Below, in pieces: positions 1-64,000 of a stretch of DNA of 64,000 nt. The notes under the pieces were generated by a model that saw only the letters and a list, made by a program, of their open reading frames with translations, was not told the origin of the DNA and did no database searches. The stretch covers positions 10,919 to 74,918 of the forward strand of contig JAGVZA010000001.1 of the NCBI GenBank assembly GCA_018302985.1. Reading direction: 5' to 3'. Position numbers and translations under genes: made by a program. Source of the DNA: Candidatus Woesearchaeota archaeon (GTDB taxonomy: Archaea > Nanobdellota > Nanobdellia > SCGC-AAA011-G17 > UBA489). Numbering within the stretch: the first letter of the stretch is position 1; every line of letters begins with the position of its first letter.

Positions 1-1
1 A

Positions 2-697
2 GTTGTTGGTATCATAGTTCCAGAAGCTGATATGCCATTCACTGCTTCAGGTATTGTGCCAGACTTAATTTTCTCTCCTCACTCTATTCCTTCTCGTATG
101 ACTATTTCGCACTTGATTGAAATTGTAGCAGGCAAAGCAGGTGCATTATCTGGTAGAACTATTGATGGTAGTGCATTCGCATCTGAATCAGAAAAAGATC
201 TGCGTAAATCTCTGGTAGAAATGGGCTTCAGAGAAAATGGAACTGAAACTATGTACAGTGGAGTCACTGGAGAACGTCTCAAAGTAAAAATCTATGTAGG
301 CAACATGTACTACTTGCGTTTGAAACACATGGTAGCTAACAAACTGCACGCTCGCGCATCTGGTCGTATCCAGCTCTTAACACGTCAGCCTATTGAGGGT
401 CGTGCTAAAGGTGGAGGTCTCAGATTAGGTGAAATGGAGAAAGATTGTTTAGTAGCTCACGGAGCATCTTTGCTCTTGAAAGAACGTTTCGATTCAGACA
501 AGACAACCATCCATGTATGTGAAGAATGTGGTATGTTAGCAGTCTATGATGACTTCAGAAATAATAGATTCTGTCATAGATGTGGCAGCAATGTTATAAT
601 CAATGTTGTAGAGATTTCCTACGCATTCAAATTACTCTTAGATGAATTAAAAGCTCTTGGTATCGCGCCAAGATTAAAATTGAGGAACAAGTACTAA
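2..697 (+). CDS. rpoB: DNA-directed RNA polymerase subunit B, C-terminal part (5' end outside window)
   Basis: Frame is open from base 2 (VVGIIVPEAD precedes the listed Met). SRMTISHLIE, GRIQLLTRQPIEGRAKGGGLRLGEMEKD and a terminal CxxC..CxxC zinc ribbon are RpoB/Rpb2 hallmarks. rpoA' starts 3 nt downstream. Confidence 0.95.
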   Translation, partial: VVGIIVPEADMPFTASGIVPDLIFSPHSIPSRMTISHLIEIVAGKAGALSGRTIDGSAFASESEKDLRKSLVEMGFRENGTETMYSGVTGERLKVKIYVGNMYYLRLKHMVANKLHARASGRIQLLTRQPIEGRAKGGGLRLGEMEKDCLVAHGASLLLKERFDSDKTTIHVCEECGMLAVYDDFRNNRFCHRCGSNVIINVVEISYAFKLLLDELKALGIAPRLKLRNKY

Positions 698-699
698 CC

Positions 700-3288
700 A
701 TGGCAGCAAACGACTACAAATTCAAAGAAGTGGACAAGATCATTTTCGGTATGATTAGTCCGCAAGAAGTAGAAAAAAGTTCAGCAGTAAAAGTAGTGAC
801 AGCTGAATTATATGACAAAGAAGGATATCCTGTAGATGGTGGTTTAATGGATATTCGTTTGGGCGTCATTGATCCTGGTCTCCGTTGTAAAACCTGTGGT
901 TCAAAATTAAAAGAATGCATAGGTCACTTCGGTCATATTGAAGTTGCTCGCCCAGTAGTGCACGTTTCTTATGCTGGTAAAGTCTATGAAATATTAAAGG
1001 CAACTTGTCGCGAATGTAATCGTATTTTAGTCGATGAAGAAACTGCAAGCAAATACAGAACACTTCATGGACGTTTCAAAAAAGAAAGAAACTTCGAATA
1101 CTTAAGAAAGTTGGCGAAATTAGCAATTGGTAAGGCAAAACTAGCTAAAAAATGCCCTCATTGTAATGCAAAACAAATTACTATCAAGGTAGAAAAGCCA
1201 ACAACATTCATGGAGGGAGACAAGCGCATTTCTCCTATTGAAGTGCGTGCTCGCTTGGCAAAAATCCAAGAAAAAGATTTAGAATTATTAGGATTTGATC
1301 CTGTACAAGCTCGTCCCGAGTGGATGATCTTAACATTATTGCCCATTCCTCCAGTAACTATGCGTCCATCTATTACTTTGGAAACTGGGGAGCGTTCAGA
1401 AGATGACTTAACACATAAATTAGGAGATATAGTTCGCATTAATCAGAGATTATTTGAAAATATCAATGCTGGTGCGCCAGAAATTATCGTTGAAGACTTA
1501 TGGGATTTATTGCAATATCACGTAACAACCTATTTCGATAATACTATCGCGCAAGTTCCTCCTGCTCGTCACCGTTCTGGTCAAGCATTAAAGACTTTAA
1601 CTGAACGTATCAAGAGTAAAGAAGGTCGCTTCCGCCACAACTTGGCTGGTAAGCGTGTCAACTTTGCAGCACGTACTGTTATTTCTCCAGATCCGAAAAT
1701 CGAATTCAATGAAGTAGGTATTCCTCAATCTGTTGCTATGGAATTAACTGTGCCTGAAAAAGTTACTGAATGGAACAAAGAATGGTTATTATCTTTAGTA
1801 AAGAATGGTCCTAAAGAATACCCAGGTGCAAACTATGTTATTGCTCCTGATGGTAAAAAACGTAAGATCACTAAAGAGACACAAGAACAATTATTGCTGG
1901 AAATTAAAGAAGGATATATCGTAGAAAGACAATTGCATGATGGCGACATTGCTTTATTCAATCGTCAGCCTTCTCTGCACCGTATGAGTATCATGTGTCA
2001 CAAGATCAAAGTATTGCCTGGTCGTTCTTTCAGATTGAATCCTAGTGTATGTAATCCTTACAATGCAGACTTCGATGGTGATGAAATGAACTTGCACATC
2101 CCGCAAACTGAAGAAGCGCGTGCTGAAGCTGAAATCCTGATGCAAGTACAGACACAAATTATGTCTCCAAAGAATGGATATAATGTCATTGGTTGTGTTG
2201 AAGACTCTGTTACAGGTAATTACTTATTGTCCAAGAAATTGACTATTTCACGCGAAGATGCAGTAGAGTTATTGACTTCTATGGGTATCTTCGATGCTAA
2301 GTTCGACAAAGAAATGGTTAAAGGATCAGAATTATTCAGCAGATTATTCCCTGAAGATTTCTTTTTCTACGGAACCGCGAAGCAAAAAGATGAAGCTGGT
2401 GTGGAAACATTCCTGACAATCAAAAAAGGAAAAATTATCTCTGGATACATTGATGATAGTAGTATTGGTGAAAACAATGGAGAGCTTATCAGAGAATTCT
2501 ATAGAAAATATGGTCAAGATAGAACGCTTGTCTTATTAGGTAACCTCTTCAAGTTAGGTATCAAAGTCTTGGCAAAATACGGATTTACTACTTCCATTGC
2601 TGATACAGACATTCCAGAAGAAGCTATCGAAAAGATCGATGAGTTAATTGCTAATGCATACAAAGATGTAGATGCTCTCGTCAAAGAATATGAAGCTGGA
2701 AGATTAGAAGAATTGCCAGGTAAAACTAGAAGAGAAACTTTGGAAGTAAAAAGTTTGGAAATCTTAAACAAGATTAGAAATAAGGTAGGTAATTTGGCTG
2801 CTCAGTATGCTGATGAAAATACACCAACTATAATTATGGCGCGCTCTGGTGCAAAAGGTAATATCTTAAACTTCACGCAGATGTCCGCTTGTGTAGGTCA
2901 GCAGGCTTTAGGCGGTCAACGTATCCAACGTGGTTACAAGAACAGAACATTATCTTTATTCAAGCAAGGAGACTTAGGTCCAATCGCACATGGTTTCGTC
3001 AGAAGTTCTTTCAAAAAAGGACTTACGCCTGTGGAATTCTTTTTCCACGCTATGACTGGTCGTGATGCTCTGATGGACACTGCTCTTCGTACACCAAAAT
3101 CTGGTTACTTGTACAGACGTCTCGCTAATGCATTGCAAGATCTCAAGATAGAATATGATGGAACAGTAAGAAATGCTAGAAAAGGAATCGTACAATTCAA
3201 ATATGGTGATGATGGTATTGATGTATCCAAGAGTGAAGGTGGAAAAATCAGTGTCAAGAAAGCTATCATCGATGTAGTAGGACAATAA
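700..3288 (+). CDS. rpoA1: DNA-directed RNA polymerase subunit A'
   Basis: Catalytic NADFDGDEMN motif, N-terminal zinc motifs (CKTCG, CPHCN) and RQPSLHRMS. The 862-aa length is typical of archaeal A'. Confidence 0.97.
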   Translation: MAANDYKFKEVDKIIFGMISPQEVEKSSAVKVVTAELYDKEGYPVDGGLMDIRLGVIDPGLRCKTCGSKLKECIGHFGHIEVARPVVHVSYAGKVYEILKATCRECNRILVDEETASKYRTLHGRFKKERNFEYLRKLAKLAIGKAKLAKKCPHCNAKQITIKVEKPTTFMEGDKRISPIEVRARLAKIQEKDLELLGFDPVQARPEWMILTLLPIPPVTMRPSITLETGERSEDDLTHKLGDIVRINQRLFENINAGAPEIIVEDLWDLLQYHVTTYFDNTIAQVPPARHRSGQALKTLTERIKSKEGRFRHNLAGKRVNFAARTVISPDPKIEFNEVGIPQSVAMELTVPEKVTEWNKEWLLSLVKNGPKEYPGANYVIAPDGKKRKITKETQEQLLLEIKEGYIVERQLHDGDIALFNRQPSLHRMSIMCHKIKVLPGRSFRLNPSVCNPYNADFDGDEMNLHIPQTEEARAEAEILMQVQTQIMSPKNGYNVIGCVEDSVTGNYLLSKKLTISREDAVELLTSMGIFDAKFDKEMVKGSELFSRLFPEDFFFYGTAKQKDEAGVETFLTIKKGKIISGYIDDSSIGENNGELIREFYRKYGQDRTLVLLGNLFKLGIKVLAKYGFTTSIADTDIPEEAIEKIDELIANAYKDVDALVKEYEAGRLEELPGKTRRETLEVKSLEILNKIRNKVGNLAAQYADENTPTIIMARSGAKGNILNFTQMSACVGQQALGGQRIQRGYKNRTLSLFKQGDLGPIAHGFVRSSFKKGLTPVEFFFHAMTGRDALMDTALRTPKSGYLYRRLANALQDLKIEYDGTVRNARKGIVQFKYGDDGIDVSKSEGGKISVKKAIIDVVGQ

Positions 3289-3289
3289 C

Positions 3290-4456
3290 ATGGAAGAACA
3301 ACTATTCAAGGACTATGAAGGCAAGCTGACCAAGAAGATTATTGAAGAAGTAAAGGCAGAAGTAAAAGAACAAGGTCTAACTAAAGACCAGACTAAGAAA
3401 GTGCTTGAGTATTTGAAAGAAGAATATGATACTGCAAAAATAAGTCCTGGTGAAGCTATAGGTATTTTAACTGCTGAATCCTTTGGAGAGCCAGGTACTC
3501 AGATGACATTAAATGTATTCCACTTCGCTGGAGTAGCTGAAGTGTCTGTCACGCAAGGTTTACCGCGTCTTATTGAAATCTTAGATGCGCGTAAGGAGAT
3601 TTCAACTCCATCCATGGAAATTTACTTGAAAAAAGGCGTTAGCAAAGATATGGCTGAAGTAAAGCGTGTAGCGGCTTTGATCAAGGAAACAAAATTAAAC
3701 GAAATTGCAACAGAATTCTCTATCGATCTTACAAAGTTACAAGTGGAAGTGCAGTTAAATCAGCACCGCCTTAAAGACTTAAAATTAAAACCAGATCAAG
3801 TAGCTGAAGCTTTAAACGCAAACATGAAAGGCGTTAAAGCAAGTGTCAATGGTGAAAAAATTATTATCAAGACAAAAGCAGAAGAAAATGAATTAATGGA
3901 AACTTACAAGATCAAAGAAAAGTCAAAGGAAGTATTCATCAAAGGTGTCAAGGGAATAACACAAGTCTTGCCAGTAAAGAATAATGAAGAGTATGTAATT
4001 ATCACTGCAGGTTCAAACTTAAAAGATGTTATTGAAATTGAGGAAGTAGATGAAACAAGAACGACAACAAACAGCTTGTTCGAAGTCTTGAAAGTCTTCG
4101 GTGTGGAAGCTGCTCGTCAAAATATCATCCGTGAAGCGCAAAGAGTGATTGAAGACCAAGGTCTTGATGTAGATATCAGGCATATCATGTTCATTGCAGA
4201 TGCTATGACTACTTCTGGTACTATCAAAGGTATCACTCGTTCAGGTATCACTGGAGAGAAAAAGTCAGTACTAGCTCGTGCAAGTTTCGAAACTCCTCTC
4301 AAGCACTTAATTAACGCGTCTATTATTGGTGAAGAAGATGATCTCAATTCAGTGATTGAAAATGTAATGCTCAATCAGCCAGTCCCTCTAGGAACAGGTC
4401 TTCCAGAGTTAGTGACTCGTGGTAAAAAAGAAACAGCAAAGGAAGGTAAGAAATGA
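3290..4456 (+). CDS. rpoA2: DNA-directed RNA polymerase subunit A''
   Basis: Starts 2 nt after the A' stop. Trigger-loop region AESFGEPGTQMTLNVFHFAG; 388 aa. Confidence 0.95.
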   Translation: MEEQLFKDYEGKLTKKIIEEVKAEVKEQGLTKDQTKKVLEYLKEEYDTAKISPGEAIGILTAESFGEPGTQMTLNVFHFAGVAEVSVTQGLPRLIEILDARKEISTPSMEIYLKKGVSKDMAEVKRVAALIKETKLNEIATEFSIDLTKLQVEVQLNQHRLKDLKLKPDQVAEALNANMKGVKASVNGEKIIIKTKAEENELMETYKIKEKSKEVFIKGVKGITQVLPVKNNEEYVIITAGSNLKDVIEIEEVDETRTTTNSLFEVLKVFGVEAARQNIIREAQRVIEDQGLDVDIRHIMFIADAMTTSGTIKGITRSGITGEKKSVLARASFETPLKHLINASIIGEEDDLNSVIENVMLNQPVPLGTGLPELVTRGKKETAKEGKK

Positions 4457-4707
4457 CTGTCGAAGATTTAAAAACCGCATTAAAAAATGAAAAAATGACT
4501 ATAGGTACAAAAGAAGTAATAAGAAAGCTCAAACACGGACAAGTAAAGAAAGTATTTGTAGCAACTAGTTGCCCAGACGCAGTTCGTACAACAGTAAAAA
4601 GATATGCATCTTTAAACAAGATAGAAATAATTGAAGTGGCAGTACCAAGTTCTGAAATTGCGCTCTTGTGTAAAAAGAATTATCCCATCAGTATTCTCAG
4701 TTGTTAG
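4453..4707 (+). CDS. rpl30e: 50S ribosomal protein L30e (L7Ae/L30e fold)
   Basis: 84-aa protein whose ATGA start overlaps the rpoA'' stop. It sits in the canonical archaeal slot between rpoA'' and nusA. Confidence 0.8.
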   Translation: MTVEDLKTALKNEKMTIGTKEVIRKLKHGQVKKVFVATSCPDAVRTTVKRYASLNKIEIIEVAVPSSEIALLCKKNYPISILSC

Positions 4708-4709
4708 CG

Positions 4710-5120
4710 ATGGAAAAGTACGATTTGCAGAGTATGGGACTTATTTCTCTATTCGAGAAAATTACGCAAGCTCACGCCAAAAGGCTGTTTACAGATAAAC
4801 GTGGTCAGTTAGTCTTTATTGTTGAAGAAGGACAAGCAGGCAAAGCCATTGGTAAGGGCGGCATGAATATCCAAAGATTACAAAAGCTTTTCAAAAAGCG
4901 CATCAAGGTTGTTGAATTCAGTACAGATCCAAAAGAGTTCGTCAAGAATTATATTGCTCCTTTGGAAGTGGAAAGTATCACAGTAAAAGAAGATAAGATG
5001 ACTTTAACCAGTCAAGAGACTAAAGTCAAAGGCATGCTAATAGGTCGTGAAAAGCAGAATTTGAAAGAGCTCAACATGGTAGTGCAAAAGTTCTTCAAAA
5101 TCGAGGTCTTAGTAGAATAA
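4710..5120 (+). CDS. nusA: archaeal NusA-like transcription termination factor (two KH domains)
   Basis: GxxG KH motifs ([28 protein letters not shown]) and position after L30e. ATG 4710 is preferred over the listed TTG 4701. Confidence 0.85.
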
Positions 5121-5150
5121 AACTAGCAAAAAGAACAAGGACGCGAAATC

Positions 5151-5158
5151 TTTATAAA
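5151..5158 (+). promoter_or_regulatory. TATA box (TTTATAAA) for the rps12-rps7 unit
   Basis: aatcTTTATAAAgc lies 27 nt upstream of ATG 5186. The same octamer recurs upstream of many genes in the window. Confidence 0.6.
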
Positions 5159-5185
5159 GCATCCTTGCAGTCCCTCACTTACAAA

Positions 5186-5623
5186 ATGGCTAAGAAATCA
5201 AACGGTTTAAACGCAGCAAAGAAGCTCAAAAATAAGAGGAAAAATTTCCAATGGGCTGACTCCAAGTATGTACGCCGTGTGCTAAACTTAAAAGCAAAAT
5301 CTGATCCTTTACAAGGTTCTTCACAAGCTCGTGCTATTGTTATTGAAAAACGTCAATTAGAAGCTAAGCAGCCTAACTCTGCTATGAGAAAATGTGTTTT
5401 TGTCCAATTAATCAAAAATGGTCGTCAAGTAACAGCATTCTGTCCTCGTGATGGAGCTATCAAAAAAATCGATGAACATGATGAAGTAATTATCGAATGT
5501 ATTGGTGGTGCAAATGGACGTTCTCCTGGTGACTTGCCCGGTGTACGCTGGAAAGTTATCAAAGTAAATGATCAAAGTCTAGACGCATTAGTGCGTGGCA
5601 AAATTGAAAAGGGTAGAAGATAA
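5186..5623 (+). CDS. rps12: 30S ribosomal protein S12
   Basis: [28 protein letters not shown] and [10 protein letters not shown] motifs. ATG 5186 gives 145 aa; the listed ORF starts at an upstream TTG. Confidence 0.95.
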
Positions 5624-5625
5624 AC

Positions 5626-6222
5626 ATGACTCTCAAATTATTCGATCGATGGGACTTGACACAAATAGAAGTAAAAGACCCTGGTCTCAAAAATTATATC
5701 AACCTGTCTCCCGTTTTAGTGCCTCGAAGTGGCGGTCGTAATGCAAAATATCCTTTTTACAAAAATAAATCTAACATTGTTGAACGCTTGATGAATCACT
5801 TAATGATTTCTGGTCACAAAGGTAAAAAACATTTTATCTCTTCTGGAGCATACGGCGGTAAAAGTCACACTGCTTTCAACATTATAGAAAAAACATTAAA
5901 ATTGATTGAAGAAAGAACAAAGAAAAATCCTATTGAAACATTAGTTCGCGCTATTGAAAATGCGGCGCCTCGTGAAGAAATCACAACTATCGAATATGGT
6001 GGTGCAAAATATCCGCAGGCAGTCGATTGTGCTCCGCAAAGACGTGTTGATTACGCTTTACGCATGATGGTTCAAGGTGCAGCACATAAAGCATTCGGAG
6101 AAAAAATCAAAGTCGAAGAATCATTAGCAGACGAAATCATGAAGGCAGCAGCTTGTACTAATGCAAGCAATGCAGTAGCAAAGAAATTAGAATTAGAACG
6201 TCAAGCTGACGCAGCAAGATAA
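5626..6222 (+). CDS. rps7: 30S ribosomal protein S7
   Basis: Starts 2 nt after rps12. 198 aa with the S7/S5e pattern (NIVERLMNHLM, AIENAAPREE). Confidence 0.93.
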   Translation: MTLKLFDRWDLTQIEVKDPGLKNYINLSPVLVPRSGGRNAKYPFYKNKSNIVERLMNHLMISGHKGKKHFISSGAYGGKSHTAFNIIEKTLKLIEERTKKNPIETLVRAIENAAPREEITTIEYGGAKYPQAVDCAPQRRVDYALRMMVQGAAHKAFGEKIKVEESLADEIMKAAACTNASNAVAKKLELERQADAAR

Positions 6223-6247
6223 TTATTCTAAAAATAGTTAAAAAAAG

Positions 6248-6676
6248 TTAACTTTCACTTTTATAAATGAGAGTATTTCCTTGATCACTGTGTTCAAGAA
6301 CTATCTTGATTCGAAGTGTTGCTATACCTTCATCGCATGCATCATTTATTCGGTTGAGTCTTCCTCCTATAAGAATATTGCCAGCAAGCTCTAAAGGAGA
6401 ATAAACATAACCGTCTTTATCGCCTAATCCATAAAGTGATTTAATTGTGCGTCGTTGGAAAGAAGGTAAGGCCTGTAGAGCTTGTTCAATAACTGCACTG
6501 ATATGGGTTTCAGGGATTCCTGTTAAACGTTGGTCTACAAGTCTTTCTAAATATTGCAGAGCTCCCGGTTTTAAAGCTGTTTCTCTATAATGTTGATCAG
6601 ATTCCGTTATGCCAAATACTTCGGCAAGAAAATGTTTCCATAGACCTGTAGTGTATAATGTTTTTTCTTCTGTCAT
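6248..6676 (-). CDS. hypothetical protein with a sigma-70 region-4-like HTH (tentative)
   Basis: Internal ATG at 6676 (MTEEKT..). The listed N-terminal extension overlaps the divergent trmB-like gene. ALQALPSFQRRTIKSLYGLGDKDG..SPLELAG..R..I..EGIATLR resembles the sigma r4 pattern. Confidence 0.5.
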   Translation of the reverse strand: MTEEKTLYTTGLWKHFLAEVFGITESDQHYRETALKPGALQYLERLVDQRLTGIPETHISAVIEQALQALPSFQRRTIKSLYGLGDKDGYVYSPLELAGNILIGGRLNRINDACDEGIATLRIKIVLEHSDQGNTLIYKSES

Positions 6677-6782
6677 TGTGTTCTCCAATATATATCTTAG
6701 AGTAATTATATCAAGGAAGTATATTAAATTATGCTGTCGGAAAAACGACAACATTATAAAGACAAATAAGAGTCTAAAAAAG

Positions 6783-7553
6783 ATGAACTTATATGAGACA
6801 CTAGAGTCTATTGGCTTAAGTAAAGGCGAAAGCAAAGTATATGTTGCTCTGCTAAAACTAGGATCAGTGCCAGTCTATAAGCTTAAAGAAGAAACACAAT
6901 TACATCGTACTACCATTTACGATTTTTTAGAGAAATTATTGAACAAGGGATTAATAAGTTATGTTATCAAAGGAAATGTCAAATTTTATAATGCAACTAC
7001 CACAAATAAACTCTTAGAATTTATCAAAGAAAAAGAAGAGCAAGTAAAAGATATTTTACCACAGATCAACAAGCTCTCACAAAGCAAGCAAGAAGAAATT
7101 AGAGTCGAAGTCTTCAAAGGTGTAGAAGGTGTAAAAACAATTCTGAATGATATATTGCGTGTCGCTAAAGATTATGTCATCTTCGGTATTGATGAAATCA
7201 TGTTCAAAGAGAAGATGGGAACATTTATGGATCATTTTTTTAGAAAGGAAAAACAACTAGGATTCAAAGAAAGAATTTTGACTAGTGATGCGGCATCGTA
7301 TGTCTATGAGTATGATACTGTGAATTATAGATATCTCTCAAGGGAGTCATTTAATCCAACACCTACATATGTCTATGGTAGTAACGTCGCAATCCTAATA
7401 TGGGATCCATTCACTGTCATCAAGATAGAGAATAAGGCGCTTGCAGACAGTTATACAAAATACTTTGAAATTTTATGGAGAGTGGCTAAACGCAAACCTA
7501 AATCAGCTATACTAAAAAAAGCTCGATCCATGAAATTGGCGAAACGTTTATAA
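6783..7553 (+). CDS. TrmB-family transcriptional regulator
   Basis: MNLYETLESIGLSKGESKVYVALLKLG..HRTTIYDFLEKLLNKGL is the TrmB N-terminal wHTH. ATG 6783 lies 23 nt after cattataaag. One of five paralogues. Confidence 0.85.
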   Translation: MNLYETLESIGLSKGESKVYVALLKLGSVPVYKLKEETQLHRTTIYDFLEKLLNKGLISYVIKGNVKFYNATTTNKLLEFIKEKEEQVKDILPQINKLSQSKQEEIRVEVFKGVEGVKTILNDILRVAKDYVIFGIDEIMFKEKMGTFMDHFFRKEKQLGFKERILTSDAASYVYEYDTVNYRYLSRESFNPTPTYVYGSNVAILIWDPFTVIKIENKALADSYTKYFEILWRVAKRKPKSAILKKARSMKLAKRL

Positions 7554-7554
7554 A
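7547..7554 (+). promoter_or_regulatory. TATA box upstream of aEF-2, overlapping the trmB stop codon
   Basis: In acgTTTATAAAgc the TAA stop of the upstream CDS (7551-7553) lies inside the box. The aEF-2 ATG is 47 nt downstream. Confidence 0.5.
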
Positions 7555-7601
7555 GCATTTTTAGAGTTATCCATGCATAATTCTCAAAGAGAAAAACAAC
7601 T

Positions 7602-9803
7602 ATGGCAGACACACCATCTGAAATGAAAGAATTGGCTAAAGTGCCAGAACATATTAGAAACATTTGTACTTCTGCCCACATCCATCATGGAAAAACTGCA
7701 CTCACAGACAACCTCCTCGCAGCTTCTGGTCACATAAGTTCTAAGGCAGCTGGCGATTTGGACGCAGGTATGGCAACTTGGCAGCATGCAGATGAACAAG
7801 AACGTTTGATGACTGTCGACGCTGCGAACGTATCCATGTGTCACACGTTTAATGGTAATAGATATCTCATTAACTTAATTGATACGCCTGGTCACGTTGA
7901 CTTTGGTGGTAATGTAACTCGTGCAATGCGAGCTATTGATGGTACTATTGTGTTAATTTGTGCAGTGGAAGGTATCATGCCGCAGACAGAAACTGTCGTT
8001 CGTCAGGCTATTCGTGAACGCGTCAAGCCAGTTCTATTCATCAATAAAGTAGATCGTCTCATCAACGAATTAAAATTTACTCCTGAGCAAATGCAGGAAC
8101 GTTTCTTAAAATTAATTATGGAATTTAACACCCTAATCGAGAACACTGCTGAAGATGAGTACAAAGAAAAATGGAAAGTCGATATTTTAAATGGTAGTGT
8201 TGCTTTTGGTTCTGCTCGTGAGAACTGGGCATTGTCCGTTCCTTACATGAAGAATAAAAATGTTTCTTTCAAAGATATTGTCAATCTCTACAAAGAAGAC
8301 GTGACGGAAGAGAATCGCCAAAAATGGATCTGGGAAAAAGCTCCTGTCTTCGAAGTCATCCTCGATATGGTCATTAAGCACTTGCCTAATCCTCTAGAAG
8401 CGCAAAAATATCGTATTCCGCACATTTGGCATGGAGATTTAGAGACGCAATTCGGTAAGGATTTGTTAGTAGGCAATCCCAATGGAAAAATAGCCTTCGT
8501 CATCACTCGTATCACTATAGATCCGAGATTTGGTCGTGAATTATGCGCGGGTCGTTTATTTTCTGGCACAGTCAGAGCTGGGCAAACAGTCTGGTTAAAC
8601 AATGCGAAATCAACGCAAAGAATTGCCCAAGTCTTTATGTACAAAGGCATCAAGCCTGAATCCTTAGAATCCGTTCCAGCTGGAAACGTTCTAGCATTAG
8701 GTGGTATTTCTGGTATGGCTGGAGAAACTATTACTGAAGGACCAGAGCAGCCATTCGAGGAATTAAAGCACATTTTCGAGCCAGTCATCACCAAATCTAT
8801 CGAGCCAATCAAGCCGCAAGATTTGCCAAAGCTCGTAGAAGTATTGAAAAAAGTCTTGAAAGAAGATCCATCCATCAAGATTGATATCAACCAGGAAACC
8901 GGTGAAAATTTGATCCATGGTATGGGTGAACTGCATCTGGAAATTATTGAAAATCGTATCAAGACAGAAAAAGGTCTAGACATTAAAACGTCTCCTCCTA
9001 TTGTGGTCTATCGTGAATCAATGCAAAAGCCAGGTCAGGAAATGGAAGGAAAATCCCCTAATAAGCACAATAAATTCTATATCGTTTGCGAACCTTTGGA
9101 AGAAAATGTCCATGCTGCTATCAAAAAAGGAGACATTCCAGAAGGTCGCGTATCCAAGAAAGATACTCGTCTATATGCGGTCCTGGAAAAATTAGGCTGG
9201 TCCGCAAAAGAAGCGAAGAAAGTCCGTGATGTTTACAATGGTAATTTGTTAATTGATGATACGCGTGGTATTGTCTATATCGGAGAAGTGCAGGAATTAA
9301 TTAATGATGGATATGAGCAGGTCATGAAGCAAGGTCCAATCGCTCGTGAACCTGTTATTAAGTTGAAAGTCATTGTCAAAGATTGTAAGTTGCATGAAGA
9401 CTCTATTCATCGTGGTCCTGCGCAAGTAGTTCCAGCGATCCGTGAAGCTATTCGTGGTTCTATGAACTCAGGTAATGCAATTATTTATGAGCCATTGCAA
9501 GTCTTGCAGATTGACGCTCCAGCTGACTACATGGGAGAGATTAGTAAATTAGTCCAGAACAAGCGTGGTCAGTTATTGAATGTCAAGCAAGAAGGCACTT
9601 CCATGAGCATCAGAGCGAAATTGCCAGTAGCTGAATCATTAGGTTTAGCTTCTGATCTTCGTTCCGCGACAGGCGGTCGTGGTTCCTATTTCTTAGTGGA
9701 TCAAATGTTTGAAAGATTGCCTGGTGATTTGCAGCCTCGCGTTGCTCAAAGAATTAGAGAGAGAAAAGGTCTCAAGGTTGAAGAAGAAACTCCTACAGAA
9801 TAA
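7602..9803 (+). CDS. fusA: translation elongation factor aEF-2
   Basis: GTPase motifs AHIHHGKT, DTPGHVDF and NKVDR. HEDSIHRGPAQ is the diphthamide-loop region. 733 aa. Confidence 0.97.
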   Translation: MADTPSEMKELAKVPEHIRNICTSAHIHHGKTALTDNLLAASGHISSKAAGDLDAGMATWQHADEQERLMTVDAANVSMCHTFNGNRYLINLIDTPGHVDFGGNVTRAMRAIDGTIVLICAVEGIMPQTETVVRQAIRERVKPVLFINKVDRLINELKFTPEQMQERFLKLIMEFNTLIENTAEDEYKEKWKVDILNGSVAFGSARENWALSVPYMKNKNVSFKDIVNLYKEDVTEENRQKWIWEKAPVFEVILDMVIKHLPNPLEAQKYRIPHIWHGDLETQFGKDLLVGNPNGKIAFVITRITIDPRFGRELCAGRLFSGTVRAGQTVWLNNAKSTQRIAQVFMYKGIKPESLESVPAGNVLALGGISGMAGETITEGPEQPFEELKHIFEPVITKSIEPIKPQDLPKLVEVLKKVLKEDPSIKIDINQETGENLIHGMGELHLEIIENRIKTEKGLDIKTSPPIVVYRESMQKPGQEMEGKSPNKHNKFYIVCEPLEENVHAAIKKGDIPEGRVSKKDTRLYAVLEKLGWSAKEAKKVRDVYNGNLLIDDTRGIVYIGEVQELINDGYEQVMKQGPIAREPVIKLKVIVKDCKLHEDSIHRGPAQVVPAIREAIRGSMNSGNAIIYEPLQVLQIDAPADYMGEISKLVQNKRGQLLNVKQEGTSMSIRAKLPVAESLGLASDLRSATGGRGSYFLVDQMFERLPGDLQPRVAQRIRERKGLKVEEETPTE

Positions 9804-9880
9804 GAGGGGACTTGTTTTAGAATTAGAAACTCCTTTGTAACTTAATAAAAAACATCCAAAAGCTCATTTCTACCGTAACC

Positions 9881-9888
9881 TTTATAAA
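9881..9888 (+). promoter_or_regulatory. TATA box upstream of aEF-1alpha
   Basis: aaccTTTATAAAtc lies 52 nt upstream of ATG 9941. Confidence 0.5.
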
Positions 9889-9940
9889 TCATTAATAGTG
9901 CAATTCTTTACCAAATACCATAAAGGAGATACTTAAAACA

Positions 9941-11227
9941 ATGGCAAAAACAAAACCACACATTAACGTTATCTTCGTTGGTCACGTTGACCACGGAAAG
10001 TCTACTACAGTTGGACGTCTGATGTACGATTCTGGTAACATCGACGAGCAAGCTATGAGAAAGCTCAAGGAAAAAGCTCAGCAATTAGGTAAAGCTGGTT
10101 TCGAATTCGCGTTCATTATGGATAATCTAAAAGAAGAGCAAGAACGTGGTGTAACCATTGACTTGTCCTATCAAAAATTCTTAACAGACAAATTCGAAGT
10201 AACAATTATCGATGCTCCTGGACACAAGGACTTCGTTAAAAACATGATTACAGGTGCTTCCCAAGCTGATTGTGCATTCTTAGTATGTGCAGCTCCAGAT
10301 GGTATTATGGCACAAACAAAAGAACATATTTGGTTACTCAAAACCTTAGGTGTACAGCAAATAGCAGTCGTAGTCAACAAGATGGATGTAGTCAAATATG
10401 ACCAAGCTAAATTCGACGCTGTAGTTGCTGACTTAAAGAAATTAGCAGCCATGGTGGGATTCAAAGCTGAGAACATCCAATTTATCCCAACAAGTTCCTA
10501 CAATGGTGACAATGTTGTTAAGAAATCTGTTAACATGCCATGGTACACAGGCCCAACTATCAGAGAACAATTAGACTTGTTCAAGGAACCTGAAAAGCCA
10601 GTCACTTTACCATTGCGTATGCCAATTCAAGATGTATACAACATCCCAGGTATTGGTGTCGTTCCAGTAGGTAGAATTGAAACTGGTAAGATGAAGACTA
10701 ACGATAAGATCATCGTAGTTCCTGCTAGAGACGGTAAAGGTATCAAGGGTGAAGTTAAATCCATCGAAATGCACCATGAAGTTGTTGCAGAAGCTATTGC
10801 TGGTGACAACATTGGTTTCAACGTTCGTGGTATCACCAAAAAAGATATCGCACGTGGTGACGTATTAGGTCCTGAATCTAATCCGCCTACAGTATGTTCT
10901 GAATTCACAGCACAAATTGTAGTCTTAAACCACCCAACCGTTATCACTAAAGGTTACACGCCAGTCTTCCACATCCACACATCTCAAGTAGCATGTCAAA
11001 TTGTGGAAATTGTGAAGAAATTAGATCCGGCAACTGGTCAAGTATTACAAGAAAACCCTGACTTCATCAAGAATGGTGATGCAGCTATTATCAAAGTAAG
11101 ACCAACAAAACCACTAGTCATTGAACGCCAAAAAGATATTCCACACATGGCTCGTTTTGCAGTTCGTGATGCTGGTTCAACAGTCGCTGCAGGTATGTGT
11201 ATTGACTTAGTGCCTAAGGTATTATAA
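9941..11227 (+). CDS. tuf: translation elongation factor aEF-1alpha
   Basis: [14 protein letters not shown] and NKMD motifs; 428 aa. Confidence 0.97.
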
Positions 11228-11319
11228 GAAGGTATTTTTCCTTCTTTTTTTCTCATTCTTTTTGTTTTCCATTTTAGAGCACACCTATTAAGAAACTACA
11301 GGAAATAACAAAGAAAACA

Positions 11320-11622
11320 ATGTTCCCAGCAAAAGGTCCTAAATATATTTTCATGTTAGAAGAAAGTATGAGGTATGTAGATGCAGAAGGAAATAAAACA
11401 AGAAATGAAGATCATAGATACACTCATGCACATGAACTAGTAAGAGAAATTTTATGCAAATCACAACCATTTACAGGCATAGTCACTGGCTATGAACCAA
11501 AGGGAAGAAGAGCTTTAGTTTGTTGTAGCAGAGCCCTTGATGAACAAGTCAGAGAAGAGTTGAAAGCTAGGACAAAAGGAATTGTAGCTAGAATAGAATT
11601 AAATGGCGCAGTGAGGAAATAA
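11320..11622 (+). CDS. hypothetical protein (lineage-specific insert between tuf and rps10)
   Basis: 100-aa ORF with no motif I recognise. All of its Arg codons are AGA/AGG, unlike the CGT-rich neighbours. Confidence 0.5.
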   Translation: MFPAKGPKYIFMLEESMRYVDAEGNKTRNEDHRYTHAHELVREILCKSQPFTGIVTGYEPKGRRALVCCSRALDEQVREELKARTKGIVARIELNGAVRK

Positions 11623-11624
11623 CA

Positions 11625-12014
11625 ATGACAACCAACGATATACCAGTAATAAAAGTAACAGTAAATTATAATAAAGACTTACAATATAGAGATTTCCATA
11701 CTGGAGATCGTTTATTAACAGGAGATCGAACAATGCCATTTGCTTCAGTCCAGCAAAGACTAGGAGAAATTGTAACAGATCCAAAATATGTACCTTTAGT
11801 TCATGATGGGCCTACGCATAATAGAAGTACAAGTGTTTTTCACTTTTATGGAAGAGAGTTAATGACTCGACCTGAAAAAGAATTATTGGAACAATGTCTT
11901 GCTGATCTCAAAATGTTAGGAAAAGTTGATACTCATAAGGTCGATGGTCAGGTACAGCGAAAGGGTCATGCTAAACCTCTAGAAGGGCGTTTAGTCGAAG
12001 ATCAACTGGAATAA
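11625..12014 (+). CDS. hypothetical protein (lineage-specific insert between tuf and rps10)
   Basis: 129-aa ORF starting 2 nt after the previous stop, which suggests co-transcription. Confidence 0.5.
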   Translation: MTTNDIPVIKVTVNYNKDLQYRDFHTGDRLLTGDRTMPFASVQQRLGEIVTDPKYVPLVHDGPTHNRSTSVFHFYGRELMTRPEKELLEQCLADLKMLGKVDTHKVDGQVQRKGHAKPLEGRLVEDQLE

Positions 12015-12023
12015 TCAGAAACC

Positions 12024-12031
12024 TTTATAAA
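12024..12031 (+). promoter_or_regulatory. TATA box upstream of rps10
   Basis: aaccTTTATAAAtc lies 22 nt upstream of ATG 12054, implying a near-leaderless transcript. Confidence 0.55.
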
Positions 12032-12053
12032 TCGTTTTCCTTGTCTTCTTCCT

Positions 12054-12362
12054 ATGTCAAAAGCACGTATCAGCTTATCGAGCATCAATGTAGACAAAAT
12101 TAATCAGGTCTGCACTAGCATCAAAGATATCGCTGAAAAAACCAAGACAAAAATGTCAGGTCCAGTAACTTTGCCAACAAAACGCCTCAAGCACACTACA
12201 AGAAAAACACCCTGTGGTAATGGTAAAGCTTCTTTTGACAATTTCGAAATGCGTATTCATAAAAGACTTATTGAACTAGGTATTGACGAACGTGCTCTGC
12301 GTTTAGTAATGCGTGTTCCTATTCCAGAAGATGTGAATATTGAAATTGAAATGTTTGAGTAA
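12054..12362 (+). CDS. rps10: 30S ribosomal protein S10
   Basis: 102 aa with ARISLSS..VD and PLPTKRLK-type S10 motifs, in the canonical position after tuf. Confidence 0.93.
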   Translation: MSKARISLSSINVDKINQVCTSIKDIAEKTKTKMSGPVTLPTKRLKHTTRKTPCGNGKASFDNFEMRIHKRLIELGIDERALRLVMRVPIPEDVNIEIEMFE

Positions 12363-12386
12363 GCAGTAATAACTTATAGTGATCAC

Positions 12387-13670
12387 ATGGGTACTCGTGG
12401 ACATCATAGACAAACAGGAAATTCTCTAGAACATAAGATTAAAAAGTTACAACAACAACTATTGGGAGATGTTGCCCAGGGAAAACCCATAACGGGTCAT
12501 GAAGATATTACAGAAGTACTACAACAAAGCCATCCTGCTTTCGGTGGAAAGCTTTTTAGAAAAGCCTATCAACTTATTCGAAAAGCCATTGGTGATGATT
12601 ATACCTTATTTGCTTCTTTGGCAGGTCCTATAACTGCTTCAGATTATGCTCGTACGTGGGTAGTTCCATTTATACAACAAGGATATCTGAGTGCTTTCAC
12701 TGCTTCTGACGCTATCTCATACCATGATGCACATGACGCAGTCGAAGGAAAAAGAAGAATTCATGATGTTGATTTACATGGCGATGATGGACAATATCGA
12801 GATGGACAAGTTATTCGTATAACAGACATCGGTTTTCCAGAAGAAGTATTATTTAATACAGATAAATTCATGACTTATCTCTTTACACTGCCAGAATTCC
12901 AGCGAAAGATGACTACGACAGAATATCGTTGGTTATTAGGAAAACATTTGCATGCTCTTGAAGAGAAGAGAAAAATTCCTCATGGTTTGTTAGCAACAGC
13001 ATATGCCTACGATGTACCTGCTTTCTGTCCTTCACCTGCTGATGGTTCTTCATTCTTAAATGCAATGAAATTATGGGTCATGCAAGAAAGGTTAGGAGAA
13101 AAGTTACCTCATAAATTCAAGCTAGAAATCGATTTGCCAAAAGACGTGTATGAATTCTGTGCTTATCATCTCTGGGGTCAAAAAAAAGAAGGAAATAAAG
13201 AATTAGCATATATTGTGTGTGGTGGTGGAGCTGTAAAAAATTATTTATTGCAACCAGAACCAGCATTGGAACAGATCTTATTTGTACCTGCTAAGAAATA
13301 TCAAATCGGTGTGCAAATGACAACAGCACCAGTAACTGATGGAAGTCTCAGCAGCTGTTTCCCTTCTGAAGCAATTAGTTGGGGAAAACTGCAGAAAGAT
13401 GCTCTCACAGTTTCAGTTCCGGCAGACTATACTATGTTAATGGGTGTTATTGCTCATGCTATTCTCAAAGAAAGAAATGTGTATGCAGAAGCATTAGCAA
13501 CGACATTTAAAGGAGATAAAGAAAAATTATACAAAGCACATCCACAAGCAAAAGGTTTCTTAAGAGAACCGAGAAGACTCTTCGGAAAGAGAGAACAAGC
13601 TTTACAACTGCTAGATAAGGAAGCTAAAAAACATCTCACAGAAATGAGAGAAACACTCTTGTGGGAGTAA
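12387..13670 (+). CDS. dys: deoxyhypusine synthase family protein (long, divergent)
   Basis: LAGPITAS..., VCGGGAVKNY and TDGSLSSCFPSEAISWGKL match DHS motifs, including the catalytic-Lys context (EAvSWGK). 427 aa is longer than usual. Confidence 0.65.
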   Translation: MGTRGHHRQTGNSLEHKIKKLQQQLLGDVAQGKPITGHEDITEVLQQSHPAFGGKLFRKAYQLIRKAIGDDYTLFASLAGPITASDYARTWVVPFIQQGYLSAFTASDAISYHDAHDAVEGKRRIHDVDLHGDDGQYRDGQVIRITDIGFPEEVLFNTDKFMTYLFTLPEFQRKMTTTEYRWLLGKHLHALEEKRKIPHGLLATAYAYDVPAFCPSPADGSSFLNAMKLWVMQERLGEKLPHKFKLEIDLPKDVYEFCAYHLWGQKKEGNKELAYIVCGGGAVKNYLLQPEPALEQILFVPAKKYQIGVQMTTAPVTDGSLSSCFPSEAISWGKLQKDALTVSVPADYTMLMGVIAHAILKERNVYAEALATTFKGDKEKLYKAHPQAKGFLREPRRLFGKREQALQLLDKEAKKHLTEMRETLLWE

Positions 13671-13898
13671 ATGTTTGAATAAATAGATAAAACACCAGAT
13701 CAAGCTAAACCTATGGAGTAATCTGTATGTTTATTTTCGACATGTAGTATGTCGCCAACAAAATTTGTCAGCATATTTACCAGATCCTAGACAAGGTGCT
13801 CCGCTTTTATCCTGGCCTAGACACTTCTTTTCCTCAACCATACCTCAGAGAAAAGAGGGAGAAATTCTTAAATACAAGTACCCCCGTAGGGGACTACT

Positions 13899-14657
13899 AT
13901 GTACACTAGTGCATTATTAGAAGCAGGCTTAACGAAGTCAGAAACAAAAGTCTATCTGGCATTATTAAGAAATGGAGAATTAACAAAAACTCCCTTAGTA
14001 AAAGAAGCTAAAATTTCTCCATCAAAAGTCTATGACGTGTTGAACAAGTTAAAGGAAAAGGGATTGGTCAGTGAGATCATTAAAAGAAATATTAAACATT
14101 TCAATGCTGCACAACCCATAAAGATCAAGGAATATCTGCAAAATAAGAGAATAGCAATTAACGATGCTGAAAAAAAAATCCAAAAAATTCTCCCCAATCT
14201 CCTGTCTCTAGAAAAAACAAAGAGCATGCAGCCAGAAGTAAGCACCTTCTTTGGATGGGAAGGATTAGGAACTGTCTATGAAACGCTTATTGAAAAGGCA
14301 AAACCACAAAGTGCATGGATAGTCATAGGTGGTAGTCAAGGGGAAGATCAGGAAAGGACTGAGAGATTTTTCAGCAAATATTCAAGAATGGCTTATCAAA
14401 AAGGTATGCAAATTCGCATTCTCTTCGATGAAACTGCAAGAGCCTATGTAAAAAACCTGGAAAAAAGAATAGGAAAGCCTCATAACAAAAGATTCATTTT
14501 TGAGAGAAAAACTCCAACTGAAGTCGCAGTCATAGAAGATACAACACTTATAATTATTCTCCGTAAAGATCCTGTAACTATCAGAATTATCAATCAGGAA
14601 ACTGCAGATTCATTCAAGCAATACTTTGAAGAGTTATGGAAATCAGGACGTCCCTAA
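13899..14657 (+). CDS. TrmB-family transcriptional regulator
   Basis: LLEAGLTKSETKVYLALLRNG..PSKVYDVLNKLKEKGLV N-terminal wHTH. 252 aa, same architecture as the other paralogues. Confidence 0.85.
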   Translation: MYTSALLEAGLTKSETKVYLALLRNGELTKTPLVKEAKISPSKVYDVLNKLKEKGLVSEIIKRNIKHFNAAQPIKIKEYLQNKRIAINDAEKKIQKILPNLLSLEKTKSMQPEVSTFFGWEGLGTVYETLIEKAKPQSAWIVIGGSQGEDQERTERFFSKYSRMAYQKGMQIRILFDETARAYVKNLEKRIGKPHNKRFIFERKTPTEVAVIEDTTLIIILRKDPVTIRIINQETADSFKQYFEELWKSGRP

Positions 14658-14673
14658 AATTCCCAGAAGAACG

Positions 14674-14681
14674 TTTATAAA
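14674..14681 (+). promoter_or_regulatory. TATA box for tRNA-Ser
   Basis: acgTTTATAAAgt ends 23 nt before the tRNA 5' end. Confidence 0.6.
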
Positions 14682-14704
14682 GTGTTTTTTGATCATGAGT
14701 GTGT

Positions 14705-14787
14705 GCCGCGATCGCATAACCCGGTATTGCACAAGCCTGGAAAGCTTGACCCGCAAGGGTATCCCGGTTCAAATCCGGGTCGCGGCG
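14705..14787 (+). tRNA. tRNA-Ser (anticodon GGA), long variable arm, no encoded CCA
   Basis: Acceptor GCCGCGA/TCGCGGC. Anticodon stem CAAGC/GCTTG with loop CTGGAAA. Variable arm CCCGCAAGGG. T arm CCCGG-TTCAAAT-CCGGG. Discriminator G. Confidence 0.9.
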
Positions 14788-14836
14788 TATTCTATTCTTG
14801 TAAAAGTTACTAAATCTTTAGAGTGCCTCTAACATC

Positions 14837-15538
14837 TTAAACTTCCGCTTGTTTCCAAAGTAATTTGAAATGTTTTTTATAGGTCTCTGTAAACTGTTTG
14901 CTTTTAATGAGTATTGCTCTCATGTCTGGTTCCCAGATGATTTGCAATGTTTTTCCTCCATACAGATGTACTTCTATAGGACTGATGAACTCTTGTTGGA
15001 GAAAACGTTGTTGCATAGCTTTTGGAAGTGTGGTGATGCGTCTTGTGTAGATCAGTTGATAGGGGATTTTTTGTTTTACAACGCTTTGAATGAATTGTTC
15101 ACGAAAAATAGGGATTTTTTCTTTTAGTTTTGCACTAATTCCAAAGGCAAACACTGGTTTTTTCTCTCTGAGGATGTCCTTATATGCTGCTATAATTCCT
15201 TGTTTTCCTTGGAATATCTCTATGTCTATTTCTTCTTTCTTTTGATGATATAAGTGACTAAGTTCTGGGAGGAGTACGTTAATAGTATCATGTTGGTTAT
15301 CAAGATAGTTATGGAGATTATGAGGATCTGCTGCTTTGAAGTAGTTAGCATTTCCTTCTTTGTAAAAAGTCACTAAACCCTTTTCTTTAAGTTTTTCCAT
15401 AACATCATAGATGTTGGTGCGATGAAATCCTGTTGCTTGTGCTATCTCTCTTGCTGTTGCTGTTTTGAGTTTGAGAAGAGTGAAGTAGAGTTTGCTTTCT
15501 GGTTTGGTAAGTCCGGGGATGATTTGTTCTTCTATCAT
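14837..15538 (-). CDS. TrmB-family transcriptional regulator
   Basis: PGLTKPESKLYFTLLKLKTATAREIAQATGFHRTNIYDVMEKLKEKGLV. 233 aa, convergent with the 13899 paralogue across the tRNA-Ser gene. Confidence 0.85.
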   Translation of the reverse strand: MIEEQIIPGLTKPESKLYFTLLKLKTATAREIAQATGFHRTNIYDVMEKLKEKGLVTFYKEGNANYFKAADPHNLHNYLDNQHDTINVLLPELSHLYHQKKEEIDIEIFQGKQGIIAAYKDILREKKPVFAFGISAKLKEKIPIFREQFIQSVVKQKIPYQLIYTRRITTLPKAMQQRFLQQEFISPIEVHLYGGKTLQIIWEPDMRAILIKSKQFTETYKKHFKLLWKQAEV

Positions 15539-15621
15539 AGTAGTGTCTAAAAATAGACAGATAGTATTTAAATATATGTTTTTCCTTCAGTAAAGAAAGG
15601 GAAAGGGGCGTAGGAGAAAAA

Positions 15622-15882
15622 ATGGACGACGAAGACAAACTTAGAGAATTATTCAGAAATCCTCAGAGTGCTGATGACCTAGTAACACGAGTAAGAAAAA
15701 TAGGGAATATTAAAGATAAATCTCTTATTGATCCTTCAGAGTTTAAAATGCTAATCGTAGCTGGAGCAGAGTTGGTTAGAGGGAATAGGCCAGAAGCAGG
15801 GGCTTATCTGCAAGAAGTAAAATATAAAGGAATAATTTTTCAAACATACACTGAAGAGGAACTAGATTACAATGACAACTGA
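15622..15882 (+). CDS. hypothetical protein
   Basis: 86-aa ORF that overlaps the next ORF by 11 nt. Confidence 0.45.
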   Translation: MDDEDKLRELFRNPQSADDLVTRVRKIGNIKDKSLIDPSEFKMLIVAGAELVRGNRPEAGAYLQEVKYKGIIFQTYTEEELDYNDN

Positions 15883-16246
15883 AAATGAAAACGAACAATT
15901 ACTAGAAAAATTGGTGGATTTTTTGACTAGACAAGGTTTTGATGTAATGCCAAGTGGTGAAGGACTGTTGAGGAAATTTGTTAGAGTGGGTGATTTTTTT
16001 AAGTTACGTCAGCCTGAGTGGAGAGGTGTTTCTTTAGTTGCTTGTTGTGGAAGGAATGGTTATGAGTTACGCCCATCTCAGACAGATTTGTTGGTAGAAC
16101 TTAGTCGTTCAGGAGTTACTATAGTTCACAAAGATTCAACTATTGATGCATATATCCCTCTTGGAGCGGATAAGATAGGTGTTATTCGGTTAAAATATCT
16201 AATGCCACATATAGAGAGGGAATTGGATAGGGCTTGGGGAGGATAG
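15872..16246 (+). CDS. hypothetical protein
   Basis: 124-aa ORF overlapping the upstream ORF (two-gene module). No confident motif. Confidence 0.45.
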   Translation: MTTENENEQLLEKLVDFLTRQGFDVMPSGEGLLRKFVRVGDFFKLRQPEWRGVSLVACCGRNGYELRPSQTDLLVELSRSGVTIVHKDSTIDAYIPLGADKIGVIRLKYLMPHIERELDRAWGG

Positions 16247-16261
16247 TAAATAAGAAAAAAC

Positions 16262-16528
16262 CTATCTTTCTCCATCAGGCATCAAAACACTGGCAAAAGC
16301 AAAGACAACGCTCAAAAAAAGCAAAATAACTGGTGCCATCTGGACAGTCTCTTCTATCGAAACTGGTTTATGAATACTGGCAGTAATTTTTTCAATTAAC
16401 GGTCGATCATCCACAACTGCTTGCCCAGTAATACCATCAGGAGTATCTTGTAAAAGCTCAGGATTATAGAACAAATACATGCTAGCTCCAAAAAATAGCA
16501 TGCTGAGCAATAAGAATAAACCTCTCAT
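16262..16528 (-). CDS. small membrane protein (N- and C-terminal TM segments)
   Basis: Hydrophobic stretches LFLLLSMLFFGASMYLF and APVILLFLSVVFAFASVL. Confidence 0.5.
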   Translation of the reverse strand: MRGLFLLLSMLFFGASMYLFYNPELLQDTPDGITGQAVVDDRPLIEKITASIHKPVSIEETVQMAPVILLFLSVVFAFASVLMPDGER

Positions 16529-16576
16529 AGCAAAAGGAAAGAGAAATATCTATTTAAAGATTGAGGTGAAAGAGAG

Positions 16577-17473
16577 TTAGAGGAGAGTTAGAAGAGTTGC
16601 TTTCTCACGTGCTATCCTTTGATGATCTTGTTGTCGAATGCCTTGGTTGACTAATTTCCTAGCACCTATAGCTGCACGATAAACACGAACGCGTTCAACA
16701 TCACATCCTTTATAGTGATCATAAAAAGTAGTCATTCTCGATTGAAATTCAGGATGAGTATTTGCAAAAGAAGCAAGATCATAGTGAGGATCGCCGCCCA
16801 AAGATTCAGCAGCATCGAGAACTCCAGTAACTGTATCGCCTTGAACTAAATAATTAAAACCATGGAGATCACCATGTAATAAAGAAGGTTTAGAAGGAGT
16901 AAGAGAAGGTAAAGCAGTCATGAGAAGTTTTTCTAGTTTTGCAAACTCTTGGGAAGAAAGAACAGGTGAATCTCGAAGAGTAAGAAAAGCATGTCCAAAA
17001 GTATTTTCAAGTAAAGCAGTCCAGGTAATTGCTTTTTTTCTGTCTTTAATATAGCCATAATGGCTACAAGTAACACTATGTAAACGTTGAAAGAGTTCTG
17101 CCATATGTGTTAGAAAAGTATCTTGTTCTTGAGAAGAAAGGGGTGTGTCTGTATGATGATAACCAGGCATCCGTTGTTCAACGCAATGATCAGAATCAAA
17201 GAAAAAGACTTCGGGAGCAGGAACGCCTAGAGAGCGCCATTGATTAGTAGCCCAAAAATGAGCAAAGAAACTAGAAAAAGAATCTTTCTCGGTTCGTCGT
17301 ACTTTGACTACTACAGGACCAATAGAAGGTACTTCTGCTGTATAAGCATAAGTAACAGTGCCATAAGGAATAAAGTGAATAGTATCATGATTAGGGAGAG
17401 TTCCAAAAACAGAAGCCAAAATGCTCTGGATAGCAAGAGTGCTAGGGCGATGAGATTTTACAGTTGGTGGCAT
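16577..17473 (-). CDS. aminoglycoside/choline-kinase-like phosphotransferase (APH family)
   Basis: LLHGDLHGFNYLV..GVLDAAESLGGDPHYDLA matches the APH catalytic and activation-loop pattern. Confidence 0.7.
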   Translation of the reverse strand: MPPTVKSHRPSTLAIQSILASVFGTLPNHDTIHFIPYGTVTYAYTAEVPSIGPVVVKVRRTEKDSFSSFFAHFWATNQWRSLGVPAPEVFFFDSDHCVEQRMPGYHHTDTPLSSQEQDTFLTHMAELFQRLHSVTCSHYGYIKDRKKAITWTALLENTFGHAFLTLRDSPVLSSQEFAKLEKLLMTALPSLTPSKPSLLHGDLHGFNYLVQGDTVTGVLDAAESLGGDPHYDLASFANTHPEFQSRMTTFYDHYKGCDVERVRVYRAAIGARKLVNQGIRQQDHQRIAREKATLLTLL

Positions 17474-17606
17474 AGATATTAGTTTTAAGGTGGATTTATA
17501 AGTCTTATTGATAAAAACATATAGTAAATATATAGTATAAATAAAGAGAGAAAGGATTTATATATTGATATAAAAATATGTTAGTATCAAACATTAGGAA
17601 AACACG

Positions 17607-18065
17607 ATGACTACTGAGACTCAAACTAAAGAGCAAGGAAGTTTAACTTCAAGACTAGCTGGAGTTGTTGCTGGTATGAATCTAGCTGCTGGAACTCTTG
17701 CCTGTATGGACCATCCGATATTATTCCCTTATGTTGCTATGGGTGCTGTTATTGGTAGTGCTCTTGCTCATGATGGTGTTACAATTACAAAGGCGGCAGG
17801 CGGTATCACTATTGGACTTGCTGTTACAGTAGTTACTGGTCTTAATAATTTTCTTAGTGGCAAGAATATTGAAAATATTGTTAGTGGTCTTGCTACTGGT
17901 GTTGGTGTGGCTGTTCCTCTTGCTATCGCCACTGCTGACAAATATTTACAGAATAGATATGATCTAAAAGAGGCTCGTAATAGAATGTCAAATTTTGCTA
18001 AATCTGCATGTTTAACTACTGTACTCTTAACAAGCTCCTATTTTGTAACCAGAAATTTAATATAA
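17607..18065 (+). CDS. Gly/Ala-rich multi-TM membrane protein (MTTE family, paralogue of 30507-31049)
   Basis: N terminus MTTETQTKEQGSLTSRLAGVVAG..C..P..PYV aligns with MTTTEPLVTQDQGNLVSKLAGLAVG..C..P..PYV of the 30507 ORF. Confidence 0.6.
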   Translation: MTTETQTKEQGSLTSRLAGVVAGMNLAAGTLACMDHPILFPYVAMGAVIGSALAHDGVTITKAAGGITIGLAVTVVTGLNNFLSGKNIENIVSGLATGVGVAVPLAIATADKYLQNRYDLKEARNRMSNFAKSACLTTVLLTSSYFVTRNLI

Positions 18066-18105
18066 CAGACGTCATTCTGCAATATCAAGGAGTTAAAAAC
18101 CGAAA

Positions 18106-18498
18106 ATGAAATTTGTAAAGAAGTCACTGGAAGGATTATTGCTTATTGCTAGTTTAACTTCCCCTTCAGAAGCAAATAAAAGATTCTATGAACCCCAACC
18201 AGTAGCAGTCCAAGAATATGGACATACAGAAGTCTATCCTAGGGGCATCCAAATGCTCGACGGAAAACCAGTAGTAGAGAGAAATAAATATCTAATAGGA
18301 GAAAATATTCTTGGTCTCTGTCATACTTATAGTGGTCTTATAGAAATTTTAGAAGGTTTAAGAGGAAGAGATCGAGAAAAAGTAGTAGAACATGAAATAG
18401 GTCATCGAGAAAATCCCATGCGGTCTGAAGATGAAAACAGAAGAAAAACATATACAGAAGAACCAAATATACATCCGATGGTGAGTTATCTTGGCTAA
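18106..18498 (+). CDS. small secreted protein with an HExxH motif
   Basis: Signal-like N terminus and VVEHEIGHRENP. Confidence 0.45.
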   Translation: MKFVKKSLEGLLLIASLTSPSEANKRFYEPQPVAVQEYGHTEVYPRGIQMLDGKPVVERNKYLIGENILGLCHTYSGLIEILEGLRGRDREKVVEHEIGHRENPMRSEDENRRKTYTEEPNIHPMVSYLG

Positions 18499-18796
18499 AG
18501 AATCATTCGCAGAAAAAGTGTATAGGATAACAAAGCAAATTCCAAAAGGAAAAGTAGCTAGTTACAAAGACATTGCTCATCAGCTCAACTGTAAAGCATA
18601 TCGTGCAGTCGGATCAGCCTTGAACAAAAATCCGCACGCGCCAATCGTTCCTTGTCATCGCGTTATTAATAGTAATGGACAATTAGGTGGATTTGCATTA
18701 GGATTAAAACAGAAAATAAAAATGCTCAAGAAAGAAGGAATAAATATGGAAAACGATAAAATAGACTTAGTAAAATTTGGTCATAAATGGTCATAG
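18491..18796 (+). CDS. MGMT-family protein (methylated-DNA-protein-cysteine methyltransferase DNA-binding domain only)
   Basis: YKDIA...AVGSALNKNP..PIVPCHRVINSNGQLGGF contains the PCHRV active-site motif. TTG start. 101 aa. Confidence 0.8.
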   Translation: MAKESFAEKVYRITKQIPKGKVASYKDIAHQLNCKAYRAVGSALNKNPHAPIVPCHRVINSNGQLGGFALGLKQKIKMLKKEGINMENDKIDLVKFGHKWS

Positions 18797-18855
18797 TCCA
18801 ACATAAGAGTTCTAGTGCCATAAAGTATTTATAAGAGAAAGAGAACAAAAGAAAC

Positions 18856-19308
18856 ATGTTAACAGGCATTCGTGTTCGGGAAATTATGAGAAACAAAGTA
18901 GCCTCGACAGCGGACAGCATGAGCATTATGGAATGCGCTCAAAAGATGGCTAAAGAGGAAGTAGGAAGTCTAGTAATAGAGCAAAATGGAAAAGTGCTGG
19001 GAATCATCACAGAACAGGACTTGGCTAGAAAAGCCCTTGCAAAAGGCTTAGACCCTAAAACTACAAAAGTAAGCCAATTAATGACAAAGAAAGTGCATAC
19101 TATTGGTCCAGATCAAGATATCTATGAGGCAGTTGTGAAGATGGGAAAAGAAAAAATAAAGCATTTGCCGGTAGTGGAACAAGAGACATTAAAAGGAATT
19201 ATTTCTTATAAAGATATTATCAAAATGCAGCCAGGATTGATAGAATTATTGTCCTTCAAGTCATCATTGCCAAAGCGCATGATGAAAAAAGTATTCTTCA
19301 ACAGATAA
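18856..19308 (+). CDS. CBS domain pair protein
   Basis: Two CBS-like repeats (VGSLVIEQNGKVLGIITEQDL; IKHLPVVEQETLKGIISYKDI). Confidence 0.8.
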   Translation: MLTGIRVREIMRNKVASTADSMSIMECAQKMAKEEVGSLVIEQNGKVLGIITEQDLARKALAKGLDPKTTKVSQLMTKKVHTIGPDQDIYEAVVKMGKEKIKHLPVVEQETLKGIISYKDIIKMQPGLIELLSFKSSLPKRMMKKVFFNR

Positions 19309-19328
19309 AAGTATAAAAAAGAAAAAGT

Positions 19329-19348
19329 GAGGAGCATGAAAACTCCTC
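19329..19348. terminator. bidirectional hairpin terminator between convergent genes
   Basis: GAGGAG-catgaaaa-CTCCTC forms a perfect 6-bp stem. It is flanked by an A-run on one side, which reads as a T-run on the minus strand. Confidence 0.5.
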
Positions 19349-19362
19349 GATAATGACGAGAA

Positions 19363-19470
19363 TTATCTTCTACGTCTTTTTGCTGTTGATCGTCTTGCAG
19401 TAGTTCTTCTTTTAGTTGTTCTTCGAGATGAACTTCTTCGTGAAGCTGCTTTACGTTTTTTCGCTGCCAT
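19363..19470 (-). CDS. 35-aa Arg-rich basic peptide with five tandem xRRxx pentapeptide repeats
   Basis: GAGGAGG Shine-Dalgarno motif 8 nt upstream of ATG 19470. Sequence MAAKKRKAASRRSSSRRTTKRRTTARRSTAKRRRR, with 15-nt periodicity in the DNA, followed by the hairpin terminator. Confidence 0.5.
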   Translation of the reverse strand: MAAKKRKAASRRSSSRRTTKRRTTARRSTAKRRRR

Positions 19471-19589
19471 GTTTTTTTCCTCCTCAATATGAATATTGAA
19501 TAGAATTAGTACATCGTTTTGATATTTAAATGTTGCGAAATGCGCAGAAGAACACATTTCAAGAAAAAAATGAAAAAATGTGCAAAAAA

Positions 19590-19910
19590 TTACATCACGC
19601 GCGACATCATGCGATGAGTAAAGAAAAATAAAAGTAAAACACCAAACAAAAGTGCAAATAATAAAAGTGCGGATGACGGAGAACTGCTGGATAATATATC
19701 AACAATTGGTCCGCCAGTAATGTCACTAGTAAAACTAACTGGAGAATATACTCCAAAAAAAACTAATGCAAGAAGTAATGCGACAAAAATACCTAAATAA
19801 GAGCGATCTCTTTTCGTATGGATCGGAACTGCAGTACGAGTGGTGGATTTCTGCATAGAGGATTGCAAATCGTTTAAACTATATATAAGTTGTGTTTCCA
19901 GAGCTGTCAT
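19590..19910 (-). CDS. membrane protein, hypothetical
   Basis: Two TM segments (LGIFVALLLALVFFGVY; LLLFALLFGVLLLFFF). Confidence 0.5.
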   Translation of the reverse strand: MTALETQLIYSLNDLQSSMQKSTTRTAVPIHTKRDRSYLGIFVALLLALVFFGVYSPVSFTSDITGGPIVDILSSSSPSSALLLFALLFGVLLLFFFTHRMMSRVM

Positions 19911-19947
19911 AGTGAACTATTTAAAGGGGATTGATGTAAAGAATATT

Positions 19948-20511
19948 GTGAAAAAGAGTAAAGTGGAAAAAATAGGAAATGGTCTTAAAGAGGCATTTAG
20001 CAGCCAAAAATACGTGTTTTTGAGCTTTGGAATAGCCATAGTTTTCTTCGCCATTAACGTAATATTACCCAATAGCAAAACGCTTCTGGAAATTTTTAAA
20101 GCACAAGGTATTACAGCTTCTAGTCACTTCGCTCTGGTCTTGCTCGAAGGAAGTTTCGGAACTATGACTCTGCTCAGTGCCATACTTTTGATAACTATTG
20201 CATGTTTATTAGGAATAGTCATAAGTCTCATTGTCTATAAAATAAAATCCATCAAGGGATCAGCTATGCAAGGCGGAAAAATAACAACTGTCGGAGCAAT
20301 ATTGGGAGTAGCAGCACCTGGTTGTGCATCTTGTGGTCTCGGAGTGTTGTCTGTCTTCGGTTTAACAAGTTCATTAGCAGTTCTTCCCTTCAAAGGAGCA
20401 GAAATAGGAATTATTAGTATAGTCTTGCTCATGATCGCAGGAGCTTCAGTGGCAACACGCATTGCTGAAGGTGAAAGTTGTAAAATAGAGTTCAAAAAGA
20501 AAAAGAAATGA
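19948..20511 (+). CDS. multi-TM membrane protein with an intramembrane CxxC (GCASCG)
   Basis: The listed N terminus overlaps the divergent gene. GTG 19948 lies about 25 nt after tatttaaagg. The stop overlaps the rhodanese start (ATGA). Confidence 0.5.
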   Translation: MKKSKVEKIGNGLKEAFSSQKYVFLSFGIAIVFFAINVILPNSKTLLEIFKAQGITASSHFALVLLEGSFGTMTLLSAILLITIACLLGIVISLIVYKIKSIKGSAMQGGKITTVGAILGVAAPGCASCGLGVLSVFGLTSSLAVLPFKGAEIGIISIVLLMIAGASVATRIAEGESCKIEFKKKKK

Positions 20512-20798
20512 AAGCTGAGATTTCTCCAAGAGAATTAAGAAAAGAAAAGAAGAAATACAAGCTCATTGATGTTCGTGAAGACTGGGAATATCGAGAAGGA
20601 CACATTGAAGAGGCAGAAAATATTCCTTTTAGCACATTCGAATGGGCTGAACGTGAAGGAAAAATCCCAAAAGACAAACCTCTAGTAGTGTATTGTTTGC
20701 ATGGTATTCGCAGTCATCGTATTCTGAAATTCCTGCAAACTAAAGGATACAAAAAAGCTTGTCATTTGCTAGGTGGTTTTGAGGCATATCAATTATAA
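20508..20798 (+). CDS. single-domain rhodanese sulfurtransferase
   Basis: Active-site loop VYCLHGIRS (CxxGxRS); 96 aa. Confidence 0.85.
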   Translation: MKAEISPRELRKEKKKYKLIDVREDWEYREGHIEEAENIPFSTFEWAEREGKIPKDKPLVVYCLHGIRSHRILKFLQTKGYKKACHLLGGFEAYQL

Positions 20799-20865
20799 TA
20801 ATTACTGGTTTTAGAAAGATTAATATAGAAGTAAGAGGGTAAAAATATTAAAAAGAGGGATAAGA

Positions 20866-21537
20866 ATGAAACTAGCACCATTGGCAATTCTATTGATGGC
20901 TTTAGCGTTAGTTACAGGTTGTAGTAATATATTTGATACCAACACAACATGTATACAATGTAGTGATCTAAAAGACAAAACTAATTGTGTATATAATCGA
21001 TGTGGTTTAAATTGCAATTGGGAAGGTAATAATTGTGTTGACGTTAAAAATATTAAAAATAAAGGAATTTTATCTGGAGAAGTAACTTGGTTTGATGATT
21101 CTAGACCAAACGACCTACCAAAGATAGGTTATATTGATATCTTAGTATTTCCTTTATCTGACCTGAGAGTATTTATAGAAAGTTTGAAAGTAAGAAAAGA
21201 GAGATATAGTGAGTATGTGGAATATACTTATTATAGAGATATTGAGAAAAAAGATATTTTACCAAGTTATAGGTTTGAAAATTCTGACACTTTAGGAAAA
21301 TATCAATTTGAACTTGAGGTGGGTAAATATGTAATCTGCTTCGGAAATAAAGCTCCAACGAAGACAGATTTTAAGACATTTTATCCTGGTTATTGCTATC
21401 AATTTGAGATGGGAAATGAAGGAGCAATTATCGATTTCCGTCTTCCAAAGTTAGTCCCGGGTGCATATTGTAAGAATATAACCTGTAAGGAAATAAAAAT
21501 ACAATATGTAGAGAAAATAGAATATGAAGAGTTCTAG
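20866..21537 (+). CDS. secreted Cys-containing protein with a lipobox-like signal (LVTGC)
   Basis: MKLAPLAILLMALALVTGCSN signal peptide. Confidence 0.55.
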   Translation: MKLAPLAILLMALALVTGCSNIFDTNTTCIQCSDLKDKTNCVYNRCGLNCNWEGNNCVDVKNIKNKGILSGEVTWFDDSRPNDLPKIGYIDILVFPLSDLRVFIESLKVRKERYSEYVEYTYYRDIEKKDILPSYRFENSDTLGKYQFELEVGKYVICFGNKAPTKTDFKTFYPGYCYQFEMGNEGAIIDFRLPKLVPGAYCKNITCKEIKIQYVEKIEYEEF

Positions 21538-21559
21538 CAAAAATTATAGTTTTTAGATT

Positions 21560-23218
21560 TCAACAAAACAATCTATCTAAATCAATCTCAAATCCAACAA
21601 TGGGTAATTGTAATCCCCAGTTCTCTAAGACTTGCGGATGCAGCTCACCACAGAAGCCAACATCTTTGCTGTCAACAACAAGTTTAGCAACTCTGCCTGG
21701 AATAAAAGAAGCATGTTCAGTTTCTTGCCAAACATAATTTAATCCATATCTATCTAACACATACTCAACAACTTGTCGCGCATCTGTAAAGCTTATTTTC
21801 TCATCACATAAAACGCCAGAAAACTTCAGGACATTCTTAGAGCGTACATCTGCTTGTGCATCAGCTTCTACAGCATAATTGACTTCAAACAACTTTTTTG
21901 GATAAGATCTGCTCTTATTATGATACAAGACTTTGAGAAGTTCAGGCAATAACCAGCAGCGAACCATGTTCACGCTTTCATCTGCAGTCTTTCCCAAGGA
22001 GATATGCTCTTGTTGAGGTAATTGCATCTTGGTAAATTGATCTTCTCGAGTAGTTAAAGCAAAAGTAAATGTCTGTAAGAATCCCAAGCCGGTGAGTAGA
22101 TCAGTAATTTGTTCTTCAATCTGAACACGCTTCGTTGTTCCACCAGTGGTAGCGACAGGTTTTTGTGAGAAAGGCAGATTATTAACTCCATACGCGCGTG
22201 CGACATCATCAACAACATCCACAGGATGCCAAATATCACTTCTAAAACTAGGAATGAGTACATGGATATGTTTATCATCAAGCTTCTCAACACCATACTG
22301 CATCTTTTTCAAGAGAGTTTGCAATTGATCATGAGTAAAAGTAATGCCTATAACTTTTTCAAATAAGGATAAAGGTACTGCCATTTTTTCAGCAACTAAA
22401 TGAGGAGTCAATAATTTCTTTGGTCCATATTCTAAAGTAACTGCATGAATACTGCCACCCATATCTGCTAAAAGAGCAACTAAAATATTCAAGATAATAT
22501 TCTGCGCGTGAAAATCATGGCCGCTGCATTCAATAAAGACGTCTTGAGTTTGTGTCGTGACTTTTCCCAGTTGCTGTGCATTAATAATAGGAGGCATAGA
22601 AAGTATTTGTCTTCTAGCATCCATAAAGAAAGGATATTGCTGCATATCTGCAAGTAAATGTTTATAGCTAATGCCAGTAGGATGTTGTTCCAGAATTTCA
22701 TCAGCGCGTAAAGATCTATCAAAGTCCAAGGGAATAAACTGTATTTTTTTAGGATCCTCAGCAAAATAAGCAATAGGCCAAGTTATTTTGTCTAGAGGAT
22801 AAATGCCAATAGCGACTTTTTTTCTCTGTCTGCCAAAGGTAGCATGCAATTTCTCTTGAATGCGAATAATTTCTTTTAAGCTTTCTTCAGTCAACTGCAA
22901 TCCTTTCACAACAGCGGCAACAGTATAAGGACGTACGTGTTTTACATTAGGATTAATAACAACACGATAGTCACTCTTCTTTACAGTATAATTGGGCAAT
23001 CCTGAAGCAAGGCCTAGATAAGATTTCAACAGACGTGCAATACCCGCAGTAGAAACTAAATCTGGTCTGTCAGCGGTAATATCTATCGTCCACACATCAC
23101 CTTCAACATGCTCCAATTCATAACCTAAAGTAAATAATAATGCTTCTAATTCATCATGAGTAATTCTTTTCCCAACAAACTGTTCCAACATCCGATGACT
23201 AATATCGACTTTGACCAT
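21560..23218 (-). CDS. pheT: phenylalanine--tRNA ligase beta subunit (archaeal type)
   Basis: 552 aa with B3/4 and B5 domain patterns. Located immediately downstream of pheS. Confidence 0.9.
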   Translation of the reverse strand: MVKVDISHRMLEQFVGKRITHDELEALLFTLGYELEHVEGDVWTIDITADRPDLVSTAGIARLLKSYLGLASGLPNYTVKKSDYRVVINPNVKHVRPYTVAAVVKGLQLTEESLKEIIRIQEKLHATFGRQRKKVAIGIYPLDKITWPIAYFAEDPKKIQFIPLDFDRSLRADEILEQHPTGISYKHLLADMQQYPFFMDARRQILSMPPIINAQQLGKVTTQTQDVFIECSGHDFHAQNIILNILVALLADMGGSIHAVTLEYGPKKLLTPHLVAEKMAVPLSLFEKVIGITFTHDQLQTLLKKMQYGVEKLDDKHIHVLIPSFRSDIWHPVDVVDDVARAYGVNNLPFSQKPVATTGGTTKRVQIEEQITDLLTGLGFLQTFTFALTTREDQFTKMQLPQQEHISLGKTADESVNMVRCWLLPELLKVLYHNKSRSYPKKLFEVNYAVEADAQADVRSKNVLKFSGVLCDEKISFTDARQVVEYVLDRYGLNYVWQETEHASFIPGRVAKLVVDSKDVGFCGELHPQVLENWGLQLPIVGFEIDLDRLFC

Positions 23219-23224
23219 GATACA

Positions 23225-24733
23225 TCACTTAGGAAGTGGATAGCTCCTCAAAAAATCTAGATCAGTCAAAGTGCCAAAGACTTGACGAATATCTTTCTGT
23301 CCATAAACCATCATGGCTAATCGCTCTAGTCCAAAGCCCCAAGCAATCACAGGTTTAGTAATGCCGAAAGGTTCTAATGCTTCAGGTCTAAAGACTCCAC
23401 AATTAATCAATTCAATCCATTTGCCCAAATGTTCATTATAGCCATAACATTCTAGAGAAGGTTCAGTATAAGGGTTATAAGTAGGTTTGAATTTAATCTT
23501 CGTTACGCCTAGTCGTGCATAGAAAGTTTTAATATATCCCATCAAATCTCTGAGTGTTAATCCATCATCCATGATAAAGCCTTCAACCTGGTGAAATTCA
23601 TTCAAGTGTGTTGCATCTAAAGCCTCATTTCTAAAAATCCTTCCAACGTAGAAATATTTTGCTGGAGATTGAATGTTTTTTTCTCCAAAGTATCTAAAAG
23701 TAGTTGCAGTAGTATGAGTTCGTAACAAAAGTTGTTTTGCGACAGCTGGGTTCCAAGTATATTTGTAACCTTTTGATCCTGTTTGTCCTCCAGTCTCATG
23801 GCTGACTGCAACTTTTTTTGCTAGTGCTTCAGGAAAAGATCCTTGATAAGGTAAATAAAAAGTATCTTGTGTTTCACGTGAGGGATGATCTTGAGGTATC
23901 CACATGCTGTCCATGCACCAGAAAGCGCTTTCCACCCAAGGTCCTTCCATTTCTTGAAAACCCATGTCCATGAAAATACGACGAATCTGTTTGATCAAAA
24001 AAGATAGAGGATGAGCTCTTCCGCCAGTAATCTTAGGGACATTAATTTCAGTATCATATCTGCGAAATGTTCCAGTCTTCCAAACACCAGTTCGTAAAAC
24101 ATCAGGAGTGATAGCATCCACAAAATCTGTAGGCAGTTCAGCAGTGGTTAAGGTTCTTCCCAAGTCAGTTAGAGTAACAGTAAATATTTTTTCTTCTTTA
24201 GTCTGAATAAAATCTCTTCTTTCTTTCAAATCTTGATAAAGTTTAGTTTCTTCTGGAGTCAAAGTTGAAGTATCTTTAGGTAAAGAGCCTAAGAAATGTT
24301 CTTCAGGAAAAGTGGATTGTAAGAGTTGTCTGCCTTTAGGAGTTAAGCTCAGTTCTTGTCCAAAAAGAATTGCCCCTAGTTTTTTTAATCTGCCAACACA
24401 GACATTCAACTCATCGCCATTCAAAGAAGCTTTCTCGCGAACCATATGCAAGGACAAAGGGCCTTCTGCTAGTGCATCCAAAAATCTTCGTTCTGGTAGT
24501 CCTTGGGATAAATAAAAATTGCCATTGCTGCCTAAAGAAACAAGAAATCGTGACGTCTTGTCTAGAGTAAGCACCTGTTTATTGCTAAGCCATTGTAGTG
24601 CTCTTATGATCTCAACATCCTGCATGCCAGTCTTAGTCTTAAGTTCTTCAACAGTTATCCCATCTGCCAAAAAAGGCAAGACTTGTCTCTCTAGAGGATG
24701 TAAAGTTGCAATAAGTTTGTCATGATCACCCAT
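23225..24733 (-). CDS. pheS: phenylalanine--tRNA ligase alpha subunit
   Basis: Class II motifs (FRNEALDATHLNEFHQVEG, GFGLERLAMM). 502 aa with N-terminal wHTH repeats. Confidence 0.93.
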   Translation of the reverse strand: MGDHDKLIATLHPLERQVLPFLADGITVEELKTKTGMQDVEIIRALQWLSNKQVLTLDKTSRFLVSLGSNGNFYLSQGLPERRFLDALAEGPLSLHMVREKASLNGDELNVCVGRLKKLGAILFGQELSLTPKGRQLLQSTFPEEHFLGSLPKDTSTLTPEETKLYQDLKERRDFIQTKEEKIFTVTLTDLGRTLTTAELPTDFVDAITPDVLRTGVWKTGTFRRYDTEINVPKITGGRAHPLSFLIKQIRRIFMDMGFQEMEGPWVESAFWCMDSMWIPQDHPSRETQDTFYLPYQGSFPEALAKKVAVSHETGGQTGSKGYKYTWNPAVAKQLLLRTHTTATTFRYFGEKNIQSPAKYFYVGRIFRNEALDATHLNEFHQVEGFIMDDGLTLRDLMGYIKTFYARLGVTKIKFKPTYNPYTEPSLECYGYNEHLGKWIELINCGVFRPEALEPFGITKPVIAWGFGLERLAMMVYGQKDIRQVFGTLTDLDFLRSYPLPK

Positions 24734-24793
24734 GAAAAGAGTTAAAATGACCTTGTTTAAAAGCTTTGCTTAGGTGATTGAAAAGAAATAAAA

Positions 24794-25288
24794 TTATTCA
24801 ATTCTAGCATTTTTAACTAATCTTTGTAATAAACTATGGTCTTCTGCTGTAGGTATTCGCGCAACATTAAGATCTAAAGAGTAGAAAGAAATGTCTGTCT
24901 CAAAAACAACAGGAACTTGAACGCGTTGCACATTTTTGATTGCGCTTCCAGTTATTTTTTTATCAACACTGGTATGATCTCCATCTAAATCAAGCAATTC
25001 AAACCAGTGTGCATCGTCACCCCTTACCAAAGGCGTAATGCTAACGCCAGTGCGACCATTCTTTAAAGGGTGTCTGGCAATAACATATCTGTCATCAGTA
25101 ACTGCTTTAGGAGTTAAGTCAGAAGGATGTCCTGGAGAATAGAAAGAAGTAAATTGACCTGTGAAATAAGGTTTGTCGCGAATAATAGTCAATGCACTTT
25201 TTGGAGTAGACAAATAAGCCAAGCCAAAAGTAGTACCGACTACAGCTACACTAACACCAACGGGAAGCAAGAGTTCTTTTAATTTCAT
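24794..25288 (-). CDS. membrane-anchored hypothetical protein (paralogue of 25301-25732)
   Basis: N-terminal TM segment. Degenerate Ca-loop-like DLDGDHTSVDKK. The C-terminal TAEDHSLLQRLVKNA aligns with TPEDQDLFTRLVAKA of the neighbouring gene. Confidence 0.55.
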   Translation of the reverse strand: MKLKELLLPVGVSVAVVGTTFGLAYLSTPKSALTIIRDKPYFTGQFTSFYSPGHPSDLTPKAVTDDRYVIARHPLKNGRTGVSITPLVRGDDAHWFELLDLDGDHTSVDKKITGSAIKNVQRVQVPVVFETDISFYSLDLNVARIPTAEDHSLLQRLVKNARIE

Positions 25289-25300
25289 TGTGAGTCTCTC

Positions 25301-25732
25301 CTAGTGTTGATCTCGTGCTTTCGCAACAAGTCTAGTAAAAAGATCTTGATCTTCAGGAGTAATAGGCTCTGCAAATCTCCATACGCCTGGTGGACGAAGT
25401 GAAGCGATAACAAATTCTTTTTTGTCAACAATTCCATCACCACTGTTGTCATACCAACTCATTTGAGCAGGTAGTTGAAAAAGAGATCGAATTGTTGTTG
25501 CATTAGTTAACTCATTTTTGAGAACAACATATTCTTGAGCTCTATAAAGAGGAAGTAAAGGTCCAATAAAATTTTTATCATAGAATTGTGAATTTTCTCT
25601 AGGAATAAATTTATAATCAACAACATGCTGAACAGAAGCAACACGATCGATAAGAACCATACCACCAAGAGGCACCATAGTTGCAGCTAAAGTTCCTAAA
25701 GTCCATCGTCCAATTTTTTGTGCTAAGCTCAT
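25301..25732 (-). CDS. membrane-anchored hypothetical protein with a canonical EF-hand loop
   Basis: Start at ATG 25732 (MSLAQKIGRW..), 1 nt after the upstream stop. DNSGDGIVDKKE fits the 12-residue EF-hand loop (positions 1, 3, 5, 6, 8 and 12). Confidence 0.55.
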   Translation of the reverse strand: MSLAQKIGRWTLGTLAATMVPLGGMVLIDRVASVQHVVDYKFIPRENSQFYDKNFIGPLLPLYRAQEYVVLKNELTNATTIRSLFQLPAQMSWYDNSGDGIVDKKEFVIASLRPPGVWRFAEPITPEDQDLFTRLVAKARDQH

Positions 25733-25733
25733 A

Positions 25734-26081
25734 TTATTTTTTTCCTCCGTTCTGTTCGAACCAAACATAAGCAGCCGCAATTCCCGTCACTGCACCTACG
25801 ACTGCACCAACTCTATAAAAGTAGTCTGCTATAAAATCAGATCTAGAAGTATCATTTTCTGTTGCCCATGACATACCTAAAGAAGTTAATAAGAGACTTA
25901 CACCAACTCCTCCAGGACTACCAGTTGCCCAGTATCCTGCACCAGCGCCAGCAGCAAGAGGAAGAAGACCTTTTGCAAGACCTCCAGTTAAATCTGCTAA
26001 AGTTAAAGGTTTTTCTTTTTCTGGTAGTTTTTTTTCAGCTACTTGTTTTTCAAGTGGACTAGGGTTAGGTGTTTCTGTCAT
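25734..26081 (-). CDS. Gly-rich membrane protein (glycine-zipper-like)
   Basis: GLAKGLLPLAAGAGAGYWATGSPGGVGVSLLL and VGAVVGAVTGIAAAYVW. Confidence 0.5.
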   Translation of the reverse strand: MTETPNPSPLEKQVAEKKLPEKEKPLTLADLTGGLAKGLLPLAAGAGAGYWATGSPGGVGVSLLLTSLGMSWATENDTSRSDFIADYFYRVGAVVGAVTGIAAAYVWFEQNGGKK

Positions 26082-26097
26082 AGAGTTTCACGTAAAA

Positions 26098-26934
26098 TTA
26101 CTTCTTCATAACCTTTGCGGTTTGCAGTTCATTCCAATAGGAATTAAACATATTGCTAAACGCTTTAGTGAAGTAAGGTGTATTAACCCAGACACCAGTG
26201 TCATAGCTTTCATGAACATCAACATCATCAGAGACCATAAACATAACTTCTTGGTCATCAACAATGACAAATCGTCCTTTGAAGCCTTCGAGAGGTTTGA
26301 ATTGCACACAGTCTTTAACTTCATGTAAGACTTTGGAATTACCTTCAGGTAAAGGAGCTGCAATTCTAATTTTAACACCTTGATCAGCTAACTTTTGGAA
26401 TAATCCTTTGTAGCGTTTAATTTTTCTCTGTAATCCAGCAGCACTAGTAACCACAACAACAGATTTCTGTGCTTTGTCTAGCATGCTGCGTAAATGATTG
26501 TAAACAGTGTCTCGTCCTTTGAAAGAGCCTGCTAAAGAGTAAGGATCAACTTTTTGGATGCCTTGTTTGTAGAGGAGTTCAATTTCATGGAAGACTGGAT
26601 CTTGTTTGACATCTTCTAAGAAGCCAACATGACTGTCTGCTTTCACTTGAATGTCATCCTTCATTCTCCTAACAATTTCCTCAGGCTTGACAGCTAGATA
26701 ACGAATAGGTCTGCCTAGCTTCATAATAACGAAACTCTTCTTTTCTAAGCTTTCTAAGACATCATAACTTCTGGATCTAGGAACTTGAGAAATATCACTT
26801 AATTCACCTGCAGTAGCCATGCCTCTAGCCAATAATGCAGTCCAAATTTTCACTTCATAAATATTTAAATCAAATGCTGATCTGAGTTTTTTTAACAAGT
26901 CTTCTTTAACTAACATTGGTGTGCCTTCTATCAC
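26098..26934 (-). CDS. TrmB-like transcriptional regulator (long form)
   Basis: LNIYEVKIWTALLARGMATAGELSDISQVPRSRSYDVLESLEKKSFV wHTH. The start is GTG 26934 or ATG 26916. TTTATAAA at 26968-26975. Confidence 0.8.
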   Translation of the reverse strand: MIEGTPMLVKEDLLKKLRSAFDLNIYEVKIWTALLARGMATAGELSDISQVPRSRSYDVLESLEKKSFVIMKLGRPIRYLAVKPEEIVRRMKDDIQVKADSHVGFLEDVKQDPVFHEIELLYKQGIQKVDPYSLAGSFKGRDTVYNHLRSMLDKAQKSVVVVTSAAGLQRKIKRYKGLFQKLADQGVKIRIAAPLPEGNSKVLHEVKDCVQFKPLEGFKGRFVIVDDQEVMFMVSDDVDVHESYDTGVWVNTPYFTKAFSNMFNSYWNELQTAKVMKK

Positions 26935-27040
26935 CCCTTGTTAATTACTAAAATACGACTAAGTTTATTTATAAAGCTTTCGGTTTGTTGCTACTTCAGA
27001 GTTACTAAGAGAAAGAAGAGAAAGAAGAAAAAGAAAAGAA

Positions 27041-27253
27041 TTAGAAGTCAACGTTTAAGTCGTCTTCCACGCCTTCTAGATCGCTAACATCAATGTCTTC
27101 CTCTAAAGTGTCTAATCCAGTCAAATCTTGTTGTAAGCCTTCAACTGTAGGTGCATCAGTAGACGTTTGCTGTACAACTGGTTCTTGAGGAACTGCACAG
27201 CCAATCACAAAAAAAGCAGTCAAGAAAACAAAAGCTAAAAGTAATTTTTTCAT
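27041..27253 (-). CDS. small acidic secreted protein with a lipobox-like signal (VIGC)
   Basis: MKKLLLAFVFLTAFFVIGCAV signal. Its start overlaps the upstream stop. Confidence 0.5.
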   Translation of the reverse strand: MKKLLLAFVFLTAFFVIGCAVPQEPVVQQTSTDAPTVEGLQQDLTGLDTLEEDIDVSDLEGVEDDLNVDF

Positions 27254-28209
27254 GGGGTAACTCCTGCTACTGGTGCTGGTTCTGTTGTAGTCACTGTAGC
27301 TATTGCATCGCCTTTGCCTGATTGTCTAAAACTCTTGATGGCCTCTTGGAGAAGGTCATGTAATTTCTGTAAAGAATCTTTGACAACATTCTTGTCTTCT
27401 TGTGTTAATGCCGTTCGTACTACAACAATTTGAGCATCTATAGCCTTCAAGGAAGTTTCAATAAGACTTACTTGTTCAGCAGTTGCGTCACTAGCCTTGA
27501 TTCGTGTTAACGCTTGTTGTAAAAGAGTTTGTATTCGTTCAGCTTTCTTGAGCATGGATGCAGCTCGTTGTTGATAAGCATCAGCCTTTTTCTCTTTGAA
27601 GAGTTGTTTATATTTAACCCAGGTTTCTCTTACTTGAGTCATGACCTTTTTCAATTCTTCACGAGTTTTCGCTGCGTCAATTTGTGTCTTTAAGGATTGT
27701 AACTCTGTTAAAGCAGCGTCTATTTTTGTTAGTTGTTCAGTTTGAGTTGCATCAGCAGTGGCTAGTCGAGTTTTCAAAGCAGTAAATGCTTCAATCATGC
27801 GATCAACAGTTTTTGTTAAATGTTCTTTGATTTTTGTAAAGGCTTCTCCGCAATTTCCAGTCATGGGTTGATCTGTAATACATTTAGTATCAGCCCCGCA
27901 TTTAAGGCGGCACTGTATTTTAAGAACATCTGCTGCATCTTTGATCTCATCTTTGCGAGTTTTTGCAGCGTCTAGACGTTCTTGCATTTTTTTGCGAAGT
28001 TCCTGACGTTTTTCTTCTATCTTAGTAAGACGTTCATCTAATTTTGCTTCGCGTTGTACTTGTCTCTCTTGTATGCTTTGTTGTCTTTCTTCCAAAGTAT
28101 TTCGAACACCATATCCCCTACTTTCTTCAGCAAAAGCTATAGACAAAGAACTCAGGAGAAAAAAGGATAAAATAAATATTCCAAAGATTTTTTTCATAAG
28201 ATCACCCAA
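27250..28209 (-). CDS. secreted coiled-coil protein
   Basis: Signal peptide, then long heptad-like E/K/Q/L-rich sequence with one Cys cluster (CRLKCGADTKCITDQPMTGNC). Confidence 0.55.
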   Translation of the reverse strand: MGDLMKKIFGIFILSFFLLSSLSIAFAEESRGYGVRNTLEERQQSIQERQVQREAKLDERLTKIEEKRQELRKKMQERLDAAKTRKDEIKDAADVLKIQCRLKCGADTKCITDQPMTGNCGEAFTKIKEHLTKTVDRMIEAFTALKTRLATADATQTEQLTKIDAALTELQSLKTQIDAAKTREELKKVMTQVRETWVKYKQLFKEKKADAYQQRAASMLKKAERIQTLLQQALTRIKASDATAEQVSLIETSLKAIDAQIVVVRTALTQEDKNVVKDSLQKLHDLLQEAIKSFRQSGKGDAIATVTTTEPAPVAGVTP

Positions 28210-28238
28210 AAAAAGAAGGAGAAACTGCTATTTAAAGA

Positions 28239-29327
28239 CTACGCTCGCTGAACAAAGCGAAGTGTTTTCACTTGCTTTCGTGCTTTCTCTAATTTTTTCT
28301 CAAAATCTTGCATGAAGGTAGTAATTTTTTCAAGAGCTAATTGTTTTAATTCTGCGCTGGTCATTTTTCCAGATTTATAGGCTTTATAGATTTTTATAAG
28401 TTCTGCATCGTCTTCAATAAAATGCTGTTTCAAGAGTTCAAAAACCATATCTTGTTCTGGTATGCCTCCAAGTTTTCGATGTTCTTCCAGAGTTTTTCTG
28501 CCGCCAGTTTTAGCTTTCTGAATTTTTCTTGTAAGAGAGTCTATATCTTCAGGAAGACTGATACAAGAGTCAGGAATGGATTTAGACATTTTAAAATCCC
28601 CATTCAGTGCGGGAGTAAATTTATGATTGATGGAGCTTAACAAAAAGTATTTCTTGTCTTTGGCTCTGCGAATATAATCTCTTGCTAGGCGTAGATGTGG
28701 TGCTTGATCTATGCCTACAGGAATAATCCCAGGCATTCTTTGTTTGAGTTGTGGATAAAGCATGTCCCCTATTTGAGTCACTGAAGCCATAATTCTTGAC
28801 GGTTCTGCATTGCCATAAGCTGCTCGAAATTCATTCAGAGTGATTTTTTGTGCTGCTTCAAAGCCTATTTTGATGACATCCATGTTCTCTGATTGAAAAT
28901 AAAAAGTAGTTTTCTTAGGGTCAAGTCCTAAAGCAATATAAGCAGGAATGTGAAAGTCCAAAGCGCGTCTTCTTGCTTCTTCTAAACTAACTCCTCGAGC
29001 TGCTGCAGATTCTAAGTCAGCTACAAGAATATAAGTTTCTGCTCCATGATCTTGAAAATAACGTAAGTTTTCTACAACTAATTTATTCCCCAGATGAAGT
29101 TTGTCGCCGCTAGGCATAATGCCTGTTAAAGCATAGAAAGGTTTTTTCTTCTTGATGCATTCGGCAATAATCCCAAGATCTTTGCCTGCAAATACTACTC
29201 CTCTGCGCATAATGCGATTAGGCTCTGGAAAGAGTGATTGGCTGAAAGCTTCTAGGCCAAATTCAGTAAGAAGTCGTTCATAATCTTCAATAAGCGTTGA
29301 TCCCCAAGGATCTACTAACACAGTCAT
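28239..29327 (-). CDS. trpS: tryptophan--tRNA ligase (archaeal/eukaryotic type)
   Basis: DPWGS..DYERLLTEFG, RRGVVFAGKD, PFYALTGIMPSGDKLHLGN (HIGH-like), IDQAPHLRLARD and KMSKS. Confidence 0.85.
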   Translation of the reverse strand: MTVLVDPWGSTLIEDYERLLTEFGLEAFSQSLFPEPNRIMRRGVVFAGKDLGIIAECIKKKKPFYALTGIMPSGDKLHLGNKLVVENLRYFQDHGAETYILVADLESAAARGVSLEEARRRALDFHIPAYIALGLDPKKTTFYFQSENMDVIKIGFEAAQKITLNEFRAAYGNAEPSRIMASVTQIGDMLYPQLKQRMPGIIPVGIDQAPHLRLARDYIRRAKDKKYFLLSSINHKFTPALNGDFKMSKSIPDSCISLPEDIDSLTRKIQKAKTGGRKTLEEHRKLGGIPEQDMVFELLKQHFIEDDAELIKIYKAYKSGKMTSAELKQLALEKITTFMQDFEKKLEKARKQVKTLRFVQRA

Positions 29328-29419
29328 GAATAAACAACAAGTAGTGTTCTATTTAAAACTTTTGAGCCAAGAAAGAAGTAACGCAACACTTATAAGAAAC
29401 AAAAAAAGTAAAGAAAGCA

Positions 29420-29947
29420 ATGGGTGACGAGAAAAAAACAGACGTGTATGCCATAGGAGCTCAAAGAGCATCCAGTGTTATCAAGTACTCCGGTACATTT
29501 GATATACTAGAATTATTAGGAGGCATTAAGGGATGGTATGCAAAAAGATATTATGAATTAACAGAAAAAGAGCATTCTGAAGCAGTTAAGTCCTCTGGCA
29601 AAGAATTAGTCATTGAGTATGAAGGAGTTAAAAAAGTCACAGAATATGTAACTTTTAAAGCAGTAGTAAAAATTGTTATTTATCGTTTAATTGATGTCTT
29701 AGTGGAAACACCCCAGGGAAAAGAAAAGAGGCAACAGGCAGAATTAGATATCGGGGTTAAATCATGGCTAAGTAAAAACTACAAAGACACTTTTAAAAAA
29801 TCATCAAAAACACAGGAATTCTTTAGGCAAGTCTATGAGCGATTTATTGGAAAAAATCATTTGGATGATCTCAAAACAAAATTAACTAATGAAACATTGA
29901 TGCTAATGGATGAGATCAAAACAACCTTGCAAGTGCCTAAGAAATAG
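29420..29947 (+). CDS. hypothetical protein (tandem paralogue A)
   Basis: 175 aa. YYELTEKEHSE..YVTFKAVVKI aligns with GYKVIEKEHKT..YIKFKIDTEVKV of the next ORF. Confidence 0.5.
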   Translation: MGDEKKTDVYAIGAQRASSVIKYSGTFDILELLGGIKGWYAKRYYELTEKEHSEAVKSSGKELVIEYEGVKKVTEYVTFKAVVKIVIYRLIDVLVETPQGKEKRQQAELDIGVKSWLSKNYKDTFKKSSKTQEFFRQVYERFIGKNHLDDLKTKLTNETLMLMDEIKTTLQVPKK

Positions 29948-29988
29948 GAATAGTAAGTTTTATTAAGAATGAGCAGTCTGAACAACCT

Positions 29989-30504
29989 ATGCCAGAAAGA
30001 GATTTTGTCGGAGAGATAATAAAATACAGCTTCTCAGGTGTTATTCCCATGGAGGAACTCTATAAGGCTATTTTTAAGTGGGCTAAACTCTATGGATATA
30101 AAGTCATAGAAAAAGAGCATAAGACTGCTTTAAGTTTAGAAAGAAAAGATTATGTATTTAATTGGACTATTGAGAGAAAACCAACAGACTATATTAAGTT
30201 CAAGATCGATACTGAAGTTAAGGTAAAAAGTCTAAAAGAAGTCAAAACTAAAGCTGCTAAAAAAAAGTACTATAAGGGAGATATTGATTTTATGTTGATT
30301 GCTTATTTTGAAAAGGATTATGAAGATGCTTTTGGAAAAAATCCTTTAATTAAGTTCACGCGTGAAGTCTTTGATAAATATCTTACGGAAAGCAAGATGC
30401 AAAGGCTCGAAAAAGAGCTGCTCAGAGATCGTGATAAGCTGCTTTCAGAAATCAAGGCATTCTTAGAAGTCCAAAGATTAAAAACTGCTGAAGAAGAAAA
30501 ATAA
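29989..30504 (+). CDS. hypothetical protein (tandem paralogue B)
   Basis: 171 aa, with a shared pattern and a coiled-coil tail like the upstream ORF. Confidence 0.5.
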   Translation: MPERDFVGEIIKYSFSGVIPMEELYKAIFKWAKLYGYKVIEKEHKTALSLERKDYVFNWTIERKPTDYIKFKIDTEVKVKSLKEVKTKAAKKKYYKGDIDFMLIAYFEKDYEDAFGKNPLIKFTREVFDKYLTESKMQRLEKELLRDRDKLLSEIKAFLEVQRLKTAEEEK

Positions 30505-30506
30505 AA

Positions 30507-31049
30507 TTATTTAGGTAAACGCTGTTCAAGAGGAGTATAAGTACCATCTACTTGTCTACGAAAAGAAGTTGTCGTTCCATCAGGTTGTTTAATTTCTAGT
30601 TTTTGTGGAGCAATTTCCCTTATAGGAGTTTGATCTCTGCCAACTAAATAGCCACCCATAAGTAATGTGGCGGCTAAAAATCCTGAAGTAGTATATCTTC
30701 GTAGTCGACTAAGAGCATTCTCTTCACCATATGTTTCTCGTAAAAGAACACCGGTACCAGCACCGACAAGAGCAGAGCCAGCAAGGATTCCAAAAGTCAT
30801 AAAACCATCGCGATTAAAAACAGTAAGAAGACTAGCAACCGCAATGCCTGTAGCTCCTGGATTAGTAAGTTTATTCTTTCTACCAATATCAGCTGCAGCA
30901 ACAGTACAAAGAGCAGAAGGAACAACATAAGGAATTGAAGAGGGATTATAAATACAAGTAAGAGTAGTAAATGTTCCAACTGCAAGCCCAGCTAATTTAG
31001 AAACTAAATTTCCTTGATCTTGTGTTACTAAAGGTTCAGTTGTTGTCAT
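30507..31049 (-). CDS. Gly/Ala-rich multi-TM membrane protein (MTTE family)
   Basis: N terminus is paralogous to the 17607-18065 ORF. Confidence 0.6.
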   Translation of the reverse strand: MTTTEPLVTQDQGNLVSKLAGLAVGTFTTLTCIYNPSSIPYVVPSALCTVAAADIGRKNKLTNPGATGIAVASLLTVFNRDGFMTFGILAGSALVGAGTGVLLRETYGEENALSRLRRYTTSGFLAATLLMGGYLVGRDQTPIREIAPQKLEIKQPDGTTTSFRRQVDGTYTPLEQRLPK

Positions 31050-31462
31050 AGTTGGTTTCTCCTTAATCTGACAAGTCTTAGGGTCAATATATAAATATTC
31101 CTATTAACTACTCTAAAGAGAAGACATTTTTCATAAACATAAACTATATATAGGACTGATAACTAAAAAAAGATTAAGCCCGTCATGAGAATACTCAACG
31201 GAGTACGGCAAACGCCAAGCAATGAGTTTGGGAGTTAATGCCGGGCAAAATACCTCATATTCGCAAAAACAAGGTCAAATCAAGAAAAAGTTTATATTCA
31301 TCCCATAAAAAAGAGACAGAATACAAAAAAAAGAGTAAAAGAGTCTTAATTACAAAAGAGAATCGGGAAATATAAGCTAATTCTGAGTTGCCGTTGTGTT
31401 TCGAGGTATAAAGAGGTCTTTATCGAAGAAAGACACATTCGAAACAAGTGGAGGCAAATACC

Positions 31463-32827
31463 ATGGGAAAAATCAGCCCAGTCGCAGCAAAATATATGAT
31501 TCATGCCCAAATTCAAATTGAGGGCGTAGTTGACAGACCAGACGTAATTGGATCAGTCTTTGGTCAAACAGAAGGATTACTAGGTTCTGATTTAGAGCTT
31601 AGAGAATTGCAAAGATCAGGAAGAATAGGACGTATTGAAGTAGACTTAGACACCAAAACTGGTAAGTCTGTTGGATACATTATAATCCCTTCTTCTTTAG
31701 ATAAAACTGAAACTGCTTTGATAGCAGCAGCTCTAGAAACTATTCAAAGAATTGGTCCTTGTAATGCTAAAGTAAAAGTAGACAAGGTAGAAGATGTGCG
31801 TACATCTAAGCGTGCACAAGTGATTGAACGTGCTAAAGCATTGCTCAGTCAATTGACACATGGAACTCTACCAGACTCTAAAGATATTCGTGAAGAAGTT
31901 GAGCATGCAGTAAGAACTATGGGAATCATTGAATGGGGTCCAGATAGATTACCTGCAGGTCCAGGCGTTGACGAGTCAGAAGAACTTATTATTGTAGAAG
32001 GAAGAGCGGATGTCTTGAATTTGTTAAAGGCAGATTTCAAAAACGTTATTGCTCTCAATGGAACATCAGTGCCAAAAAGCATTGCAGAACTCTGTCATAA
32101 AAAAACAGTAACTGTATTTGTTGATGGAGATCGTGGTGGCGATTTAATTATTAAAGAATTAAGTTTAGTCACAGAAATTGACTTCGTCACTAAAGCACCA
32201 GATGGTAAAGAAGTTGAGGAGCTAGCTAAGAAAGAAATCCACAAGGCTTTACGTTCTCGTGTGGCTATCGAGCAAGTCAAGATGGAATTAAATGGCAACA
32301 GAATGTCTGATTCCAAATTAGATCTTGGCCGCGATCGTCCACAAAGAGAAATGAGTGACAGACCTAGATTTGAAGCACGCCCCCCACAACAAGAGCGTCG
32401 TGATTTCCCTCGTCGAGAAGAGCGTCGTCCAGAAAGCCGTGATCGCATGGTTCGTTCTGATCGTGGTCCTCAAAGAGAAATACGGGAAGAACGTGCACCT
32501 GTACGTCGTTCCTCTGCTCCAAGTAAGTTAGAAAAGAAAGACGCTGACAATTTCAAGAAAATGCTTGATGATTTAGTAGGTACACGTGGCGCTTACATTG
32601 TGGATGAAAATGCAAACATCTTAGGAAAAGTACCAACCACAGAACTAACAACAACCATGGAATCTTTAACAGGAAGTATCTATGCTGTAGTTATGGATGG
32701 TGCTATCACACAAGATGTTGCAAACAGCGCGCAGGAAGCGCAAGTAAAATTCCTCATTGCCAATGAGTCGCAAGTACGACCAGGCAGTGTACGCTTAAGT
32801 ATTTTAACTGGAAAAGATCTCCAATAA
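31463..32827 (+). CDS. dnaG: archaeal DnaG primase homologue (Toprim) with an Arg/Glu/Asp/Pro-rich insert
   Basis: KY.IHAQIQIEGVVDRPDVIGSVFGQTEGLLG N terminus. Toprim motifs IIVEGRADVLNL and VFVDGDRGGDLI. ATG 31463 is preceded by GGAGG. Confidence 0.9.
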   Translation: MGKISPVAAKYMIHAQIQIEGVVDRPDVIGSVFGQTEGLLGSDLELRELQRSGRIGRIEVDLDTKTGKSVGYIIIPSSLDKTETALIAAALETIQRIGPCNAKVKVDKVEDVRTSKRAQVIERAKALLSQLTHGTLPDSKDIREEVEHAVRTMGIIEWGPDRLPAGPGVDESEELIIVEGRADVLNLLKADFKNVIALNGTSVPKSIAELCHKKTVTVFVDGDRGGDLIIKELSLVTEIDFVTKAPDGKEVEELAKKEIHKALRSRVAIEQVKMELNGNRMSDSKLDLGRDRPQREMSDRPRFEARPPQQERRDFPRREERRPESRDRMVRSDRGPQREIREERAPVRRSSAPSKLEKKDADNFKKMLDDLVGTRGAYIVDENANILGKVPTTELTTTMESLTGSIYAVVMDGAITQDVANSAQEAQVKFLIANESQVRPGSVRLSILTGKDLQ

Positions 32828-32848
32828 GCAAAGACAAAGAGGTGAGCT

Positions 32849-33346
32849 ATGGAGTATACACCACGAAAGTGGAGTTTTCTTGCTAAGGTGGCCGTCATTG
32901 GCGGCATCCTATTAGCTTTATTTGTAGCAGGATACTATACTGGTTATTTTCCAAAAGAATGTGGTCAAGATAAATTGTGTTTTCAAAAGTATGTAGAAAA
33001 GTGCAAACCTGCACAAGTAGCAGTCATCAGAAATAATAATGCTTATCTCTATGCTGTAGGCAATCAGTTAGGAAAAAATTGTGAAGTAAATATCAAGGCA
33101 CTACGTATGGATGCTGGTGCTCCTCCTGAATTTAAGAACTTAGAAGGAAAAGAAATGAGTTGTAAGATTCCTAAAAAAGAATTAGCAGCAACCAACTTTG
33201 ATAATTTTGATAATCTCTTAAGTTATTGCCACGGTCCATTAAAAGAGGGATTGTATGAAGTTATTATTCAACGCATGTATTCTTTAGTCGTCAGTCAGTT
33301 AGGCGATATTGTAAAAGAAGCGCAAAAAGTGTTGAGAGAAGTATAA
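32849..33346 (+). CDS. membrane-anchored Cys-containing hypothetical protein
   Basis: N-terminal TM segment (VAVIGGILLALFVAGYY) and six Cys in the ectodomain. Confidence 0.5.
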   Translation: MEYTPRKWSFLAKVAVIGGILLALFVAGYYTGYFPKECGQDKLCFQKYVEKCKPAQVAVIRNNNAYLYAVGNQLGKNCEVNIKALRMDAGAPPEFKNLEGKEMSCKIPKKELAATNFDNFDNLLSYCHGPLKEGLYEVIIQRMYSLVVSQLGDIVKEAQKVLREV

Positions 33347-33412
33347 TACTTACTAACTAGGGATGAATTCTTAAAGTAAAGTATTTATAGAGCTGAAAAG
33401 TCGAAAAAGAAT

Positions 33413-34054
33413 ATGATAGCAAGAACAGATGCTGTAAGAGATATGTGTGCGGAAATGGGTGGAATTACGGTTGCATTTGAAAAAGTGGAAGCTCGTTTTC
33501 TCCAACACACACAACCAAATGGAAAATGTAGAGACTTAGGACAATTAACAGGTAAACTCGCAGAAATACATACACTGGAGCGAGCAGAAGAATTAGTAAG
33601 AAGACATCCAGAAACTATGGCTGTGTATTGGTTAGGAGAGAGGACAAGAGAACAAGAGAGAGAATATGCACCTGCTAATGATGGTACTCCTAATATAGTC
33701 GTATATAATAACGCAAGAAACCCAATAGGAGAAATAGATATGGTTATGTTAGTAAATGATATTCCTGTTATTGTTGAAACACATATAGCAAAATTTAATA
33801 ATAGTAAAAGAAATGGTGTTGAACAAGTATTAAAAGAAAGTCTTATTGAGAAGAAAAAAGAACATGTTGCTAAGTTACTTGGAGGTCAGCCAGAAATAAT
33901 ATATGTTATTCCTGAAAATTATCTAGTAAATGTACAGGTGCCAACATTTAGAATTGCAAGATATGTCCATGCTGGAAATCATATTGTACCTTTTCCGATG
34001 GATCGTCGTACATGGCGTACATTAGCAGAAAGCGTTGTATTTCAGTTAGTATAA
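33413..34054 (+). CDS. hypothetical protein, possible PD-(D/E)xK-like nuclease fold (tentative)
   Basis: GEIDMVMLVNDIPVIVETHIAK resembles the GEIDLI...fVEVK core of the YraN/restriction-endonuclease-like fold, but the ExK motif is imperfect. Confidence 0.45.
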   Translation: MIARTDAVRDMCAEMGGITVAFEKVEARFLQHTQPNGKCRDLGQLTGKLAEIHTLERAEELVRRHPETMAVYWLGERTREQEREYAPANDGTPNIVVYNNARNPIGEIDMVMLVNDIPVIVETHIAKFNNSKRNGVEQVLKESLIEKKKEHVAKLLGGQPEIIYVIPENYLVNVQVPTFRIARYVHAGNHIVPFPMDRRTWRTLAESVVFQLV

Positions 34055-34062
34055 GAAAAAAA

Positions 34063-34335
34063 GACAGACACGCCAGCAAGTGGATACAAATTACCACTGA
34101 CAGTTGAACCCTGCACTTTCCTCCCCTTCATTTCCCTGAAAGCGCCAAACATATAGGTTAGGACTGCTTCATTCCTGACCTGATCCGGTTCTCCATATAT
34201 TCAACCAATCAGGACAAAGGATCGTTGTACGATGCAGGACTGGCAATAATAATCTATGCCTCCTCGCCAGCTTCGGCTCTACCTAAAGTTCGCTTGTAGT
34301 AACAGCGTGGAACTAGCACGCCAGCCTAGTCTGTC
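34063..34335 (-). ncRNA. ffs: signal recognition particle (7S) RNA
   Basis: No ORF and locally higher GC. On the minus strand, 5' GACAGAC pairs with 3' GTCTGTC and is followed by a T7 run. 5' CUAGGCUGGCG Alu-domain motif. Helix-8 motif CAGGUCAGGAAUGAAGCAGUCC. Confidence 0.85.
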
Positions 34336-34357
34336 AGATATGCAAGAGAGAAGGTTC

Positions 34358-34365
34358 TTTTAAAG
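34358..34365 (-). promoter_or_regulatory. TATA-like box for the SRP RNA
   Basis: Minus-strand cCTTTAAAAg ends 22 nt upstream of the predicted RNA 5' end. Confidence 0.5.
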
Positions 34366-34372
34366 GTTTGTG

Positions 34373-35275
34373 TTAAAGAACAAAAGGTCTGTTTTTTTCT
34401 TCCAAACTAATCATCTGTAAAGATTTCCCAATTCCCAATCCTATATGATAAAAAGAATATGCAGAAAGCTTTCCTAAGATATCCCCTAAATAGCTAGTTT
34501 GTTTAAATTCAACTTCAACAGCATCTTCAATGTTAGCAAGTTCTTTAGTTCTATTCAATGCTAAGTCTCTGCTGCCAACTTCATCAATTAAACCAAGGTC
34601 AACTGCTTCAATGCCTAAATAATAAATACCATTTGCTAAGGAAGCAACTTGTTGTTCATCTAATCCTCTATTGTGTGCTACATCAGCAACAAACACTTTA
34701 TGAATAGTTTGCATCTTGCCAAGTAACAAAGTTCTTTCTTCATCAGTCATCTGTCTGAATGGACTGCCAACATCTTTGTATTTGCCAGTTTTCAATCCTT
34801 CGTAAGTGACTCCATAGTCTTCCATCAATCGAGAGAATTCTAAAAAAGTAGAGATAACACCGATACTTCCTGTTAAGGAAAGTTCATCAGCAACTATATG
34901 ATCTGAAGCACTAGCAACCCAATAAGCTCCACTGGTTCCTATTTCTCGAATATAAGCAACAACAGGCTTCTCTGAGTTTTTAACAGCTTGAACAATTTCT
35001 TTAGAAGCGACAACTGTGCCTCCAGGACTATTAATTTCTAGAAGAATACCTTTGACTGAATCATCTGCTTGAGCTTCTTTGATAAATTGGACAATAGTAG
35101 AAGATTGAACAGTAGAAGCAGTAGTAAATCCAACACTGCTCTGACCAACAATAGCGCCTTGAATAGGAATAACTGCAATTTTTTCACGAAAATCAGTCTT
35201 GGAAAAAGAAGAGGCTGCATAGCTAACAAACCATAAAACCAGAATAGTAAAAAGAATTTGCCAGAATCTAGACAT
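34373..35275 (-). CDS. sppA: signal peptide peptidase SppA (S49 family, 36K type)
   Basis: IPIQGAIV, INSPGGTVVASKEI and GTSGAYWVASASDHIVA motifs, with an N-terminal TM segment. Confidence 0.88.
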   Translation of the reverse strand: MSRFWQILFTILVLWFVSYAASSFSKTDFREKIAVIPIQGAIVGQSSVGFTTASTVQSSTIVQFIKEAQADDSVKGILLEINSPGGTVVASKEIVQAVKNSEKPVVAYIREIGTSGAYWVASASDHIVADELSLTGSIGVISTFLEFSRLMEDYGVTYEGLKTGKYKDVGSPFRQMTDEERTLLLGKMQTIHKVFVADVAHNRGLDEQQVASLANGIYYLGIEAVDLGLIDEVGSRDLALNRTKELANIEDAVEVEFKQTSYLGDILGKLSAYSFYHIGLGIGKSLQMISLEEKNRPFVL

Positions 35276-35726
35276 AGCTAATCACCTCGGTATGTGCAAG
35301 AGTTTCTGAGTAGCGTTGAGAAGTATGAGAGAAGAACATATACAAAACATCAGCTAATAACAAAAGACTTGAAAGTTTTGAAATATTACGAAGAAGGCAT
35401 TGAGAAAAGCGTAAGTGTTTCTGCTCACTAACAATCTTCAAATGGAAAAAATATTTGCCCAGAGTCTGTTGAAAGCGATACTCTAAAACAGTCCAGTAAG
35501 CTAGAGAAAGTATAAGTATTAGACAAACTGAAAAGAAAAATTGAAAAGTGTAAGTAGTAGTCTTGAAGGAATTAAACAAATCAGAAAAAGAGGTATAGGA
35601 AGTATCAAAAGAGGCTAAAGGAGCAAGTATTAAAGCAAGAATAAGTGCATCAATAACATAAGCCAGAACGCGTTTCCATAAAGGAGCAGGTTGTTCTTTG
35701 CGAAGCAATCTTTTTATATCCATCAA
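35268..35726 (-). CDS. RDD-family membrane protein
   Basis: APLWKRVLAYVIDALILALIL and QTLGKYFFHLKIV. Overlaps the sppA start by 8 nt. Confidence 0.7.
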   Translation of the reverse strand: MMDIKRLLRKEQPAPLWKRVLAYVIDALILALILAPLASFDTSYTSFSDLFNSFKTTTYTFQFFFSVCLILILSLAYWTVLEYRFQQTLGKYFFHLKIVSEQKHLRFSQCLLRNISKLSSLLLLADVLYMFFSHTSQRYSETLAHTEVISYV

Positions 35727-35762
35727 GAAAAGAATGAAACATACTATTTAAAGGTTATTACC

Positions 35763-37448
35763 ATGTTCCACGAAGAATTAATACAACAATTGCCAAAAAT
35801 AAAAACACAGGAAGAATTGACAAAGGCAAAGCTGGCGCTCTCGCATAAGTATCATTTGAAAAATGTTCCGATGAATATGGAGATTCTTTGTCACTTATCA
35901 CCGCAGCAAATAGAAAAATATAAACCTCTTTTCATAACAAAACCAACAAGAACTATTTCTGGTGTTGCTCCTGTAGCAATTATGACTTCTCCTATGAATT
36001 GCCCTGCACAAGCAAAATGTACATTCTGCCCAGGTGGTCCAAATTCCTATTATGGTGACACACCAAAAAGTTATCCTGGTGGATCTCCTGCACATTTGCG
36101 AGCAGAAAGAAATAAATATGATCCTTATTTGCAAACTATCAATCGTTTGGAACATTATGTCTTATTAAATCAAGATTTCTCAAAGACAGAAGTAATTATT
36201 ATGGGTGGAACATTCACAAGTTATCCTCTGCGTTACCGACATGAGTTCATTATGTATATGTTAAAAGCAATGAATGATTTTGCTGACATGTTCTGTAAAC
36301 CAACATTTAATGTCTTAAAATTTAGAGAGTTTTTTGAACTTCCAGCAGATGTTAAAGATGTAGAGCGAACAAAACGTATCCATGAAAAGTTGCTCAAGCT
36401 CAAAGAAACATCCACAGTAGAAAAAGAGCAGAAGAGAAATGAAACAAGTGCTGTTCGTTGCCCTGTGCTCTGCATTGAAACACGTCCTGATTGTTCTTTA
36501 CCCGTGCATATTGATGATATCCTTAAGTTAGGATGTACTCGTGTTGAATTAGGTGTGCAAAGTCTCTATGACAATGTATTACTAAAAGTAGAGCGAGGTC
36601 ACGATAATCAAGCAACTATCGATGCAACACAACGATTAAGGGATAGTTTTCTAAAAGTTGGTTATCATATGATGTTAGGTCTTCCAGAATCCACACAAGC
36701 TTCTGATATCAGTATGTTCAAAGAGCTTTTCGAAAATCCAGCATACAAACCAGATGCACTCAAAATCTATCCGTGCCTAGTTTTTAAAGGCACAAAGCTC
36801 TACCAGCAATGGGAAAACAAAGAATTCCAGCCTATAGATGCGCATGAAGCAGCGCAAAGAATTATTGAAATAAAACAATATGTGCAACCCTATTGTAGAA
36901 TCATGCGCGTCCAAAGAGATATTCCAACTTACATGGTAGAAGCAGGTGTAGAAAAAACAAACTTACGACAAGAAATTTTTGAGTTAATGAAAAAAAAGAA
37001 AATAGTCTGTCGTTGTATCCGTTGTCGTGAGCCAAAAGCTATGGATGTTGAATGGAAAAATGTCAAAATGCAGAGATATGACTATGAAGCGGCTCAAGGA
37101 AAAGAAATATTTTTGTCTTTTGATGATAGAAAAAACGATAAAATTTTAGGATTCACTCGTTTGCGCATTCCTTACAAGCCCTATCGTCCAGAAATCACAA
37201 AAAAAACAGCAGGTATTCGTGAAATTCATGTCTATGGTGCAGCAGTGCGTGTTGGTCAGAAAACACTGAAAGACGTGCAGCATCATGGTTTAGGAATGCA
37301 GTTAATGGAAGAAGCAGAAAAAATAGCTCAAGAGGAATTTGATTGTAACAAAATGGTTGTGATTGCAGGTATCGGTGCAAGAGAATATTTCAAAAAGAAA
37401 TTAAACTATAAGCAAGATGGTCCGTATGTCAGTAAAAAATTAAAATAA
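35763..37448 (+). CDS. elp3: Elp3-type radical SAM/GNAT tRNA uridine(34) modification enzyme
   Basis: Radical-SAM Cys cluster (CPAQAKCTFCPGG), RVELGVQS and a C-terminal GNAT (HHGLGMQLMEEAE). Start at ATG 35763, after atttaaag. Confidence 0.92.
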   Translation: MFHEELIQQLPKIKTQEELTKAKLALSHKYHLKNVPMNMEILCHLSPQQIEKYKPLFITKPTRTISGVAPVAIMTSPMNCPAQAKCTFCPGGPNSYYGDTPKSYPGGSPAHLRAERNKYDPYLQTINRLEHYVLLNQDFSKTEVIIMGGTFTSYPLRYRHEFIMYMLKAMNDFADMFCKPTFNVLKFREFFELPADVKDVERTKRIHEKLLKLKETSTVEKEQKRNETSAVRCPVLCIETRPDCSLPVHIDDILKLGCTRVELGVQSLYDNVLLKVERGHDNQATIDATQRLRDSFLKVGYHMMLGLPESTQASDISMFKELFENPAYKPDALKIYPCLVFKGTKLYQQWENKEFQPIDAHEAAQRIIEIKQYVQPYCRIMRVQRDIPTYMVEAGVEKTNLRQEIFELMKKKKIVCRCIRCREPKAMDVEWKNVKMQRYDYEAAQGKEIFLSFDDRKNDKILGFTRLRIPYKPYRPEITKKTAGIREIHVYGAAVRVGQKTLKDVQHHGLGMQLMEEAEKIAQEEFDCNKMVVIAGIGAREYFKKKLNYKQDGPYVSKKLK

Positions 37449-37452
37449 AAAA

Positions 37453-37941
37453 TTAAGAAACTTTGCCACAAATAACGTAAGCTCTTGTTGTAATAGATCC
37501 TGGACCCCATTGCTGACAGTACCATCCCCGTCTATCATCAGTAAATCGAGTTTGATGCATTTCTGTTCCCTGTGAATTTGCTTGACAACCTCCGCCAAGA
37601 ACTATATAACCGGGATCGCAATCAACTCGTGCTTCAGTGCCTGGTTGTGCAGCACTTTCTTTATACACAACTAAGTTAGGACTTAATTTCTCTGTAGACC
37701 AAGATAATGCAGATGCTACTGCAACATCACTCATTCCCCATCCGGCACTAGAAGGAATAGCCGCACATAAGGGATTTTGTGGATTAGCTGCGCAGTTCGG
37801 AGTAGCACCTTCAACTTCTCCGATAGTATGCCCCATAACTTGAGGATTATTGCTTCCATAGGCAACTACAATACTAACAGCAGAAATAACTAAGATAAGT
37901 AACCAAACATATTTTTTCTCAATAGTGATATTGATTTGCAT
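37453..37941 (-). CDS. surface protein with conserved N-terminal handle and a Cys-rich head (paralogue 3 of 3)
   Basis: MQINITIEKKYVWLLILVISAVSIVVAYGSNNPQVMGHTIGEVEG, followed by a unique 117-aa domain with 8 Cys. Confidence 0.65.
   Translation of the reverse strand: MQINITIEKKYVWLLILVISAVSIVVAYGSNNPQVMGHTIGEVEGATPNCAANPQNPLCAAIPSSAGWGMSDVAVASALSWSTEKLSPNLVVYKESAAQPGTEARVDCDPGYIVLGGGCQANSQGTEMHQTRFTDDRRGWYCQQWGPGSITTRAYVICGKVS
37811..37941 (-). repeat. 5' handle module, near-identical copy A
   Basis: Differs from 38861-38991 at about 12 of 131 aligned positions by eye. Similarity ends abruptly at the 3' boundary of the module. Confidence 0.85.
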
Positions 37942-37950
37942 TTTTCCCTC

Positions 37951-38493
37951 CTATGAACAAAATATTAACATATTAACATCTACGTTTCCAGTATAGGGGC
38001 GTACTTGGATATCCATTATTGTATAATGGAATGTGTCTGCATCTACAATAGTTCCCATAACAGGCACAAAAACTGGACCATACTCATCACTACTGCTCCA
38101 AGGCATTCTCTTGGCTGTTAAGAATACTTGATAGTTTGCATTAGGACAGGCAGGTGAAAACGTAAATTCTTGGCGAGCTTCAGCACCTTGAACAGAAACT
38201 GTTTGTGAAGCTATACGCATTTGTCTACCATTAAGACGTTGACTATCCCAAGCAATTCCAGCCCATCCAGCTACTACACCTAATCCCCAATTAGAATTAC
38301 GAGGACCAGTACAGACATTATCGCCAGAAATAAGTGGATTAGCACAAGTAGGAACAACACCTTCAATTTCTCCAAAGTTATGTCCCATAACTGGCGGATT
38401 GGTGCCTCCGTAAGCAACAACAAAGCCAACAGCTACAACTGCCAAAACCAAAAACCACAAATGTTTTTTCTCAATGTTAATATTAATTTGCAT
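37951..38493 (-). CDS. surface protein with conserved N-terminal handle and a distinct head (paralogue 2 of 3)
   Basis: MQININIEKKHLWFLVLAVVAVGFVVAYGGTNPPVMGHNFGEIEG, followed by an unrelated 135-aa domain. Confidence 0.65.
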   Translation of the reverse strand: MQININIEKKHLWFLVLAVVAVGFVVAYGGTNPPVMGHNFGEIEGVVPTCANPLISGDNVCTGPRNSNWGLGVVAGWAGIAWDSQRLNGRQMRIASQTVSVQGAEARQEFTFSPACPNANYQVFLTAKRMPWSSSDEYGPVFVPVMGTIVDADTFHYTIMDIQVRPYTGNVDVNMLIFCS

Positions 38494-38496
38494 CGT

Positions 38497-38991
38497 TTAT
38501 TTCTCCTTTAAGCAATAAAAAGTTATGCTACAACCAGGCACATCCGGACATGACGTGTCTCCAGCAAATGCTGCGCCACAAGTAGTGGACTGAACTGAAG
38601 TTAACTCATACCCCTGAGTCTGGCAATAGGCAGTAATTGCCCGCAAACAACCCTTATATCCTTGAAAACCACCGCGATCATTATTTCCTGTATAAATATT
38701 AGTATATTGTGCTAAACTCGAGATCTGAAAAGGAGCACTGGGTGTAAAAATAGTGTCTTGTGAACCATAAGTATAGCGTCGTCCTTCGATAAGTTGTTTG
38801 CCACTTAAATAAGTTGCAGCTTGTGTATTCATCACATCAATAACTTTCTGATCTACTCCATCAACTTCTCCGATAGTATGTCCCATAACTGGTGGATTAT
38901 TGCTTCCATAGGCAACTACAATGCCAACAGCAGAAATAACTAAGATAAGTAACCAAACATATTTCTTTTCAATGCTTATCTTGATTTCCAT
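38497..38991 (-). CDS. surface protein with conserved N-terminal handle and a distinct head (paralogue 1 of 3)
   Basis: MEIKISIEKKYVWLLILVISAVGIVVAYGSNNPPVMGHTIGEVDG, followed by an unrelated 119-aa Cys-containing domain. Its start overlaps the upstream gene by 16 nt. Confidence 0.65.
   Translation of the reverse strand: MEIKISIEKKYVWLLILVISAVGIVVAYGSNNPPVMGHTIGEVDGVDQKVIDVMNTQAATYLSGKQLIEGRRYTYGSQDTIFTPSAPFQISSLAQYTNIYTGNNDRGGFQGYKGCLRAITAYCQTQGYELTSVQSTTCGAAFAGDTSCPDVPGCSITFYCLKEK
38861..38991 (-). repeat. 5' handle module, near-identical copy B
   Basis: See copy A (37811-37941). The intervening paralogue (38363-38493) is clearly more diverged. Confidence 0.85.
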
Positions 38992-40622
38992 TGCACACCT
39001 CTCCTAAATGAGTAGAAGATTATTAATAAAACTATGGTTATTAAAAAGTTAGACCAAGTAAAGACTGGGAAGTTTTCTCCTTCTTGAGAATTGACACAAG
39101 TTTCAGTAAGTGGATATCCTGCACAGCTGCAATGAGTTCCCCCTTGAAGAACAGTACAAGTACGAGTTTGTTGTCCACCAACACAAGGAGACAAAGGACG
39201 ATTATAAGTACAAGTAGGCGATCTGCAAGTAAATGCTCCGCGGTCGCAAACAGTTTGTACTCCATTAGCGTTGCTGCAAGGTAAAGGATTACTCAAGACT
39301 TTGCAACCACTAGGTCCAGTTAAACAGAAGTAGGATTGTGTAAGATCACTTTGACAAACCATAAATGTTGCAGGTACTCCTCTACATAAAGGATGATCTT
39401 CACAACTTTGTCCATTAGTATTGATTTCTCGTCTGCAAGTAGAAGAACAACCATCACCACTGACAGTATTATTATCGTCGCAGCGTTCATTATTGCTGCC
39501 TTCTACAATGCCATTGCCACATTGTGCTGCTGGTTGTGATTGAACAGTAAGTAAAGCATTTTGTGGAGACGCAGTTTGTACTTGTGAACTGCCTCCTGTG
39601 ACAGTGACTTGGAAATAGTAATGATTAGATCCATTCAAGAAATATTCTGTAATCCAAGTACTCGATGCTGTAGCACTAGTACTATTAGCAAAAGTTGCTG
39701 GTTGAGGTGAGGATAAAACTAAATTATTATTGTCTCTGTCAAAGACTTGGAAGTGAGCGATTTTACCTTGACAGTCAGCGCTGCCAGTAACAGTTAAGTC
39801 TACAGATTCTCCTTCTAAGGCGCTTGTTCTGCTCCAACTAGCTGCTAGATTGCTACATTGTTGGCGATAAGGACAATTATCATCTGCAACAAGAACAGAA
39901 CAGGAATCATTAATAAATAAATCACAGACATCTCCAGCACCATCACCATCAGTGTCAAGCTGGTCAGCATTAACAGTAGTCCTGCAATTATCAGCACATT
40001 GAAGAAGGTTTGAATGTACTCTTGGATCACAAGGAGTGTTAACTAAACTGCCTAATCCAATATCAAAGACACCATCAGTATCAGTATCAGGTCTATACTG
40101 TCCTCCACCAGAAACAGTACCGTCAGAGCAACACAAGTCAACAGAATAAATACCACAATCAGATACATGAGCATTCGTTTCCGCAGAAAGTGAAGCTACA
40201 CATCTCCAGGTAGGTCCTAAAGTAGAGCATTGTCCTTGTGGTTGTGTGCTGCAAGTGATATTGCCAAAACAAGCACGCTGTTGGTAAGCAGTAAATTCTT
40301 TCTTTTCAACATGAGCATTAACAGTATCAGATAAACGAAGAACAACATTGGTGCCTGCAGTATTACATTGTCGACTTGTTGCTCCTTGACCATCCCAACA
40401 AACAGCATAAGTATATTGGGTTTGAGTTGCTAAAGCTGCATGAGCATTGTTAGATCCAGAAACACGAAAAAGAATCTTGTCTGTAGAACATTGATCACTG
40501 ATAGCTTGTCCTGTAGGGGAAGATATTTCGAAGGGAGCATCAAGATCATAAACAGAACTGGCTAAATAACCAGCTAAGAGTACTAAAAAAACTGGTCCTA
40601 AGACTCTGAGCTCAACACGCAT
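38976..40622 (-). CDS. large Cys-rich secreted protein with a C-terminal TM anchor
   Basis: ATG 40622 (MRVELRVLGPVFLVLLAG signal). Three ~45-aa repeats each carrying NAH(A/V). TSP3-like DTDTDGVFD and DTDGDGAGDVCD. CGNGIVEGSNNERCDDNNTVSGDGCSSTC Cys-rich repeat. Terminal TM segment plus RRG. Confidence 0.75.
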   Translation of the reverse strand: MRVELRVLGPVFLVLLAGYLASSVYDLDAPFEISSPTGQAISDQCSTDKILFRVSGSNNAHAALATQTQYTYAVCWDGQGATSRQCNTAGTNVVLRLSDTVNAHVEKKEFTAYQQRACFGNITCSTQPQGQCSTLGPTWRCVASLSAETNAHVSDCGIYSVDLCCSDGTVSGGGQYRPDTDTDGVFDIGLGSLVNTPCDPRVHSNLLQCADNCRTTVNADQLDTDGDGAGDVCDLFINDSCSVLVADDNCPYRQQCSNLAASWSRTSALEGESVDLTVTGSADCQGKIAHFQVFDRDNNNLVLSSPQPATFANSTSATASSTWITEYFLNGSNHYYFQVTVTGGSSQVQTASPQNALLTVQSQPAAQCGNGIVEGSNNERCDDNNTVSGDGCSSTCRREINTNGQSCEDHPLCRGVPATFMVCQSDLTQSYFCLTGPSGCKVLSNPLPCSNANGVQTVCDRGAFTCRSPTCTYNRPLSPCVGGQQTRTCTVLQGGTHCSCAGYPLTETCVNSQEGENFPVFTWSNFLITIVLLIIFYSFRRGVQWKSR

Positions 40623-40714
40623 ACATTTTCCCTCTCTTGAAGAAAGCAAGCTTCTTATTATTTATAAAGCTTTGTGTAAAGAGGGCTTTAAAACCAACAA
40701 AATACAGCACAATG

Positions 40715-40722
40715 TTTATAAA
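40715..40722 (+). promoter_or_regulatory. TATA box for rpl21e
   Basis: atgTTTATAAAgc lies 22 nt upstream of ATG 40745. A second TTTATAAA at 40661-40668 serves the divergent surface-protein operon. Confidence 0.55.
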
Positions 40723-40744
40723 GCCTCAACGCAAAAAATGAAGT

Positions 40745-41038
40745 ATGACTAAGAGAATTGGTGGTTTCAGGAGAAAAACTAGACATAAGCTACAAAAATC
40801 TCCACGAACCAAAGGAAAAATCAGTATCAGAAGATATCTCCAGCAATTTAAAGTAGGAGATCACGTCAATTTAGTAGCAGAGCCCGCAATCCAAACAGGT
40901 ATGTATTTCCCTAGATATCATGGTCGAACTGCTTTAGTTATTGGAAAACAAGGAGAATGTTACAAAGTGCAAATTGAAGATGGTAGTTTACAAAAAACAT
41001 TAATTGTCCATCCAGTACACTTACGAGGAGCCAAGTAA
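40745..41038 (+). CDS. rpl21e: 50S ribosomal protein L21e
   Basis: 97 aa with the GFRRKTRHKL...FKVGDHV...YHGRTG-like L21e pattern. Confidence 0.92.
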   Translation: MTKRIGGFRRKTRHKLQKSPRTKGKISIRRYLQQFKVGDHVNLVAEPAIQTGMYFPRYHGRTALVIGKQGECYKVQIEDGSLQKTLIVHPVHLRGAK

Positions 41039-41039
41039 C

Positions 41040-41372
41040 ATGACTGAAATTGAAATCGTTAGCGAAAAACCATTGACACTTCCTGAAGTAAAGGAAATGC
41101 TTAGTGAAATTAAGAAAAGTACAGAACTTGGGTTCCGTGCTAACAAAACCACAGAGTATACAGAACTATTTGTGAAACAAAAGCCAAGTGAAGCTGCAGA
41201 AGTAAAGAAAAAAATAGAAGAACTTAATATCATGCGTCTCAAAGATAAAGTGATTGCAAAGATCATAGACTTAGCACCGACAGATGCAGAAAGTCTCAAG
41301 ATGATTTTAGCAACTGAGAACATTACAGTAAAACAAGAAGACCTAGGTAAGATTTTAGAATGTTTAAAGTAA
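41040..41372 (+). CDS. rpoF: RNA polymerase subunit F (Rpb4-like)
   Basis: ATG 41040 (MTEIEIVSEKPLTLPEVKEML..), in the conserved position after rpl21e. About 110 aa, helical and acidic. Confidence 0.75.
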   Translation: MTEIEIVSEKPLTLPEVKEMLSEIKKSTELGFRANKTTEYTELFVKQKPSEAAEVKKKIEELNIMRLKDKVIAKIIDLAPTDAESLKMILATENITVKQEDLGKILECLK

Positions 41373-41402
41373 CTCAAGCTCAAAAATTCGAAGAACAGGA
41401 CT

Positions 41403-41975
41403 GTGGAAAAAATGGAAAAACGACCATCGAGAGAAGAGAAAGCAATGGTGCTCGACTTTTTACCAAATGGATATCCATTCGACACGCGTCCTGCGCATAT
41501 AAAAACACCAATAGCACAAGCAATTGGTAAAGAACACTTCGTACTACTAGAGCTCGTTCCTAAAAAAGGAATTTTCTTGCAACCTAATGAAGACGTCTAT
41601 ATTGGTGAAGGGAAACGAGATAAAATTCATCACATTACTGGTAAATTAGAGTTTGATAAATTAACGCAGACAGCACAGTCATCTTTAGAAGAATTTATTG
41701 CTTTGCGAGTGAAGCAAAATGAAAAACGTTTTGTTGATTTTTTTAATACTGCAGGTCCCATTAACATGCGTCGTCATCAGATGGAATTAATTCCTGGTAT
41801 TGGAAAAAAACACATGTGGGAAATCATAGAAGAAAGAAAAGTAAAGCCTTTCGAGAGCTTTGAAGACATGCAAAAAAGAGTCAAGCTTTTACCAGATCCT
41901 CAAAAAGCAATCATCAAACGTCTGTTGATGGAAATCAAAGGCGAAGATAAGTACACTCTCTTTGTAGGTAACTAA
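41403..41975 (+). CDS. DUF655-family putative RNA-binding protein
   Basis: EEKAMVLDFLPNGYP N terminus and a C-terminal HhH-like segment. Conserved archaeal neighbour of rpoF. Confidence 0.7.
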   Translation: MEKMEKRPSREEKAMVLDFLPNGYPFDTRPAHIKTPIAQAIGKEHFVLLELVPKKGIFLQPNEDVYIGEGKRDKIHHITGKLEFDKLTQTAQSSLEEFIALRVKQNEKRFVDFFNTAGPINMRRHQMELIPGIGKKHMWEIIEERKVKPFESFEDMQKRVKLLPDPQKAIIKRLLMEIKGEDKYTLFVGN

Positions 41976-41977
41976 GC

Positions 41978-42538
41978 GTGAAAAAAGTAATAGTAGTGCA
42001 CAGATGGGATGGAAGTCCAAGCGCGGATTGGTATCCCTGGTTAAAAGAAGAAGTAGAGAAGAAAAATATTCAAGTGTTTATTCCTGAGATACCAGATCCA
42101 AGTAAACCAAAAATAGAAAAGTGGGTTTCGTTTCTAAAAAAAGAAATAAAAGATATAGATGAAGAAACTTTTTTTGTGGGTCATAGTATTGGTTGTCAAA
42201 CTATTATGAGATATCTAGAAACAGTAGAGGAAAAAACAAAAATTGGCGGAGTGTTGTTCGTTGCTGGTTTTTTTACATTAAATAAATTAGAGACTGAAGA
42301 AGAAAAAACAATAGCGAAACCATGGCTGGAAAGACCTATTAATACAGAAAAAGTAAAAAAGAGAGTAAAACAAATAAGAGCTATCTTTTCTGATAATGAT
42401 CCATTTGTACCTGTAAGTAATGCTAAACAATTTCAAGAGAAACTAGGTGCAAAAACCCTCATAGAGAAGAAGCAGGGGCATTTTAATGATGACACAGCAC
42501 CCATAGTATTGAAAATTCTTCTAGAAATGATGCAATAA
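41978..42538 (+). CDS. YdeN/RBBP9-like serine hydrolase (alpha/beta fold)
   Basis: VIVVHRWDGSPSADWYPWL and nucleophile elbow GHSIGC. GTG start. Confidence 0.7.
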   Translation: MKKVIVVHRWDGSPSADWYPWLKEEVEKKNIQVFIPEIPDPSKPKIEKWVSFLKKEIKDIDEETFFVGHSIGCQTIMRYLETVEEKTKIGGVLFVAGFFTLNKLETEEEKTIAKPWLERPINTEKVKKRVKQIRAIFSDNDPFVPVSNAKQFQEKLGAKTLIEKKQGHFNDDTAPIVLKILLEMMQ

Positions 42539-42585
42539 AGCCAAAAGGAGAAAGGTTTTTAAAGGCATTTTTGTCCCAAACCATC

Positions 42586-43077
42586 ATGGCTGACTTTAAA
42601 GAATTAATTCGTGTTGCAAGCACAGATATCCCGGGTAAAAAGAAGCTCTATTATGGCTTAACAAACATTCATGGTATCAGCTACAGCTTTTCTAACGCAT
42701 TATGTCTCACACTCAATTTGGATAAAAATAGAAAAATAGGTTCTTTAAACGAAAAAGAAATCAAAGACATTGAAACATCCATCAGTCACCCAGAAAAAAT
42801 CCCTGCTTGGGTAAGAAATAGAAGAAAAGAAACTGAAACTGGTGCAGACGTGCATGCAATAGGTTCTAACTTAAAATTAATGCAAGAATTTGATGTACGT
42901 CGTTTGAAAAAAATCAGAAGTTATCGTGGTATGCGTCATGCGCTTGGTCTACCAGTGCGTGGTCAAAGTACTAAAGCACACTTCAGACATGGCAAAGTTG
43001 TCGGTGTCGTGAAGAAAGCAACAAGAGTAGCTGCTGCAAAAGCAGATACTGGAAAGAAGGACGCAGGTAAGAAATAA
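42586..43077 (+). CDS. rps13: 30S ribosomal protein S13
   Basis: MADFKELIRVASTDIPGKKK.., RSYRGMRHALGLPVRGQSTK. Confidence 0.93.
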   Translation: MADFKELIRVASTDIPGKKKLYYGLTNIHGISYSFSNALCLTLNLDKNRKIGSLNEKEIKDIETSISHPEKIPAWVRNRRKETETGADVHAIGSNLKLMQEFDVRRLKKIRSYRGMRHALGLPVRGQSTKAHFRHGKVVGVVKKATRVAAAKADTGKKDAGKK

Positions 43078-43078
43078 C

Positions 43079-43660
43079 ATGGGAGATCCAAAAAAAATCC
43101 GCGCCAAGTATTCTGGCCCATCTCATCCGTGGCAGCGTAAGCGCATTGAAGATGAAAAGAAAATTCTCGGTTCTTTTGGTTTAAAAAATAAAAAAGAAAT
43201 TTGGAAGATGCAATCTCGATTGCGTAGTTTCAAAGCACAAGCCAAATCATTAATTTCAGGCACAGATGCTCAAAGTAAGAAAGAAGAAGAAGCACTGTTA
43301 GCAAAATTATATAACATGGGTATAATTGAACAAGGTGCTAATATGGATGCTATTCTAGAATTAACTCTTGCAGACATGCTCAAGAGACGTTTACAAAGTA
43401 TGGTATGCAACCAAAAATTAGCGCAGTCCATGCGTCAAGCAAGACAGTTCATTGTACATGGACATGTCACTGTAAACGGAACCCTTATTGACATTCCTTC
43501 TTACTTAGTAAAGAGAATAGAAGAGCCTGCAATCAAGTTCCACGAAACATCAACCTTAAAAGATCCAGAACATCCAGAAAGAATCAAAAAGAAAAAAGAA
43601 CGCCCAGTACAAGAAAAAAGAGAGCGTCGTGATCCAAGAAGAGGCGGTAGAAGAAGATAA
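43079..43660 (+). CDS. rps4: 30S ribosomal protein S4
   Basis: [19 protein letters not shown] terminus and an S4 RNA-binding domain ([21 protein letters not shown]). Confidence 0.93.
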
Positions 43661-44058
43661 TGACTCGAGACAATAATCGTTGGGGTATTGCATACATTTA
43701 TTCTAGTTATAATAATACTATTATTCATATTACTGATATCACAGGTGCAGAAACTATTGCTAAGGGATCTGGTGGCATGATTGTTAAGGCTCACCGTTTA
43801 GAAGGATCTCCAACAGCAGCAATGGGTGCAGCTAAAATGGCAGCAGAAACTGCAAAAGAAAAAGGCATTAATGCTATTCATGTCAAGATCAGAGCTCCAG
43901 GTGGTCATAATGGGCCAAATAGTCCAGGACCAGGAGCACAAGCAGCAGTACGTGCATTATCACGTTCAGGATTGCGCATCGGAGTCATCGAAGAAATCAC
44001 TGCCACACCAACAGATCGTTGTAGAAAAAAAGGCGGAAAGCGAGGTCGCAGAGTATAA
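43660..44058 (+). CDS. rps11: 30S ribosomal protein S11
   Basis: [37 protein letters not shown]. Confidence 0.93.
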
Positions 44059-44060
44059 CC

Positions 44061-44837
44061 ATGGATCTTAAAATAATCAAAAAGGATAAAGAAAAAACAA
44101 TCTTCACTCTAAATGGAATTAACCCGGCAATGGCAAATACTATTCGAAGATATATAATTGAACAAGTGCCTACCTTAGCAATTGAAGAAATAGATATGAG
44201 CAGAAATGACTCCGCGCTCTATGATGAAATGGTTGCATTGCGTTTAGGTCTTGTTCCATTGACTACAGATTTAAAATCCTACAATAAAAAAGAAGAATGT
44301 AAATGCAAGGGTGCAGGTTGTGCTTCTTGTCAATTAGTATTCTCCTTTAAAGGCAAGGGCCCTGGTACTGTATACTCAGATGCAATTGAAACAAAAGATC
44401 CAAAAGTCAAGCCAGCAATTCCAAAGTTGCCTATTGTTAAGCTCTTAAAAGATCAAGAAATAAAAGCAGAAGGAATTATTGTATTAAACAGTGGTAATGT
44501 ACATACAAAGTTCTCTCCAGGATTACTTACTTATCGCGGTTACCCATCGATCAAAGCAGGGAAAAATGCGAACATCAAAAAAGCAGTAGAAGAATGTAAA
44601 GGTGCACTCGTTGCAAAAGGTTCTTCTGCAGAAATCAAAGATATTGTTTCATGGAATGAAGCTTATGAAGAAATCTGTGAAAAAAATGGTTTAGAGATAG
44701 AATACAGTGACGAAGAATTCATATTCACAGCAGAAGCTTGGGGGCAATTATCAGTCAAAGAGATGCTCTTAGAAGCGATGAAAATTTTCGATGAAAAATT
44801 AGGAGAGTTCAATAAGCTCATAAAAAAGCTTAAATAA
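44061..44837 (+). CDS. rpoD: DNA-directed RNA polymerase subunit D
   Basis: ANTIRRYIIEQVPTLAIEE and LRLGLVPL motifs, with a Cys cluster CKCKGAGCASC. Follows rps11. Confidence 0.9.
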   Translation: MDLKIIKKDKEKTIFTLNGINPAMANTIRRYIIEQVPTLAIEEIDMSRNDSALYDEMVALRLGLVPLTTDLKSYNKKEECKCKGAGCASCQLVFSFKGKGPGTVYSDAIETKDPKVKPAIPKLPIVKLLKDQEIKAEGIIVLNSGNVHTKFSPGLLTYRGYPSIKAGKNANIKKAVEECKGALVAKGSSAEIKDIVSWNEAYEEICEKNGLEIEYSDEEFIFTAEAWGQLSVKEMLLEAMKIFDEKLGEFNKLIKKLK

Positions 44838-44862
44838 CCTCTTCAGTCCCACACCGTATCTT

Positions 44863-44946
44863 GCGGATATGCCGGAGCGGTCAAACGGGCTAGCTTGAGG
44901 TGCTAGTGGCTTAGTGCCTGCGCAGGTTCGATTCCTGTTATCCGCA
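44863..44946 (+). tRNA. tRNA-Leu (anticodon GAG), long variable arm
   Basis: Acceptor GCGGATA/TATCCGC. Anticodon stem CTAGC/GCTAG with loop TTGAGGT. T arm GCAGG-TTCGATT-CCTGT. Discriminator A. Confidence 0.9.
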
Positions 44947-44960
44947 TTTCACAATCAACA

Positions 44961-45311
44961 ATGGTAAAAATAACTGGACCAACAAACCCAAATTTGAAGC
45001 GCTTGATTCGCGCTTTGAAAACTGCCTCCAATAAGGAAGGCGTAGATATTTGGGATAAGGTTGCGGCAGAATTAGAAAAGCCAACAAGAGTACGAAGAGA
45101 AGTGGATATTGCACGTCTCAATCGCGTAACCAATGCAAAAGAAGTTGTTGTTGTCCCAGGAAAAGTTTTGGCAACAGGCGACATCGATCACGAAATAACT
45201 GTAGCTGCATGGAACTTTTCTGAAGCTGCAAAGAAAAAAGTCAAAGCAATCACCATTGAAGAATTACTCAAACAAAATCCAAAAGGAAAAAACGTAAAGG
45301 TAGTTTGTTAA
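44961..45311 (+). CDS. rpl18e: 50S ribosomal protein L18e
   Basis: 116 aa with TNPNLKRLIRALK.., in the position after rpoD. Confidence 0.88.
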   Translation: MVKITGPTNPNLKRLIRALKTASNKEGVDIWDKVAAELEKPTRVRREVDIARLNRVTNAKEVVVVPGKVLATGDIDHEITVAAWNFSEAAKKKVKAITIEELLKQNPKGKNVKVVC

Positions 45312-45312
45312 C

Positions 45313-45627
45313 ATGACATTACAAAAAAGATTAGAGCAATTGACTAAAGAAGTAACAGACATAGTAAGATCTAGTGAAGATCATCCAACAAGAGATCAAA
45401 TTATTGAAGAAATGGTAGAGATGCATGGCGCGGTATTCGCAGTTCCTGCCGCTGAGACTCCAATTGCAGTATTCAAAAGACAAGTCGCATCTACAATTCG
45501 TAATCTTGTTGCGCAAACAATTTTTCAAGAATATGAAATGCATGGGAGTAAAGTATACAGCATGCGATCAATACAGCAGTCTAGTACAGCACAACCAGTT
45601 ACAGGAGAAACATATAGAACACCATGA
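45313..45627 (+). CDS. hypothetical protein inserted between rpl18e and rpl13
   Basis: 104-aa ORF packed tightly (1-nt gap upstream, 4-nt overlap downstream). No confident motif; a winged-helix fold is only a guess. Confidence 0.5.
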   Translation: MTLQKRLEQLTKEVTDIVRSSEDHPTRDQIIEEMVEMHGAVFAVPAAETPIAVFKRQVASTIRNLVAQTIFQEYEMHGSKVYSMRSIQQSSTAQPVTGETYRTP

Positions 45628-46055
45628 TCATCGACGCAACAGATTTAATCTTAGGAAGAATGGCAGCACAAGTAGCAAAGCGTGCAATCCTAGGTGAAGA
45701 AATCTCAATTATCAATGCGGAAAAAGCTGTTATCACAGGAGATAGAAAAGGCGTTCTAGAAAAATACAGACATCGTGCAGTCTATCAAGGTCAACCAAAA
45801 ACAGGTCCGTTCTTCTTTACAAAAGAAAACTTGTTTGTAAAGCGTGCTATTCGAGGTATGGTTCCTCATAAAAGGCCAAAGGGAAGAGACGCGCTCAAAA
45901 GAATTAAATGTTATATCGGTGTTCCAGATGAATTCAAGGATAAAAAGACAGAAACATTGTCCGGTGTCCACGTCAGTAAAATGCAAAATCTTAAATACAT
46001 TTCAGTGAAAGAAATATGTCACCTCTTAGGTCGAAAAGATCCTCGTGAACAATGA
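45624..46055 (+). CDS. rpl13: 50S ribosomal protein L13
   Basis: [19 protein letters not shown].. N terminus; 143 aa. Confidence 0.93.
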
Positions 46056-46453
46056 GTAAAGTAACACACACCTCTGGAAAGCGAAAGCGTGCCATAGCGC
46101 GTGCTACCATAGCTGAAGGAAAAGGTATAGTTCGCATTAACCATCAACTCTTAGAAACTTACGAGCCAAGAATGGCGAGAATGCGCATCATGGAACCGCT
46201 TATGTTGGGTGCTGAAATTGCGAAAAAAGTAGATATTGACGTCGATGTTATTGGTGGCGGCCAGCAAGGACAAGCTGACGCGGTGCGTCTTGCGATCGCA
46301 AAAGGATTAGTGCAATTCTCAAAGAGCAAGCAATTAAGACAAGACTTTTTACAATATGATAGAAACCTTTTAGTAGCCGATGTAAGGCGCAACGAACCTC
46401 ATAAACCGAACGATTCTAAGCCACGTGCAGCCAGACAGAAGAGCTATCGCTGA
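46052..46453 (+). CDS. rps9: 30S ribosomal protein S9
   Basis: [12 protein letters not shown].., [20 protein letters not shown]-terminal RQKSYR. Confidence 0.93.
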
Positions 46454-47946
46454 ACAGTAGTAACAAATTTATTTTTTTGTAATTTGTATTTACGATTATT
46501 ATTTCCGATTAAATGCATAAATCCTAAGTGTTCCAAATTATTTTCTTTGCGAACTCTTTTAATTACAGAATCACTTACTCCAACTTCTTTACGTATCTCA
46601 GAAAATTTAACTATAGAATTTTCTTTGTAGATCTGAATAATTCGTTGGATTTTTTCTTCAGGTATTTTACATAAGGACTTATTACTCTTCTTGATTTTAT
46701 ATTTTTTACAGATTCGAGTAATAGTAGCTTCATGAACTTGAAAATGTTCAGCTAGTTTTTTATGAGATAAATGTAAATTATTACGAGCAAAATCTGCAAT
46801 TTCTTTGCGAAGAGGCTCTGGTGTTGGTTTTTTAGCTCTTTTTCCAAGATCATTAGCTCGTAAAACTCTATTGACTTTTATAGGACTTATTCCTAATTGT
46901 TCAGCAATAGTTACTGTTCTCGTTACTCCAGCATTATAAAGTTCTACAATTTTAGCAATCTTTTCCTGAGGAATTCTGTGTGGAATATACTCTCCTTTAG
47001 GTCTAAAATAAGGTGTTTCATCACGAATATTTGGATATTGTTTCATCATTGTGCAAAATTTAGCATATTTTTCATGTGATAAAGTCATTAATTGCTGTAG
47101 AAGAAGTTGAATATTATTTTTTCGTTTAGATATGACTAATTTATCTCCAGGATATTTGATACTGTCTACTTCTAATTTTTTAAGAGATTGATAATAGATT
47201 TCTTTTTCATCTTCTTTAGAAACAGATATATGAACACGATACTTTTTATCCGTTTTTGATAACTCTACACAACCCTCTCCAGCAATAATACCCCTCATAA
47301 ATCCCCTAATAAGTTCTTTATCAAAATTTAAAAGCTTTTCATAAGTAATTTTCTTGATAAAATGTTTGAGAATGTCACTAAAAAGTTTATTTTTATACTC
47401 CAGAACTAGCGTACCATAGTCATGGAATGACAATATTTTATTTTGTGTATAGTTTTCATTAACATAGGTAACTTTCTTTGGATAGGACTTTTCAAGAGAT
47501 GTTTTTGTTCTTTGCAGCCAATGATTGACAGCTTTAGTTTCAACTTGCTCTCTGTAGGTTTGATCTACAGGTTCATTAATGTTCAGCTTAATACTCCATC
47601 GCCAAGTGTCATAGGGCAGATTAAAGACATCAGTAAACCATTGCATAACTTGATTGATAATACAATATTCATGATTGGGAAAAGAAAGATTTCCATTAGG
47701 GGTTTTACCCATTTCAGCTTGTAAAAGGCCTAAAACTTCAAAAGTTTCTTCAGTTTGAGGAATATATCGAGGTAGAGTATAGGAGTACTCTTGAAATCCT
47801 GTACCGCTAGGAGCAATAGCTTCTAGGTGATAATTAACCATAATATGGCTTTCATCAAGTATAATATTGAGAGGGTACTCTACTCCACCTTCAGTCACGA
47901 TACTTTCAGGCAGATATTCCAAGACATCTAGATATTGTTGTTGCAT
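46444..47946 (-). CDS. LAGLIDADG-like double-motif protein fused to three C-terminal HTH modules
   Basis: Motifs [12 protein letters not shown] and [15 protein letters not shown], then three HTH-like repeats ([19 protein letters not shown]; [20 protein letters not shown]; [20 protein letters not shown]). The 3' end overlaps the rps9 stop region by 10 nt. Confidence 0.6.
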
Positions 47947-47982
47947 CCATCAAAAATCATGCAGATATTTAAATACCTTTCA

Positions 47983-48002
47983 GGGGTCTTTGAGAAGTAA
48001 AC
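47983..48002. repeat. left copy of a perfect 20-bp inverted repeat (GGGGTCTTTGAGAAGTAAAC)
   Basis: Exact reverse complement of 50519-50538. On the minus strand it is followed after 7 nt by TATTTAAATA and then the ATG at 47946. Confidence 0.9.
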
Positions 48003-48108
48003 TACTTTTCTAATATCTATTTAGAAGTTTTCCGGAATTTTCGGAAGAGTTCCGGATTGTTTTGAGAAATTTTTCTATATTTAATATGTAGTTGAGGGGG
48101 AAAGGATA

Positions 48109-48519
48109 TTAAGATTTTTTTCTAGAGAATATTTTACTCGGTCTTTTTTGAGGTCTACTCTTGCGATAAATCCAATAGACAACAAGTCCAATTAAAATCC
48201 AGAAAAGTATTGTTATGGGATGAAACTTAGATCCTTGTATCCCTTCTACAAATCCTTTTAAAGCAGCTATGACAATAAAAATGAGAAAGAGTATTTTTAA
48301 TAGTCGAGAAAATCTGCCTTTTGCTAAGGGATATCTTCCTTCTTCATGAGTGCATGCCCAGATTAACGCAATGATCCAGCCTATAATCGTCCAGCCTAAA
48401 GTAAAATTTAATACAAATATTGCCAAAGTATTCTTTTTTGCTCTGGAATAGCCTATAATAGTTGGAAGCAAATATATACCTAGTAAAAACAGTGATTGAA
48501 TAATTAATTCTTCATTCAT
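48109..48519 (-). CDS. membrane protein with a superinfection-immunity-like (Imm_superinfect) domain
   Basis: YLLPTIIGYSRAKKNTLAIFVLNFTLGWTIIGWIIALIWA matches the family signature (..lPsiiA..r...n..aIf.lN...GWT..GW..AliWA), plus two further TM segments. Confidence 0.65.
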   Translation of the reverse strand: MNEELIIQSLFLLGIYLLPTIIGYSRAKKNTLAIFVLNFTLGWTIIGWIIALIWACTHEEGRYPLAKGRFSRLLKILFLIFIVIAALKGFVEGIQGSKFHPITILFWILIGLVVYWIYRKSRPQKRPSKIFSRKKS

Positions 48520-49100
48520 CGGTTCCCTTCGTCACATAAAACATTGTCTTTATTGCATAACCCATTAATAAAGTAAGGTTTACCAGCTTCCCATCTGTCA
48601 TAATTGTAATTTTTACCAATAGGTCCCCATTTAAAATAATCACAAGCACCAGCTTTAACTAAAGTTTGAGAAGGGTTAACAATCACTTGAAAGGTATCGA
48701 GAAGCTTATTTTGTTTATACAATCCTATATTAGCTATAAGTCCTGCACCTTCCAAATCTTCTTTTCCTATATTACACACATCTCCTATAAGATAATAGTG
48801 TATAATAGGTTCTTGGTTTAACAGTTTGAATGCTTGTGCGTTAGGCATCTCATCGATAATATTAACATTTTTAACTTCTAGAAAGTCCATATAACTCTTA
48901 AGTTGTTTATTTTGTGTGTTTAAGACGTCTGTTTCTTGTTTTAATTCTACGGGCGATTTTACGCTTGGTTTAATCTCTTCAGAAATTGGTTGTTGACTAG
49001 AAGAGTTTGAAAAAAGATCTTGTACTCCGTTAAAAATAAGAAAAAGAGCAAATATAGTTCCTATAACAAACCAAAATCCTTTTTTCTTTTCTTTACTCAT
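48516..49100 (-). CDS. membrane-anchored hypothetical protein
   Basis: ATG 49100 (MSKEKKKGFWFVIGTIFALFLIF). ATGA overlap with the downstream gene. Confidence 0.5.
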   Translation of the reverse strand: MSKEKKKGFWFVIGTIFALFLIFNGVQDLFSNSSSQQPISEEIKPSVKSPVELKQETDVLNTQNKQLKSYMDFLEVKNVNIIDEMPNAQAFKLLNQEPIIHYYLIGDVCNIGKEDLEGAGLIANIGLYKQNKLLDTFQVIVNPSQTLVKAGACDYFKWGPIGKNYNYDRWEAGKPYFINGLCNKDNVLCDEGNR

Positions 49101-49845
49101 TCTGTCTAACGCTTCCTCTACAATCTGCAACTTCATCAGTAGCGACAAGGCCTTTTAGTTTATCACAATATTTTTCATTTTGCCATTCAGTAGCGAGTTG
49201 AAACCAACAATTGAATAGTTTCTCTTTATCTTGAACCTTTTCACAATATTCAGGCAAATTATAAGTTTTTGCATATTCTTTTTCACATTCATCAGTCCAT
49301 TTATAGACTAAAGGAGCTTTAAAATATTGAGGAGGGTATTTTGCCTTACATTCTTCAAAAAACTGTTCCCAAGGAACTGCTTTTGGTGCTTGTTTCTTTT
49401 CTACTGCCATGAGCACTCTTTCTTCTTTCACACGTGGATCAGAAATAGTAATATCCCATTCTCCATCTGCTTTAATGTCAAGAATATAATCATCTTGATA
49501 GTCGATAGTGACTAATTTCTCACCAGAGTATTTGCCTATATCATTTACTAATAAACTAATCCGATCGCCTTGGCTATCTAGTAACCAAATAGCAAAATTA
49601 GCTCTTCCACCATGCAACATTTTGAACTTTAAAAGACCTGGTGTTGCATGAAAGAAATCTGATACTTTGTCCCCTCTACCTCTAAAAACAATAGACTGAA
49701 AAGTTGCTTCTGTTGCTTGTTGTTTTTGCGAATTGTCTCCTAGATTTTTACTATCTTGAACGATTTGTTGATTATTTACTGGGGTAGTATTACAAGCGGA
49801 AATAAAAAAAACAGTTATTAAAATTAAAAGATAACTTTTTTTCAT
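49093..49845 (-). CDS. secreted protein with a lipobox-like signal (ISAC) and a Cys-rich C terminus
   Basis: MKKSYLLILITVFFISACNTT signal peptide; 250 aa. Confidence 0.55.
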   Translation of the reverse strand: MKKSYLLILITVFFISACNTTPVNNQQIVQDSKNLGDNSQKQQATEATFQSIVFRGRGDKVSDFFHATPGLLKFKMLHGGRANFAIWLLDSQGDRISLLVNDIGKYSGEKLVTIDYQDDYILDIKADGEWDITISDPRVKEERVLMAVEKKQAPKAVPWEQFFEECKAKYPPQYFKAPLVYKWTDECEKEYAKTYNLPEYCEKVQDKEKLFNCWFQLATEWQNEKYCDKLKGLVATDEVADCRGSVRQNE

Positions 49846-49846
49846 T

Positions 49847-50173
49847 TTAACGCTCCTTCCTAATAAGAGCCATTAATCCACCAACTAATAAAAGTGCACC
49901 TGGAATTATATAGAAAGCACTAATGCTAATTACTCCACAAACTGCTGCAATAGTCATAAACCAGCCAGCCATTTTAGTTTTATGTTTAACAATAGAAGCA
50001 CCAATAATTCCTAAAATCGAAAAAAGAATTGCTGAAAACCCAAGCCAAAGGACTTCGTTCCCCATACCAAATGCAGCACTTACTCCTCCAAAGAGTAAAC
50101 TCAGTAAACCAAAGAAAATGCCAAAAACACCTCCGATAAGTCCTAAGGTGAATTCTGCAGTTCGTTTTATCAT
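49847..50173 (-). CDS. small 3-TM membrane protein
   Basis: Gly-rich TM segments (LGLIGGVFGIFFGLLSLLFGG..). First gene of the four-gene minus-strand operon. Confidence 0.55.
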   Translation of the reverse strand: MIKRTAEFTLGLIGGVFGIFFGLLSLLFGGVSAAFGMGNEVLWLGFSAILFSILGIIGASIVKHKTKMAGWFMTIAAVCGVISISAFYIIPGALLLVGGLMALIRKER

Positions 50174-50219
50174 CCTAATCCCATAGTTCTTTCATTCTTT
50201 AGATCTATAAATCTATGCA

Positions 50220-50266
50220 ACAATATTGTGGAATATAGCTATATAAAGTTTTCTACAATATTGTGG
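50220..50266. promoter_or_regulatory. twin palindromic operators flanking a TATA box in a divergent promoter
   Basis: ACAATATTGTGG occurs at 50220-50231 and again at 50255-50266 (the core ACAATATTGT is self-complementary). ATATAAAG at 50241-50248 lies between them. The wHTH ATG is at 50268. Confidence 0.6.
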
Positions 50267-50267
50267 T

Positions 50268-50486
50268 ATGTCAAAAAGGACTATCCAAGAGGTAAGAAAG
50301 GTTATTCTTGAAGTTCTCAGTGATGGTAAAGAGCATGCTTATGGAGATATAGAAAGAAAAGCGAATACTAATTGGCAGACAGTAAGAGATCATTGTAAGG
50401 ATTTAGAGTTGTTTGGAGCTGTTGTTATTGCTGGTAATAAGGTGAAAATAACAAAGCAAGGACGAGAGATTTTAAAGAAGTTGTAG
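50268..50486 (+). CDS. small winged-helix DNA-binding protein
   Basis: 72 aa. VILEVLSDGKEHAYGDIERKANTNWQTVRDHCKDLELFGAV is wHTH-like. Confidence 0.6.
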   Translation: MSKRTIQEVRKVILEVLSDGKEHAYGDIERKANTNWQTVRDHCKDLELFGAVVIAGNKVKITKQGREILKKL

Positions 50487-50518
50487 TTATCTATATGAAT
50501 ATATATGTTCCAGTATCT

Positions 50519-50538
50519 GTTTACTTCTCAAAGACCCC
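50519..50538. repeat. right copy of the perfect 20-bp inverted repeat (GTTTACTTCTCAAAGACCCC)
   Basis: Followed after 7 nt by TATATAAAG, then GGAGGTGA and the ATG at 50596. Confidence 0.9.
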
Positions 50539-50595
50539 CATGAGATATATAAAGCCAAGTCAGTTCTTAGTTGTATCAACCCGGAGGTGACCTTT

Positions 50596-50712
50596 ATGGC
50601 GCTCAAAGTATTCAGATTACATCGTGAAAAAGGACCAGCCTATCCATTGGCTAAGGTCATCGGTGAAGACTTTATTATTATAGGCAAGGAAGAGCTGCTA
50701 GTCAAATCTTAG
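50596..50712 (+). CDS. 38-codon ORF (MALKVFRLHREKGPAYPLAKVIGEDFIIIGKEELLVKS), hypothetical
   Basis: Absent from the ORF track because it is under 60 aa. GGAGGTGA lies 5 nt upstream of the ATG, and a TATA box lies about 45 nt upstream. Confidence 0.35.
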   Translation: MALKVFRLHREKGPAYPLAKVIGEDFIIIGKEELLVKS

Positions 50713-50800
50713 TCGAACAGAGACTTTCCTGGGGGGTTGCTCTTCCCCTATCTTTTTCTAAAAAGAAACCTTTAAAAACCATATAAAAGTCAATGAATAT

Positions 50801-50998
50801 ATGATTATCCCTATTCGATGTTTCAGCTGTGGCCGCCCAGTAGCCCATCTCTGGGAAGCTTTTAATGAGCGAGCAGCCAAAGGCGAAGACAAAGGAAAAG
50901 TAATGGATGATCTAGGCTTGGAAAGATACTGTTGCCGAGCATTATTCTTAGGCCATGTTGACTTAATCGACGTTGCCTCCAAATTTAAGAAAGCATAA
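50801..50998 (+). CDS. rpoN: DNA-directed RNA polymerase subunit N (Rpb10)
   Basis: MIIPIRCFSCG...ERYCCR zinc-bundle motif; 65 aa. Confidence 0.95.
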   Translation: MIIPIRCFSCGRPVAHLWEAFNERAAKGEDKGKVMDDLGLERYCCRALFLGHVDLIDVASKFKKA

Positions 50999-51034
50999 GT
51001 AAAGCTTTTATAGACACTCTTCTCTGTTAGTTAT

Positions 51035-51745
51035 ATGGTTAGAGTAGATGCTAAAAAATCACATCACGATTTAAAACAGTATAAATATCTGGGAATAATA
51101 ACTGCTTTGTATATTACTTTTCAACTTGTTGCTGATGTAACTGCTGGAAAACTAGTGCAACTAGGAATCTTCACAGTGTCTGCAACTGTTCTTTATTTTC
51201 CATTTACCTATATATTCGCTGATTGTTTAACTGAAGTATATGGTTATGCGAAGGCAAGAAGTGTCATATGGATGGTTTTTTTCAGCTCTGTAATTGCGGG
51301 TTTAATTTATTCACTTGTAGTTATATTACCTCCCGCTATAGGTTTTGATGCAAATGAAGCTTACACAAGAGTCTTAGGACAGGTTCCAAGAATACTTATT
51401 GGTGGATGGATAGCTGTATGGGTTGGAGGAATCATAAATGACTACACTTTGGCAAAAATGAAAATCTGGACTCATGGAAAGCATCTATGGGCAAGAACAA
51501 TTACATCTACAATCTTCGGCGAAGGTGCAAATACTATTCTTTTTTTCACAATTGCTTTGTCTGGAATTATACCTAAAGAGTTACTCATAGCCTCTATTCT
51601 TTCAGGATGGCTTATCAAGGTAGCAATAGAAGTTATCATGACTCCAGTGACTTATTATGTTGTTAGAAAACTCAAGAAAGCTGAAAATGAAGATCACTAC
51701 GATTACAATACGAACTTCAATCCATTAATAATAAAGCCTCAATAA
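51035..51745 (+). CDS. queuosine/archaeosine precursor transporter (YhhQ/VUT family)
   Basis: ITFQLVADVTAGKLV..LYFPFTYIFADCLTEVYGYAKAR matches the YhhQ signature. Six TM segments. Confidence 0.75.
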   Translation: MVRVDAKKSHHDLKQYKYLGIITALYITFQLVADVTAGKLVQLGIFTVSATVLYFPFTYIFADCLTEVYGYAKARSVIWMVFFSSVIAGLIYSLVVILPPAIGFDANEAYTRVLGQVPRILIGGWIAVWVGGIINDYTLAKMKIWTHGKHLWARTITSTIFGEGANTILFFTIALSGIIPKELLIASILSGWLIKVAIEVIMTPVTYYVVRKLKKAENEDHYDYNTNFNPLIIKPQ

Positions 51746-51782
51746 ATAGATTTTTAAATTCCAGCTAGTGCTCATAATAAAA

Positions 51783-52241
51783 ATGAGAGATGATATATGG
51801 TTGCAAACGAGGTTTGATCAGATCTGGAGTCTGTTCTTTCCTGAAGTAGAAAAAAAGAATGTCTATATCCGTTGGAAAGGAAAATGGAAGAATAAATTTG
51901 GCCATATTCGAACAACCAAGAAAGGATCAGAGATAGTCATCAATAAGTTATTCAAAGATTTGCGCGTTCCAGAAGATATTATCAAATTAACCATTGCTCA
52001 CGAAATAGTCCATTATATGCATGGTTTTCATTCTCATTTGCCCAAGCTGTACAGTCATCCACATAAAGGCGGTGTCGTAGATAAAGTCTTGATCCAAAAA
52101 GGATTCGCCTATGCATTGAAACAAGAAAAACCTTGGTACAAAAATGAATGGTTGCAACTGTACAGGGAATTGTGCCCAGAAAAAGCAGCGCGTCCAAGAA
52201 TTATTCGACGTCGTTCTATGTGGTCAGTCTTATTCAAATGA
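51783..52241 (+). CDS. SprT/YgjP-like zinc metallopeptidase (HExxH)
   Basis: IRWKGKWKNKFGHI...IVINKL...IAHEIVHYMHGFHS. Start is ATG 51783 or the upstream GTG 51768. Confidence 0.55.
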   Translation: MRDDIWLQTRFDQIWSLFFPEVEKKNVYIRWKGKWKNKFGHIRTTKKGSEIVINKLFKDLRVPEDIIKLTIAHEIVHYMHGFHSHLPKLYSHPHKGGVVDKVLIQKGFAYALKQEKPWYKNEWLQLYRELCPEKAARPRIIRRRSMWSVLFK

Positions 52242-52555
52242 AATATCCAAACATACTCAATCTAGAAGTAGGAGACCATATTACTCTAAAGAAGAAAATT
52301 TATGAAGTTATGAAATGTGGTAGTGATTGTCTCTACATAGTTGATGAAAATGACTTGAAACCAATAGACTATACGGAGCTCAGAGAGATAACAAAAAGTA
52401 CAGAAAAACAAACTCTTGATCTGCGATATTATAAAAAAACAAAAGAATATATGCTCTTTAAAATAGTTGAAGATGTAGCTGGAAAGAGGTCGTTCACCTT
52501 TATCAGTAAAATAGAAAAGAAAGCTATAAAACTAAGTAAAAAATTATCGAAATAA
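52238..52555 (+). CDS. hypothetical protein
   Basis: ATG 52238 overlaps the upstream TGA (ATGA). 105 aa. Confidence 0.45.
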   Translation: MKYPNILNLEVGDHITLKKKIYEVMKCGSDCLYIVDENDLKPIDYTELREITKSTEKQTLDLRYYKKTKEYMLFKIVEDVAGKRSFTFISKIEKKAIKLSKKLSK

Positions 52556-52843
52556 AATTCTAGTGTGATGCTTGCAGCTAAAACAACTAATCACTAATTT
52601 TTTATCTCTAATCCGCACAGTGCAATTCTTTCCGCTTTGTAAATACCTGTAACAATGATGGCAAAATCTTCTTTTCAAAGACTTAGGAAGAGGAGTCCTA
52701 TGTTTCATGCTTAATCGCCTTGCCATGTGCACATACCTGTTGCTTCTTTCAGGGTGTAAAGTGAAAGATTGAGATGCTTGCTCAAACAGTTGTCCAATGC
52801 GTTCTAAAACAAGAGTATTACCTGAAGAGGTTGGTCGTGCCAT
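52544..52843 (-). CDS. rnp4: RNase P protein component 4 (Rpp21/Rpr2)
   Basis: ATG 52843. RYVHMARRLSMKHR..LKRRFCHHCYRYLQSGKNCTVRIRDKKLVISCFSCKH is a zinc-ribbon pattern. Confidence 0.8.
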   Translation of the reverse strand: MARPTSSGNTLVLERIGQLFEQASQSFTLHPERSNRYVHMARRLSMKHRTPLPKSLKRRFCHHCYRYLQSGKNCTVRIRDKKLVISCFSCKHHTRILFR

Positions 52844-52926
52844 CAAGAAAAGAGAGAACAGAAGTATAAAAAGATAATGTAAGAGGTAGAAAACGTTATA
52901 AATCTCCAAGAGGACGCTAAAGAAAC

Positions 52927-53553
52927 ATGAACAAAACAATTTGGATACTGCTAATAGGGCTTATAGGAATCGTAGGATGCAACTCAAATTCTTCAAGTCA
53001 AGAGTATACTTTTGCAGCCCAATTTGCTGAATTGCAAGCCTTAGATCAAGAGTTTAACGCTTCTTTTAAGTTGGAACAGTTAGACAGAACTATGGTTCCT
53101 TTAGAAAATATAGATTCTTTATTGGAGCAACTAGAAAAAAAGAAAAAAGAAATAGAAAAACAAACTGCTACAAACGACACAGCAGCAATTCTAGCATTTA
53201 TTGAAGTACGAAGACTCATGCTATCGTCTCAGAAAATGTTCCAATTAGGAAAGAGAATAGGAGATATAGGATTAGTTACTGATAAGAAAGGATATAGCTG
53301 TTCCGAAGTAAAATATATCTTAGACGCTGCCTATTATTTCAATGAGTCTTGGGTCTACGGTATACAAGCACAAAGCAAGCTCGATGATGTTCTATTTGAG
53401 TTTAGAGATCTCCCAGAAGTGCAAAACTTGATAGGAGTTGATGACAATAAAACTGCATTCTATCTTTCTCCATTAGATCAAGTTAAGAATATAGTAAGAA
53501 ATAACTACGAAGCTTTGCAAAAAAATTGTAGAGTGCAAGTAGTGACAAAATAG
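52927..53553 (+). CDS. secreted protein with a lipobox-like signal (IVGC)
   Basis: MNKTIWILLIGLIGIVGCNSNSS signal peptide. Confidence 0.55.
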   Translation: MNKTIWILLIGLIGIVGCNSNSSSQEYTFAAQFAELQALDQEFNASFKLEQLDRTMVPLENIDSLLEQLEKKKKEIEKQTATNDTAAILAFIEVRRLMLSSQKMFQLGKRIGDIGLVTDKKGYSCSEVKYILDAAYYFNESWVYGIQAQSKLDDVLFEFRDLPEVQNLIGVDDNKTAFYLSPLDQVKNIVRNNYEALQKNCRVQVVTK

Positions 53554-53606
53554 GCGAAAGATTTATAGCTGGTTTTTTATCAAGAAGTGATGGGGGGTCG
53601 AAAACT

Positions 53607-53807
53607 ATGCAATACAAAGAGAAAGATGGTAAAGTCCTCTATGGATTTAGTCAAGAAAACTTAGAAAGAACTAACAGAGAAATTCGAAGAACTAACCGCT
53701 ATATGCAATTATTGATCGTTATGGTTGCTTTAATGATCGTGTTTATAGTAGCAGGGGTAGTATGGTTAGAATTTAATGATATTATCACAAAGTTGATTTA
53801 TAACTAA
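53607..53807 (+). CDS. small single-TM protein
   Basis: TM segment LLIVMVALMIVFIVAGVVWL. Confidence 0.4.
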   Translation: MQYKEKDGKVLYGFSQENLERTNREIRRTNRYMQLLIVMVALMIVFIVAGVVWLEFNDIITKLIYN

Positions 53808-53837
53808 TTCTTTTTTATTATTTTTTTAAGAAAAAAA

Positions 53838-53953
53838 GTGAACAGCGAATCAGGTTTCCCACTCACAGTAGAGCAGTACACTCTGAAACGCGGACCTGCT
53901 TGACTTCTGAGATCGAAACGAGATCAGGTAGGACCAGGTCGCTATGGCCGTTC
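53838..53953 (-). rRNA. rrf: 5S ribosomal RNA (stand-alone)
   Basis: Minus strand reads GAACGGCCAUAGCGACCUGGUCCUACCUGAUCUCGUUUCGAUCUCAGAAGUCAAGCAGGUCCGCGUUUCAGAGUGUACUGCUCUACUGUGAGUGGGAAACCUGAUUCGCUGUUCAC. The ends pair, and a T7 run follows. Confidence 0.9.
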
Positions 53954-53975
53954 AAGAAATATGCCTTAACAGCTA

Positions 53976-53983
53976 TTTATAAA
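53976..53983 (-). promoter_or_regulatory. TATA box for the 5S rRNA
   Basis: TTTATAAA ends 22 nt upstream of the 5S 5' end. Confidence 0.6.
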
Positions 53984-54012
53984 GATTTCTACGAAGTAAA
54001 TATGCTCTAAAA

Positions 54013-54504
54013 TTAGAAAGCAGTAAGAGGTCGATTTTGTCTGGAAAGAGGTTGTCCAAATTCACGTGCATAATCACCCAAGGCATCCTTTCCAAAAGTA
54101 GTTGTTAAGTCTGTAAGTTCTGCAGGTGTGCAAGAGTCAAGCATGATTGCGATGCGTTCTGTTAAACCTTCTCTTCGGTTTAAAGCTGTAGCTGTTAAGA
54201 GAGCGTCATGAGGAAAAGCAGTTTGTTCAGTAGCTAAATACACAGGCACAGGAAATCGTTCAAATGCTCTTACAAGTTTTAATGCAGTTTTATAGCGTCT
54301 AACGAAGAGTTTATGGATATAGTCTTCTGGAGCATCAAGAGTAGGAAGCTGTTGACATTTAAGAGCAGTCATAACTAAAAGTTGACGTTTTCTATCTACA
54401 GCATAGCTGGCATCTTTACTAAGAAGGTTAGGATCAGCTAGAAAGAGCAGAAGTTTTGCTCGTGCAATGTCCTCTAGAGTTGGTAATTCTGAGACCAAAA
54501 CCAT
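54013..54504 (-). CDS. hypothetical protein
   Basis: 163-aa ORF, richer in Ala/Leu/Arg than its neighbours. No motif recognised. Confidence 0.45.
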   Translation of the reverse strand: MVLVSELPTLEDIARAKLLLFLADPNLLSKDASYAVDRKRQLLVMTALKCQQLPTLDAPEDYIHKLFVRRYKTALKLVRAFERFPVPVYLATEQTAFPHDALLTATALNRREGLTERIAIMLDSCTPAELTDLTTTFGKDALGDYAREFGQPLSRQNRPLTAF

Positions 54505-54566
54505 CCAAACTAGAAGAAGTCTAAATATTTAAAGCTTTCTATATGTAGTAACTTAAAAGTAGTAAA

Positions 54567-54905
54567 CTATAAGAGTTTCAAATGCTTGGTAACTTTGTCG
54601 ATTTTCTCATCAGTATCAGGTCCTATCCCTAAACAAGTAGTGGTTGGTTCTTTAAAGAAAGTATGTCCTGCATCTGTAATTAGAGAAGCTACTAATTTCT
54701 CACGCTTAGCTAATTGTTGATAAGATCTTAATTCTGCTTCATTTTTGACTTTAACAACAACCTTTTTCATGCCTTCCTCTCGCCAAGCATCTACCTTAGC
54801 ACTAGAAGAAGATAAGACAGCCTCAACTGAAGCATGCGCCACTTGAGTAGACAATTTGCCTTTCTCCATCTTGAGGTCCTGTCGAACTAAAATAACTTGC
54901 TTCAT
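54567..54905 (-). CDS. pth2: peptidyl-tRNA hydrolase, archaeal type (Pth2)
   Basis: KQVILVRQDLKMEKGKLSTQVAHASV...DAGHTFF..PTTTCLGIGP. Confidence 0.92.
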   Translation of the reverse strand: MKQVILVRQDLKMEKGKLSTQVAHASVEAVLSSSSAKVDAWREEGMKKVVVKVKNEAELRSYQQLAKREKLVASLITDAGHTFFKEPTTTCLGIGPDTDEKIDKVTKHLKLL

Positions 54906-54908
54906 GGG

Positions 54909-55274
54909 TTATGATCGTTTTCTTTTTTGTTGTCGTCCACGTTCTTTGACATGAATCTTGCCTTGCTTTTGTCCTTCAGTTTTAAAGCGACGTTTCATTT
55001 CACTTTCTAATTTCTTCATCACCTTATGTGCTGCAATGTTGACATCCCAGTCAAAAGCCTGTGCAGAGAGCAAGTAGCTTGGTCCTTCTAGGCGTGCATG
55101 AAAAGAGTATTTGACTCTATCACCTGCTTTGTCATATTTCTTGCCATAAAAAGCAATTGCGCAATTGTGAATATCACGCTGTAATTTTTCAACATAAGGA
55201 TTGACTATGGTTTTGATCTTGCTTACCTCAGTTGCATCAAATGTTCTCAAGTTAATAAAACGGACATCCGCCAT
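54909..55274 (-). CDS. HPF/RaiA-like (ribosome hibernation factor fold) protein, tentative
   Basis: ATG 55274. The pattern SFHARLEGPSYLLSAQAFDWDVNIAAHKVMKKLESEMKRRFK parallels HPF ..l.v.G..i.A.a...D.y.AID...dKL.rQL.K.K. Basic tail. Lies 3 nt upstream of pth2. Confidence 0.45.
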   Translation of the reverse strand: MADVRFINLRTFDATEVSKIKTIVNPYVEKLQRDIHNCAIAFYGKKYDKAGDRVKYSFHARLEGPSYLLSAQAFDWDVNIAAHKVMKKLESEMKRRFKTEGQKQGKIHVKERGRQQKRKRS

Positions 55275-55401
55275 AAGAACCACCTCAAAGACCAGAAAGA
55301 ACAAGAGGCTTTTATAGTTTTCTATACTTGCAATTAGAGATTATAAAATAGTGAATAGTGTTTATAAGATAGTTTTTTACTAAAATAAATAATGAAAATT
55401 T

Positions 55402-55872
55402 TTACTTTTTTGCATAATAACTTGCAGTAATAGTTAATTTATGTTCTCCGTGATGGCTAAATTTTCCAGTTACTGTACCTTCTATATAGGTTTTGCCATT
55501 TCTCTCTACAGATCTAGTTTCTTTTACCCTTGTTTCTAGATCAAGTTCTGTATTTGGAACAATTGGACTCCTACCTACTTTCCAAGTACCTTGATCTTTC
55601 AAAATTCTAAATCCATAGCCCAATATTTCTGATAGTATATGTGCACCGTTCCATGTTGCAAAACAACCATCTCCAACATTAACATGTGGATGTTCTAAAT
55701 ATTTGCCAGGTCCTCTGTCCAGTATAGATGGGTGCTCTTCATCAGATGGGAAAAATACTTTCGATCTTAAAACATGTTCTCCTGCTTCCAAGGAATAGAA
55801 TGCATCTCCAATTAAGTAATGAGGTCTTGGAGTTCCAATCAAAGACTTTTTTGTATTAATAGTCTGTATCAT
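55402..55872 (-). CDS. hypothetical protein
   Basis: 156-aa ORF with no confident motif. Confidence 0.45.
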   Translation of the reverse strand: MIQTINTKKSLIGTPRPHYLIGDAFYSLEAGEHVLRSKVFFPSDEEHPSILDRGPGKYLEHPHVNVGDGCFATWNGAHILSEILGYGFRILKDQGTWKVGRSPIVPNTELDLETRVKETRSVERNGKTYIEGTVTGKFSHHGEHKLTITASYYAKK

Positions 55873-55930
55873 TATAGGAAGTATTAAATTACTCGATTAT
55901 TTATATCTATGTTGACATTTAATGACAACT

Positions 55931-55938
55931 TTTATAAA
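55931..55938 (+). promoter_or_regulatory. TATA box for the fifth trmB-like gene
   Basis: TTTATAAA lies 24 nt upstream of ATG 55963. Confidence 0.55.
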
Positions 55939-55962
55939 GCTAAGATATCTGGTTTGACTAAT

Positions 55963-56685
55963 ATGGAAAAAGAAGCATTAGAAGGTTTTGGATTATCAGA
56001 AAAAGAAATAAAAATTTATCTTCAGTTATTAAGAGAGAAATCTTGTACTGCCGCTAAATTAGCCAAGCTTTCTAACCTGAATAGAACGACTGCTTATTTA
56101 GAGCTTGATAACTTAATGAAGATAGGAATTGTAAACTACACAATAAAGAATTCTAAAAGATATTATCAACCTGCTAGTCCTGACAAGTTATTGTTTATAC
56201 TTGATGAAAAAAAAGAAAAGATTAAGGCAATTTTACCAGAATTAAAAGCGCTCCATTCTACCGATCAACCATTCAAAATAGAGGTGTTTGAGGGAAGAGG
56301 AGGGATAAAAACTTTTTATCAGGACATTTTGAATAGTGTAAAAGAATTTTATGTTATAGGAGCAACTGGTGAGGCTTTGAATGTTATGGAATTTTCTTAT
56401 CCTCATTTTCTAAGGAAATTTATTAAGTCTGGAATAAAGGAAAGGGCTCTAGCAAATTTGGAATCAAAAAGATTAATGGAAAATATTCATCCAAAGAAAT
56501 TTCTTGAAATAAGGTATTTACCTCAGGAATATAAAGCAAAAGTAACTACTATAGTATATGGAGAGAAGGTAGCTATTCAGTCTCTCCAAAAAGAAAATAT
56601 TTATGTTGTAGTTATAAAAGATAAGCTATTAGCCCAAACTTATAAAACATTATTTGAATTTATGTGGAAAGCTGCAGAAAAGTAG
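55963..56685 (+). CDS. TrmB-family transcriptional regulator
   Basis: MEKEALEGFGLSEKEIKIYLQLLREKSCTAAKLAKLSNLNRTTAYLELDNLMKIGIV. The listed upstream extension includes the TATA box. Confidence 0.85.
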   Translation: MEKEALEGFGLSEKEIKIYLQLLREKSCTAAKLAKLSNLNRTTAYLELDNLMKIGIVNYTIKNSKRYYQPASPDKLLFILDEKKEKIKAILPELKALHSTDQPFKIEVFEGRGGIKTFYQDILNSVKEFYVIGATGEALNVMEFSYPHFLRKFIKSGIKERALANLESKRLMENIHPKKFLEIRYLPQEYKAKVTTIVYGEKVAIQSLQKENIYVVVIKDKLLAQTYKTLFEFMWKAAEK

Positions 56686-56709
56686 TTTTTCAATCAGTGG
56701 GTAAACTAA

Positions 56710-57369
56710 TCATCGAGATTTCTTCACACCTATTTTAGGACAGTAATGAGCAACAGGACATTTTGAACACCAGGGAGAAATAGGCTTACAGATGTTTTGT
56801 CCAAACTGTACAAACATATCGTTTAAATCCTTCCAATAGTGTTTAGGAACTACTAGTTTCAAAGCAATTTCAGTATCTTCTGGTAGTTTTGTCTTGACCC
56901 AGCCTAATCGATTAGATATTCTATGCACATGAGTGTCTGTCGGGATATGATCATGTTGATTATGTCCGTAGACCATAGTGATTGCTGCGGTCTTTGGTCC
57001 GACTCCTGGTAATTGTAAAAGTTGTTCATGAGTTGTAGGCACTTGTCCATTATACTGTTCTAAAAGAATCTTGCAAATCTTATGAATTGTCCGTGCTTTG
57101 GTTTTGTAAAATCCAGCAGGATAGATCGCTTGCTCAATGACTTTAAGATCAAGGCCTAAAAGTCCCTTTGGAGTATCTGCCAAGGCAAACAATCTTTGAG
57201 ATGCAGGTCCAGTAACTTCATCTTTTGTTCTTAAGCTTAGAATGCAAGAGATCAAGACATGAAAAGGAGTTTTGTATTCAGATTGAATATCCATCAACGC
57301 AGTATTCTGAAAAGTATGTTTCTGTCCTAAGAGTGTAGTCATGATGGCATCTATAGGTAGAGATTTCAT
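56710..57369 (-). CDS. nth: endonuclease III (HhH-GPD, 4Fe-4S)
   Basis: LLQLPGVGPKTAAITMVYG hairpin and the C-terminal cluster CKPISPWCSKCPVAHYC. Confidence 0.9.
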   Translation of the reverse strand: MKSLPIDAIMTTLLGQKHTFQNTALMDIQSEYKTPFHVLISCILSLRTKDEVTGPASQRLFALADTPKGLLGLDLKVIEQAIYPAGFYKTKARTIHKICKILLEQYNGQVPTTHEQLLQLPGVGPKTAAITMVYGHNQHDHIPTDTHVHRISNRLGWVKTKLPEDTEIALKLVVPKHYWKDLNDMFVQFGQNICKPISPWCSKCPVAHYCPKIGVKKSR

Positions 57370-57965
57370 TTGAAAACCTCTCCAGTTTCAGTGCTCCAAA
57401 ATAATAAATCCAAAGCGTCCATAGGAATGTTAATCTTCTGCGCGAATCTTTGAAAACGTTGTTCAATTGCTAAGTAGGTTTTAGGCGTTAGAGTCTTAGG
57501 AAGTTCTGGTATGACCTTATGATGTACAAGATTTTTCAAAATATGTCTATCTAATATGGCTAAATTGGTATGCCCAATATTACGAAGAAAATGTGAAGAT
57601 TCTTTATAACCATAACCATCAACATTTTTAGCCAACCAAGCTCGCAAAGTAGAAGAGTCTTGACAAAGTGATAATTGTTCTAGTACTTGAGGATAAATTT
57701 GTTTCCCCGCTAATAAATATTTATTTTTATGATGATGAAAACGCATATCCTTAATATAACGATGAGGATTAAAAGAACTTTCCTTGAAGTGTAAAGATCT
57801 AAGCTTTTGTACTTTCTCCCAGCAGAATTTTCCTTTAGATTGTGGAGTCAAGAGGCAAAAACAGAATTCATAAAAAAGATCATCACTAGATAAACGAGAA
57901 AAAGAAGTAAGCCTATCTGTTATTACTTGTTTTTTAGCGCTATAAGCTTGTTGTAAGGGATGCAT
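57366..57965 (-). CDS. ogg: 8-oxoguanine DNA glycosylase/lyase, archaeal Ogg2 type
   Basis: GYGYKESSHFLRNIGHTNLAILDRHILKNL motif. ATG 57965 is preferred, because the longer listed start overlaps the upstream gene. The stop overlaps the nth start. Confidence 0.75.
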   Translation of the reverse strand: MHPLQQAYSAKKQVITDRLTSFSRLSSDDLFYEFCFCLLTPQSKGKFCWEKVQKLRSLHFKESSFNPHRYIKDMRFHHHKNKYLLAGKQIYPQVLEQLSLCQDSSTLRAWLAKNVDGYGYKESSHFLRNIGHTNLAILDRHILKNLVHHKVIPELPKTLTPKTYLAIEQRFQRFAQKINIPMDALDLLFWSTETGEVFK

Positions 57966-58000
57966 AGGAGAACAAAGAAATAAAGGAATTAAGAACTTTT

Positions 58001-58549
58001 CTATGCACGTGCTTTGAGAAGAACACATTCCTCTCTCAGAGTACTGAAAATCAATTTAATCTTACGGAAATATTCATTTTTTTCTTCTAAGAGATCTTCA
58101 ACATAGTCCACATCTTCTTGTTCGTCATCAATATCATCCCTTGCTCTGTCTGCAGCACGTTCATTGCCATTTTGAAGAGCTGTTTGTAAATCAGATTTAA
58201 CTTTTTGTAAGTCGCGTTCTTCTTCAAGAAGTTCCTGTCCTATTTCATCCAAGTCATCTTCAGTTTGGTCTAGAAGTTCTCTATACTCAGTTATGGTAGC
58301 ATCGCAAGTAGCTGCAGTGAGTTCACTAAAATTAAAGATCCCTGCTCCTCGCGCTAGAAGATATTGTCTTTTTTCTTCGTCAACAGGATTAGGAGAAGAA
58401 GGATATGTTGTTGGGAGAGTAATATTTTCAGGAGTAAGATTGTTGGAAGAGGTATTGACATTCGTTTCAGAAGAAGGTTCTGAAGGAACTGAATTGCATC
58501 CAGCTATAAGGAAAAGAAATAAAACAGAAAAAATAGATCGTTTGAGCAT
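58001..58549 (-). CDS. acidic secreted coiled-coil protein with a lipobox-like signal (IAGC)
   Basis: MLKRSIFSVLFLFLIAGCNS signal and a D/E-rich C-terminal half. Confidence 0.55.
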   Translation of the reverse strand: MLKRSIFSVLFLFLIAGCNSVPSEPSSETNVNTSSNNLTPENITLPTTYPSSPNPVDEEKRQYLLARGAGIFNFSELTAATCDATITEYRELLDQTEDDLDEIGQELLEEERDLQKVKSDLQTALQNGNERAADRARDDIDDEQEDVDYVEDLLEEKNEYFRKIKLIFSTLREECVLLKARA

Positions 58550-58585
58550 ACAAAAAGAAAAGGAAAGGAAAATATAAGCGTTGTG

Positions 58586-59104
58586 TTATTTTCCCAAAGT
58601 CTTTTGACCAGGTTTCCAGTCAATAGGGCATAATTCGCCAGTTTGGAGTCCTTGTAAGACACGTAAAGTCTCTTCAATGCTTCTGCCTACATTGAGATCA
58701 GAAACCACAAAATAACGTAAAATACCTTTAGGATCAATAATAAAAGTACCTCTATGAGCTTTACCTTCATCTTCTTTTAAAACATTAAAATAACGACTGA
58801 GTTTGTGTGCAGTATCTGCAAGAATGGGGAATTTGACTTCCTTAAGATCACGTTCAAACCATGCCTTATGAGAATGTTCACTATCAGTGCTAGCTCCTAT
58901 AATTACTGCTTTTGATTTGGTAAATGAAAGTTCATGTTGTGCAAATCCTCTAATCTCTGTAGGACATACAAAAGTAAAATCTCGTGGATAAAAAAATAGG
59001 ACAACCCATTTCCCCTTGTAATCACTAAGTTTAACTTTTCTAAATTGACCTGTTTGATAAGCCATACATTCAAAATTTTCTATAACGTCGCCGACTTGAA
59101 CCAT
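58586..59104 (-). CDS. 2-Cys peroxiredoxin (AhpC/Prx family)
   Basis: ATG 59104 preceded by GGAGGT. FYPRDFTFVCPTE peroxidatic-Cys motif and a resolving Cys near the C terminus (GELCPIDW). Confidence 0.9.
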   Translation of the reverse strand: MVQVGDVIENFECMAYQTGQFRKVKLSDYKGKWVVLFFYPRDFTFVCPTEIRGFAQHELSFTKSKAVIIGASTDSEHSHKAWFERDLKEVKFPILADTAHKLSRYFNVLKEDEGKAHRGTFIIDPKGILRYFVVSDLNVGRSIEETLRVLQGLQTGELCPIDWKPGQKTLGK

Positions 59105-59159
59105 AGTTGTACCTCCTCTGAAAAGATGTTCTCTGTAATTGGTTATATAAAGATTACGT

Positions 59160-62100
59160 TCAATAAATCCTTCGTAATCGTACATAACGGAAATAAAATG
59201 CTAAAGCTAAGACAAAAAAGACCAAGGGTATTCTTACCCAAATAGTGGAAAATAATCTAGGAGGTTGTTGATTCTCTTGGACTCGTGACGTTTCCTCATA
59301 ATGAGGTGTTAAAGGTCCTCGTACTTCTTTTGAAGAATCTTGTAAAGTGGGAATACGTTCACGAATAAGACGACTAAAGGTCAAAGTAACTACATTGCCA
59401 TCAAGTGCAACATATTCTATATTGGCATCACTAGTGCTATCTTGAGAAAGATCAATTCCTAAACGTTGGCCAAGAGGAATGCTATAGCTATCTCCTAAAA
59501 CTGTAAGGATAACTGCTTCAGCTGTTGCATGAGGTACTCTTACACCATATTCTTGTCCTTGGTAAATAACACTGATCCTGCTATTGCGAAGAACTGAAAC
59601 TGTTTGTTGGATATTAGTATCTAAGTCTACTACGACACGTTGGTTGGCATTGTTTCCTCCGCCACTGCCGCCAGAACTTGATCCTCCAGGAGGGCAAGCG
59701 CCGCAGTCTTGTGAACAAAGACTACAACTTTCATCTAGATTACAATAAGTATCTCCACATGTGCCTGGTTGTGTGCTGTATTCTGAAAATCCAGGAACTG
59801 TAACTGTATAGTCTCCATTCGCATAAGTTTGACTGACACAAACAAGAGAAGAACAAACTAGTCCATCGCGTAAAGGAGTAGGAGCAGTTGTTGAAGTTAA
59901 TCCGCTAAAAATTAAAGTAGCTGGATAATTGAATTCAGAAGTGAGTGTACTATCTAAGCCAATGAGATTAGGTTGTAAAGTGATCTCAGTATCTAAGTCT
60001 AATGCTTGATGAATATTATTTACTATACGTAAGACAGAAATTTCTCTGCCAGGATACTGGAGTCTGCCTACACCAACAATGCCTAAACTGAGATCTTGAA
60101 CATGTTCTAAATCTTCCACTTGAGTGAAATCGGTTGTTAGACTTGGGCTAAAAGAAGTAACTCGAGGTAAAGGACAACCATTTCTTAGGCTTACAACAAC
60201 ACTAGCAGGAGTAGTTAAACATCGGTCACGTGAATCAGGTATAGTATCGCAATCACTATCAGGTTGACAGATAAGTGCTGAGTTAGTCAGAGATGTTGCA
60301 GTGCATAATCCAATACCACAACCCTGATTGATTCTGCAATCTGTAGGTAAAGCACAAGATCTAGCATAATCACATAAGTATCCAGCTGGTGCACAAATGG
60401 GACCGCCACAATCAATATCAGTTTCATAATTATCTCTTATACCATTAGTACAATCAATAACCTGTCCTTGAACTACATTCAGAGTAATAGTGTCAAGACG
60501 TTGAGCAGAGGATGAAGTTGCTTGTAAATCTACAATATAAGATTGTCCTGTTAGTACATTGCCTATGCCTAAGGATAAGGAGAGTTGACAAGTAGGATTA
60601 GGAGTACAACTATTGCCTTGTGGAAGCTGGAATGCTGCTGTAATACCTGTAGGAGCAGTTGTGCTGACTGTCACTTGTTCTGAAGTGCTAAAAGGAACAC
60701 CAGTAAGAGTGAGAGTAACTGGTAATTGTGTATTAGGAACAACTGTAGCTGTGGAAGGTTGCACTCCCAAAGCAAAAGTGAAAGGTTGTCTAACTGATAC
60801 AAGTACAGAATTAGAAGGAACTAGATCTCTGTTAACAACAACTAAAGAATAATCTCCTGGTGGAACGCCTGGTGGAATATTAGGCGCTTGAATAAGTTGA
60901 TGAGTAGGTGAAGTCCATGCTCCTTGGTAAAATTGTCCTGCAATTACAAGTGCAATAGGATCAAATTCTTGTCCTTGAATATCCAGAGTAGTAAATTGAT
61001 TATTCATCAAAAGAGGAGGATTTAAAGAAGTAATTCTAGGCAATGCTGTTATTGTAAAAGAAGCACCCATCGATGTTCTTCCTGAAGTAGGATTAAACAC
61101 AGTCACTTGATGTTGTCCAACTCCATAATCTCTTATTTGGTATTGGAAGACAATTTGTGTTGAAGTTCGTGAAATAATACGGCTAGGAATAACTGTAATG
61201 CCATCAACTCTGACTTCTGCATTTGCTGCGAAATATTGTCCTGTCAAAGTAATAGGTTGCAAAATAGCTAAATTAATACTAAAAGGTGAAATAGTAGTAA
61301 GTCTAGGATTTTCTTCTGTACATCCGCAGGTAGTAGTTGAAGCGCAAGTTTGTGTTTGTGTACATCCCCCATTTGCGCTGCATGCAGCACCACATTGTCC
61401 TTGAGTGCAAGCATAGGTACAGCTGCCAGCTTGGACGCAACGAGTTGCTCCTCCACTAGATTGGGTGCCTGAACAACCTAAGCACCAGTCACAAGAAGTG
61501 TCGCCTTCACAAGCAGCATTAACATTGTATTGATTACAACAATTCGTGCCTCCAACAGTCACTGGTCGTGATGGATCTGTTCCTGACTGATAAGAATATT
61601 GAGGATTGATCGTGCATCGAGCAGTTTGTTGTCCTGCAGTTGCTTGACTCGTGCAGGTGAAGGAAGCAATATTGCTATTCCAGTTCTGGAAGATACAAGG
61701 TTGTGCTCCTAAAAATGCTTGGATGCTGGGAACATTACCAACAGTTGCAGTACAGGTTACTGTGAAAGAAGTTCCTGGACAAATAGTAGCGGATGCTGTG
61801 ATTGCTGTGACTCCCACTGCGCAGTCTTGGTCTCCATCTGGAGGTGTGGCTGCAGTTCTTGGGCCTGCATGATCTGCTCTGCCGTCGCAGTCATCATCCA
61901 AAGTATTCGTGCATCTGTTGACTTCAGTCGTTTGATAATTATTATTGTTGTTTTGATATTGAGTTGTTCCACATGCTTGCCATCCTGAGACTCCTCCGCA
62001 AGATTGTCGTGCTCCTGCGCACACTCCTACTTGATTGAGACAGAGAGGTGCAAATTGTGATTGAATATCATCTGTTTGTCCATTACAATTATTGTCTTGT

Positions 62101-64000
62101 CCATCGCATAACGTTTCAGAACCGACTTGGTAATTGACTCCATAGGTTGCTTGTGCATGATTTTGATATATCGTTGTCGTACATCCGCCCACTGGCCAGA
62201 TGTTACTAGTGGTACAAGTTTCAGTTGCTCCTTGACAAACACCTTGAGTTAATCCGCATGCTCTGATTTGTCCGGAGGTGCAGACAACAACACTCAATGA
62301 GTAAGGAGTATTTCTAATAGTTGTTCCAGAGGTTCCAGTAACTGAAACTTGCTGATTATTTACAAGAGTAGCAGTACTAGATGCAGTTAAAGTCATTGTA
62401 GTAGAGCAAGGAGTTCCAGCTGTCGGAGTGCAACTAGAGGGATTAAAAGAAGCAAGTACACCAGAAGGCAAATTTGAAGCGCTAAAAGTAACAGAACCAG
62501 AACCAGAAACTTGAGTAGCAGTTATTGTCGACTGTATGGAATTGGTCAGTCGAACTGTGCCACTAGTTGGATTTGCAGCCATAGTAAAATCGAAAGAAGT
62601 ACTAGTACCCATGGCAGTCTGAATTTCAGAAGCGCTTAAACCTCTGTTGTAAATTCTAACATCATCAATTTTTCCATCCATCCAATCCCAATCTGGTCCA
62701 GATGCAGGAGGCCATGACCCTATATGAAGAGCCCCACTATTAGCAGGAGCATTTGGAATACCAGCAACAGTTTGTTCCAAAACACCATTAACATAAAGTC
62801 TCAAAGTTCCTGCATTCCAAGTGCAAGCAATATGATAATAGGTGTTAACAGCTATTGTAGTTGTAGATGAAGCAAAATTACCCCCTCCAACTCGACAATT
62901 AAAACGATTTCCAGGAGTCACTTCAATTTCATAAGCATGATTAGGAACATTTCCTTTTGCTATAATTCCATGCCATTTTGAACTATCTCTTTTAATCCAA
63001 GCCATAATTGTCCCTTGAGTAGTCAAATCAAGCAAGTCGTCATCAGCAACAGTTAGCTCATCATTTGTTCCATCAAAATCATAAGCCCCATTTAACTGTC
63101 CACTAGCAGATAAATAACTAGGACATGCTCCAGAAGCACAAGTTCCAGGCAGATTGTATATCGAAGAATCTATTGCAGGATCAGAAACACCAACAGTATC
63201 ATCAAATTTCCAATGTCCTACCAAAGAAGGATCTCCTTCTTGACATGGAATATTACAACAAACTCCACTTCCTGAGTGTAGCAAAGAATTTCCCAGACAA
63301 TAATAACCATTAGCACAAATAAATCCATTTTGCGCAGCACAGGATGGTGGTGAAGGAACTACAACAGTTACAGTATTAGAATAACTAGAATTTCCTCCAG
63401 CGTTGAAAGCTCTTACTTTATAATAATAAGTCGTAGTATGAGTAACAGTATTATCTGTAAATGTAAAATCATTAGCAGAATTAGTTCCGATCTGTATAAA
63501 TCCTGAAGTAGGAAATAAACTTCTTTCAATATAAAATCCATCTTCATTAGTGCTTGCATCAGTCCAAAGTAAGTCAACTTGCGAAGAAGTTAAACTAGAA
63601 ACTTGCAAACCAGAAGGGGCAGTAGGAAGATCAAAAACATTAAAACCAAATCTATTGCTTAATTGATCGTCCAGGTTTCTCACTTGAAATTCATAAGCAC
63701 TAGCTCCTAGAGTGAGGTTGGTTTGAATTCGGCTAGAGCTCATTACAGTATAATATCCTGTCAAAGGTATACAAGTAGTATCGAAACAAAGTTCAAGTCT
63801 AGCCCCGGGATAATCAAAATTATACCCAGTTATAGTGAAAAGAGTATTTTGATTGCTGGCTGCAGTGCTTGGATTAACTCCAATTATAAAAGGACCAGTG
63901 CTTCCAGCCCCATACTCATAAGCTCCAGCATCTTGAACGCTTCCTCTTAAATTACCTCTTATGTCACGAAGAGAGTTAAAAGTAGGCAAAGAATTATCAG
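59160..64000 (-). CDS. giant Cys-rich surface protein (over 1,610 aa; N terminus outside window) with a C-terminal TM anchor
   Basis: Frame is open to base 64000. IPT/TIG-like repeats, an FN3 (LQVSSLTSSQVDLLWTD..YYYKVRAFN), a LamG-like module (GHWKFDD..IDDVRIYNRGLSASEI), CDGQDNNCNGQTDD-type motifs and the terminal TM segment IPLVFFVLALAFYF. Confidence 0.85.
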   Translation of the reverse strand, partial: DNSLPTFNSLRDIRGNLRGSVQDAGAYEYGAGSTGPFIIGVNPSTAASNQNTLFTITGYNFDYPGARLELCFDTTCIPLTGYYTVMSSSRIQTNLTLGASAYEFQVRNLDDQLSNRFGFNVFDLPTAPSGLQVSSLTSSQVDLLWTDASTNEDGFYIERSLFPTSGFIQIGTNSANDFTFTDNTVTHTTTYYYKVRAFNAGGNSSYSNTVTVVVPSPPSCAAQNGFICANGYYCLGNSLLHSGSGVCCNIPCQEGDPSLVGHWKFDDTVGVSDPAIDSSIYNLPGTCASGACPSYLSASGQLNGAYDFDGTNDELTVADDDLLDLTTQGTIMAWIKRDSSKWHGIIAKGNVPNHAYEIEVTPGNRFNCRVGGGNFASSTTTIAVNTYYHIACTWNAGTLRLYVNGVLEQTVAGIPNAPANSGALHIGSWPPASGPDWDWMDGKIDDVRIYNRGLSASEIQTAMGTSTSFDFTMAANPTSGTVRLTNSIQSTITATQVSGSGSVTFSASNLPSGVLASFNPSSCTPTAGTPCSTTMTLTASSTATLVNNQQVSVTGTSGTTIRNTPYSLSVVVCTSGQIRACGLTQGVCQGATETCTTSNIWPVGGCTTTIYQNHAQATYGVNYQVGSETLCDGQDNNCNGQTDDIQSQFAPLCLNQVGVCAGARQSCGGVSGWQACGTTQYQNNNNNYQTTEVNRCTNTLDDDCDGRADHAGPRTAATPPDGDQDCAVGVTAITASATICPGTSFTVTCTATVGNVPSIQAFLGAQPCIFQNWNSNIASFTCTSQATAGQQTARCTINPQYSYQSGTDPSRPVTVGGTNCCNQYNVNAACEGDTSCDWCLGCSGTQSSGGATRCVQAGSCTYACTQGQCGAACSANGGCTQTQTCASTTTCGCTEENPRLTTISPFSINLAILQPITLTGQYFAANAEVRVDGITVIPSRIISRTSTQIVFQYQIRDYGVGQHQVTVFNPTSGRTSMGASFTITALPRITSLNPPLLMNNQFTTLDIQGQEFDPIALVIAGQFYQGAWTSPTHQLIQAPNIPPGVPPGDYSLVVVNRDLVPSNSVLVSVRQPFTFALGVQPSTATVVPNTQLPVTLTLTGVPFSTSEQVTVSTTAPTGITAAFQLPQGNSCTPNPTCQLSLSLGIGNVLTGQSYIVDLQATSSSAQRLDTITLNVVQGQVIDCTNGIRDNYETDIDCGGPICAPAGYLCDYARSCALPTDCRINQGCGIGLCTATSLTNSALICQPDSDCDTIPDSRDRCLTTPASVVVSLRNGCPLPRVTSFSPSLTTDFTQVEDLEHVQDLSLGIVGVGRLQYPGREISVLRIVNNIHQALDLDTEITLQPNLIGLDSTLTSEFNYPATLIFSGLTSTTAPTPLRDGLVCSSLVCVSQTYANGDYTVTVPGFSEYSTQPGTCGDTYCNLDESCSLCSQDCGACPPGGSSSGGSGGGNNANQRVVVDLDTNIQQTVSVLRNSRISVIYQGQEYGVRVPHATAEAVILTVLGDSYSIPLGQRLGIDLSQDSTSDANIEYVALDGNVVTLTFSRLIRERIPTLQDSSKEVRGPLTPHYEETSRVQENQQPPRLFSTIWVRIPLVFFVLALAFYFRYVRLRRIY

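Follow-up and report, generated by a model that had tools for sequence, protein, structure and literature searches.

The three small proteins encoded behind a large cysteine-rich surface protein share a handle that, judged from its sequence, is a previously undescribed 45-residue N-terminal membrane module, and this handle is followed by different disulfide-type heads. We see roughly an even chance that the handle acts as a DPANN-specific signal-anchor, possibly cleaved, which displays interchangeable binding heads. In the window (the whole 64-kb stretch of DNA analysed, from a tiny symbiotic archaeon of the Woesearchaeota, DPANN), the four minus-strand genes form one tight operon in the order big gene, g164, g180 and g162 (Table 1). 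The big gene and g164 overlap by 16 nt and the next gaps are 3 and 9 nt, in agreement with the initial annotation, which had described a co-directional, tightly packed four-gene cassette running downstream from a large Cys-rich anchored protein. The putative TATA box TTTATAAATA is likely the single operon promoter, and the T-rich run TTTTTTATTTTAATTTTTT is likely an oligo-T archaeal terminator between g162 and the convergent Elp3 gene. Moreover, a Shine-Dalgarno-like sequence can be read before each gene, those of the small genes being GGAGAGGTG 4 nt upstream of the g164 start, AGGAGA upstream of g180 within the end of g164, and AGGAGGG upstream of the g162 start.

Table 1. Positions in the window of the genes, handles, conversion tract and putative signals of the operon.
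Feature	Positions	Strand	Basis
Big gene, surface protein, 548 aa, 36 Cys	38976..40622	-	ORF and domain searches
g164, handle and 'A-type' head, 6 Cys	38497..38991	-	ORF, 164 aa
g180, diverged handle (38359-38493), neck, beta-rich head, 4 Cys	37951..38493	-	ORF, 180 aa
g162, handle, neck, beta-sandwich head C-x-x-G-x-x-x-x-GGGC...W-x-C...C, 6 Cys	37453..37941	-	ORF, 162 aa
g164 handle, codons 1-45	38857..38991	-	Repeat and alignment
g162 handle	37807..37941	-	Repeat and alignment
Conversion tract (nt 28-131), g164 copy	38861..38964	-	
Conversion tract (nt 28-131), g162 copy, probable donor type	37811..37914	-	
Putative archaeal TATA box TTTATAAATA	40659..40668	-	Read from sequence; ~40 nt before the ATG of the big gene
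T-rich run TTTTTTATTTTAATTTTTT	37434..37452	-	Read from sequence; directly after the g162 stop

The length of the large protein is counted from the ATG that its orthologues use as start, while the ORF from TTG is longer (557 aa). It has an N-terminal signal-like hydrophobic segment and a C-terminal transmembrane segment at 517–544 followed by RRGVQWKSR, and it also contains three NAH[AV] repeats, a thrombospondin-3-like Asp-rich stretch and a DUF4215/myxo_disulf_rpt repeat. Orthologues occupy the same syntenic slot in loci L001, L002, L003, L023 and L024. A repeat search over 37300–40800 found that the big gene has only short, chance-level repeats in common with the small ones. In distant genomes, the handle arrays lie between tRNA-synthetase and tRNA-binding genes without a big-protein neighbour, so the 548-aa protein is not a universal partner.

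The repeat search recovered the handle as three 135-nt direct copies, at 37808–37942, 38360–38494 (73%) and 38858–38992 (90%), with no further copies in the 64-kb window. The shared module carries the motif as originally described, and 26 of 51 alignment columns are invariant in the three proteins. Its profile matched 2,577 representatives at E≤1e-3 (clusters at 50% identity) and 426 at E≤1e-10; the best 150 matches all fall within residues 1–82 of proteins 79–367 aa long, so the position of the module among them is N-terminal only. Every identified carrier is a DPANN archaeon, and the eight genome matches are all assigned to Woesearchaeota, Nanoarchaeia or an uncultured archaeon. The handle matched no curated family in Pfam and NCBIfam searches, and no match was obtained in the PDB, in the literature or in a phage collection; an exact-pattern scan of viral contigs also returned nothing. 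The family consensus runs from a Lys-rich N-terminus through SN[KR]xxY and a helix of some 20 residues to GVGVYA|YG and then P-x3-G-H-x3-E. In a logo of 144 sequences (the three window genes and 141 top profile matches), the A, P, G, H and E are conserved at 100%, Y at 95%, N at 90% and the V at -3 at 93%. A single hydrophobic helix lies near the N-terminus of each small protein, at about residues 7–33, and AlphaFold predicts a confident helix at residues 8/9–28 (pLDDT up to 95) and a low-confidence coil over the P..GH...E collar (pLDDT 47–63). The collar also recalls an acyltransferase or alpha/beta-hydrolase site (GHSxGE/GxSxG). That assignment was rejected: the Ser reaches only 83% in the logo and is T, N and T in the window genes, Acyl_transf_1 scores 12.6 bits where the cut-off is 32.7, and no more than about 15 residues lie between the helix and the variable heads, where the fold takes about 300 aa. 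The resemblance is a short-motif coincidence.

The initial annotation had suggested a new export, processing or anchoring signal, and this is not established, as the handle has the anatomy of a common Sec-type signal peptide or signal-anchor, with a positive, Lys-rich n-region and an h-region of 18–21 residues, a length that is high for such signals and falls within that of transmembrane anchors. The -3/-1 rule is obeyed (V 93%, or V/I 97%, at -3 and A 100% at -1), and Gly stands three (89%) and five (73%) residues before the invariant Ala, the window genes reading V-V-A|Y-G. The invariant Ala, the Val at -3 and the Gly residues make up a classic site for signal peptidase I, so that cleavage has to be taken seriously as an alternative to retention of the helix. 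According to this alternative, a signal peptidase of the Sec11/SipW type would cut after V-x-A (VVA|YG in the window), and the new N-terminus YG-x3-P-x2-MGH-x2-GE would be a docking or donor peptide holding the released head on the S-layer, the 548-aa protein or another subunit, a role like that of the adenovirus fibre tail or of donor strands in pili. Besides the site itself and the positive n-region, it is favoured by aromatic residues at -2 and +1, by the resemblance of GVGVYA|YG to the TasA site GGGTWA|AF, by the lack of structure in the motif region of the monomer models, which a docking peptide would be expected to show, and, as weak evidence, by an SppA (S49) signal-peptide peptidase two genes away in conserved synteny. 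However, the hydrophobic stretch is long for a cleaved signal, and a disposable signal would not require conservation nearly as strong as that of the cytoplasmic SN[KR]xxY flank and the entire helix. NCBIfam signal-class models gave no match, including the SipW-cognate model TIGR04088 for the window proteins and the 144 sequences, and the heads are unrelated folds, which makes a common acceptor groove for donor-strand exchange unlikely. We regard cleavage as possible but doubtful. A non-canonical type IV prepilin (class III) signal, with the small proteins as modular minor pilins bearing variable tips on the model of PilV shufflon adhesins or the Streptococcus sanguinis modular pilins, is very improbable and already disfavoured. 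It would explain the tandem genes and the short charged leader with a conserved helix of about 20 residues before a variable globular module, a class III feature that is present here and not specific to pilins; one family member matches Shufflon_N somewhere along its sequence (E 1.9e-6). The initial annotation could not place the handle in the class III pattern, and it fails that pattern because no G/A precedes the hydrophobic stretch: the residue before the helix is K/R (94%), preceded by N (90%), with KK-[YH] in the window, and never the G/A required by PibD/FlaK-type peptidases. Furthermore, pilin and archaellin models in Pfam and NCBIfam gave no match, and no shufflon inverted repeats or recombinase were found. 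The examined neighbourhoods hold aminoacyl-tRNA synthetases, ribosomal proteins, Elp3, RDD and SppA, and among them there is no ATPase, platform protein, A24/prepilin peptidase or dedicated enzyme.

The heads were initially annotated as unrelated, with similarity collapsing exactly at the handle boundary. This is true of g164 against the other two and not of g162 against g180, because in the latter two the handle leads into a Cys-containing neck that is homologous between them (26.6% identity across 64 aa; E 6.5e-5, from a small database). The other main points of the initial annotation, namely the cassette, a common handle with different heads, gene conversion and a signal outside class III, were borne out. 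The neck is about 40–60 aa long and is also present in L001_169 and L003_171, and the family evolved as a mosaic, L001_169 being composed of the g162/g180 neck and the C-terminal Cys domain of g164. Orthologues of the g164 head are L002_161 (49% aa identity), L022_165 (84%) and P0003 (72%). AlphaFold models the g162 head as a beta-sandwich (pLDDT 70–79), and its best fold matches, all non-significant (E>0.05), are resistin, the R2 pyocin fibre and the cyanophage tailspike receptor-binding domain, with E of 0.24–0.5 for the pyocin fibre and tailspike receptor-binding domains. No known binding or fibre domain was recognised in the three window heads, and heads of a few other family members carry Peptidase_S74 (twice), Collar, Gp53-like_C and collagen C4. 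We infer the term adhesin only from these tail-fibre-type domains and the weak fold resemblance of g162.

The locus can be compared with the VARTIG modules of Thermococcales, in which a large secreted or anchored protein is followed by strain-variable small genes, with recombination and a function thought to lie in cell-cell recognition or conflict (Makarova et al. 2021, PMC8416519). Both have a large protein, variable small genes behind it and evidence of recombination, but the proteins are unrelated: our locus lacks Ig/CARDB domains and the DNNxxxGG C-terminal motif, and hypervariability sits in the large protein's C-terminus in VARTIG but in the heads of the handle-sharing small genes here. 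This parallel in one genomic slot is an argument for secreted effectors or toxins (archaeocin-like or polymorphic-toxin-like), in which a conserved leader would export hypervariable Cys-rich payloads and the large protein would help to deliver or present them, as has been proposed for VARTIG. The payloads are indeed small, apparently disulfide-bonded and fast-evolving, and the g162 head weakly resembles resistin-type Cys-rich hormones. We nevertheless consider toxins improbable, given that no toxin, immunity or protease domain and no immunity-like partner genes were detected, that no sequence from the big gene's 3' end recurs in the genes behind it, as it would in polymorphic toxin cassettes, and that the recognisable heads of the family are receptor-binding or fibre domains.

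Family-specific conserved motifs within Sec signals are known from the YSIRK/GS signals of Gram-positive surface proteins and the SipW-cognate signals of TasA-like proteins. Like the handle, these are conserved beyond generic need, are common to otherwise unrelated surface proteins, and combine a positive n-region and a hydrophobic core with small residues at -3/-1; the handle differs in its motif, in its DPANN lineage and in conservation that continues 15 residues past the helix into the collar. The family also resembles phage tail fibres and tailspikes, which have a conserved N-terminal module, mosaic, horizontally reassorted C-terminal heads and recombination breakpoints at or near the module boundary, and a few of its members carry Peptidase_S74, Collar and Gp53-like_C as fibres do. 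However, its N-terminal module is the transmembrane helix of a cellular protein and not a virion attachment, the genes lie among housekeeping genes, and no fibre domain can be recognised in the three window heads. Modular type IV pilins and PilV shufflon adhesins likewise cluster a constant hydrophobic N-terminal module with alternative C-terminal modules, whereas the handle fails the prepilin motif and the locus has no pilus machinery, invertible segments or recombinase. In Mycoplasma Vlp, Borrelia Vsp/Vlp and the conotoxin superfamilies, a near-identical leader-encoding 5' end precedes a divergent mature part, and as in our family the shared 5' end promotes recombination among paralogues; unlike Vlp/Vsp, the locus has no lipobox, phase-variation repeats or silent cassettes, and is near-clonal in ten loci.

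In the signal-anchor reading, one operon would produce a large type I-anchored, disulfide-rich surface protein and then three small surface proteins, each made of two parts. The first part would be a Lys-rich, beta-like cytoplasmic stretch, SN[KR]xxY and a Gly-containing transmembrane helix of about 20 residues that ends in GVGVYA-YG and leads to the invariant extracellular collar P-x3-G-H-x3-E-[ILV]; the second would be an interchangeable, disulfide-bonded head. The module would insert N-in/C-out through Sec and stay as a membrane anchor, a topology supported by the positive n-region and by the even Cys counts in all heads (those of all four proteins are even; Table 1). The collar might serve as a short linear motif at the membrane surface for oligomerisation or for metal or partner binding, possibly to the 548-aa protein, but this role is a guess, since the collar has no defined structure in the AlphaFold models. 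The head would then be presented to bind ligands of the host or of the environment. Alternatively, the handle could be a dedicated DPANN-specific sorting or assembly signal, whose collar (perhaps with the SN[KR]xxY flank) is recognised by machinery or by the 548-aa protein that processes, oligomerises or covalently attaches the heads to a common surface base. We think this fairly unlikely; it may represent a cellular counterpart of the phage tail-fibre/adaptor system for host recognition by episymbionts.

How DPANN archaea recognise their hosts and attach to them is poorly understood, and for most of their surface proteins the annotation goes no further than 'hypothetical'. The handle is a 45-residue, lineage-specific tag that flags about 2,600 diversified protein clusters, some with phage tail-fibre receptor-binding domains, so that candidates for host recognition can be listed for any DPANN genome from sequence alone. 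In addition, YG-x3-P-x2-MGH-x2-GE stands out as a short peptide in which cleavage and metal or partner binding are testable. If the handle is an ordinary signal-anchor, it still marks a useful new protein family and not a new mechanism.

The handles of the outer genes g164 and g162 had been reported to differ at about 12 of 131 nt, and this count proved exact, with 7 of the differences in nt 1–27 and 5 in nt 28–131. The middle handle is more diverged, as had been noted, and g180 differs from either outer handle at 36–37 of 135 nt. At the 28% divergence typical of other handle pairs, the probability of at most 5 differences in 108 nt is 4e-10. The initial suggestion of gene conversion is upheld by non-uniform divergence and by incongruence between orthologues and paralogues. 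The handle cores of g164 and g162 are 95% identical with a dS of 0.18, against 0.88–1.08 to g180, whereas g164 and its orthologue L022_165 are 85–87% identical in the head (dS 0.44) and only 69% in the handle core. In addition, the loop of g164 is of the N-type, AYGSNNP, where the A-type orthologues have the longer AYN..NP..PS. In this genome, some 100 nt were copied from a g162-like gene into g164. One could instead suppose that no conversion took place: g164 and g162 would have arisen by recent tandem duplication, purifying selection would have kept their handles alike, and the heads would have diverged or been replaced. Purifying selection on the handle is strong across the family, and tandem duplication is expected to give adjacent paralogues, but this account is barely credible and already contradicted by the above dS values and orthologue comparisons, including the different loop length. 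Moreover, the two heads cannot be aligned and yet each has orthologues in other genomes, which, together with the pattern of handle divergence, indicates that both genes are old and only the handle is young.

Because nearly identical handle DNA lies in neighbouring genes, the handle may also be a patch of homology for recombination, which would reassort heads and homogenise handles. The syntenic slot consists of L21e, the big gene, a varying number of small genes and Elp3; there is one small gene in L001 and L002, two in L003 and L022 and three in the window, and the head types differ. Head-swapping variants, which the initial annotation had proposed to look for in populations, were not seen among the ten loci compared (L012–L021, of 24 contigs carrying g164). 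These match the window over the small genes at 99.75–100% nucleotide identity, with an exact g164 product in all ten, so head exchange is an evolutionary process and not a switching mechanism, and the locus is essentially clonal in the sampled population. A shufflon, DGR or phase-variable cassette was also rejected on this near-invariance and on the lack of inverted repeats in 37300–40800 and of a recombinase. The locus provides a clear case from nature of short conversion tracts and reassorted modules in an archaeon with a reduced genome, and similar tracts between adjacent paralogues occur in L034 (97% over 147 nt) and L009 (87% over 200 nt).

The N-terminal module common to the three small genes of the window (135 nt, codons 1–45; here referred to as the handle) is an undescribed, DPANN-wide module. 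In an exhaustive HMMER search with a profile made from 25 handle sequences, 2,577 clusters (50% identity) had a representative that matched at E<=1e-3, and for 426 of them the match reached E<=1e-10. Among the matches listed, namely the best 150 of 2,577, the handle lies at the extreme N-terminus in all 150, and the proteins are 79–367 aa in length. We then compiled a consensus from 144 sequences, consisting of the three window genes and 141 profile matches. It starts with a Lys-rich segment and I-x-I-N-x-S-N(90%)-[KR](94%)-x-x-Y(95%)-[TS], proceeds through about 18 hydrophobic residues, among which Gly occupies fixed positions, and then G-V-G-V(93%)-Y-A(100%)-Y-G, and ends with a loop of 3–9 residues and P(100%)-x-x-[MF]-G(100%)-H(100%)-[ST]-x-x-E(100%)-[IL]. 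The carriers identified belong to Woesearchaeota, Nanoarchaeota and Diapherotrites, and their proteins, where annotated at all in the source, are designated as hypothetical. The handle had no match in Pfam, NCBIfam or PHROGs for the window proteins, nor in Pfam or NCBIfam for the 144 sequences, and a full-text literature search on the motif and on DPANN surface proteins yielded no description of the family. Moreover, the exact handle pattern had no match in viral contigs, and tblastn of g162 had none in phages.

In one subgroup, PNPGH takes the place of NP-x-VMGH (for example SQSVPNPGHSVNQI); it includes L027:3501–4244, L031:3498–3986, L035:3498–4094, P0029 and P0031–P0034. At these three loci the next gene encodes a surface protein of about 920–940 aa. 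One member of the subgroup is present in a Diapherotrites MAG, and thus the module reaches beyond Woesearchaeota. In distant genomes, the arrays lie among housekeeping genes, with neither a conserved peptidase nor a large partner nearby.

In the window, the handle genes g164, g180 and g162, named by protein length, follow a large gene for a Cys-rich protein (the big gene) in a four-gene, co-directional region at 37453–40649. The big gene and the first small gene share 16 nt, and the following gaps are 3 nt and 9 nt. A Shine-Dalgarno-like GGAG element is found close upstream of every small gene, a TTTATAAATA box about 40 nt upstream of the big-gene ATG, and a T-rich run past the last stop. This layout suggests that the four genes form one operon.

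Features of the cassette and other ORFs in the window
Feature	Position	Strand	Description
big gene	ATG at 40622	minus	548 aa, 36 Cys; start as in orthologues, not the upstream TTG
g164	38497–38991	minus	small gene 1
g180	37951–38493	minus	small gene 2
g162	37453–37941	minus	small gene 3
SppA and RDD genes	34373–35726	minus	SppA (S49, signal-peptide-peptidase-like) and RDD-family membrane protein, just past Elp3
319-aa protein	27250–28209	minus	signal-like N-terminus, long charged coiled-coil region; sub-threshold retroviral GP41 Pfam match (28.6 bits, cut-off 29.6), probably due to coiled-coil composition
500-aa protein	46444–47946	minus	weak helix-turn-helix matches (HTH_23, HTH_28, HTH_7) in the C-terminal third
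>1,600-aa ORF	59160–63989	minus	at window end; annotated TTG start may be wrong; opens with repeat-like, beta-rich sequence; probably another giant surface protein

The big protein has a signal-like hydrophobic segment at its N-terminus and a TM helix at 517–544 near its C-terminus, followed by RRGVQWKSR; its sole matches in Pfam and NCBIfam are a DUF4215/myxo_disulf_rpt repeat and a stretch resembling thrombospondin-3. Its N-terminal part also has three repeats that close with NAH[AV] (FRVSGSNNAHAA, LRLSDTVNAHVE and SLSAETNAHVSD), and its C-terminal anchor, EE.FPVF....TI.LLI.FY.F[RK]RG..WKS, is strongly conserved among orthologues. At L032, a 408-aa protein adjoining a handle gene begins with a similar LIMRLSGN element.

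A direct-repeat search confirmed the handle repeat, giving three 135-nt copies with identities of 100, 73 and 90% and no further copy within the 64-kb window, and the protein motif matches that in the initial annotation. The handles of g164 and g162, previously estimated to differ at about 12 positions, have exactly 12 differences in nt 1–131, with 7 in the first 27 nt and 5 in nt 28–131, and the handle of g180 differs from either at 36–37 of 135 nt. An abrupt loss of similarity at the handle boundary had been described for all three genes. It holds for g164 against the other two and not for g162 against g180, because the latter pair share a Cys-containing neck (P-x-C...C...WG..VA...W) and stay homologous for 40–60 residues past the handle.

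The gene-conversion signature noted earlier was upheld when orthologues were used as controls. In the handle core (codons 10–45), g164 and g162 are 95% identical in nucleotides, while either of them is 69–73% identical to g180 and 63–75% identical to the handle of any orthologue. Between g164 and its head orthologue L022_165, identity is 96% in codons 1–9, where the big gene overlaps, falls to 69% in the handle core and rises to 85–87% in the head, the variable part after the handle. Nei-Gojobori dS is 0.18 for the g164/g162 handle core, 0.88–1.08 for either of them against g180, and 0.44 for the heads of g164 and L022_165. Therefore, the handle common to g164 and g162 dates from after the divergence of the L022 lineage, and both genes are old. 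The donor was probably g162-like, because g164 carries the N-type loop AYGSNNP, unlike all other A-type (g164-type) orthologues with their longer AYN..NP..PS loop. Tracts like this one also link neighbouring paralogues elsewhere, in unrelated arrays: L034 has 147 nt at 97% identity and L009 has 200 nt at 87%. Handle homogenisation characterises the family as a whole and is not confined to the window locus.

Handle-based scans of GTDB genomes and metagenomes recovered the same slot in relatives, in the order L21e, large Cys-rich protein, N handle genes, convergent Elp3, RDD and SppA. The matches are Woesearchaeota and Nanoarchaeia MAGs. There is one small gene with a g164-type head in L002 and L024, one with a neck-type head in L001 and L023 (the latter runs off the contig end), two in L003 and L022, and three in the window; in every slot the first of them overlaps the big-gene stop. 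The heads are mosaic, as in L001_169, where the g162/g180 neck is followed by a Cys domain at the C-terminus, related to those of g164 and L002 (33–35% identity). P0003 and g164 have identical amino acids in the handle and only 72% identity in the head. SppA and RDD genes are found at the same place in L001, L002 and L003, and an SppA-sized 300-aa ORF lies there in L022 and L024; this synteny may be a coincidence or may have to do with how the exported cassette proteins are processed.

Head-swapping among populations, which the initial annotation had envisaged, was not seen in the ten loci from other samples that we compared with the window, whose small genes match it at 99.75–100% nucleotide identity. 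The g164 product is exact in 10 of 10 loci, and L017 seems to lack g180 only because of a run of N. Samples that contain the organism include ANAN16 / SAMN038424xx, from the Rifle aquifer. L015 is the one variant contig, with its differences confined to the big gene. No inverted repeats are present at the locus and Rfam gave no match, and an RNA element or invertible DNA was rejected on these grounds. Since it is without inverted repeats and near-invariant in the ten loci, the cassette is not a switching system. In L015 (149–1819, against window 38976–40622), the first ~135 codons of the big gene are of the type of the L002 genome; about 75 differences from the window all lie in the first ~500 nt, and the three small genes have none. 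This start is either a true recombinant N-terminal domain or a chimeric metagenome assembly.

As for what the handle is, it had been left outside the class III prepilin pattern, and we agree, as the residue before the helix is K or R, never G or A, and no pilus gene lies nearby. Generic Sec rules are satisfied, with a positive n-region and, after Gly residues, V at -3 and A at -1. The handle is possibly a cleaved signal, in which case cleavage after V-x-A would give the semi-tryptic peptide YGSNNPPVMGHTIGEVDGVDQK. Yet the hydrophobic stretch is as long as a TM helix, and the conservation of both its flanks goes well above the need of a disposable signal. Judged from its residues, the handle reads as a Sec signal-anchor followed by an invariant juxtamembrane collar (P-x3-G-H-x3-E). 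AlphaFold predicted a confident helix at residues 8/9–28 and left the collar without defined structure (pLDDT 47–63) despite 69 aligned sequences; this would suit a linear motif acting via a partner, a metal or oligomerisation. The initial proposal of a new pathway for export or processing is neither supported nor excluded.

An enzymatic reading of the collar was also considered. The one hit of the handle in the curated families, a sub-threshold Acyl_transf_1 match, was rejected, as it arises from the likeness of GHxxGE to the acyltransferase GHSxGE active site, whose Ser is not conserved. A PDB search with the handle profile produced chance matches and nothing else (E>0.1), to a lipase nucleophile elbow, to uS19 and to PKS acyltransferase motifs. 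The Acyl_transf_1, lipase and PKS matches are spurious because GH[ST]xGE resembles the GHSxG(E) active site of acyltransferases and hydrolases, and this likeness is itself coincidental because the window genes replace the Ser (T, N and T).

All heads have even Cys counts. The AlphaFold models are mediocre overall (mean pLDDT 61 and 63), and the g162 head, a recurrent domain with C-P-x-G-x4-GGGC...W-x-C...Y-A-I-C, is modelled as a beta-sandwich (pLDDT 70–79). Foldseek found no fold match at E<=0.001; the best for the g162 head, all non-significant (E 0.05–0.5), are resistin, RELM-beta, the PCSK9 Cys-rich domain, an R2 pyocin fibre and a cyanophage tailspike receptor-binding domain. The g164 and g180 heads had no informative matches, those of g164 in Foldseek being meaningless. 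In the 144 sequences, Pfam detected two instances of Peptidase_S74 and one each of Collar, Gp53-like_C, collagen-IV C4 and Shufflon_N, and many further members contain a knot of the form C-x-x-G-Q-x-L-x-W-x-G-x-x-W-x-C or the motif GNVGIGT. Domains of these types belong to fibrous receptor-binding proteins, which supports, without proving, a binding role. The nearest analogues of the handle are signal peptides that bear a motif, modular pilins, phage tail fibres and archaeal VARTIG modules (PMC8416519); it belongs to none of them. The collagen type IV C4 (NC1) match has E 1.4e-28 in one DPANN handle protein, and the Shufflon_N match has E 1.9e-6 in another (both in P0037–P0177, alignment A5).

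Follow-up and report, generated by a model that had tools for sequence, protein, structure and literature searches.

What occupies the space between rps9 and rpoN in this Woesearchaeota archaeon, and how did it come to be there? The host is described as a tiny groundwater archaeon. The window analysed, a stretch of 64,000 nucleotides, contains rps9 (46052-46453, plus strand; Pfam Ribosomal_S9, E 2.9e-34) and rpoN (50801-50998, plus strand; Pfam RNA_pol_N, E 4.5e-28), with a gap of 4347 nt between them. The initial annotation had given the gap as 4.3 kb, and all seven open reading frames that it listed there were found where it placed them. Elsewhere the two genes are normally contiguous. Among 69 informative relatives in an S9-anchored sample, drawn blind to the LAGLIDADG gene discussed below, 33 have an empty canonical junction of 5-175 nt, 15 carry a member of the LAGLIDADG family and 21 hold other DNA, including a purine-synthesis gene, a PLP enzyme, a Fic protein and a second LAGLIDADG_3 family. 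This upholds the proposal of accessory DNA lying where relatives keep the canonical junction. The interval is also AT-rich, as had been noted: no other 4.35-kb stretch of the window, on average at 0.368 (sd 0.015), goes as low as its GC content of 0.326, and the LAGLIDADG gene, at 0.309, is the lowest 1.5-kb stretch. Part of this contrast arises because the ribosomal block is itself GC-richer (0.394, compared with 0.345 in the downstream non-ribosomal genes).

The seven genes had been treated as a single unit, a view that relatives do not support. On sequence comparison, the interval is three-layered, with a LAGLIDADG+HTH gene (46444-47946), a cargo slot (48059-50496) and a conserved right border. 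The conserved left flank ends at 48003-48058, where homology to the close relatives L060, L061 and L062 stops at about 48054-48058 in blastn searches and alignments. The cargo borders are sharp (about 48058 and 50497), and each of four close relatives has other genes between them, among which is a nucleotidyltransferase/HEPN-like pair. The strain-specific slot has no DNA or protein homology with the same slot of L060, L061 and L062, whereas the flanks are 80-88% identical.

The LAGLIDADG gene (46444-47946, minus strand; 500 aa) is free-standing and convergent with rps9, which its stop overlaps by 10 nt at the 3' end, as had been described. In Pfam the protein matches HTH domains several times and LAGLIDADG_3 weakly; no match to the WhiA domains was found. 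An AlphaFold (AF2) model (pLDDT 85) and Foldseek bear out a two-domain, double-LAGLIDADG fold; the protein also has a beta region at its N-terminus and, at its C-terminus, three HTH repeats. A PDB sequence match was not obtained; among structures, the model matches the TliVMA intein endonuclease (2.8e-6), I-Tsp061I (2.5e-4), PI-SceI and I-OnuI, and WhiA is also among the best matches (8dy9_I, 3.2e-5; 3hyj, 8.5e-5). The acidic residues of the two motifs, VLGLLQAEM (E78) and RGIIAGEG (E224), are kept throughout the family (E78 in 40/40 sequences, E/D224 in 40/40), and W115, W117, N122, F89 and N91, on predicted beta strands, are invariant. The HTH tail, which varies from 0 to 3 repeats across the family, resembles Cbp1 (E 5e-10, below the cut-off). 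A dN/dS of 0.12 against L020 indicates purifying selection. The viral contigs searched yielded no relative of the gene, and Pfam no Hint/intein match for the family.

The initial annotation missed that this is no private accessory gene: it belongs to a site-specific family that adjoins rps9 across dozens of species. The LAGLIDADG protein itself led to 38 informative loci in Woesearchaeota/Nanoarchaeota, and in every one the gene borders the 3' end of rps9, in either orientation and mostly less than 350 nt away, with any cargo between it and rpoN. Mapped on a ribosomal-protein tree of 83 tips, its presence is close to random, with 22 Fitch changes as against 26.8 for shuffled states, and occupied and empty genomes occur as sister tips, although this patchiness may be overstated because the tree, built on about 390 aa, is poorly resolved. 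The window protein differs from that of L059 by p 0.38, although the ribosomal-protein distance is 0.76, and from those of L060/L061 by p 0.47, although that distance is only 0.12; near-identical backbones carry alleles about 50% divergent or lack the gene. L062, within the same tight clade, has lost the LAGLIDADG gene, of whose upstream region just 47 nt remain, and L065, L058, L055 and L056 carry decayed copies (deletion derivatives and frameshifted copies). No empty rps9-rpoN junction was found within the window's own close clade. Distances for the LAGLIDADG core and the ribosomal proteins are correlated (r 0.55-0.59, Mantel 0/2000), as highly as among ribosomal proteins themselves, and much of the history of the gene is therefore compatible with vertical descent and losses. 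Nearby, the slot after rpoN is variable too (Vut_1 here, a TrmB-like gene in L062), and only some relatives have an extra ORF in the L18e-L13 gap.

An inverted pair is the only significant repeat of the interval. Its left arm (47968-48002, minus strand) contains the exact 20-mer GTTTACTTCTCAAAGACCCC at 47983-48002; a TATA-like box, TTTAAATA, comes next, some 20 nt ahead of the start codon of the LAGLIDADG gene, and the arm is a putative promoter/operator of that gene. The right arm (50519-50553, plus strand), with the exact 20-mer at 50519-50538 and then the TATA-like box ATATATAAAG, is a putative promoter of the 38-codon gene MALKVFRLHREKGPAYPLAKVIGEDFIIIGKEELLVKS (50596-50712, plus strand), which has a GGAGGTGA ribosome-binding site. 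The 20-mer occurs exactly twice in the 64 kb (0.01 expected). The left arm is conserved in L020, L060 and L061 and the right arm in L060, L061 and L062; as relatives with other cargo keep the repeat, it belongs to the conserved backbone. Both arms of L060 share the same CACGG variant; the 20-mer is missing from loci that are less closely related, L059 and L022 among them. The 38-codon frame, with its ATG at 50596, had been listed with the rest of the set. By its conservation in L060-L062 (85-92% amino acid identity, most changes being synonymous, and a dN/dS of 0.10-0.20) it is a real gene, and it belongs to the clade-conserved right border rather than to the cargo.

The cargo contains a tightly coupled minus-strand cassette, recognized as such in the initial annotation, in which four genes for membrane or secreted proteins abut or overlap one another. 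The first encodes a DUF4064 membrane protein (49847-50173; 108 aa, 3 TM; PF13273, E 8.3e-13; phrog_6780, E 1.9e-27) with 50-63% identity to proteins from Woesearchaeota, Bacillus and Bacillus/Paenibacillus phages. It is followed by a 250-aa protein (49093-49845) that hydropathy suggests is secreted or lipoprotein-like, with a signal/lipobox-like N-terminus (FISAC) and seven Cys; this is an ORFan, and a search of 5.8 billion clusters retrieved only itself. The third (48516-49148, from the ORF list; about 195-210 aa, 1 TM) would be N-terminally anchored with a Cys-containing outer domain; its start is uncertain (49148, 49136 or 49100; the gene call gives 206 aa), and it has no Pfam match. The last (48109-48519; 136 aa, 4 TM) carries the predicted superinfection-immunity signature, matching Imm_superinfect (PF14373) at E 1.8e-17 (63 bits, cut-off 27.9) and phrog_1039 at E 5.7e-21. 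These two family matches recall T4 Imm, the small membrane proteins of Imm_superinfect, and the DUF4064 proteins known from Firmicutes and Firmicutes phages; in contrast to those, the locus lacks a phage context, the host is archaeal and two further TM segments are present in the 136-aa protein.

Divergent from the cassette is a winged-helix (wHTH) regulator of 72 aa (50268-50486, plus strand; HTH_45, E 9e-6, 26.1 bits, cut-off 25.5). The operators postulated for this gene correspond to two copies of ACAATATTGTGG (50220-50231 and 50255-50266), the core of which is the perfect palindrome ACAATATTGT. Both fall in the divergent promoter region (94 nt), 35 nt apart, and the second has a TATA-like box on one side and the start codon of the wHTH gene on the other. 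Counting both strands there are four matches, a number reached in 0/100 whole-window shuffles. Another Woesearchaeote locus, L140, has a comparable divergent wHTH/DUF4064 pair. Across about 120 related loci, no species but this one has the four-gene cassette with its wHTH gene.

The best reading, to which we assign a probability of about 0.5, is that a free-standing, site-specific gene of the homing-endonuclease type sits at a permissive operon boundary with hitchhiking cargo. It builds on what was observed: the fold and its conserved catalytic acids, the tie to one site, a patchy distribution at odds with the ribosomal proteins, decayed copies, purifying selection, turnover of the cargo, and the repeat and operators. 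From these we infer DNA cleavage, its target, homing, hitchhiking, regulation and cargo function. The 500-aa gene would be the anchor, its triple-HTH tail binding DNA and its family occurring essentially only beside the rps9 3' end. 'Intronless homing' may be, or may until recently have been, its means of spread: in related cells without the gene, the intact rps9/rpoN junction would be cut by the enzyme, and repair from the occupied copy would import the gene with adjoining DNA. The DNA between it and rpoN would be a slot whose contents are exchanged by recombination in the conserved flanks. Points that tell against this reading are the correlated LAGLIDADG-core and ribosomal-protein distances, the poorly resolved tree, the lack of an empty junction in the close clade, the viral contigs without a relative of the gene, and a cargo free of rps9 fragments and old endonuclease remnants.

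Several known systems are comparable. In T4-like phages, the free-standing endonuclease genes seg and mob lie between conserved genes and move by intronless homing (PMC2988022); as in the window, they are intergenic between genes conserved among relatives, patchy and beside variable DNA, and the difficulty that their insertion creates for transcription of the essential gene downstream is overcome by an extra promoter (PMC2988022). However, those enzymes are GIY-YIG or HNH rather than LAGLIDADG, the phages recombine during co-infection whereas the present setting is a ribosomal-protein/RNA-polymerase operon on an archaeal chromosome, and cleavage and co-conversion are only putative for the window gene. 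The yeast WHO elements beside FBA1 (PMC7282813) and the HO endonuclease share with it a LAGLIDADG-derived nuclease fused to an extra DNA-binding domain, a free-standing position directly after a single conserved gene that is highly expressed, and decayed copies with divergent alleles (PMC7282813). WHO proteins are intein-derived and have zinc fingers, whereas the window family has HTH repeats and no Hint/intein match. WHO homing also replaces the 3' end of the target and builds pseudogene clusters with target fragments, whereas neither duplicated rps9 3' fragments nor old endonuclease remnants were found in the cargo. Archaeal LAGLIDADG enzymes encoded in introns or inteins, of the I-DmoI, I-Tsp061I and PI-SceI type, share the fold, a pair of LAGLIDADG helices that end in acidic residues, and the monomeric two-domain layout, but the window gene lies outside any intron or intein, and its family adds the N-terminal beta region and 0-3 HTH repeats.

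The main rival, which we regard as doubtful, is a domesticated, no longer mobile LAGLIDADG-HTH transcription factor, an archaeal analogue of WhiA. The protein would bind the 20-mer at its own promoter and at that of the 38-codon gene and rpoN, coupling expression of an RNA-polymerase subunit to a signal, and the adjoining variable DNA would be an unrelated recombination hot spot. WhiA/DUF199 of Gram-positive bacteria has the same architecture, a two-domain LAGLIDADG fold and then a C-terminal HTH, and the Foldseek matches agree with this. The three HTH repeats and the strongly conserved, nucleic-acid-facing strands with their invariant residues would suit a regulator equally well, and purifying selection, co-divergence with neighbouring genes and the 20-mer before both promoters with its concerted change in L060 are also in its favour; the endonuclease I-TevI doubles as its own repressor (PMC3384342). 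WhiA, however, has lost the catalytic acids (PMC3384342), both of which this family keeps, and the family is an archaeal one, patchily distributed and missing from part of its lineage. About half of the related genomes do without the gene, with rps9 fused to rpoN, and the divergent or missing alleles of close relatives, the frameshifted and deleted copies, the variable HTH number and the absence of the 20-mer from distant loci also argue against a domesticated regulator. An ordinary flexible genomic island is unlikely. Here the boundary would tolerate insertions because transcription of rpoN is buffered against that of the ribosomal genes; whatever DNA enters the junction would be shuffled as strains recombine homologously, and the LAGLIDADG gene would be a frequent, slowly decaying passenger with no part in the turnover. 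The 21 of 69 junctions holding other DNA are consistent with this, as are the variability after rpoN and between L18e and L13 and the internal terminator known at the M. maripaludis junction. Such an island leaves unexplained the 38/38 tie of one family to the rps9 3' end across deep divergence, and does not account for intact catalytic residues, a dN/dS of 0.12 or cargo that is always on the rpoN side.

The initial annotation had favoured an integrated element or a domesticated envelope/exclusion module. Weighed as an element or prophage remnant that an integrase or transposase brought in with a superinfection-exclusion module, this now appears very improbable. The AT-rich composition, the phage protein families matched by the Imm_superinfect and DUF4064 proteins, and the inverted repeat bracketing the cargo could be taken as signs of one, and in L140 a similar wHTH/DUF4064/DUF4352/TM2 module adjoins a tyrosine integrase. 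Against it, no integrase, transposase, capsid or terminase gene occurs in or beside the interval, its borders have neither att-type direct repeats nor a tRNA target, PADLOC detects no defence system, and the repeat arms are backbone, kept in relatives with different cargo. A look for presence/absence junctions had been suggested; the population shows none, because all 47 contigs with the identical S9 or RpoN are colinear.

The site has the look of a hot spot at which genes insert repeatedly, not of an element integrated once. In M. maripaludis an internal terminator lies at rps9/rpoN (PMC10450193), which makes this junction a natural transcription boundary. With the endonuclease gene inverted in this clade, rpoN would be severed from the ribosomal-protein transcript. 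An inverted copy of the promoter-proximal 20-35 nt of that gene now precedes the 38-codon gene and rpoN, and presumably supplies or co-regulates their transcription. The divergent winged-helix protein would probably act as a repressor of the cassette via the two palindromic operators, and the cassette, to judge from family names, may alter the cell surface or membrane. On the best reading, the interval would be a compound accessory locus, placed where insertions recur throughout the lineage.

The window is identical to JGI contig 3300025317 Ga0209541_10000561. It has a GC content of about 37% and encodes SRP RNA, 5S rRNA and a block of ribosomal-protein and RNA-polymerase genes. Related records carry the labels Woesearchaeota or Nanoarchaeota, both of which are DPANN archaea. 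The plus-strand order is S13, S4, S11, RpoD, tRNA-Leu, L18e, a 104-aa ORF, L13 and S9; the tRNA is a tRNA-Leu(GAG) gene (44862-44947, +) lying inside the operon, between rpoD and L18e. Between rps9 (46052-46453, +) and rpoN (50801-50998, +), the initial annotation had listed a set of ORFs, and exactly those are present: a 500-aa LAGLIDADG gene (46444-47946, minus strand) overlapping rps9 by 10 nt, a minus-strand cassette of four abutting genes (136, ~206, 250 and 108 aa), a 72-aa winged-helix gene divergent from the cassette, and a 38-codon ORF. With a GC content of 0.326, the interval is the most AT-rich 4.35-kb stretch in the 64 kb, in line with the AT-richness first noted, and the 500-aa gene, at 0.309, is the most AT-rich 1.5 kb of the window. 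The shift is modest, however, because the downstream non-ribosomal genes are at 0.345.

By its fold and its conserved acids, the 500-aa protein belongs to the LAGLIDADG structural family. Two LAGLIDADG-type motifs, VLGLLQAEM and RGIIAGEG, are visible in an alignment of 31 homologues. An AlphaFold2 model based on that alignment (pLDDT 85) contains two helix-plus-strand domains (helices 66-78 and 210-224, with beta strands after each), preceded by an additional beta region at the N-terminus and followed at the C-terminus by three units of three helices each. When compared with the PDB using Foldseek, the model best matches the TliVMA intein endonuclease (2.8e-6), followed by WhiA (3.2e-5 and 8.5e-5) and the archaeal intron enzyme I-Tsp061I (2.5e-4); PI-SceI and I-OnuI-type meganucleases are also matched, and the probability is 1.00 for several LAGLIDADG enzymes. 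The acid at the helix terminus of both motifs is kept: E78 in 40 of 40 sequences, and at position 224 a glutamate in 37 and an aspartate in three. At the sequence level, the protein scores 19.3 bits against Pfam LAGLIDADG_3 (cut-off 22.5), many family members score above the cut-off, and a PDB sequence search with the family profile returned nothing under E 0.26.

An exhaustive search with the family profile yielded 71 clusters (50% identity) at E <1e-30. Many of these consist of proteins of ~300 aa that lack the HTH tail, and the LAGLIDADG core is therefore the constant part. A few members are named "LAGLIDADG family homing endonuclease" in database records, and most are hypothetical; no relative was found in viral contigs. 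Membership in the family of Cbp1, a CRISPR repeat-binding protein, was considered and rejected, as the HTH tail scores 39.3 bits against NCBIfam NF040595, far under its cut-off of 140. The sole feature in common is a layout of three tandem HTH units. Where the LAGLIDADG gene is intact it is under purifying selection, with a dN/dS of 0.12 between the window and the related locus L020, compared with 0.10 for S9.

The distribution of the gene was surveyed in two ways. A survey anchored on the protein, in which the family profile was run against species-representative genomes, recovered 39 loci, 38 of them informative, and in all 38 the LAGLIDADG gene directly adjoins rps9. The commonest order in these loci is L18e-L13-S9-gene-RpoN in one direction throughout; an inverted, convergent order like that of the window occurs in five. 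The gene lies alone between rps9 and rpoN in 11 loci, with rpoN within 200 nt, and in the others 0.4-2.6 kb of unrelated genes separate it from rpoN. The ORFs in that position are mostly singletons (90 of 98), and the window's cassette genes are found in none of the other protein-anchored loci. Comparison with relatives thus bears out the notion of genes peculiar to this genome for the cargo slot, the segment from 48059 to 50496, but not for the LAGLIDADG gene. In the same loci, distances between LAGLIDADG cores correlate with those of S9+L13+L18e (r 0.59, 0 of 2000 permutations; r 0.55-0.59 overall), as well as ribosomal proteins correlate among themselves.

These results had led to the gene being read as a conserved, vertically inherited core gene of the order, a reading drawn from the survey anchored on the LAGLIDADG gene itself. 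It was dropped in view of allele discordance and of a second search, anchored on S9 only and blind to the LAGLIDADG gene, in which half of the relatives have empty junctions. That search gave 80 metagenome loci (69 informative). The junction is canonical in 33, with rps9 and rpoN 5-175 nt apart; the LAGLIDADG gene is next to rps9 in 15, and other DNA is present in 21; counted together, 36 of the 69 junctions hold additional DNA. Among the occupants other than the LAGLIDADG gene are a purine-synthesis gene, a PLP enzyme, a Fic protein and members of a second, unrelated LAGLIDADG_3 family (L125, 6869-8302, and L119, 598-1938; 27% mutual identity). Comparison by hhalign of the large junction ORFs in genomes without the LAGLIDADG gene revealed no relation to its family. 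Two more free-standing LAGLIDADG_3 genes (2705-3547 and 13485-14213) lie near the ribosomal block of L059, a 61%-identity relative, one of them in a multi-gene insertion between L18e and RpoD.

In a weakly resolved neighbour-joining tree of S9+L13+L18e, genomes with an occupied and with an empty junction are intermingled, even as sister tips, and Fitch parsimony requires 22 presence/absence changes on 83 tips, compared with 26.8 for shuffled states, which is near-random. The window's tight clade, with ribosomal-protein distances of 0.06-0.14, offers the clearest example. The related loci L020 and L063 have a LAGLIDADG allele of the window's type (77-85% amino acid identity), while the allele of L060 and L061 is only ~53% identical to the window's. 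The window's allele is nearer to that of L059 than to those of L060 and L061, although the ribosomal-protein distance to L059 is 0.76. L062 has no LAGLIDADG gene and keeps a 47-nt remnant of its upstream region; deletion derivatives or frameshifted copies occur in four loci. The C-terminus of S9 shows a mosaic pattern among relatives, and in most comparisons DNA identity falls to 0.65-0.72 in the last part of rps9 from 0.8-0.9 upstream, a weak signal in 60-nt windows.

Comparison at the DNA level with L060, L061 and L062 delimits the cargo slot. Homology runs through rps9 and the endonuclease gene to ~48058, returns at ~50497-50505, extends to ~50770 and is found again in rpoN, whereas the DNA from 48059 to 50496 is mutually unrelated in the four genomes. 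The cargo is always on the rpoN side of the endonuclease gene, whichever way that gene is oriented. In L060 it encodes NUDIX, 2H phosphoesterase, uridine-kinase-family and LemA proteins, and in L061 two small TM proteins, a DUF4352 protein, a 304-aa protein and a nucleotidyltransferase/HEPN-like pair. This pair, a nucleotidyltransferase (Polbeta/NTP_transf_2) and a 136-aa partner in a toxin-antitoxin-like layout (L061, 7936-8933), recurs in L062 (6598-7580), directly after rps9 and in the endonuclease gene's place.

Pfam and hydropathy analyses of the window's own cargo agree with the families and membrane character initially described. The 136-aa product matches Imm_superinfect (PF14373) over the full 42-position profile (E 1.8e-17, 63.4 bits versus 27.9), the 108-aa product is a DUF4064 protein (E 8.3e-13) and the 72-aa product is an HTH_45 protein (E 9e-6). 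The four cassette products are predicted to have, respectively, four TM segments, one TM segment, a signal sequence with a lipobox-like FISAC, and three TM segments. "Exclusion" is for the 136-aa protein only a family name, from which a role of that kind is at most putative, and no virus genes were found near its gene. PADLOC detected no defence system in the interval, giving weak partial HTH-type matches only. DUF4064 homologues with 50-63% identity occur in Woesearchaeota, Bacillus, an acidobacterium and Bacillus/Paenibacillus phages, and the 250-aa lipoprotein-like protein is an ORFan for which no homologues were found. Two copies of ACAATATTGTGG, with a perfect-palindrome core, occupy the 94-nt divergent promoter region, the second of them between a TATA-like box and the wHTH start.

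The cargo slot is flanked by an inverted repeat. Two copies of the exact 20-mer GTTTACTTCTCAAAGACCCC are present in the window (0.01 occurrences expected). The copy at 47983-48002 (minus strand) comes shortly before a TATA-like box and the ATG of the endonuclease gene. The copy at 50519-50538 (plus strand) likewise comes shortly before a TATA-like box, which is followed by a GGAGGTGA site and then the 38-codon ORF. The arms lie 56 and 22 nt outside the cargo, within the conserved flanks. Relatives with different cargo retain them, and both arms of L060 carry an identical two-base variant; the 20-mer was not found in more distant loci. A 35-nt form of the repeat matches at 29 of 35 positions, a level that one of 40 Markov-generated controls also reached, and only the exact 20-nt core is therefore claimed. 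The repeat appears to be a duplicated promoter-proximal element. With the endonuclease gene inverted in the window's clade, rpoN would no longer be read through from rps9, and a copy of the endonuclease gene's promoter region would now stand ahead of the 38-codon gene and rpoN. By analogy with I-TevI, a repressor of its own promoter (PMC3384342), the 20-mer may double as a shared operator, one to which the HTH tail of the endonuclease itself might bind.

The 38-codon gene (50596-50712, +) is a real gene: it is 85-92% identical in relatives, with mostly synonymous changes and a dN/dS of 0.10-0.20. Right after it are GAGACTTTCCTGGGGGGTTGCTCTTCCCCTAT and a T-run (50713-50775, +), near-invariant in four relatives. 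The stability of a hairpin here is no better than that of shuffles (z -0.35), and Rfam gave only chance-level matches over the interval at E up to 1.

Other parts of the neighbourhood vary as well. The 104-aa ORF (45313-45627, +), which has no family match and lies exactly between L18e and L13, is missing in L020, L060, L061 and L062, where L18e abuts L13, and is found in L063 at 57% amino acid identity; it is a second strain-variable insertion in the same operon. After rpoN, a Vut_1 gene of the queuosine-precursor transporter family (51035-51745, +) precedes a SprT-like gene. It is absent from relatives, with SprT directly after rpoN in L059 and many S9-anchored loci, and a TrmB-like gene takes its place in L062, so this slot is variable too. 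Further away, three tandem ORFs of 162, 180 and 164 aa without family match (37453-38991, minus strand) look like paralogues, as a 135-nt segment is common to two of them (90% identity; 37808-37942 and 38858-38992). The 64 kb also hold four TrmB-family paralogues with 27-35% identity (6744-7493, 13893-14648, 14843-15514 and 55909-56685) and a very large ORF (59160-63989, minus strand; >1600 aa in the window, 2422 aa in a sibling contig) that matches Laminin_G_3, TIG and fn3 and probably encodes a giant surface protein.

The LAGLIDADG gene forms a separate ORF that has a TATA-like box to itself, and neither a Hint/intein match nor an intron RNA family was found for it. It is in no intron or intein, unlike the LAGLIDADG enzymes encoded in such elements, and is thus free-standing. 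Free-standing homing endonuclease genes are known from the T4 seg/mob genes (PMC2988022) and the yeast WHO elements (PMC7282813), and these are the closest in behaviour. As expected of such a gene, the window's gene separates two conserved neighbours that adjoin each other in relatives without it. WHO elements, however, replace the 3' end of their target and leave duplicated fragments and pseudogene clusters, scars that the window's family lacks. Extra rps9 fragments or endonuclease remnants were sought in ~120 loci, including cargo regions, and none were found apart from an rpoN 5' duplication in L044 and one weak match in L054. The L044 duplication is a perfect 97-nt direct repeat (7835-7931 and 8222-8318) that spans the 33 nt ahead of rpoN and the first 64 nt of the gene. 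It flanks an insertion of ~290 nt, so that the last 23 codons of the endonuclease ORF there are rpoN codons. The duplication has the look of a recent rearrangement at the start of rpoN.

A homing endonuclease gene would be expected to show this set of features: a fixed site, a distribution that is patchy and in part discordant, decay in some lineages with selection in others, and a preserved active site. A homing gene with hitchhiking cargo is therefore our preferred reading, at a probability of roughly 0.5; it is held at about even odds because of the distance correlation, the weak tree and a cleavage activity that is so far a prediction. The gene could instead be a domesticated regulator, a considerably less probable alternative for which WhiA (DUF199) is the natural comparison, since it too combines a LAGLIDADG domain with a C-terminal HTH domain. 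WhiA has lost the catalytic acids and is unable to cut DNA (PMC3384342), whereas the window's family keeps both. As the acids are kept and none of the 16 Pfam matches is to the WhiA family, the 500-aa protein is not a WhiA member; the family has the WhiA architecture without the WhiA hallmark.

Somewhat less probable again is a plain flexible island, in which the junction would simply collect genes. The varied occupants in relatives without the LAGLIDADG gene would suit it; the constant position beside rps9 suits it less well. The initial term "accessory island" does apply to the cargo slot. An integrated element was also among the initial readings. In another Woesearchaeote, a similar cassette (divergent wHTH, DUF4064, a DUF4352 protein and a TM2 protein) does lie beside a tyrosine integrase. 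At the window's interval, however, there is no integrase, transposase, att direct repeat or tRNA target, and no presence/absence junction was found: all 47 population contigs with identical S9 or RpoN are colinear at 96-100% identity, with no empty site. An integrase-type element is accordingly very improbable.

If the homing reading is followed further, the LAGLIDADG-HTH nuclease would recognize the highly conserved sequence in which the rps9 stop and rpoN start are fused, and would drive itself into that junction in related Woesearchaeota, dragging neighbouring genes along. We infer this target from the fused rps9 end (KPRxxRQKSYR) and rpoN start (MIIPIRCFSCG), which would together present a long, highly conserved site; an insertion would split it, and occupied alleles would be protected. 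The protein itself would bind the inverted 20-mer, thereby repressing its own gene and re-wiring transcription of rpoN. The operon boundary would thereby be a homing-powered hot spot of gene exchange in DPANN archaea. The full combination, an archaeal counterpart of seg/mob and WHO that homes to the rps9/rpoN junction, drags cargo and binds the 20-mer as its own site, is a tentative proposal, distinctly less secure than homing with cargo as such.

As to why this site is used, in Methanococcus maripaludis expression of rpoN/rpoK is reduced by an internal terminator located between rps9 and rpoN, and cells grow more slowly when it is mutated (PMC10450193). Transcription thus has a natural boundary at the junction, and insertions may be tolerated there for that reason, in keeping with the extra DNA seen in relatives. 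What is new is the setting: a cellular archaeal chromosome, a ribosomal/RNA-polymerase operon junction, a hypervariable cargo slot alongside, and a LAGLIDADG core with an HTH-repeat tail. A literature search found no paper describing a LAGLIDADG-HTH gene at this junction.

Even if the endonuclease is inactive, insertions at the rps9-rpoN junction in more than half of the relatives sampled make it an unsafe guide to synteny in this lineage, and a gene of 300-500 aa beside rps9 should not pass as a random hypothetical protein in annotation. If it is active, it would add to the LAGLIDADG scaffolds a new one whose HTH tail is modular and whose natural target can be predicted. It would also be an archaeal case of intronless homing in a cellular chromosome, directed at a gene junction that ranks among the most conserved known. 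For DPANN archaea, with their tiny genomes and host-dependent biology, an active endonuclease would supply a specific mechanism by which genes could flow between cells and strains could come to differ.

Follow-up and report, generated by a model that had tools for sequence, protein, structure and literature searches.

The inverted repeat and its predicted outward-facing promoters

The window, a 64-kb stretch of the genome of a Woesearchaeota-type archaeon from aquifer (groundwater) metagenomes, contains a perfect 20-bp inverted repeat. Its left arm (47983..48002, minus strand) reads GGGGTCTTTGAGAAGTAAAC on the plus strand and GTTTACTTCTCAAAGACCCC toward the gene it would serve, and its right arm (50519..50538, plus strand) reads GTTTACTTCTCAAAGACCCC, the exact reverse complement of GGGGTCTTTGAGAAGTAAAC. 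The pair had been described in an initial annotation of this DNA and was borne out by a direct sequence check. These are the only two copies of the 20-mer in the 64 kb at up to three mismatches, and two or more matches occurred in 0 of 100 dinucleotide shuffles; a window scan at up to six mismatches returned, beyond the two copies, chance-level matches only. The pair is the longest and strongest inverted repeat of the window and continues outward to 35 nt at 83% identity (47968-48002 / 50519-50553), thereby taking in a TATA-like box that lies 7 nt outward of each 20-mer copy, at the coordinates that had been proposed on both sides.

On the left, a purine-rich spacer of 7 nt, TGAAAGG (47976..47982, minus strand), occupies the position of a putative BRE and leads to the TATA box TATTTAAATA (47966..47975, minus strand), whose core TTTAAAT begins 9 nt past the 20-mer. 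The ATG at 47946 follows this core by 20 nt, a distance that fits a leaderless mRNA. It opens a gene on the minus strand (46444..47946) for a 500-aa protein with a LAGLIDADG fold and three HTH domains, whose 3' end overlaps by 10 nt the 3' end of rpS9 (46052..46453, plus strand), the conserved left neighbour. On the inner side of the left copy lies the distal part (48003..48058) of what we call the 'type I' promoter module, with a hairpin TTCTAA-N7-TTAGAA (48008-48026) and three TTCCGGA/TTCGGAA repeats in 10-nt phasing (48030-48057).

On the right, the spacer CATGAGA (7 nt; 50539..50545, plus strand) separates the 20-mer from the TATA box TATATAAAG (50546..50554, plus strand), with a core TATAAAG that also begins 9 nt past the 20-mer. 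Behind this promoter (50583..50712, plus strand) are a ribosome-binding site GGAGGTGA (50583-50590) and a conserved ORF of 38 aa (50596-50712, ATG at 50596), followed by a conserved GGGGGG..CCCC hairpin and T-run (50731..50758, plus strand) that looks like a terminator. The conserved right neighbour rpoN (RNA_pol_N; 50801..50998, plus strand) comes only after these. The earlier proposal that the right copy leads through TATATAAAG, GGAGGTGA and the ATG at 50596 to rpoN holds for the promoter, the ribosome-binding site and the start codon, but the gene that these head is the 38-aa ORF, with the hairpin and T-run after it. TATA-like boxes at 50771-50788 belong to rpoN itself, which is therefore not obviously under the control of the right copy. 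Among 38 related loci, homologues of the 38-aa ORF were limited to one weak match (L044).

As claimed, the 2,516-bp segment enclosed by the arms has four genes on the minus strand and a winged-helix (wHTH) gene on the plus strand. They are an Imm_superinfect gene (48109-48519, domain match), ORFs of 210 aa (48516-49148) and 250 aa (49093-49845), a DUF4064 gene (49847-50173, domain match) and the HTH_45 wHTH gene (50268-50486, domain match). These genes, of accessory or phage-like character (Imm_superinfect, phrog_6780), form a strain-variable cassette (48055..50496), the position of which is occupied by unrelated genes in a sister species, L039; relatives of the 250-aa protein were not found among viral contigs. 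The cassette has its own control region (50220..50266, plus strand), in which ACAATATTGTGG occurs twice (50220-50231 and 50255-50266) around the TATA box of the wHTH gene (50240-50248) and is probably the wHTH operator.

Recurrence of the element and exchange of the cassette

Seven other metagenome contigs contain the exact 20-mer. Six of them (L036, L037, L038, L040, L041 and L042) have a solitary copy, and the seventh, L039, is the syntenic locus with three copies, which together with the two of the window makes 11 copies recovered. Every one is associated with a promoter at the same TATA offset: a core T[TA]TAAA[TG], whose background frequency is 0.0009 per position, starts 9 nt past the 20-mer in 10 of the 11 copies and 10 nt past it in the remaining one. 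An ATG follows 20 nt past the core in six copies and 21 nt past it in L040, where the core is displaced outward by 1 nt, a spacing that fits leaderless mRNAs, and in the two copies ahead of the 38-aa ORF the core is followed by a 40-nt leader with GGAGGTGA. Since 8 of the 11 copies came from an exact-match search, the invariance of the 20 nt is partly a matter of ascertainment, though its contrast with the variable spacers is not. The six solitary contexts are unrelated, come from two continents and have non-homologous flanks, with the spacing kept rigid. Genes downstream of the 20-mer outside the window encode LAGLIDADG_3 proteins (L036, L038, L039), a TnpB-like protein (L040) and a 93-aa protein in an operon with RadA (L042).

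The element is rare. Few copies were found among 241 million metagenome records, and the exact 20-mer gave 0 matches both in IMG/VR viral contigs and in 185,579 species-representative genomes, a set that therefore lacks the source lineage. The view that the 20-mer might be a generic dispersed repeat, which the initial annotation had set against its own reading, is right insofar as the sequence occurs in seven other contigs, but wrong in that it is rare and always located at promoters.

These contexts also bear on whether the 20-mer belongs to a small structured RNA or is a solitary CRISPR-like repeat, as might be suggested by its first letters, GTTT, and by the TATA-like boxes that precede several copies by ~20-27 nt. 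Rfam gave no relevant match at the gathering threshold or at E<=1, the folding z-scores of both modules on both strands (-0.3 to -2.0) were not significant, the flanks are not conserved between contexts and a repeat array was not found, so that we give this reading almost no weight. Four further ideas were dropped on inspection by eye. Origin recognition boxes of archaea have another arrangement of G-run and dyad, and neither the single copies found elsewhere nor the 2.5 kb of genes that separates the two arms fits them. An att site for dif/Xer or an integrase would be repeated directly and not inverted, and an integrase is absent. A box C/D sRNA would require a box C, which is missing, and coding does not account for the constraint on the 20-mer, since its flanks and reading frame vary from one context to the next.

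In L039, both inverted copies are kept at the syntenic locus (18/20 and 19/20), and the third copy is identical (20/20). Synonymous differences between the window and L039 in the flanking genes amount to 0.55-0.66, near saturation. At the right copy, the 20-mer (19/20) and the TATA box (9/9) have nonetheless been retained, while the spacer (4/7) and the next 22 nt (13/22) have diverged, the pattern of a true phylogenetic footprint. At the left copy, the window and L039 are 98% identical across ~135 nt, in lineages that otherwise differ by ~28-38%; this patch could be due to recent gene conversion instead of selection.

Between its inverted copies, L039 carries wholly unrelated genes. Homology with the window ends 52 nt inside the left copy (48054) and 22 nt inside the right copy; as the breaks fall inside the repeats and the L039 cassette is unrelated, the copies belong to the flanks and not to the cassette. 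Mosaic contigs were also recovered, in which the flank of one lineage is joined to the cassette of the other. L010 keeps the 20-mer with a different cassette, its crossover lying between 47990 and 48032; the crossover of L016 lies 74 nt within the coding sequence, and that of L019 near the rpoN start. A further LAGLIDADG paralogue, distantly related, is present in L039 together with a 'type I' module beside rpoN.

Perfect inverted 20-mers around a block of accessory or phage-like genes resemble the ends of a MITE or an IS, and the initial annotation had considered the copies as terminal inverted repeats of a non-autonomous element, here one carrying the five-gene cassette. The break of short contigs from several assemblies within ~50 nt of either copy and the TnpB-like gene after the solitary copy of L040 would be consistent with this. 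However, target-site duplications are lacking at the ends of both the 20-mer (CCTTTCA vs CATGAGA) and the 35-nt repeat (TGCAGAT vs GCCAAGT), a transposase was not found within ~20 kb, and neither was an empty site. Moreover, homology is lost inside the repeats instead of at their outer ends, the copies remain attached to the flanks as the cargo changes in L039 and L010, and those of the other six contigs are solitary, with no paired copies elsewhere. A transposable element is accordingly a very unlikely explanation.

The same annotation had also proposed recombination sites of an invertible cassette, a DNA switch. The inverted orientation of the repeat, at least one inversion at the locus during its evolution, and weak matches of the HTH region of the 500-aa protein to the resolvase/invertase HTH_7 and to a phage 'DNA invertase' family point in that direction. 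Nevertheless, all 35 stretches obtained by exact protein look-ups were collinear with the window, although consensus assemblies could mask a minority orientation; 11 of the 35, on contigs of five assemblies, span both copies in the one orientation and ~20 more span one copy. Neither the cassette nor its neighbours within ~20 kb encode a serine or tyrosine recombinase catalytic domain. Inversion of the segment would not switch either promoter, as both are external to it and point outward, and we regard such a switch as highly improbable.

The LAGLIDADG-HTH protein, candidate binder and possible nuclease

As the same 20-bp site is present at both promoters, a single sequence-specific factor would control them. 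The wHTH protein of the cassette is unlikely to be that factor, since L039 lacks it but retains the 20-mers, and since the TATA box of its own gene is flanked by ACAATATTGTGG repeats. The best local candidate appears to be the 500-aa protein. Its C-terminal region contains three HTH domains (Pfam HTH_23, HTH_28 and HTH_7), and its structure model (pLDDT 84.6) predicts a WhiA-like arrangement, a double LAGLIDADG fold with C-terminal HTH. Foldseek retrieved as best matches of the model intein homing endonucleases of the PI-SceI type, and also the N-domain of WhiA (3hyj_A, TMt 0.58) and WhiA in RNA polymerase open complexes (8dy7_I and 8dy9_I). A sequence search of the PDB with the family profile gave weak HTH matches only, with no detectable sequence similarity to WhiA, and relatives of the family were not found among viral contigs. 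The dN/dS ratio relative to the L039 orthologue is 0.24.

Of 38 related Woesearchaeota genomes, 34 have the gene between rpS9 and rpoN, and in the other four the contig stops first. In most relatives it is co-directional with rpS9 and rpoN, and in the clade of the window it is inverted, which means that the locus has undergone rearrangement. Throughout the 38 genomes a TATA box lies ~20 nt ahead of its ATG, and directly upstream of that box is a lineage-specific, GAC[AC]-rich element, 7-fold enriched over background. In L046 and L064, another inserted HTH gene has at its promoter a further, inverted copy of the lineage's own element and TATA box, the element being common to two or three promoters. 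A lineage-specific site at several promoters of one genome is a regulon signature, and the window with two copies and L039 with three likewise have the same site at more than one promoter.

WhiA, which lacks the acidic catalytic residues, regulates its own gene, and I-TevI, a homing endonuclease, is a repressor of its own promoter (PMC3384342, the latter as summarised there). The 500-aa family has not undergone the loss seen in WhiA: E78 (in LLQAEMG) and E224 (in IAGEG), in both LAGLIDADG-like motifs, vary little or not at all among 23 family members. Because these residues are kept, the protein may cut DNA and not merely bind it.

This raises the question of whether the adjacent enzyme could recognise or cut the 20-mer. 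A break at either copy, or at both, would then stimulate replacement of the cassette by gene conversion from the DNA of another cell, as in HO/MAT switching or in the WHO elements beside FBA1 in yeasts. HO derives from PI-SceI-type intein endonucleases (PMC7282813), the class that gave the best fold matches of the 500-aa protein. The two systems share an intein-type LAGLIDADG protein with a DNA-binding tail beside a conserved housekeeping gene, the replacement of neighbouring DNA by gene conversion, and paralogues and broken copies at the locus (PMC7282813), here the paralogous and disrupted LAGLIDADG gene copies of L039_349 and L015. The invariant acidic residues, the wholly different cassettes, the existence of recombinants and the L010 crossover between 47990 and 48032 also speak for cleavage. 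LAGLIDADG enzymes read ~20 bp, a length that suits the 20-mer as their site. In its fullest form, which we consider a slender prospect, the protein would be an HO/WHO-like domesticated or semi-selfish endonuclease resident in the rpS9-rpoN gap, its HTH array and LAGLIDADG saddle reading ~20 bp; it would nick or cut the inverted 20-mers, so that the anti-virus or immunity cassette is replaced from the DNA of a neighbouring lineage, and the site would double as an autoregulatory operator.

On the other hand, the 20-mer is intact beside the LAGLIDADG gene in every genome seen, and not split or altered as a homing target would be. Crossovers are not confined to the 20-mer, those of L016 and L019 lying away from it, and solitary copies stand at the promoters of unrelated genes with a rigid TATA spacing that a cleavage site would not need. 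Unlike HO and WHO, the system here has no known donor copies, and the gene is at this locus in every related genome retrieved, including all 34 that reach rpoN, and looks like a fixed resident and not like an active homing element. Cleavage is only putative here, and a nuclease-driven exchange seems to us quite unlikely.

A probable shared promoter element bounding an exchanged island

We favour, with moderate confidence, a shared cis-regulatory element at two divergent promoters that bound an accessory island swapped by recombination. Of the three explanations offered at the outset, a shared operator or upstream element for both outward units is the one that gains from the rigid TATA distance (11/11), the conservation in L039 and the solitary copies at promoters. 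The inverted repeat would be two copies of one upstream activating or operator site, each 7 nt ahead of an outward-firing TATA box; the left promoter would give a leaderless mRNA for the LAGLIDADG-HTH protein, and the right one a short-leader mRNA for the conserved 38-aa protein. The promoter calls rest on consensus and geometry, and we infer that the boxes are active, that some protein recognises the 20-mer and that this protein is the one encoded next to it, which would then be an autoregulator in the manner of WhiA and I-TevI. Co-occurring lineages would exchange the 2.4 kb between the modules through homologous recombination within the modules and the flanks, both of them conserved, and the repeat seems to bracket the cassette because the island between the two modules is what is exchanged.

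Some features fit a shared element less well. Twenty invariant, asymmetric base pairs are long for an ordinary operator, and the genes driven are mostly nucleases of the selfish type, for which a simple host regulon offers no explanation. With two copies in 64 kb and few among the metagenome records, any regulon would be very small. A further alternative is that the repeat has no present function and merely survives from an inverted duplication, or from gene conversion that acted on two paralogous promoters, the locus being one of frequent recombination. The inverted LAGLIDADG-HTH gene of the window's clade, the distant L039 paralogue with its 'type I' module, the 98%-identical 135-nt patch and the mosaic contigs are all in keeping with such a history. 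Against it stand the footprint at the right copy and the exact, rigidly spaced copies in six further unrelated contexts, and we therefore judge a functionless leftover to be rather unlikely.

Archaeal upstream activating and operator sites adjoin the BRE/TATA, as do the Ptr2 sites of Methanocaldococcus jannaschii. The shared element put forward here is similar in being a specific site directly upstream of the BRE/TATA, at a fixed distance, at more than one promoter and with the promoters divergent. It differs in its 20-bp length, in being asymmetric and not a short palindrome, and in serving promoters mostly of nuclease-type genes. Very little work has been done on promoter architecture or gene regulation in DPANN archaea, and the locus offers a sharply defined 20-bp cis-element with a rigid promoter geometry and a plausible cognate factor.

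That factor shares with WhiA/DUF199 a double LAGLIDADG fold followed by HTH and a single conserved genomic locus across the phylum (PMC3384342), but it is archaeal and has three HTH domains, an extra N-terminal beta-rich region and the acidic residues. It is noteworthy that such a WhiA-like protein with these residues kept lies between rpS9 and rpoN in all 34 genomes reaching both. I-TevI is likewise a nuclease-family protein whose own promoter has a long specific site, putative in our case, although it belongs to the GIY-YIG family and to a phage. Should the 500-aa protein bind the 20-mer, archaea would have a parallel to the autoregulation of WhiA or I-TevI; should it cut there, the locus would reveal a new, nuclease-driven mechanism of cassette exchange in an archaeon.

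Replacement (flexible) genomic islands are exchanged by homologous recombination in conserved flanks. The island described here is comparable in its alternative, unrelated gene sets, its conserved flanks, the co-occurrence of the lineages and the mosaic recombinants, and it departs from them in being tiny (2.4-3.6 kb) and in having as flanks two inverted copies of one promoter module. Its location is also worth remarking, since this very small accessory island lies inside a ribosomal-protein/RNA-polymerase cluster, where its contents have been visibly swapped by co-occurring lineages.

The inverted repeat and its two predicted outward promoters

The perfect 20-bp inverted repeat, GGGGTCTTTGAGAAGTAAAC at 47983–48002 and its exact reverse complement at 50519–50538, is real and non-random. 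These are the only two copies of the 20-mer in the 64-kb window when up to three mismatches are allowed, and none of 100 dinucleotide-preserving shuffles contained two matches to it. The symmetry reaches 35 nt outward at 83%, with both TATA boxes included, which makes it longer than any other inverted repeat of the window. The coordinates given in the initial annotation proved correct throughout: on the left, the TATA box TATTTAAATA (47966–47975) precedes the ATG at 47946 of a 500-aa LAGLIDADG-HTH gene (46444–47946, minus strand), and on the right TATATAAAG (50546–50554) is followed by the Shine-Dalgarno-type GGAGGTGA (50583–50590) and an ATG at 50596. The enclosed genes likewise agreed with their description as a four-gene membrane operon and a winged-helix gene, with Imm_superinfect, two ORFs lacking Pfam matches (one of them lipoprotein-like) and DUF4064 on the minus strand, and an HTH_45 winged-helix (wHTH) gene on the plus strand. 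As proposed, the right copy stands ahead of a TATA box, but rpoN is not obviously the gene that it serves: the first gene behind this predicted promoter is a 38-aa ORF, after which come a conserved hairpin and a T-run, and rpoN possesses TATA-like boxes of its own. The 38-aa ORF (50596–50712; MALKVFRLHREKGPAYPLAKVIGEDFIIIGKEELLVKS) has a strong Shine-Dalgarno sequence and matches no family; in the related locus L044, the LAGLIDADG-HTH gene is immediately preceded by a weak homologue.

The locus lies inside a conserved L18e-L13-S9 ... RpoN gene cluster, in an archaeal window (Archaea_SRP RNA, RpoN, ~37% G+C) whose nearest named relatives are Candidatus Woesearchaeota/Nanoarchaeia MAGs; proteins identical to those of the window occur on Rifle aquifer metagenome contigs. 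The Rifle samples include those of JGI 3300025317 and SRR3989338. Elsewhere in the window, three consecutive genes of about 162–180 aa (37779–38992) with a common ~135-nt 5′ segment repeat of 72–90% identity form a small tandem paralogue family adjoining a DUF4215 protein.

A recurrent predicted promoter module

An exact-match scan for the 20-mer across 241 million metagenome records yielded seven further contigs, six with one copy and one, L039, with three (up to two mismatches). The layout was uniform in all 11 copies when read toward the adjacent gene, with GTTTACTTCTCAAAGACCCC, a spacer of 7–9 nt, mostly purine-rich, and a TATA core, T[TA]TAAA[TG], that begins exactly 9 nt past the 20-mer, or 10 nt in a single copy; across the window, this core has a background frequency of 0.0009 per position. 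Seven copies have an ATG 20 nt past the core, or 21 nt in one of the seven, L040, where the core sits 1 nt further out; judged from sequence, the 20-nt spacing is the geometry of archaeal leaderless mRNAs. The two copies ahead of the 38-aa ORF have instead a 40-nt leader with GGAGGTGA. The genes downstream of copies elsewhere encode LAGLIDADG_3 proteins (L036, where the gene is frameshifted, L038 and L039), a TnpB-like protein with Cas12f1-like TNB and OrfB_IS605 domains (L040), and a 93-aa protein followed by an intein-bearing RadA (L042). These contigs, both from JGI and from ENA entries labelled Hain, represent two or more aquifer systems and resemble the window in G+C content and tetranucleotide usage; two of the JGI contigs come from the window's own samples or bear neighbouring contig numbers. 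The element is thus rare and, on every contig found, associated with a promoter, rather than a generic dispersed repeat.

Spacers, and all sequence beyond, vary between contexts, and therefore the 20 nt perfectly repeated in the window coincide with the core that is conserved across unrelated surroundings. Next to this pattern, it appears unlikely that the inverted repeat has no function and was merely left behind by a rearrangement or by gene conversion. It is scarcely credible that the 20-mer works as an RNA element, given that it matches no RNA family and shows no significant structure.

Replacement of the enclosed cassette

L039, from the same sample as the window, represents a sister species whose ribosomal genes are 72–80% identical to those of the window, with synonymous differences of 0.55–0.66. 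Its syntenic locus starts with S9, followed by a 499-aa LAGLIDADG-HTH orthologue (54% identity), copy C of the element (18/20), from which that orthologue is read, an unrelated 3.6-kb cassette (70-aa membrane protein, DUF4352, 304-aa ORF, nucleotidyltransferase and 136-aa ORF), and copy B (19/20), inverted with respect to C and reading into the next gene. The latter is the same 38-aa ORF, with 33 of 38 residues identical and mostly third-position, synonymous changes. The next 3.4 kb are extra and carry copy A (20/20), followed by genes for a 122-aa protein and a 349-aa LAGLIDADG_3 protein, and RpoN closes the order; variants of the 20-mer in this contig take the forms GGGGTCCGTG.. and AGGG... 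Homology between both genomes ends at 48054 and restarts at 50497, and comparison of the two revealed no relatedness between their cassette proteins. Around the right copy, the spacer (4/7) and leader (13/22) have diverged, in contrast to the 20-mer (19/20) and TATA box (9/9). As the cassette is unrelated and both copies are present, the inverted pair has been conserved across species while its contents were replaced.

The extra 3.4-kb block of L039 (9208–12586 in window orientation), between the 38-aa ORF and rpoN, also contains small zinc-ribbon and wHTH genes, and its LAGLIDADG_3 gene, which occupies the ancestral place immediately ahead of rpoN, encodes a protein that aligns weakly to the 500-aa family across both motifs. 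The window in turn contains a 104-aa ORF without Pfam match between L18e and L13 (45313–45627, plus strand) that is missing in L039, where L18e abuts L13.

Recombinants also exist. Short contigs from several assemblies terminate within about 50 nt of either 20-mer copy, and three mosaics were recovered. One (L010) has the L039-type cassette attached to an exact 20-mer and a LAGLIDADG-HTH gene of window type, with the crossover between 47990 and 48032; in the second (L016), yet another allele of the LAGLIDADG-HTH gene is joined to the window-type module and cassette, with its breakpoint 74 nt inside the coding sequence; the third (L019) combines the window-type cassette with an rpoN of L039 type. 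Identity between window and L039 reaches 98% over about 135 nt around the left module. Because crossovers fall in several conserved patches and not in the 20-mer alone, ordinary homologous recombination fits better than a site-specific mechanism. By analogy with the yeast HO/WHO endonuclease systems (PMC7282813), the 20-mer might be a nuclease target for cassette exchange, a reading that we consider improbable. In one strain (L015, 1–2514; ERZ28563694 scaffold_3266) an inserted restriction-modification pair, an N6_N4 methyltransferase with SNase domain and RE_MjaI, truncates the LAGLIDADG-HTH gene to 181 aa at about window position 47438.

The initial annotation had left three options, of which a shared operator at both outward units is favoured by the fixed TATA layout and the conservation in L039. 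Terminal inverted repeats of a non-autonomous element would agree poorly with the absence of a direct repeat at both edges, the absence of any transposase domain in the cassette or about 20 kb of neighbours, and the maintenance of the copies around another cassette in L039; two cassette proteins match phage protein families, one of them for immunity to superinfection, and a search of IMG/VR gave no relative of the 250-aa cassette protein or of the 500-aa protein family. Transposon ends are accordingly very improbable. An invertible switch has still less in its favour: all 35 stretches retrieved by exact protein look-ups were collinear with the window, 11 of them, from five assemblies, spanning both copies; no recombinase domain was found within the same range; and both promoters lie outside the 2.5-kb segment, facing away. 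The best explanation, which we consider probable though well short of certain, is that the repeats would represent one promoter-proximal regulatory element, present once at each of two divergent promoters, and that these promoters would bound a small accessory island swapped by recombination. The feature is known in kind; this element and its candidate factor are undescribed.

The LAGLIDADG-HTH protein and its promoters

The wHTH protein of the cassette is an unlikely binder of the 20-mer, since it is missing from L039 despite the 20-mers there, and a separate pair of ACAATATTGTGG copies surrounds the TATA box of its gene. The only two copies of ACAATATTGTGG in the window (50220–50231 and 50255–50266) flank the TATA box of the wHTH gene at 50240–50248, in the promoter region shared with the divergent DUF4064 operon, and are probably the operator of this regulator. 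The LAGLIDADG-3xHTH protein, by contrast, accompanies every known occurrence of the module, and either its three-HTH array or its LAGLIDADG saddle could read about 20 bp, making it a candidate binder.

This family comprises more than 170 homologues. Its gene adjoins rpS9 in 38 of 38 species-representative Woesearchaeota/Nanoarchaeia loci (L043–L080), lies between rpS9 and rpoN in 34 of them, and is co-directional with both in most loci; it is inverted relative to this majority in the clade of the window (window, L039, L043, L044, L045 and L051). A dN/dS of 0.24 denotes purifying selection. In the AlphaFold model (pLDDT 84.6), a double LAGLIDADG fold is followed by three HTH domains, and the model search placed this fold nearest to the intein endonucleases TliVMA and PI-SceI and to WhiA, both its N-domain (3hyj_A, TMt 0.58) and the protein as part of RNA polymerase open complexes. 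The acidic residues E78 and E224 are invariant or nearly so among 23 members of the family, whereas WhiA, a LAGLIDADG-derived transcription factor that regulates its own gene, has lost them (PMC3384342). The accessible portions of the literature on LAGLIDADG together with Woesearchaeota or DPANN apparently contain no description of this family.

Among orthologues, a TATA box always lies about 20 nt before the ATG, and immediately upstream of it stands an element specific to the lineage, richer in G+C and containing GAC[AC] repeats. Intermediate forms occur in the nearest relatives, ACGGACCCC-TGAAAGG-TATA in L043 and copy C of L039, and GGACCCCC in L051. In L046 and L064, the own lineage-specific element plus TATA is repeated in inverted orientation at the promoter of an HTH_3 gene (387/388 aa), an antisense insertion between rpS11 and rpoD (L046, 5336–6608; L064, 3040–4295 and 17193–17222); L064 has the element a third time. 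Each genome thus has its own sequence common to its promoters and different from that of other genomes, as would be expected if a factor and its binding sites were involved. Many orthologous promoters also have TTYCGRAA repeats in 10-nt phase further upstream, which suggests a second, more widely conserved putative binding array. In the window, three such repeats (TTCCGGAATT, TTCGGAAGAG and TTCCGGATTG; 48030–48057) lie distal to the left 20-mer, and similar arrays stand upstream of the orthologues in L044, L045, L050, L054 and L075.
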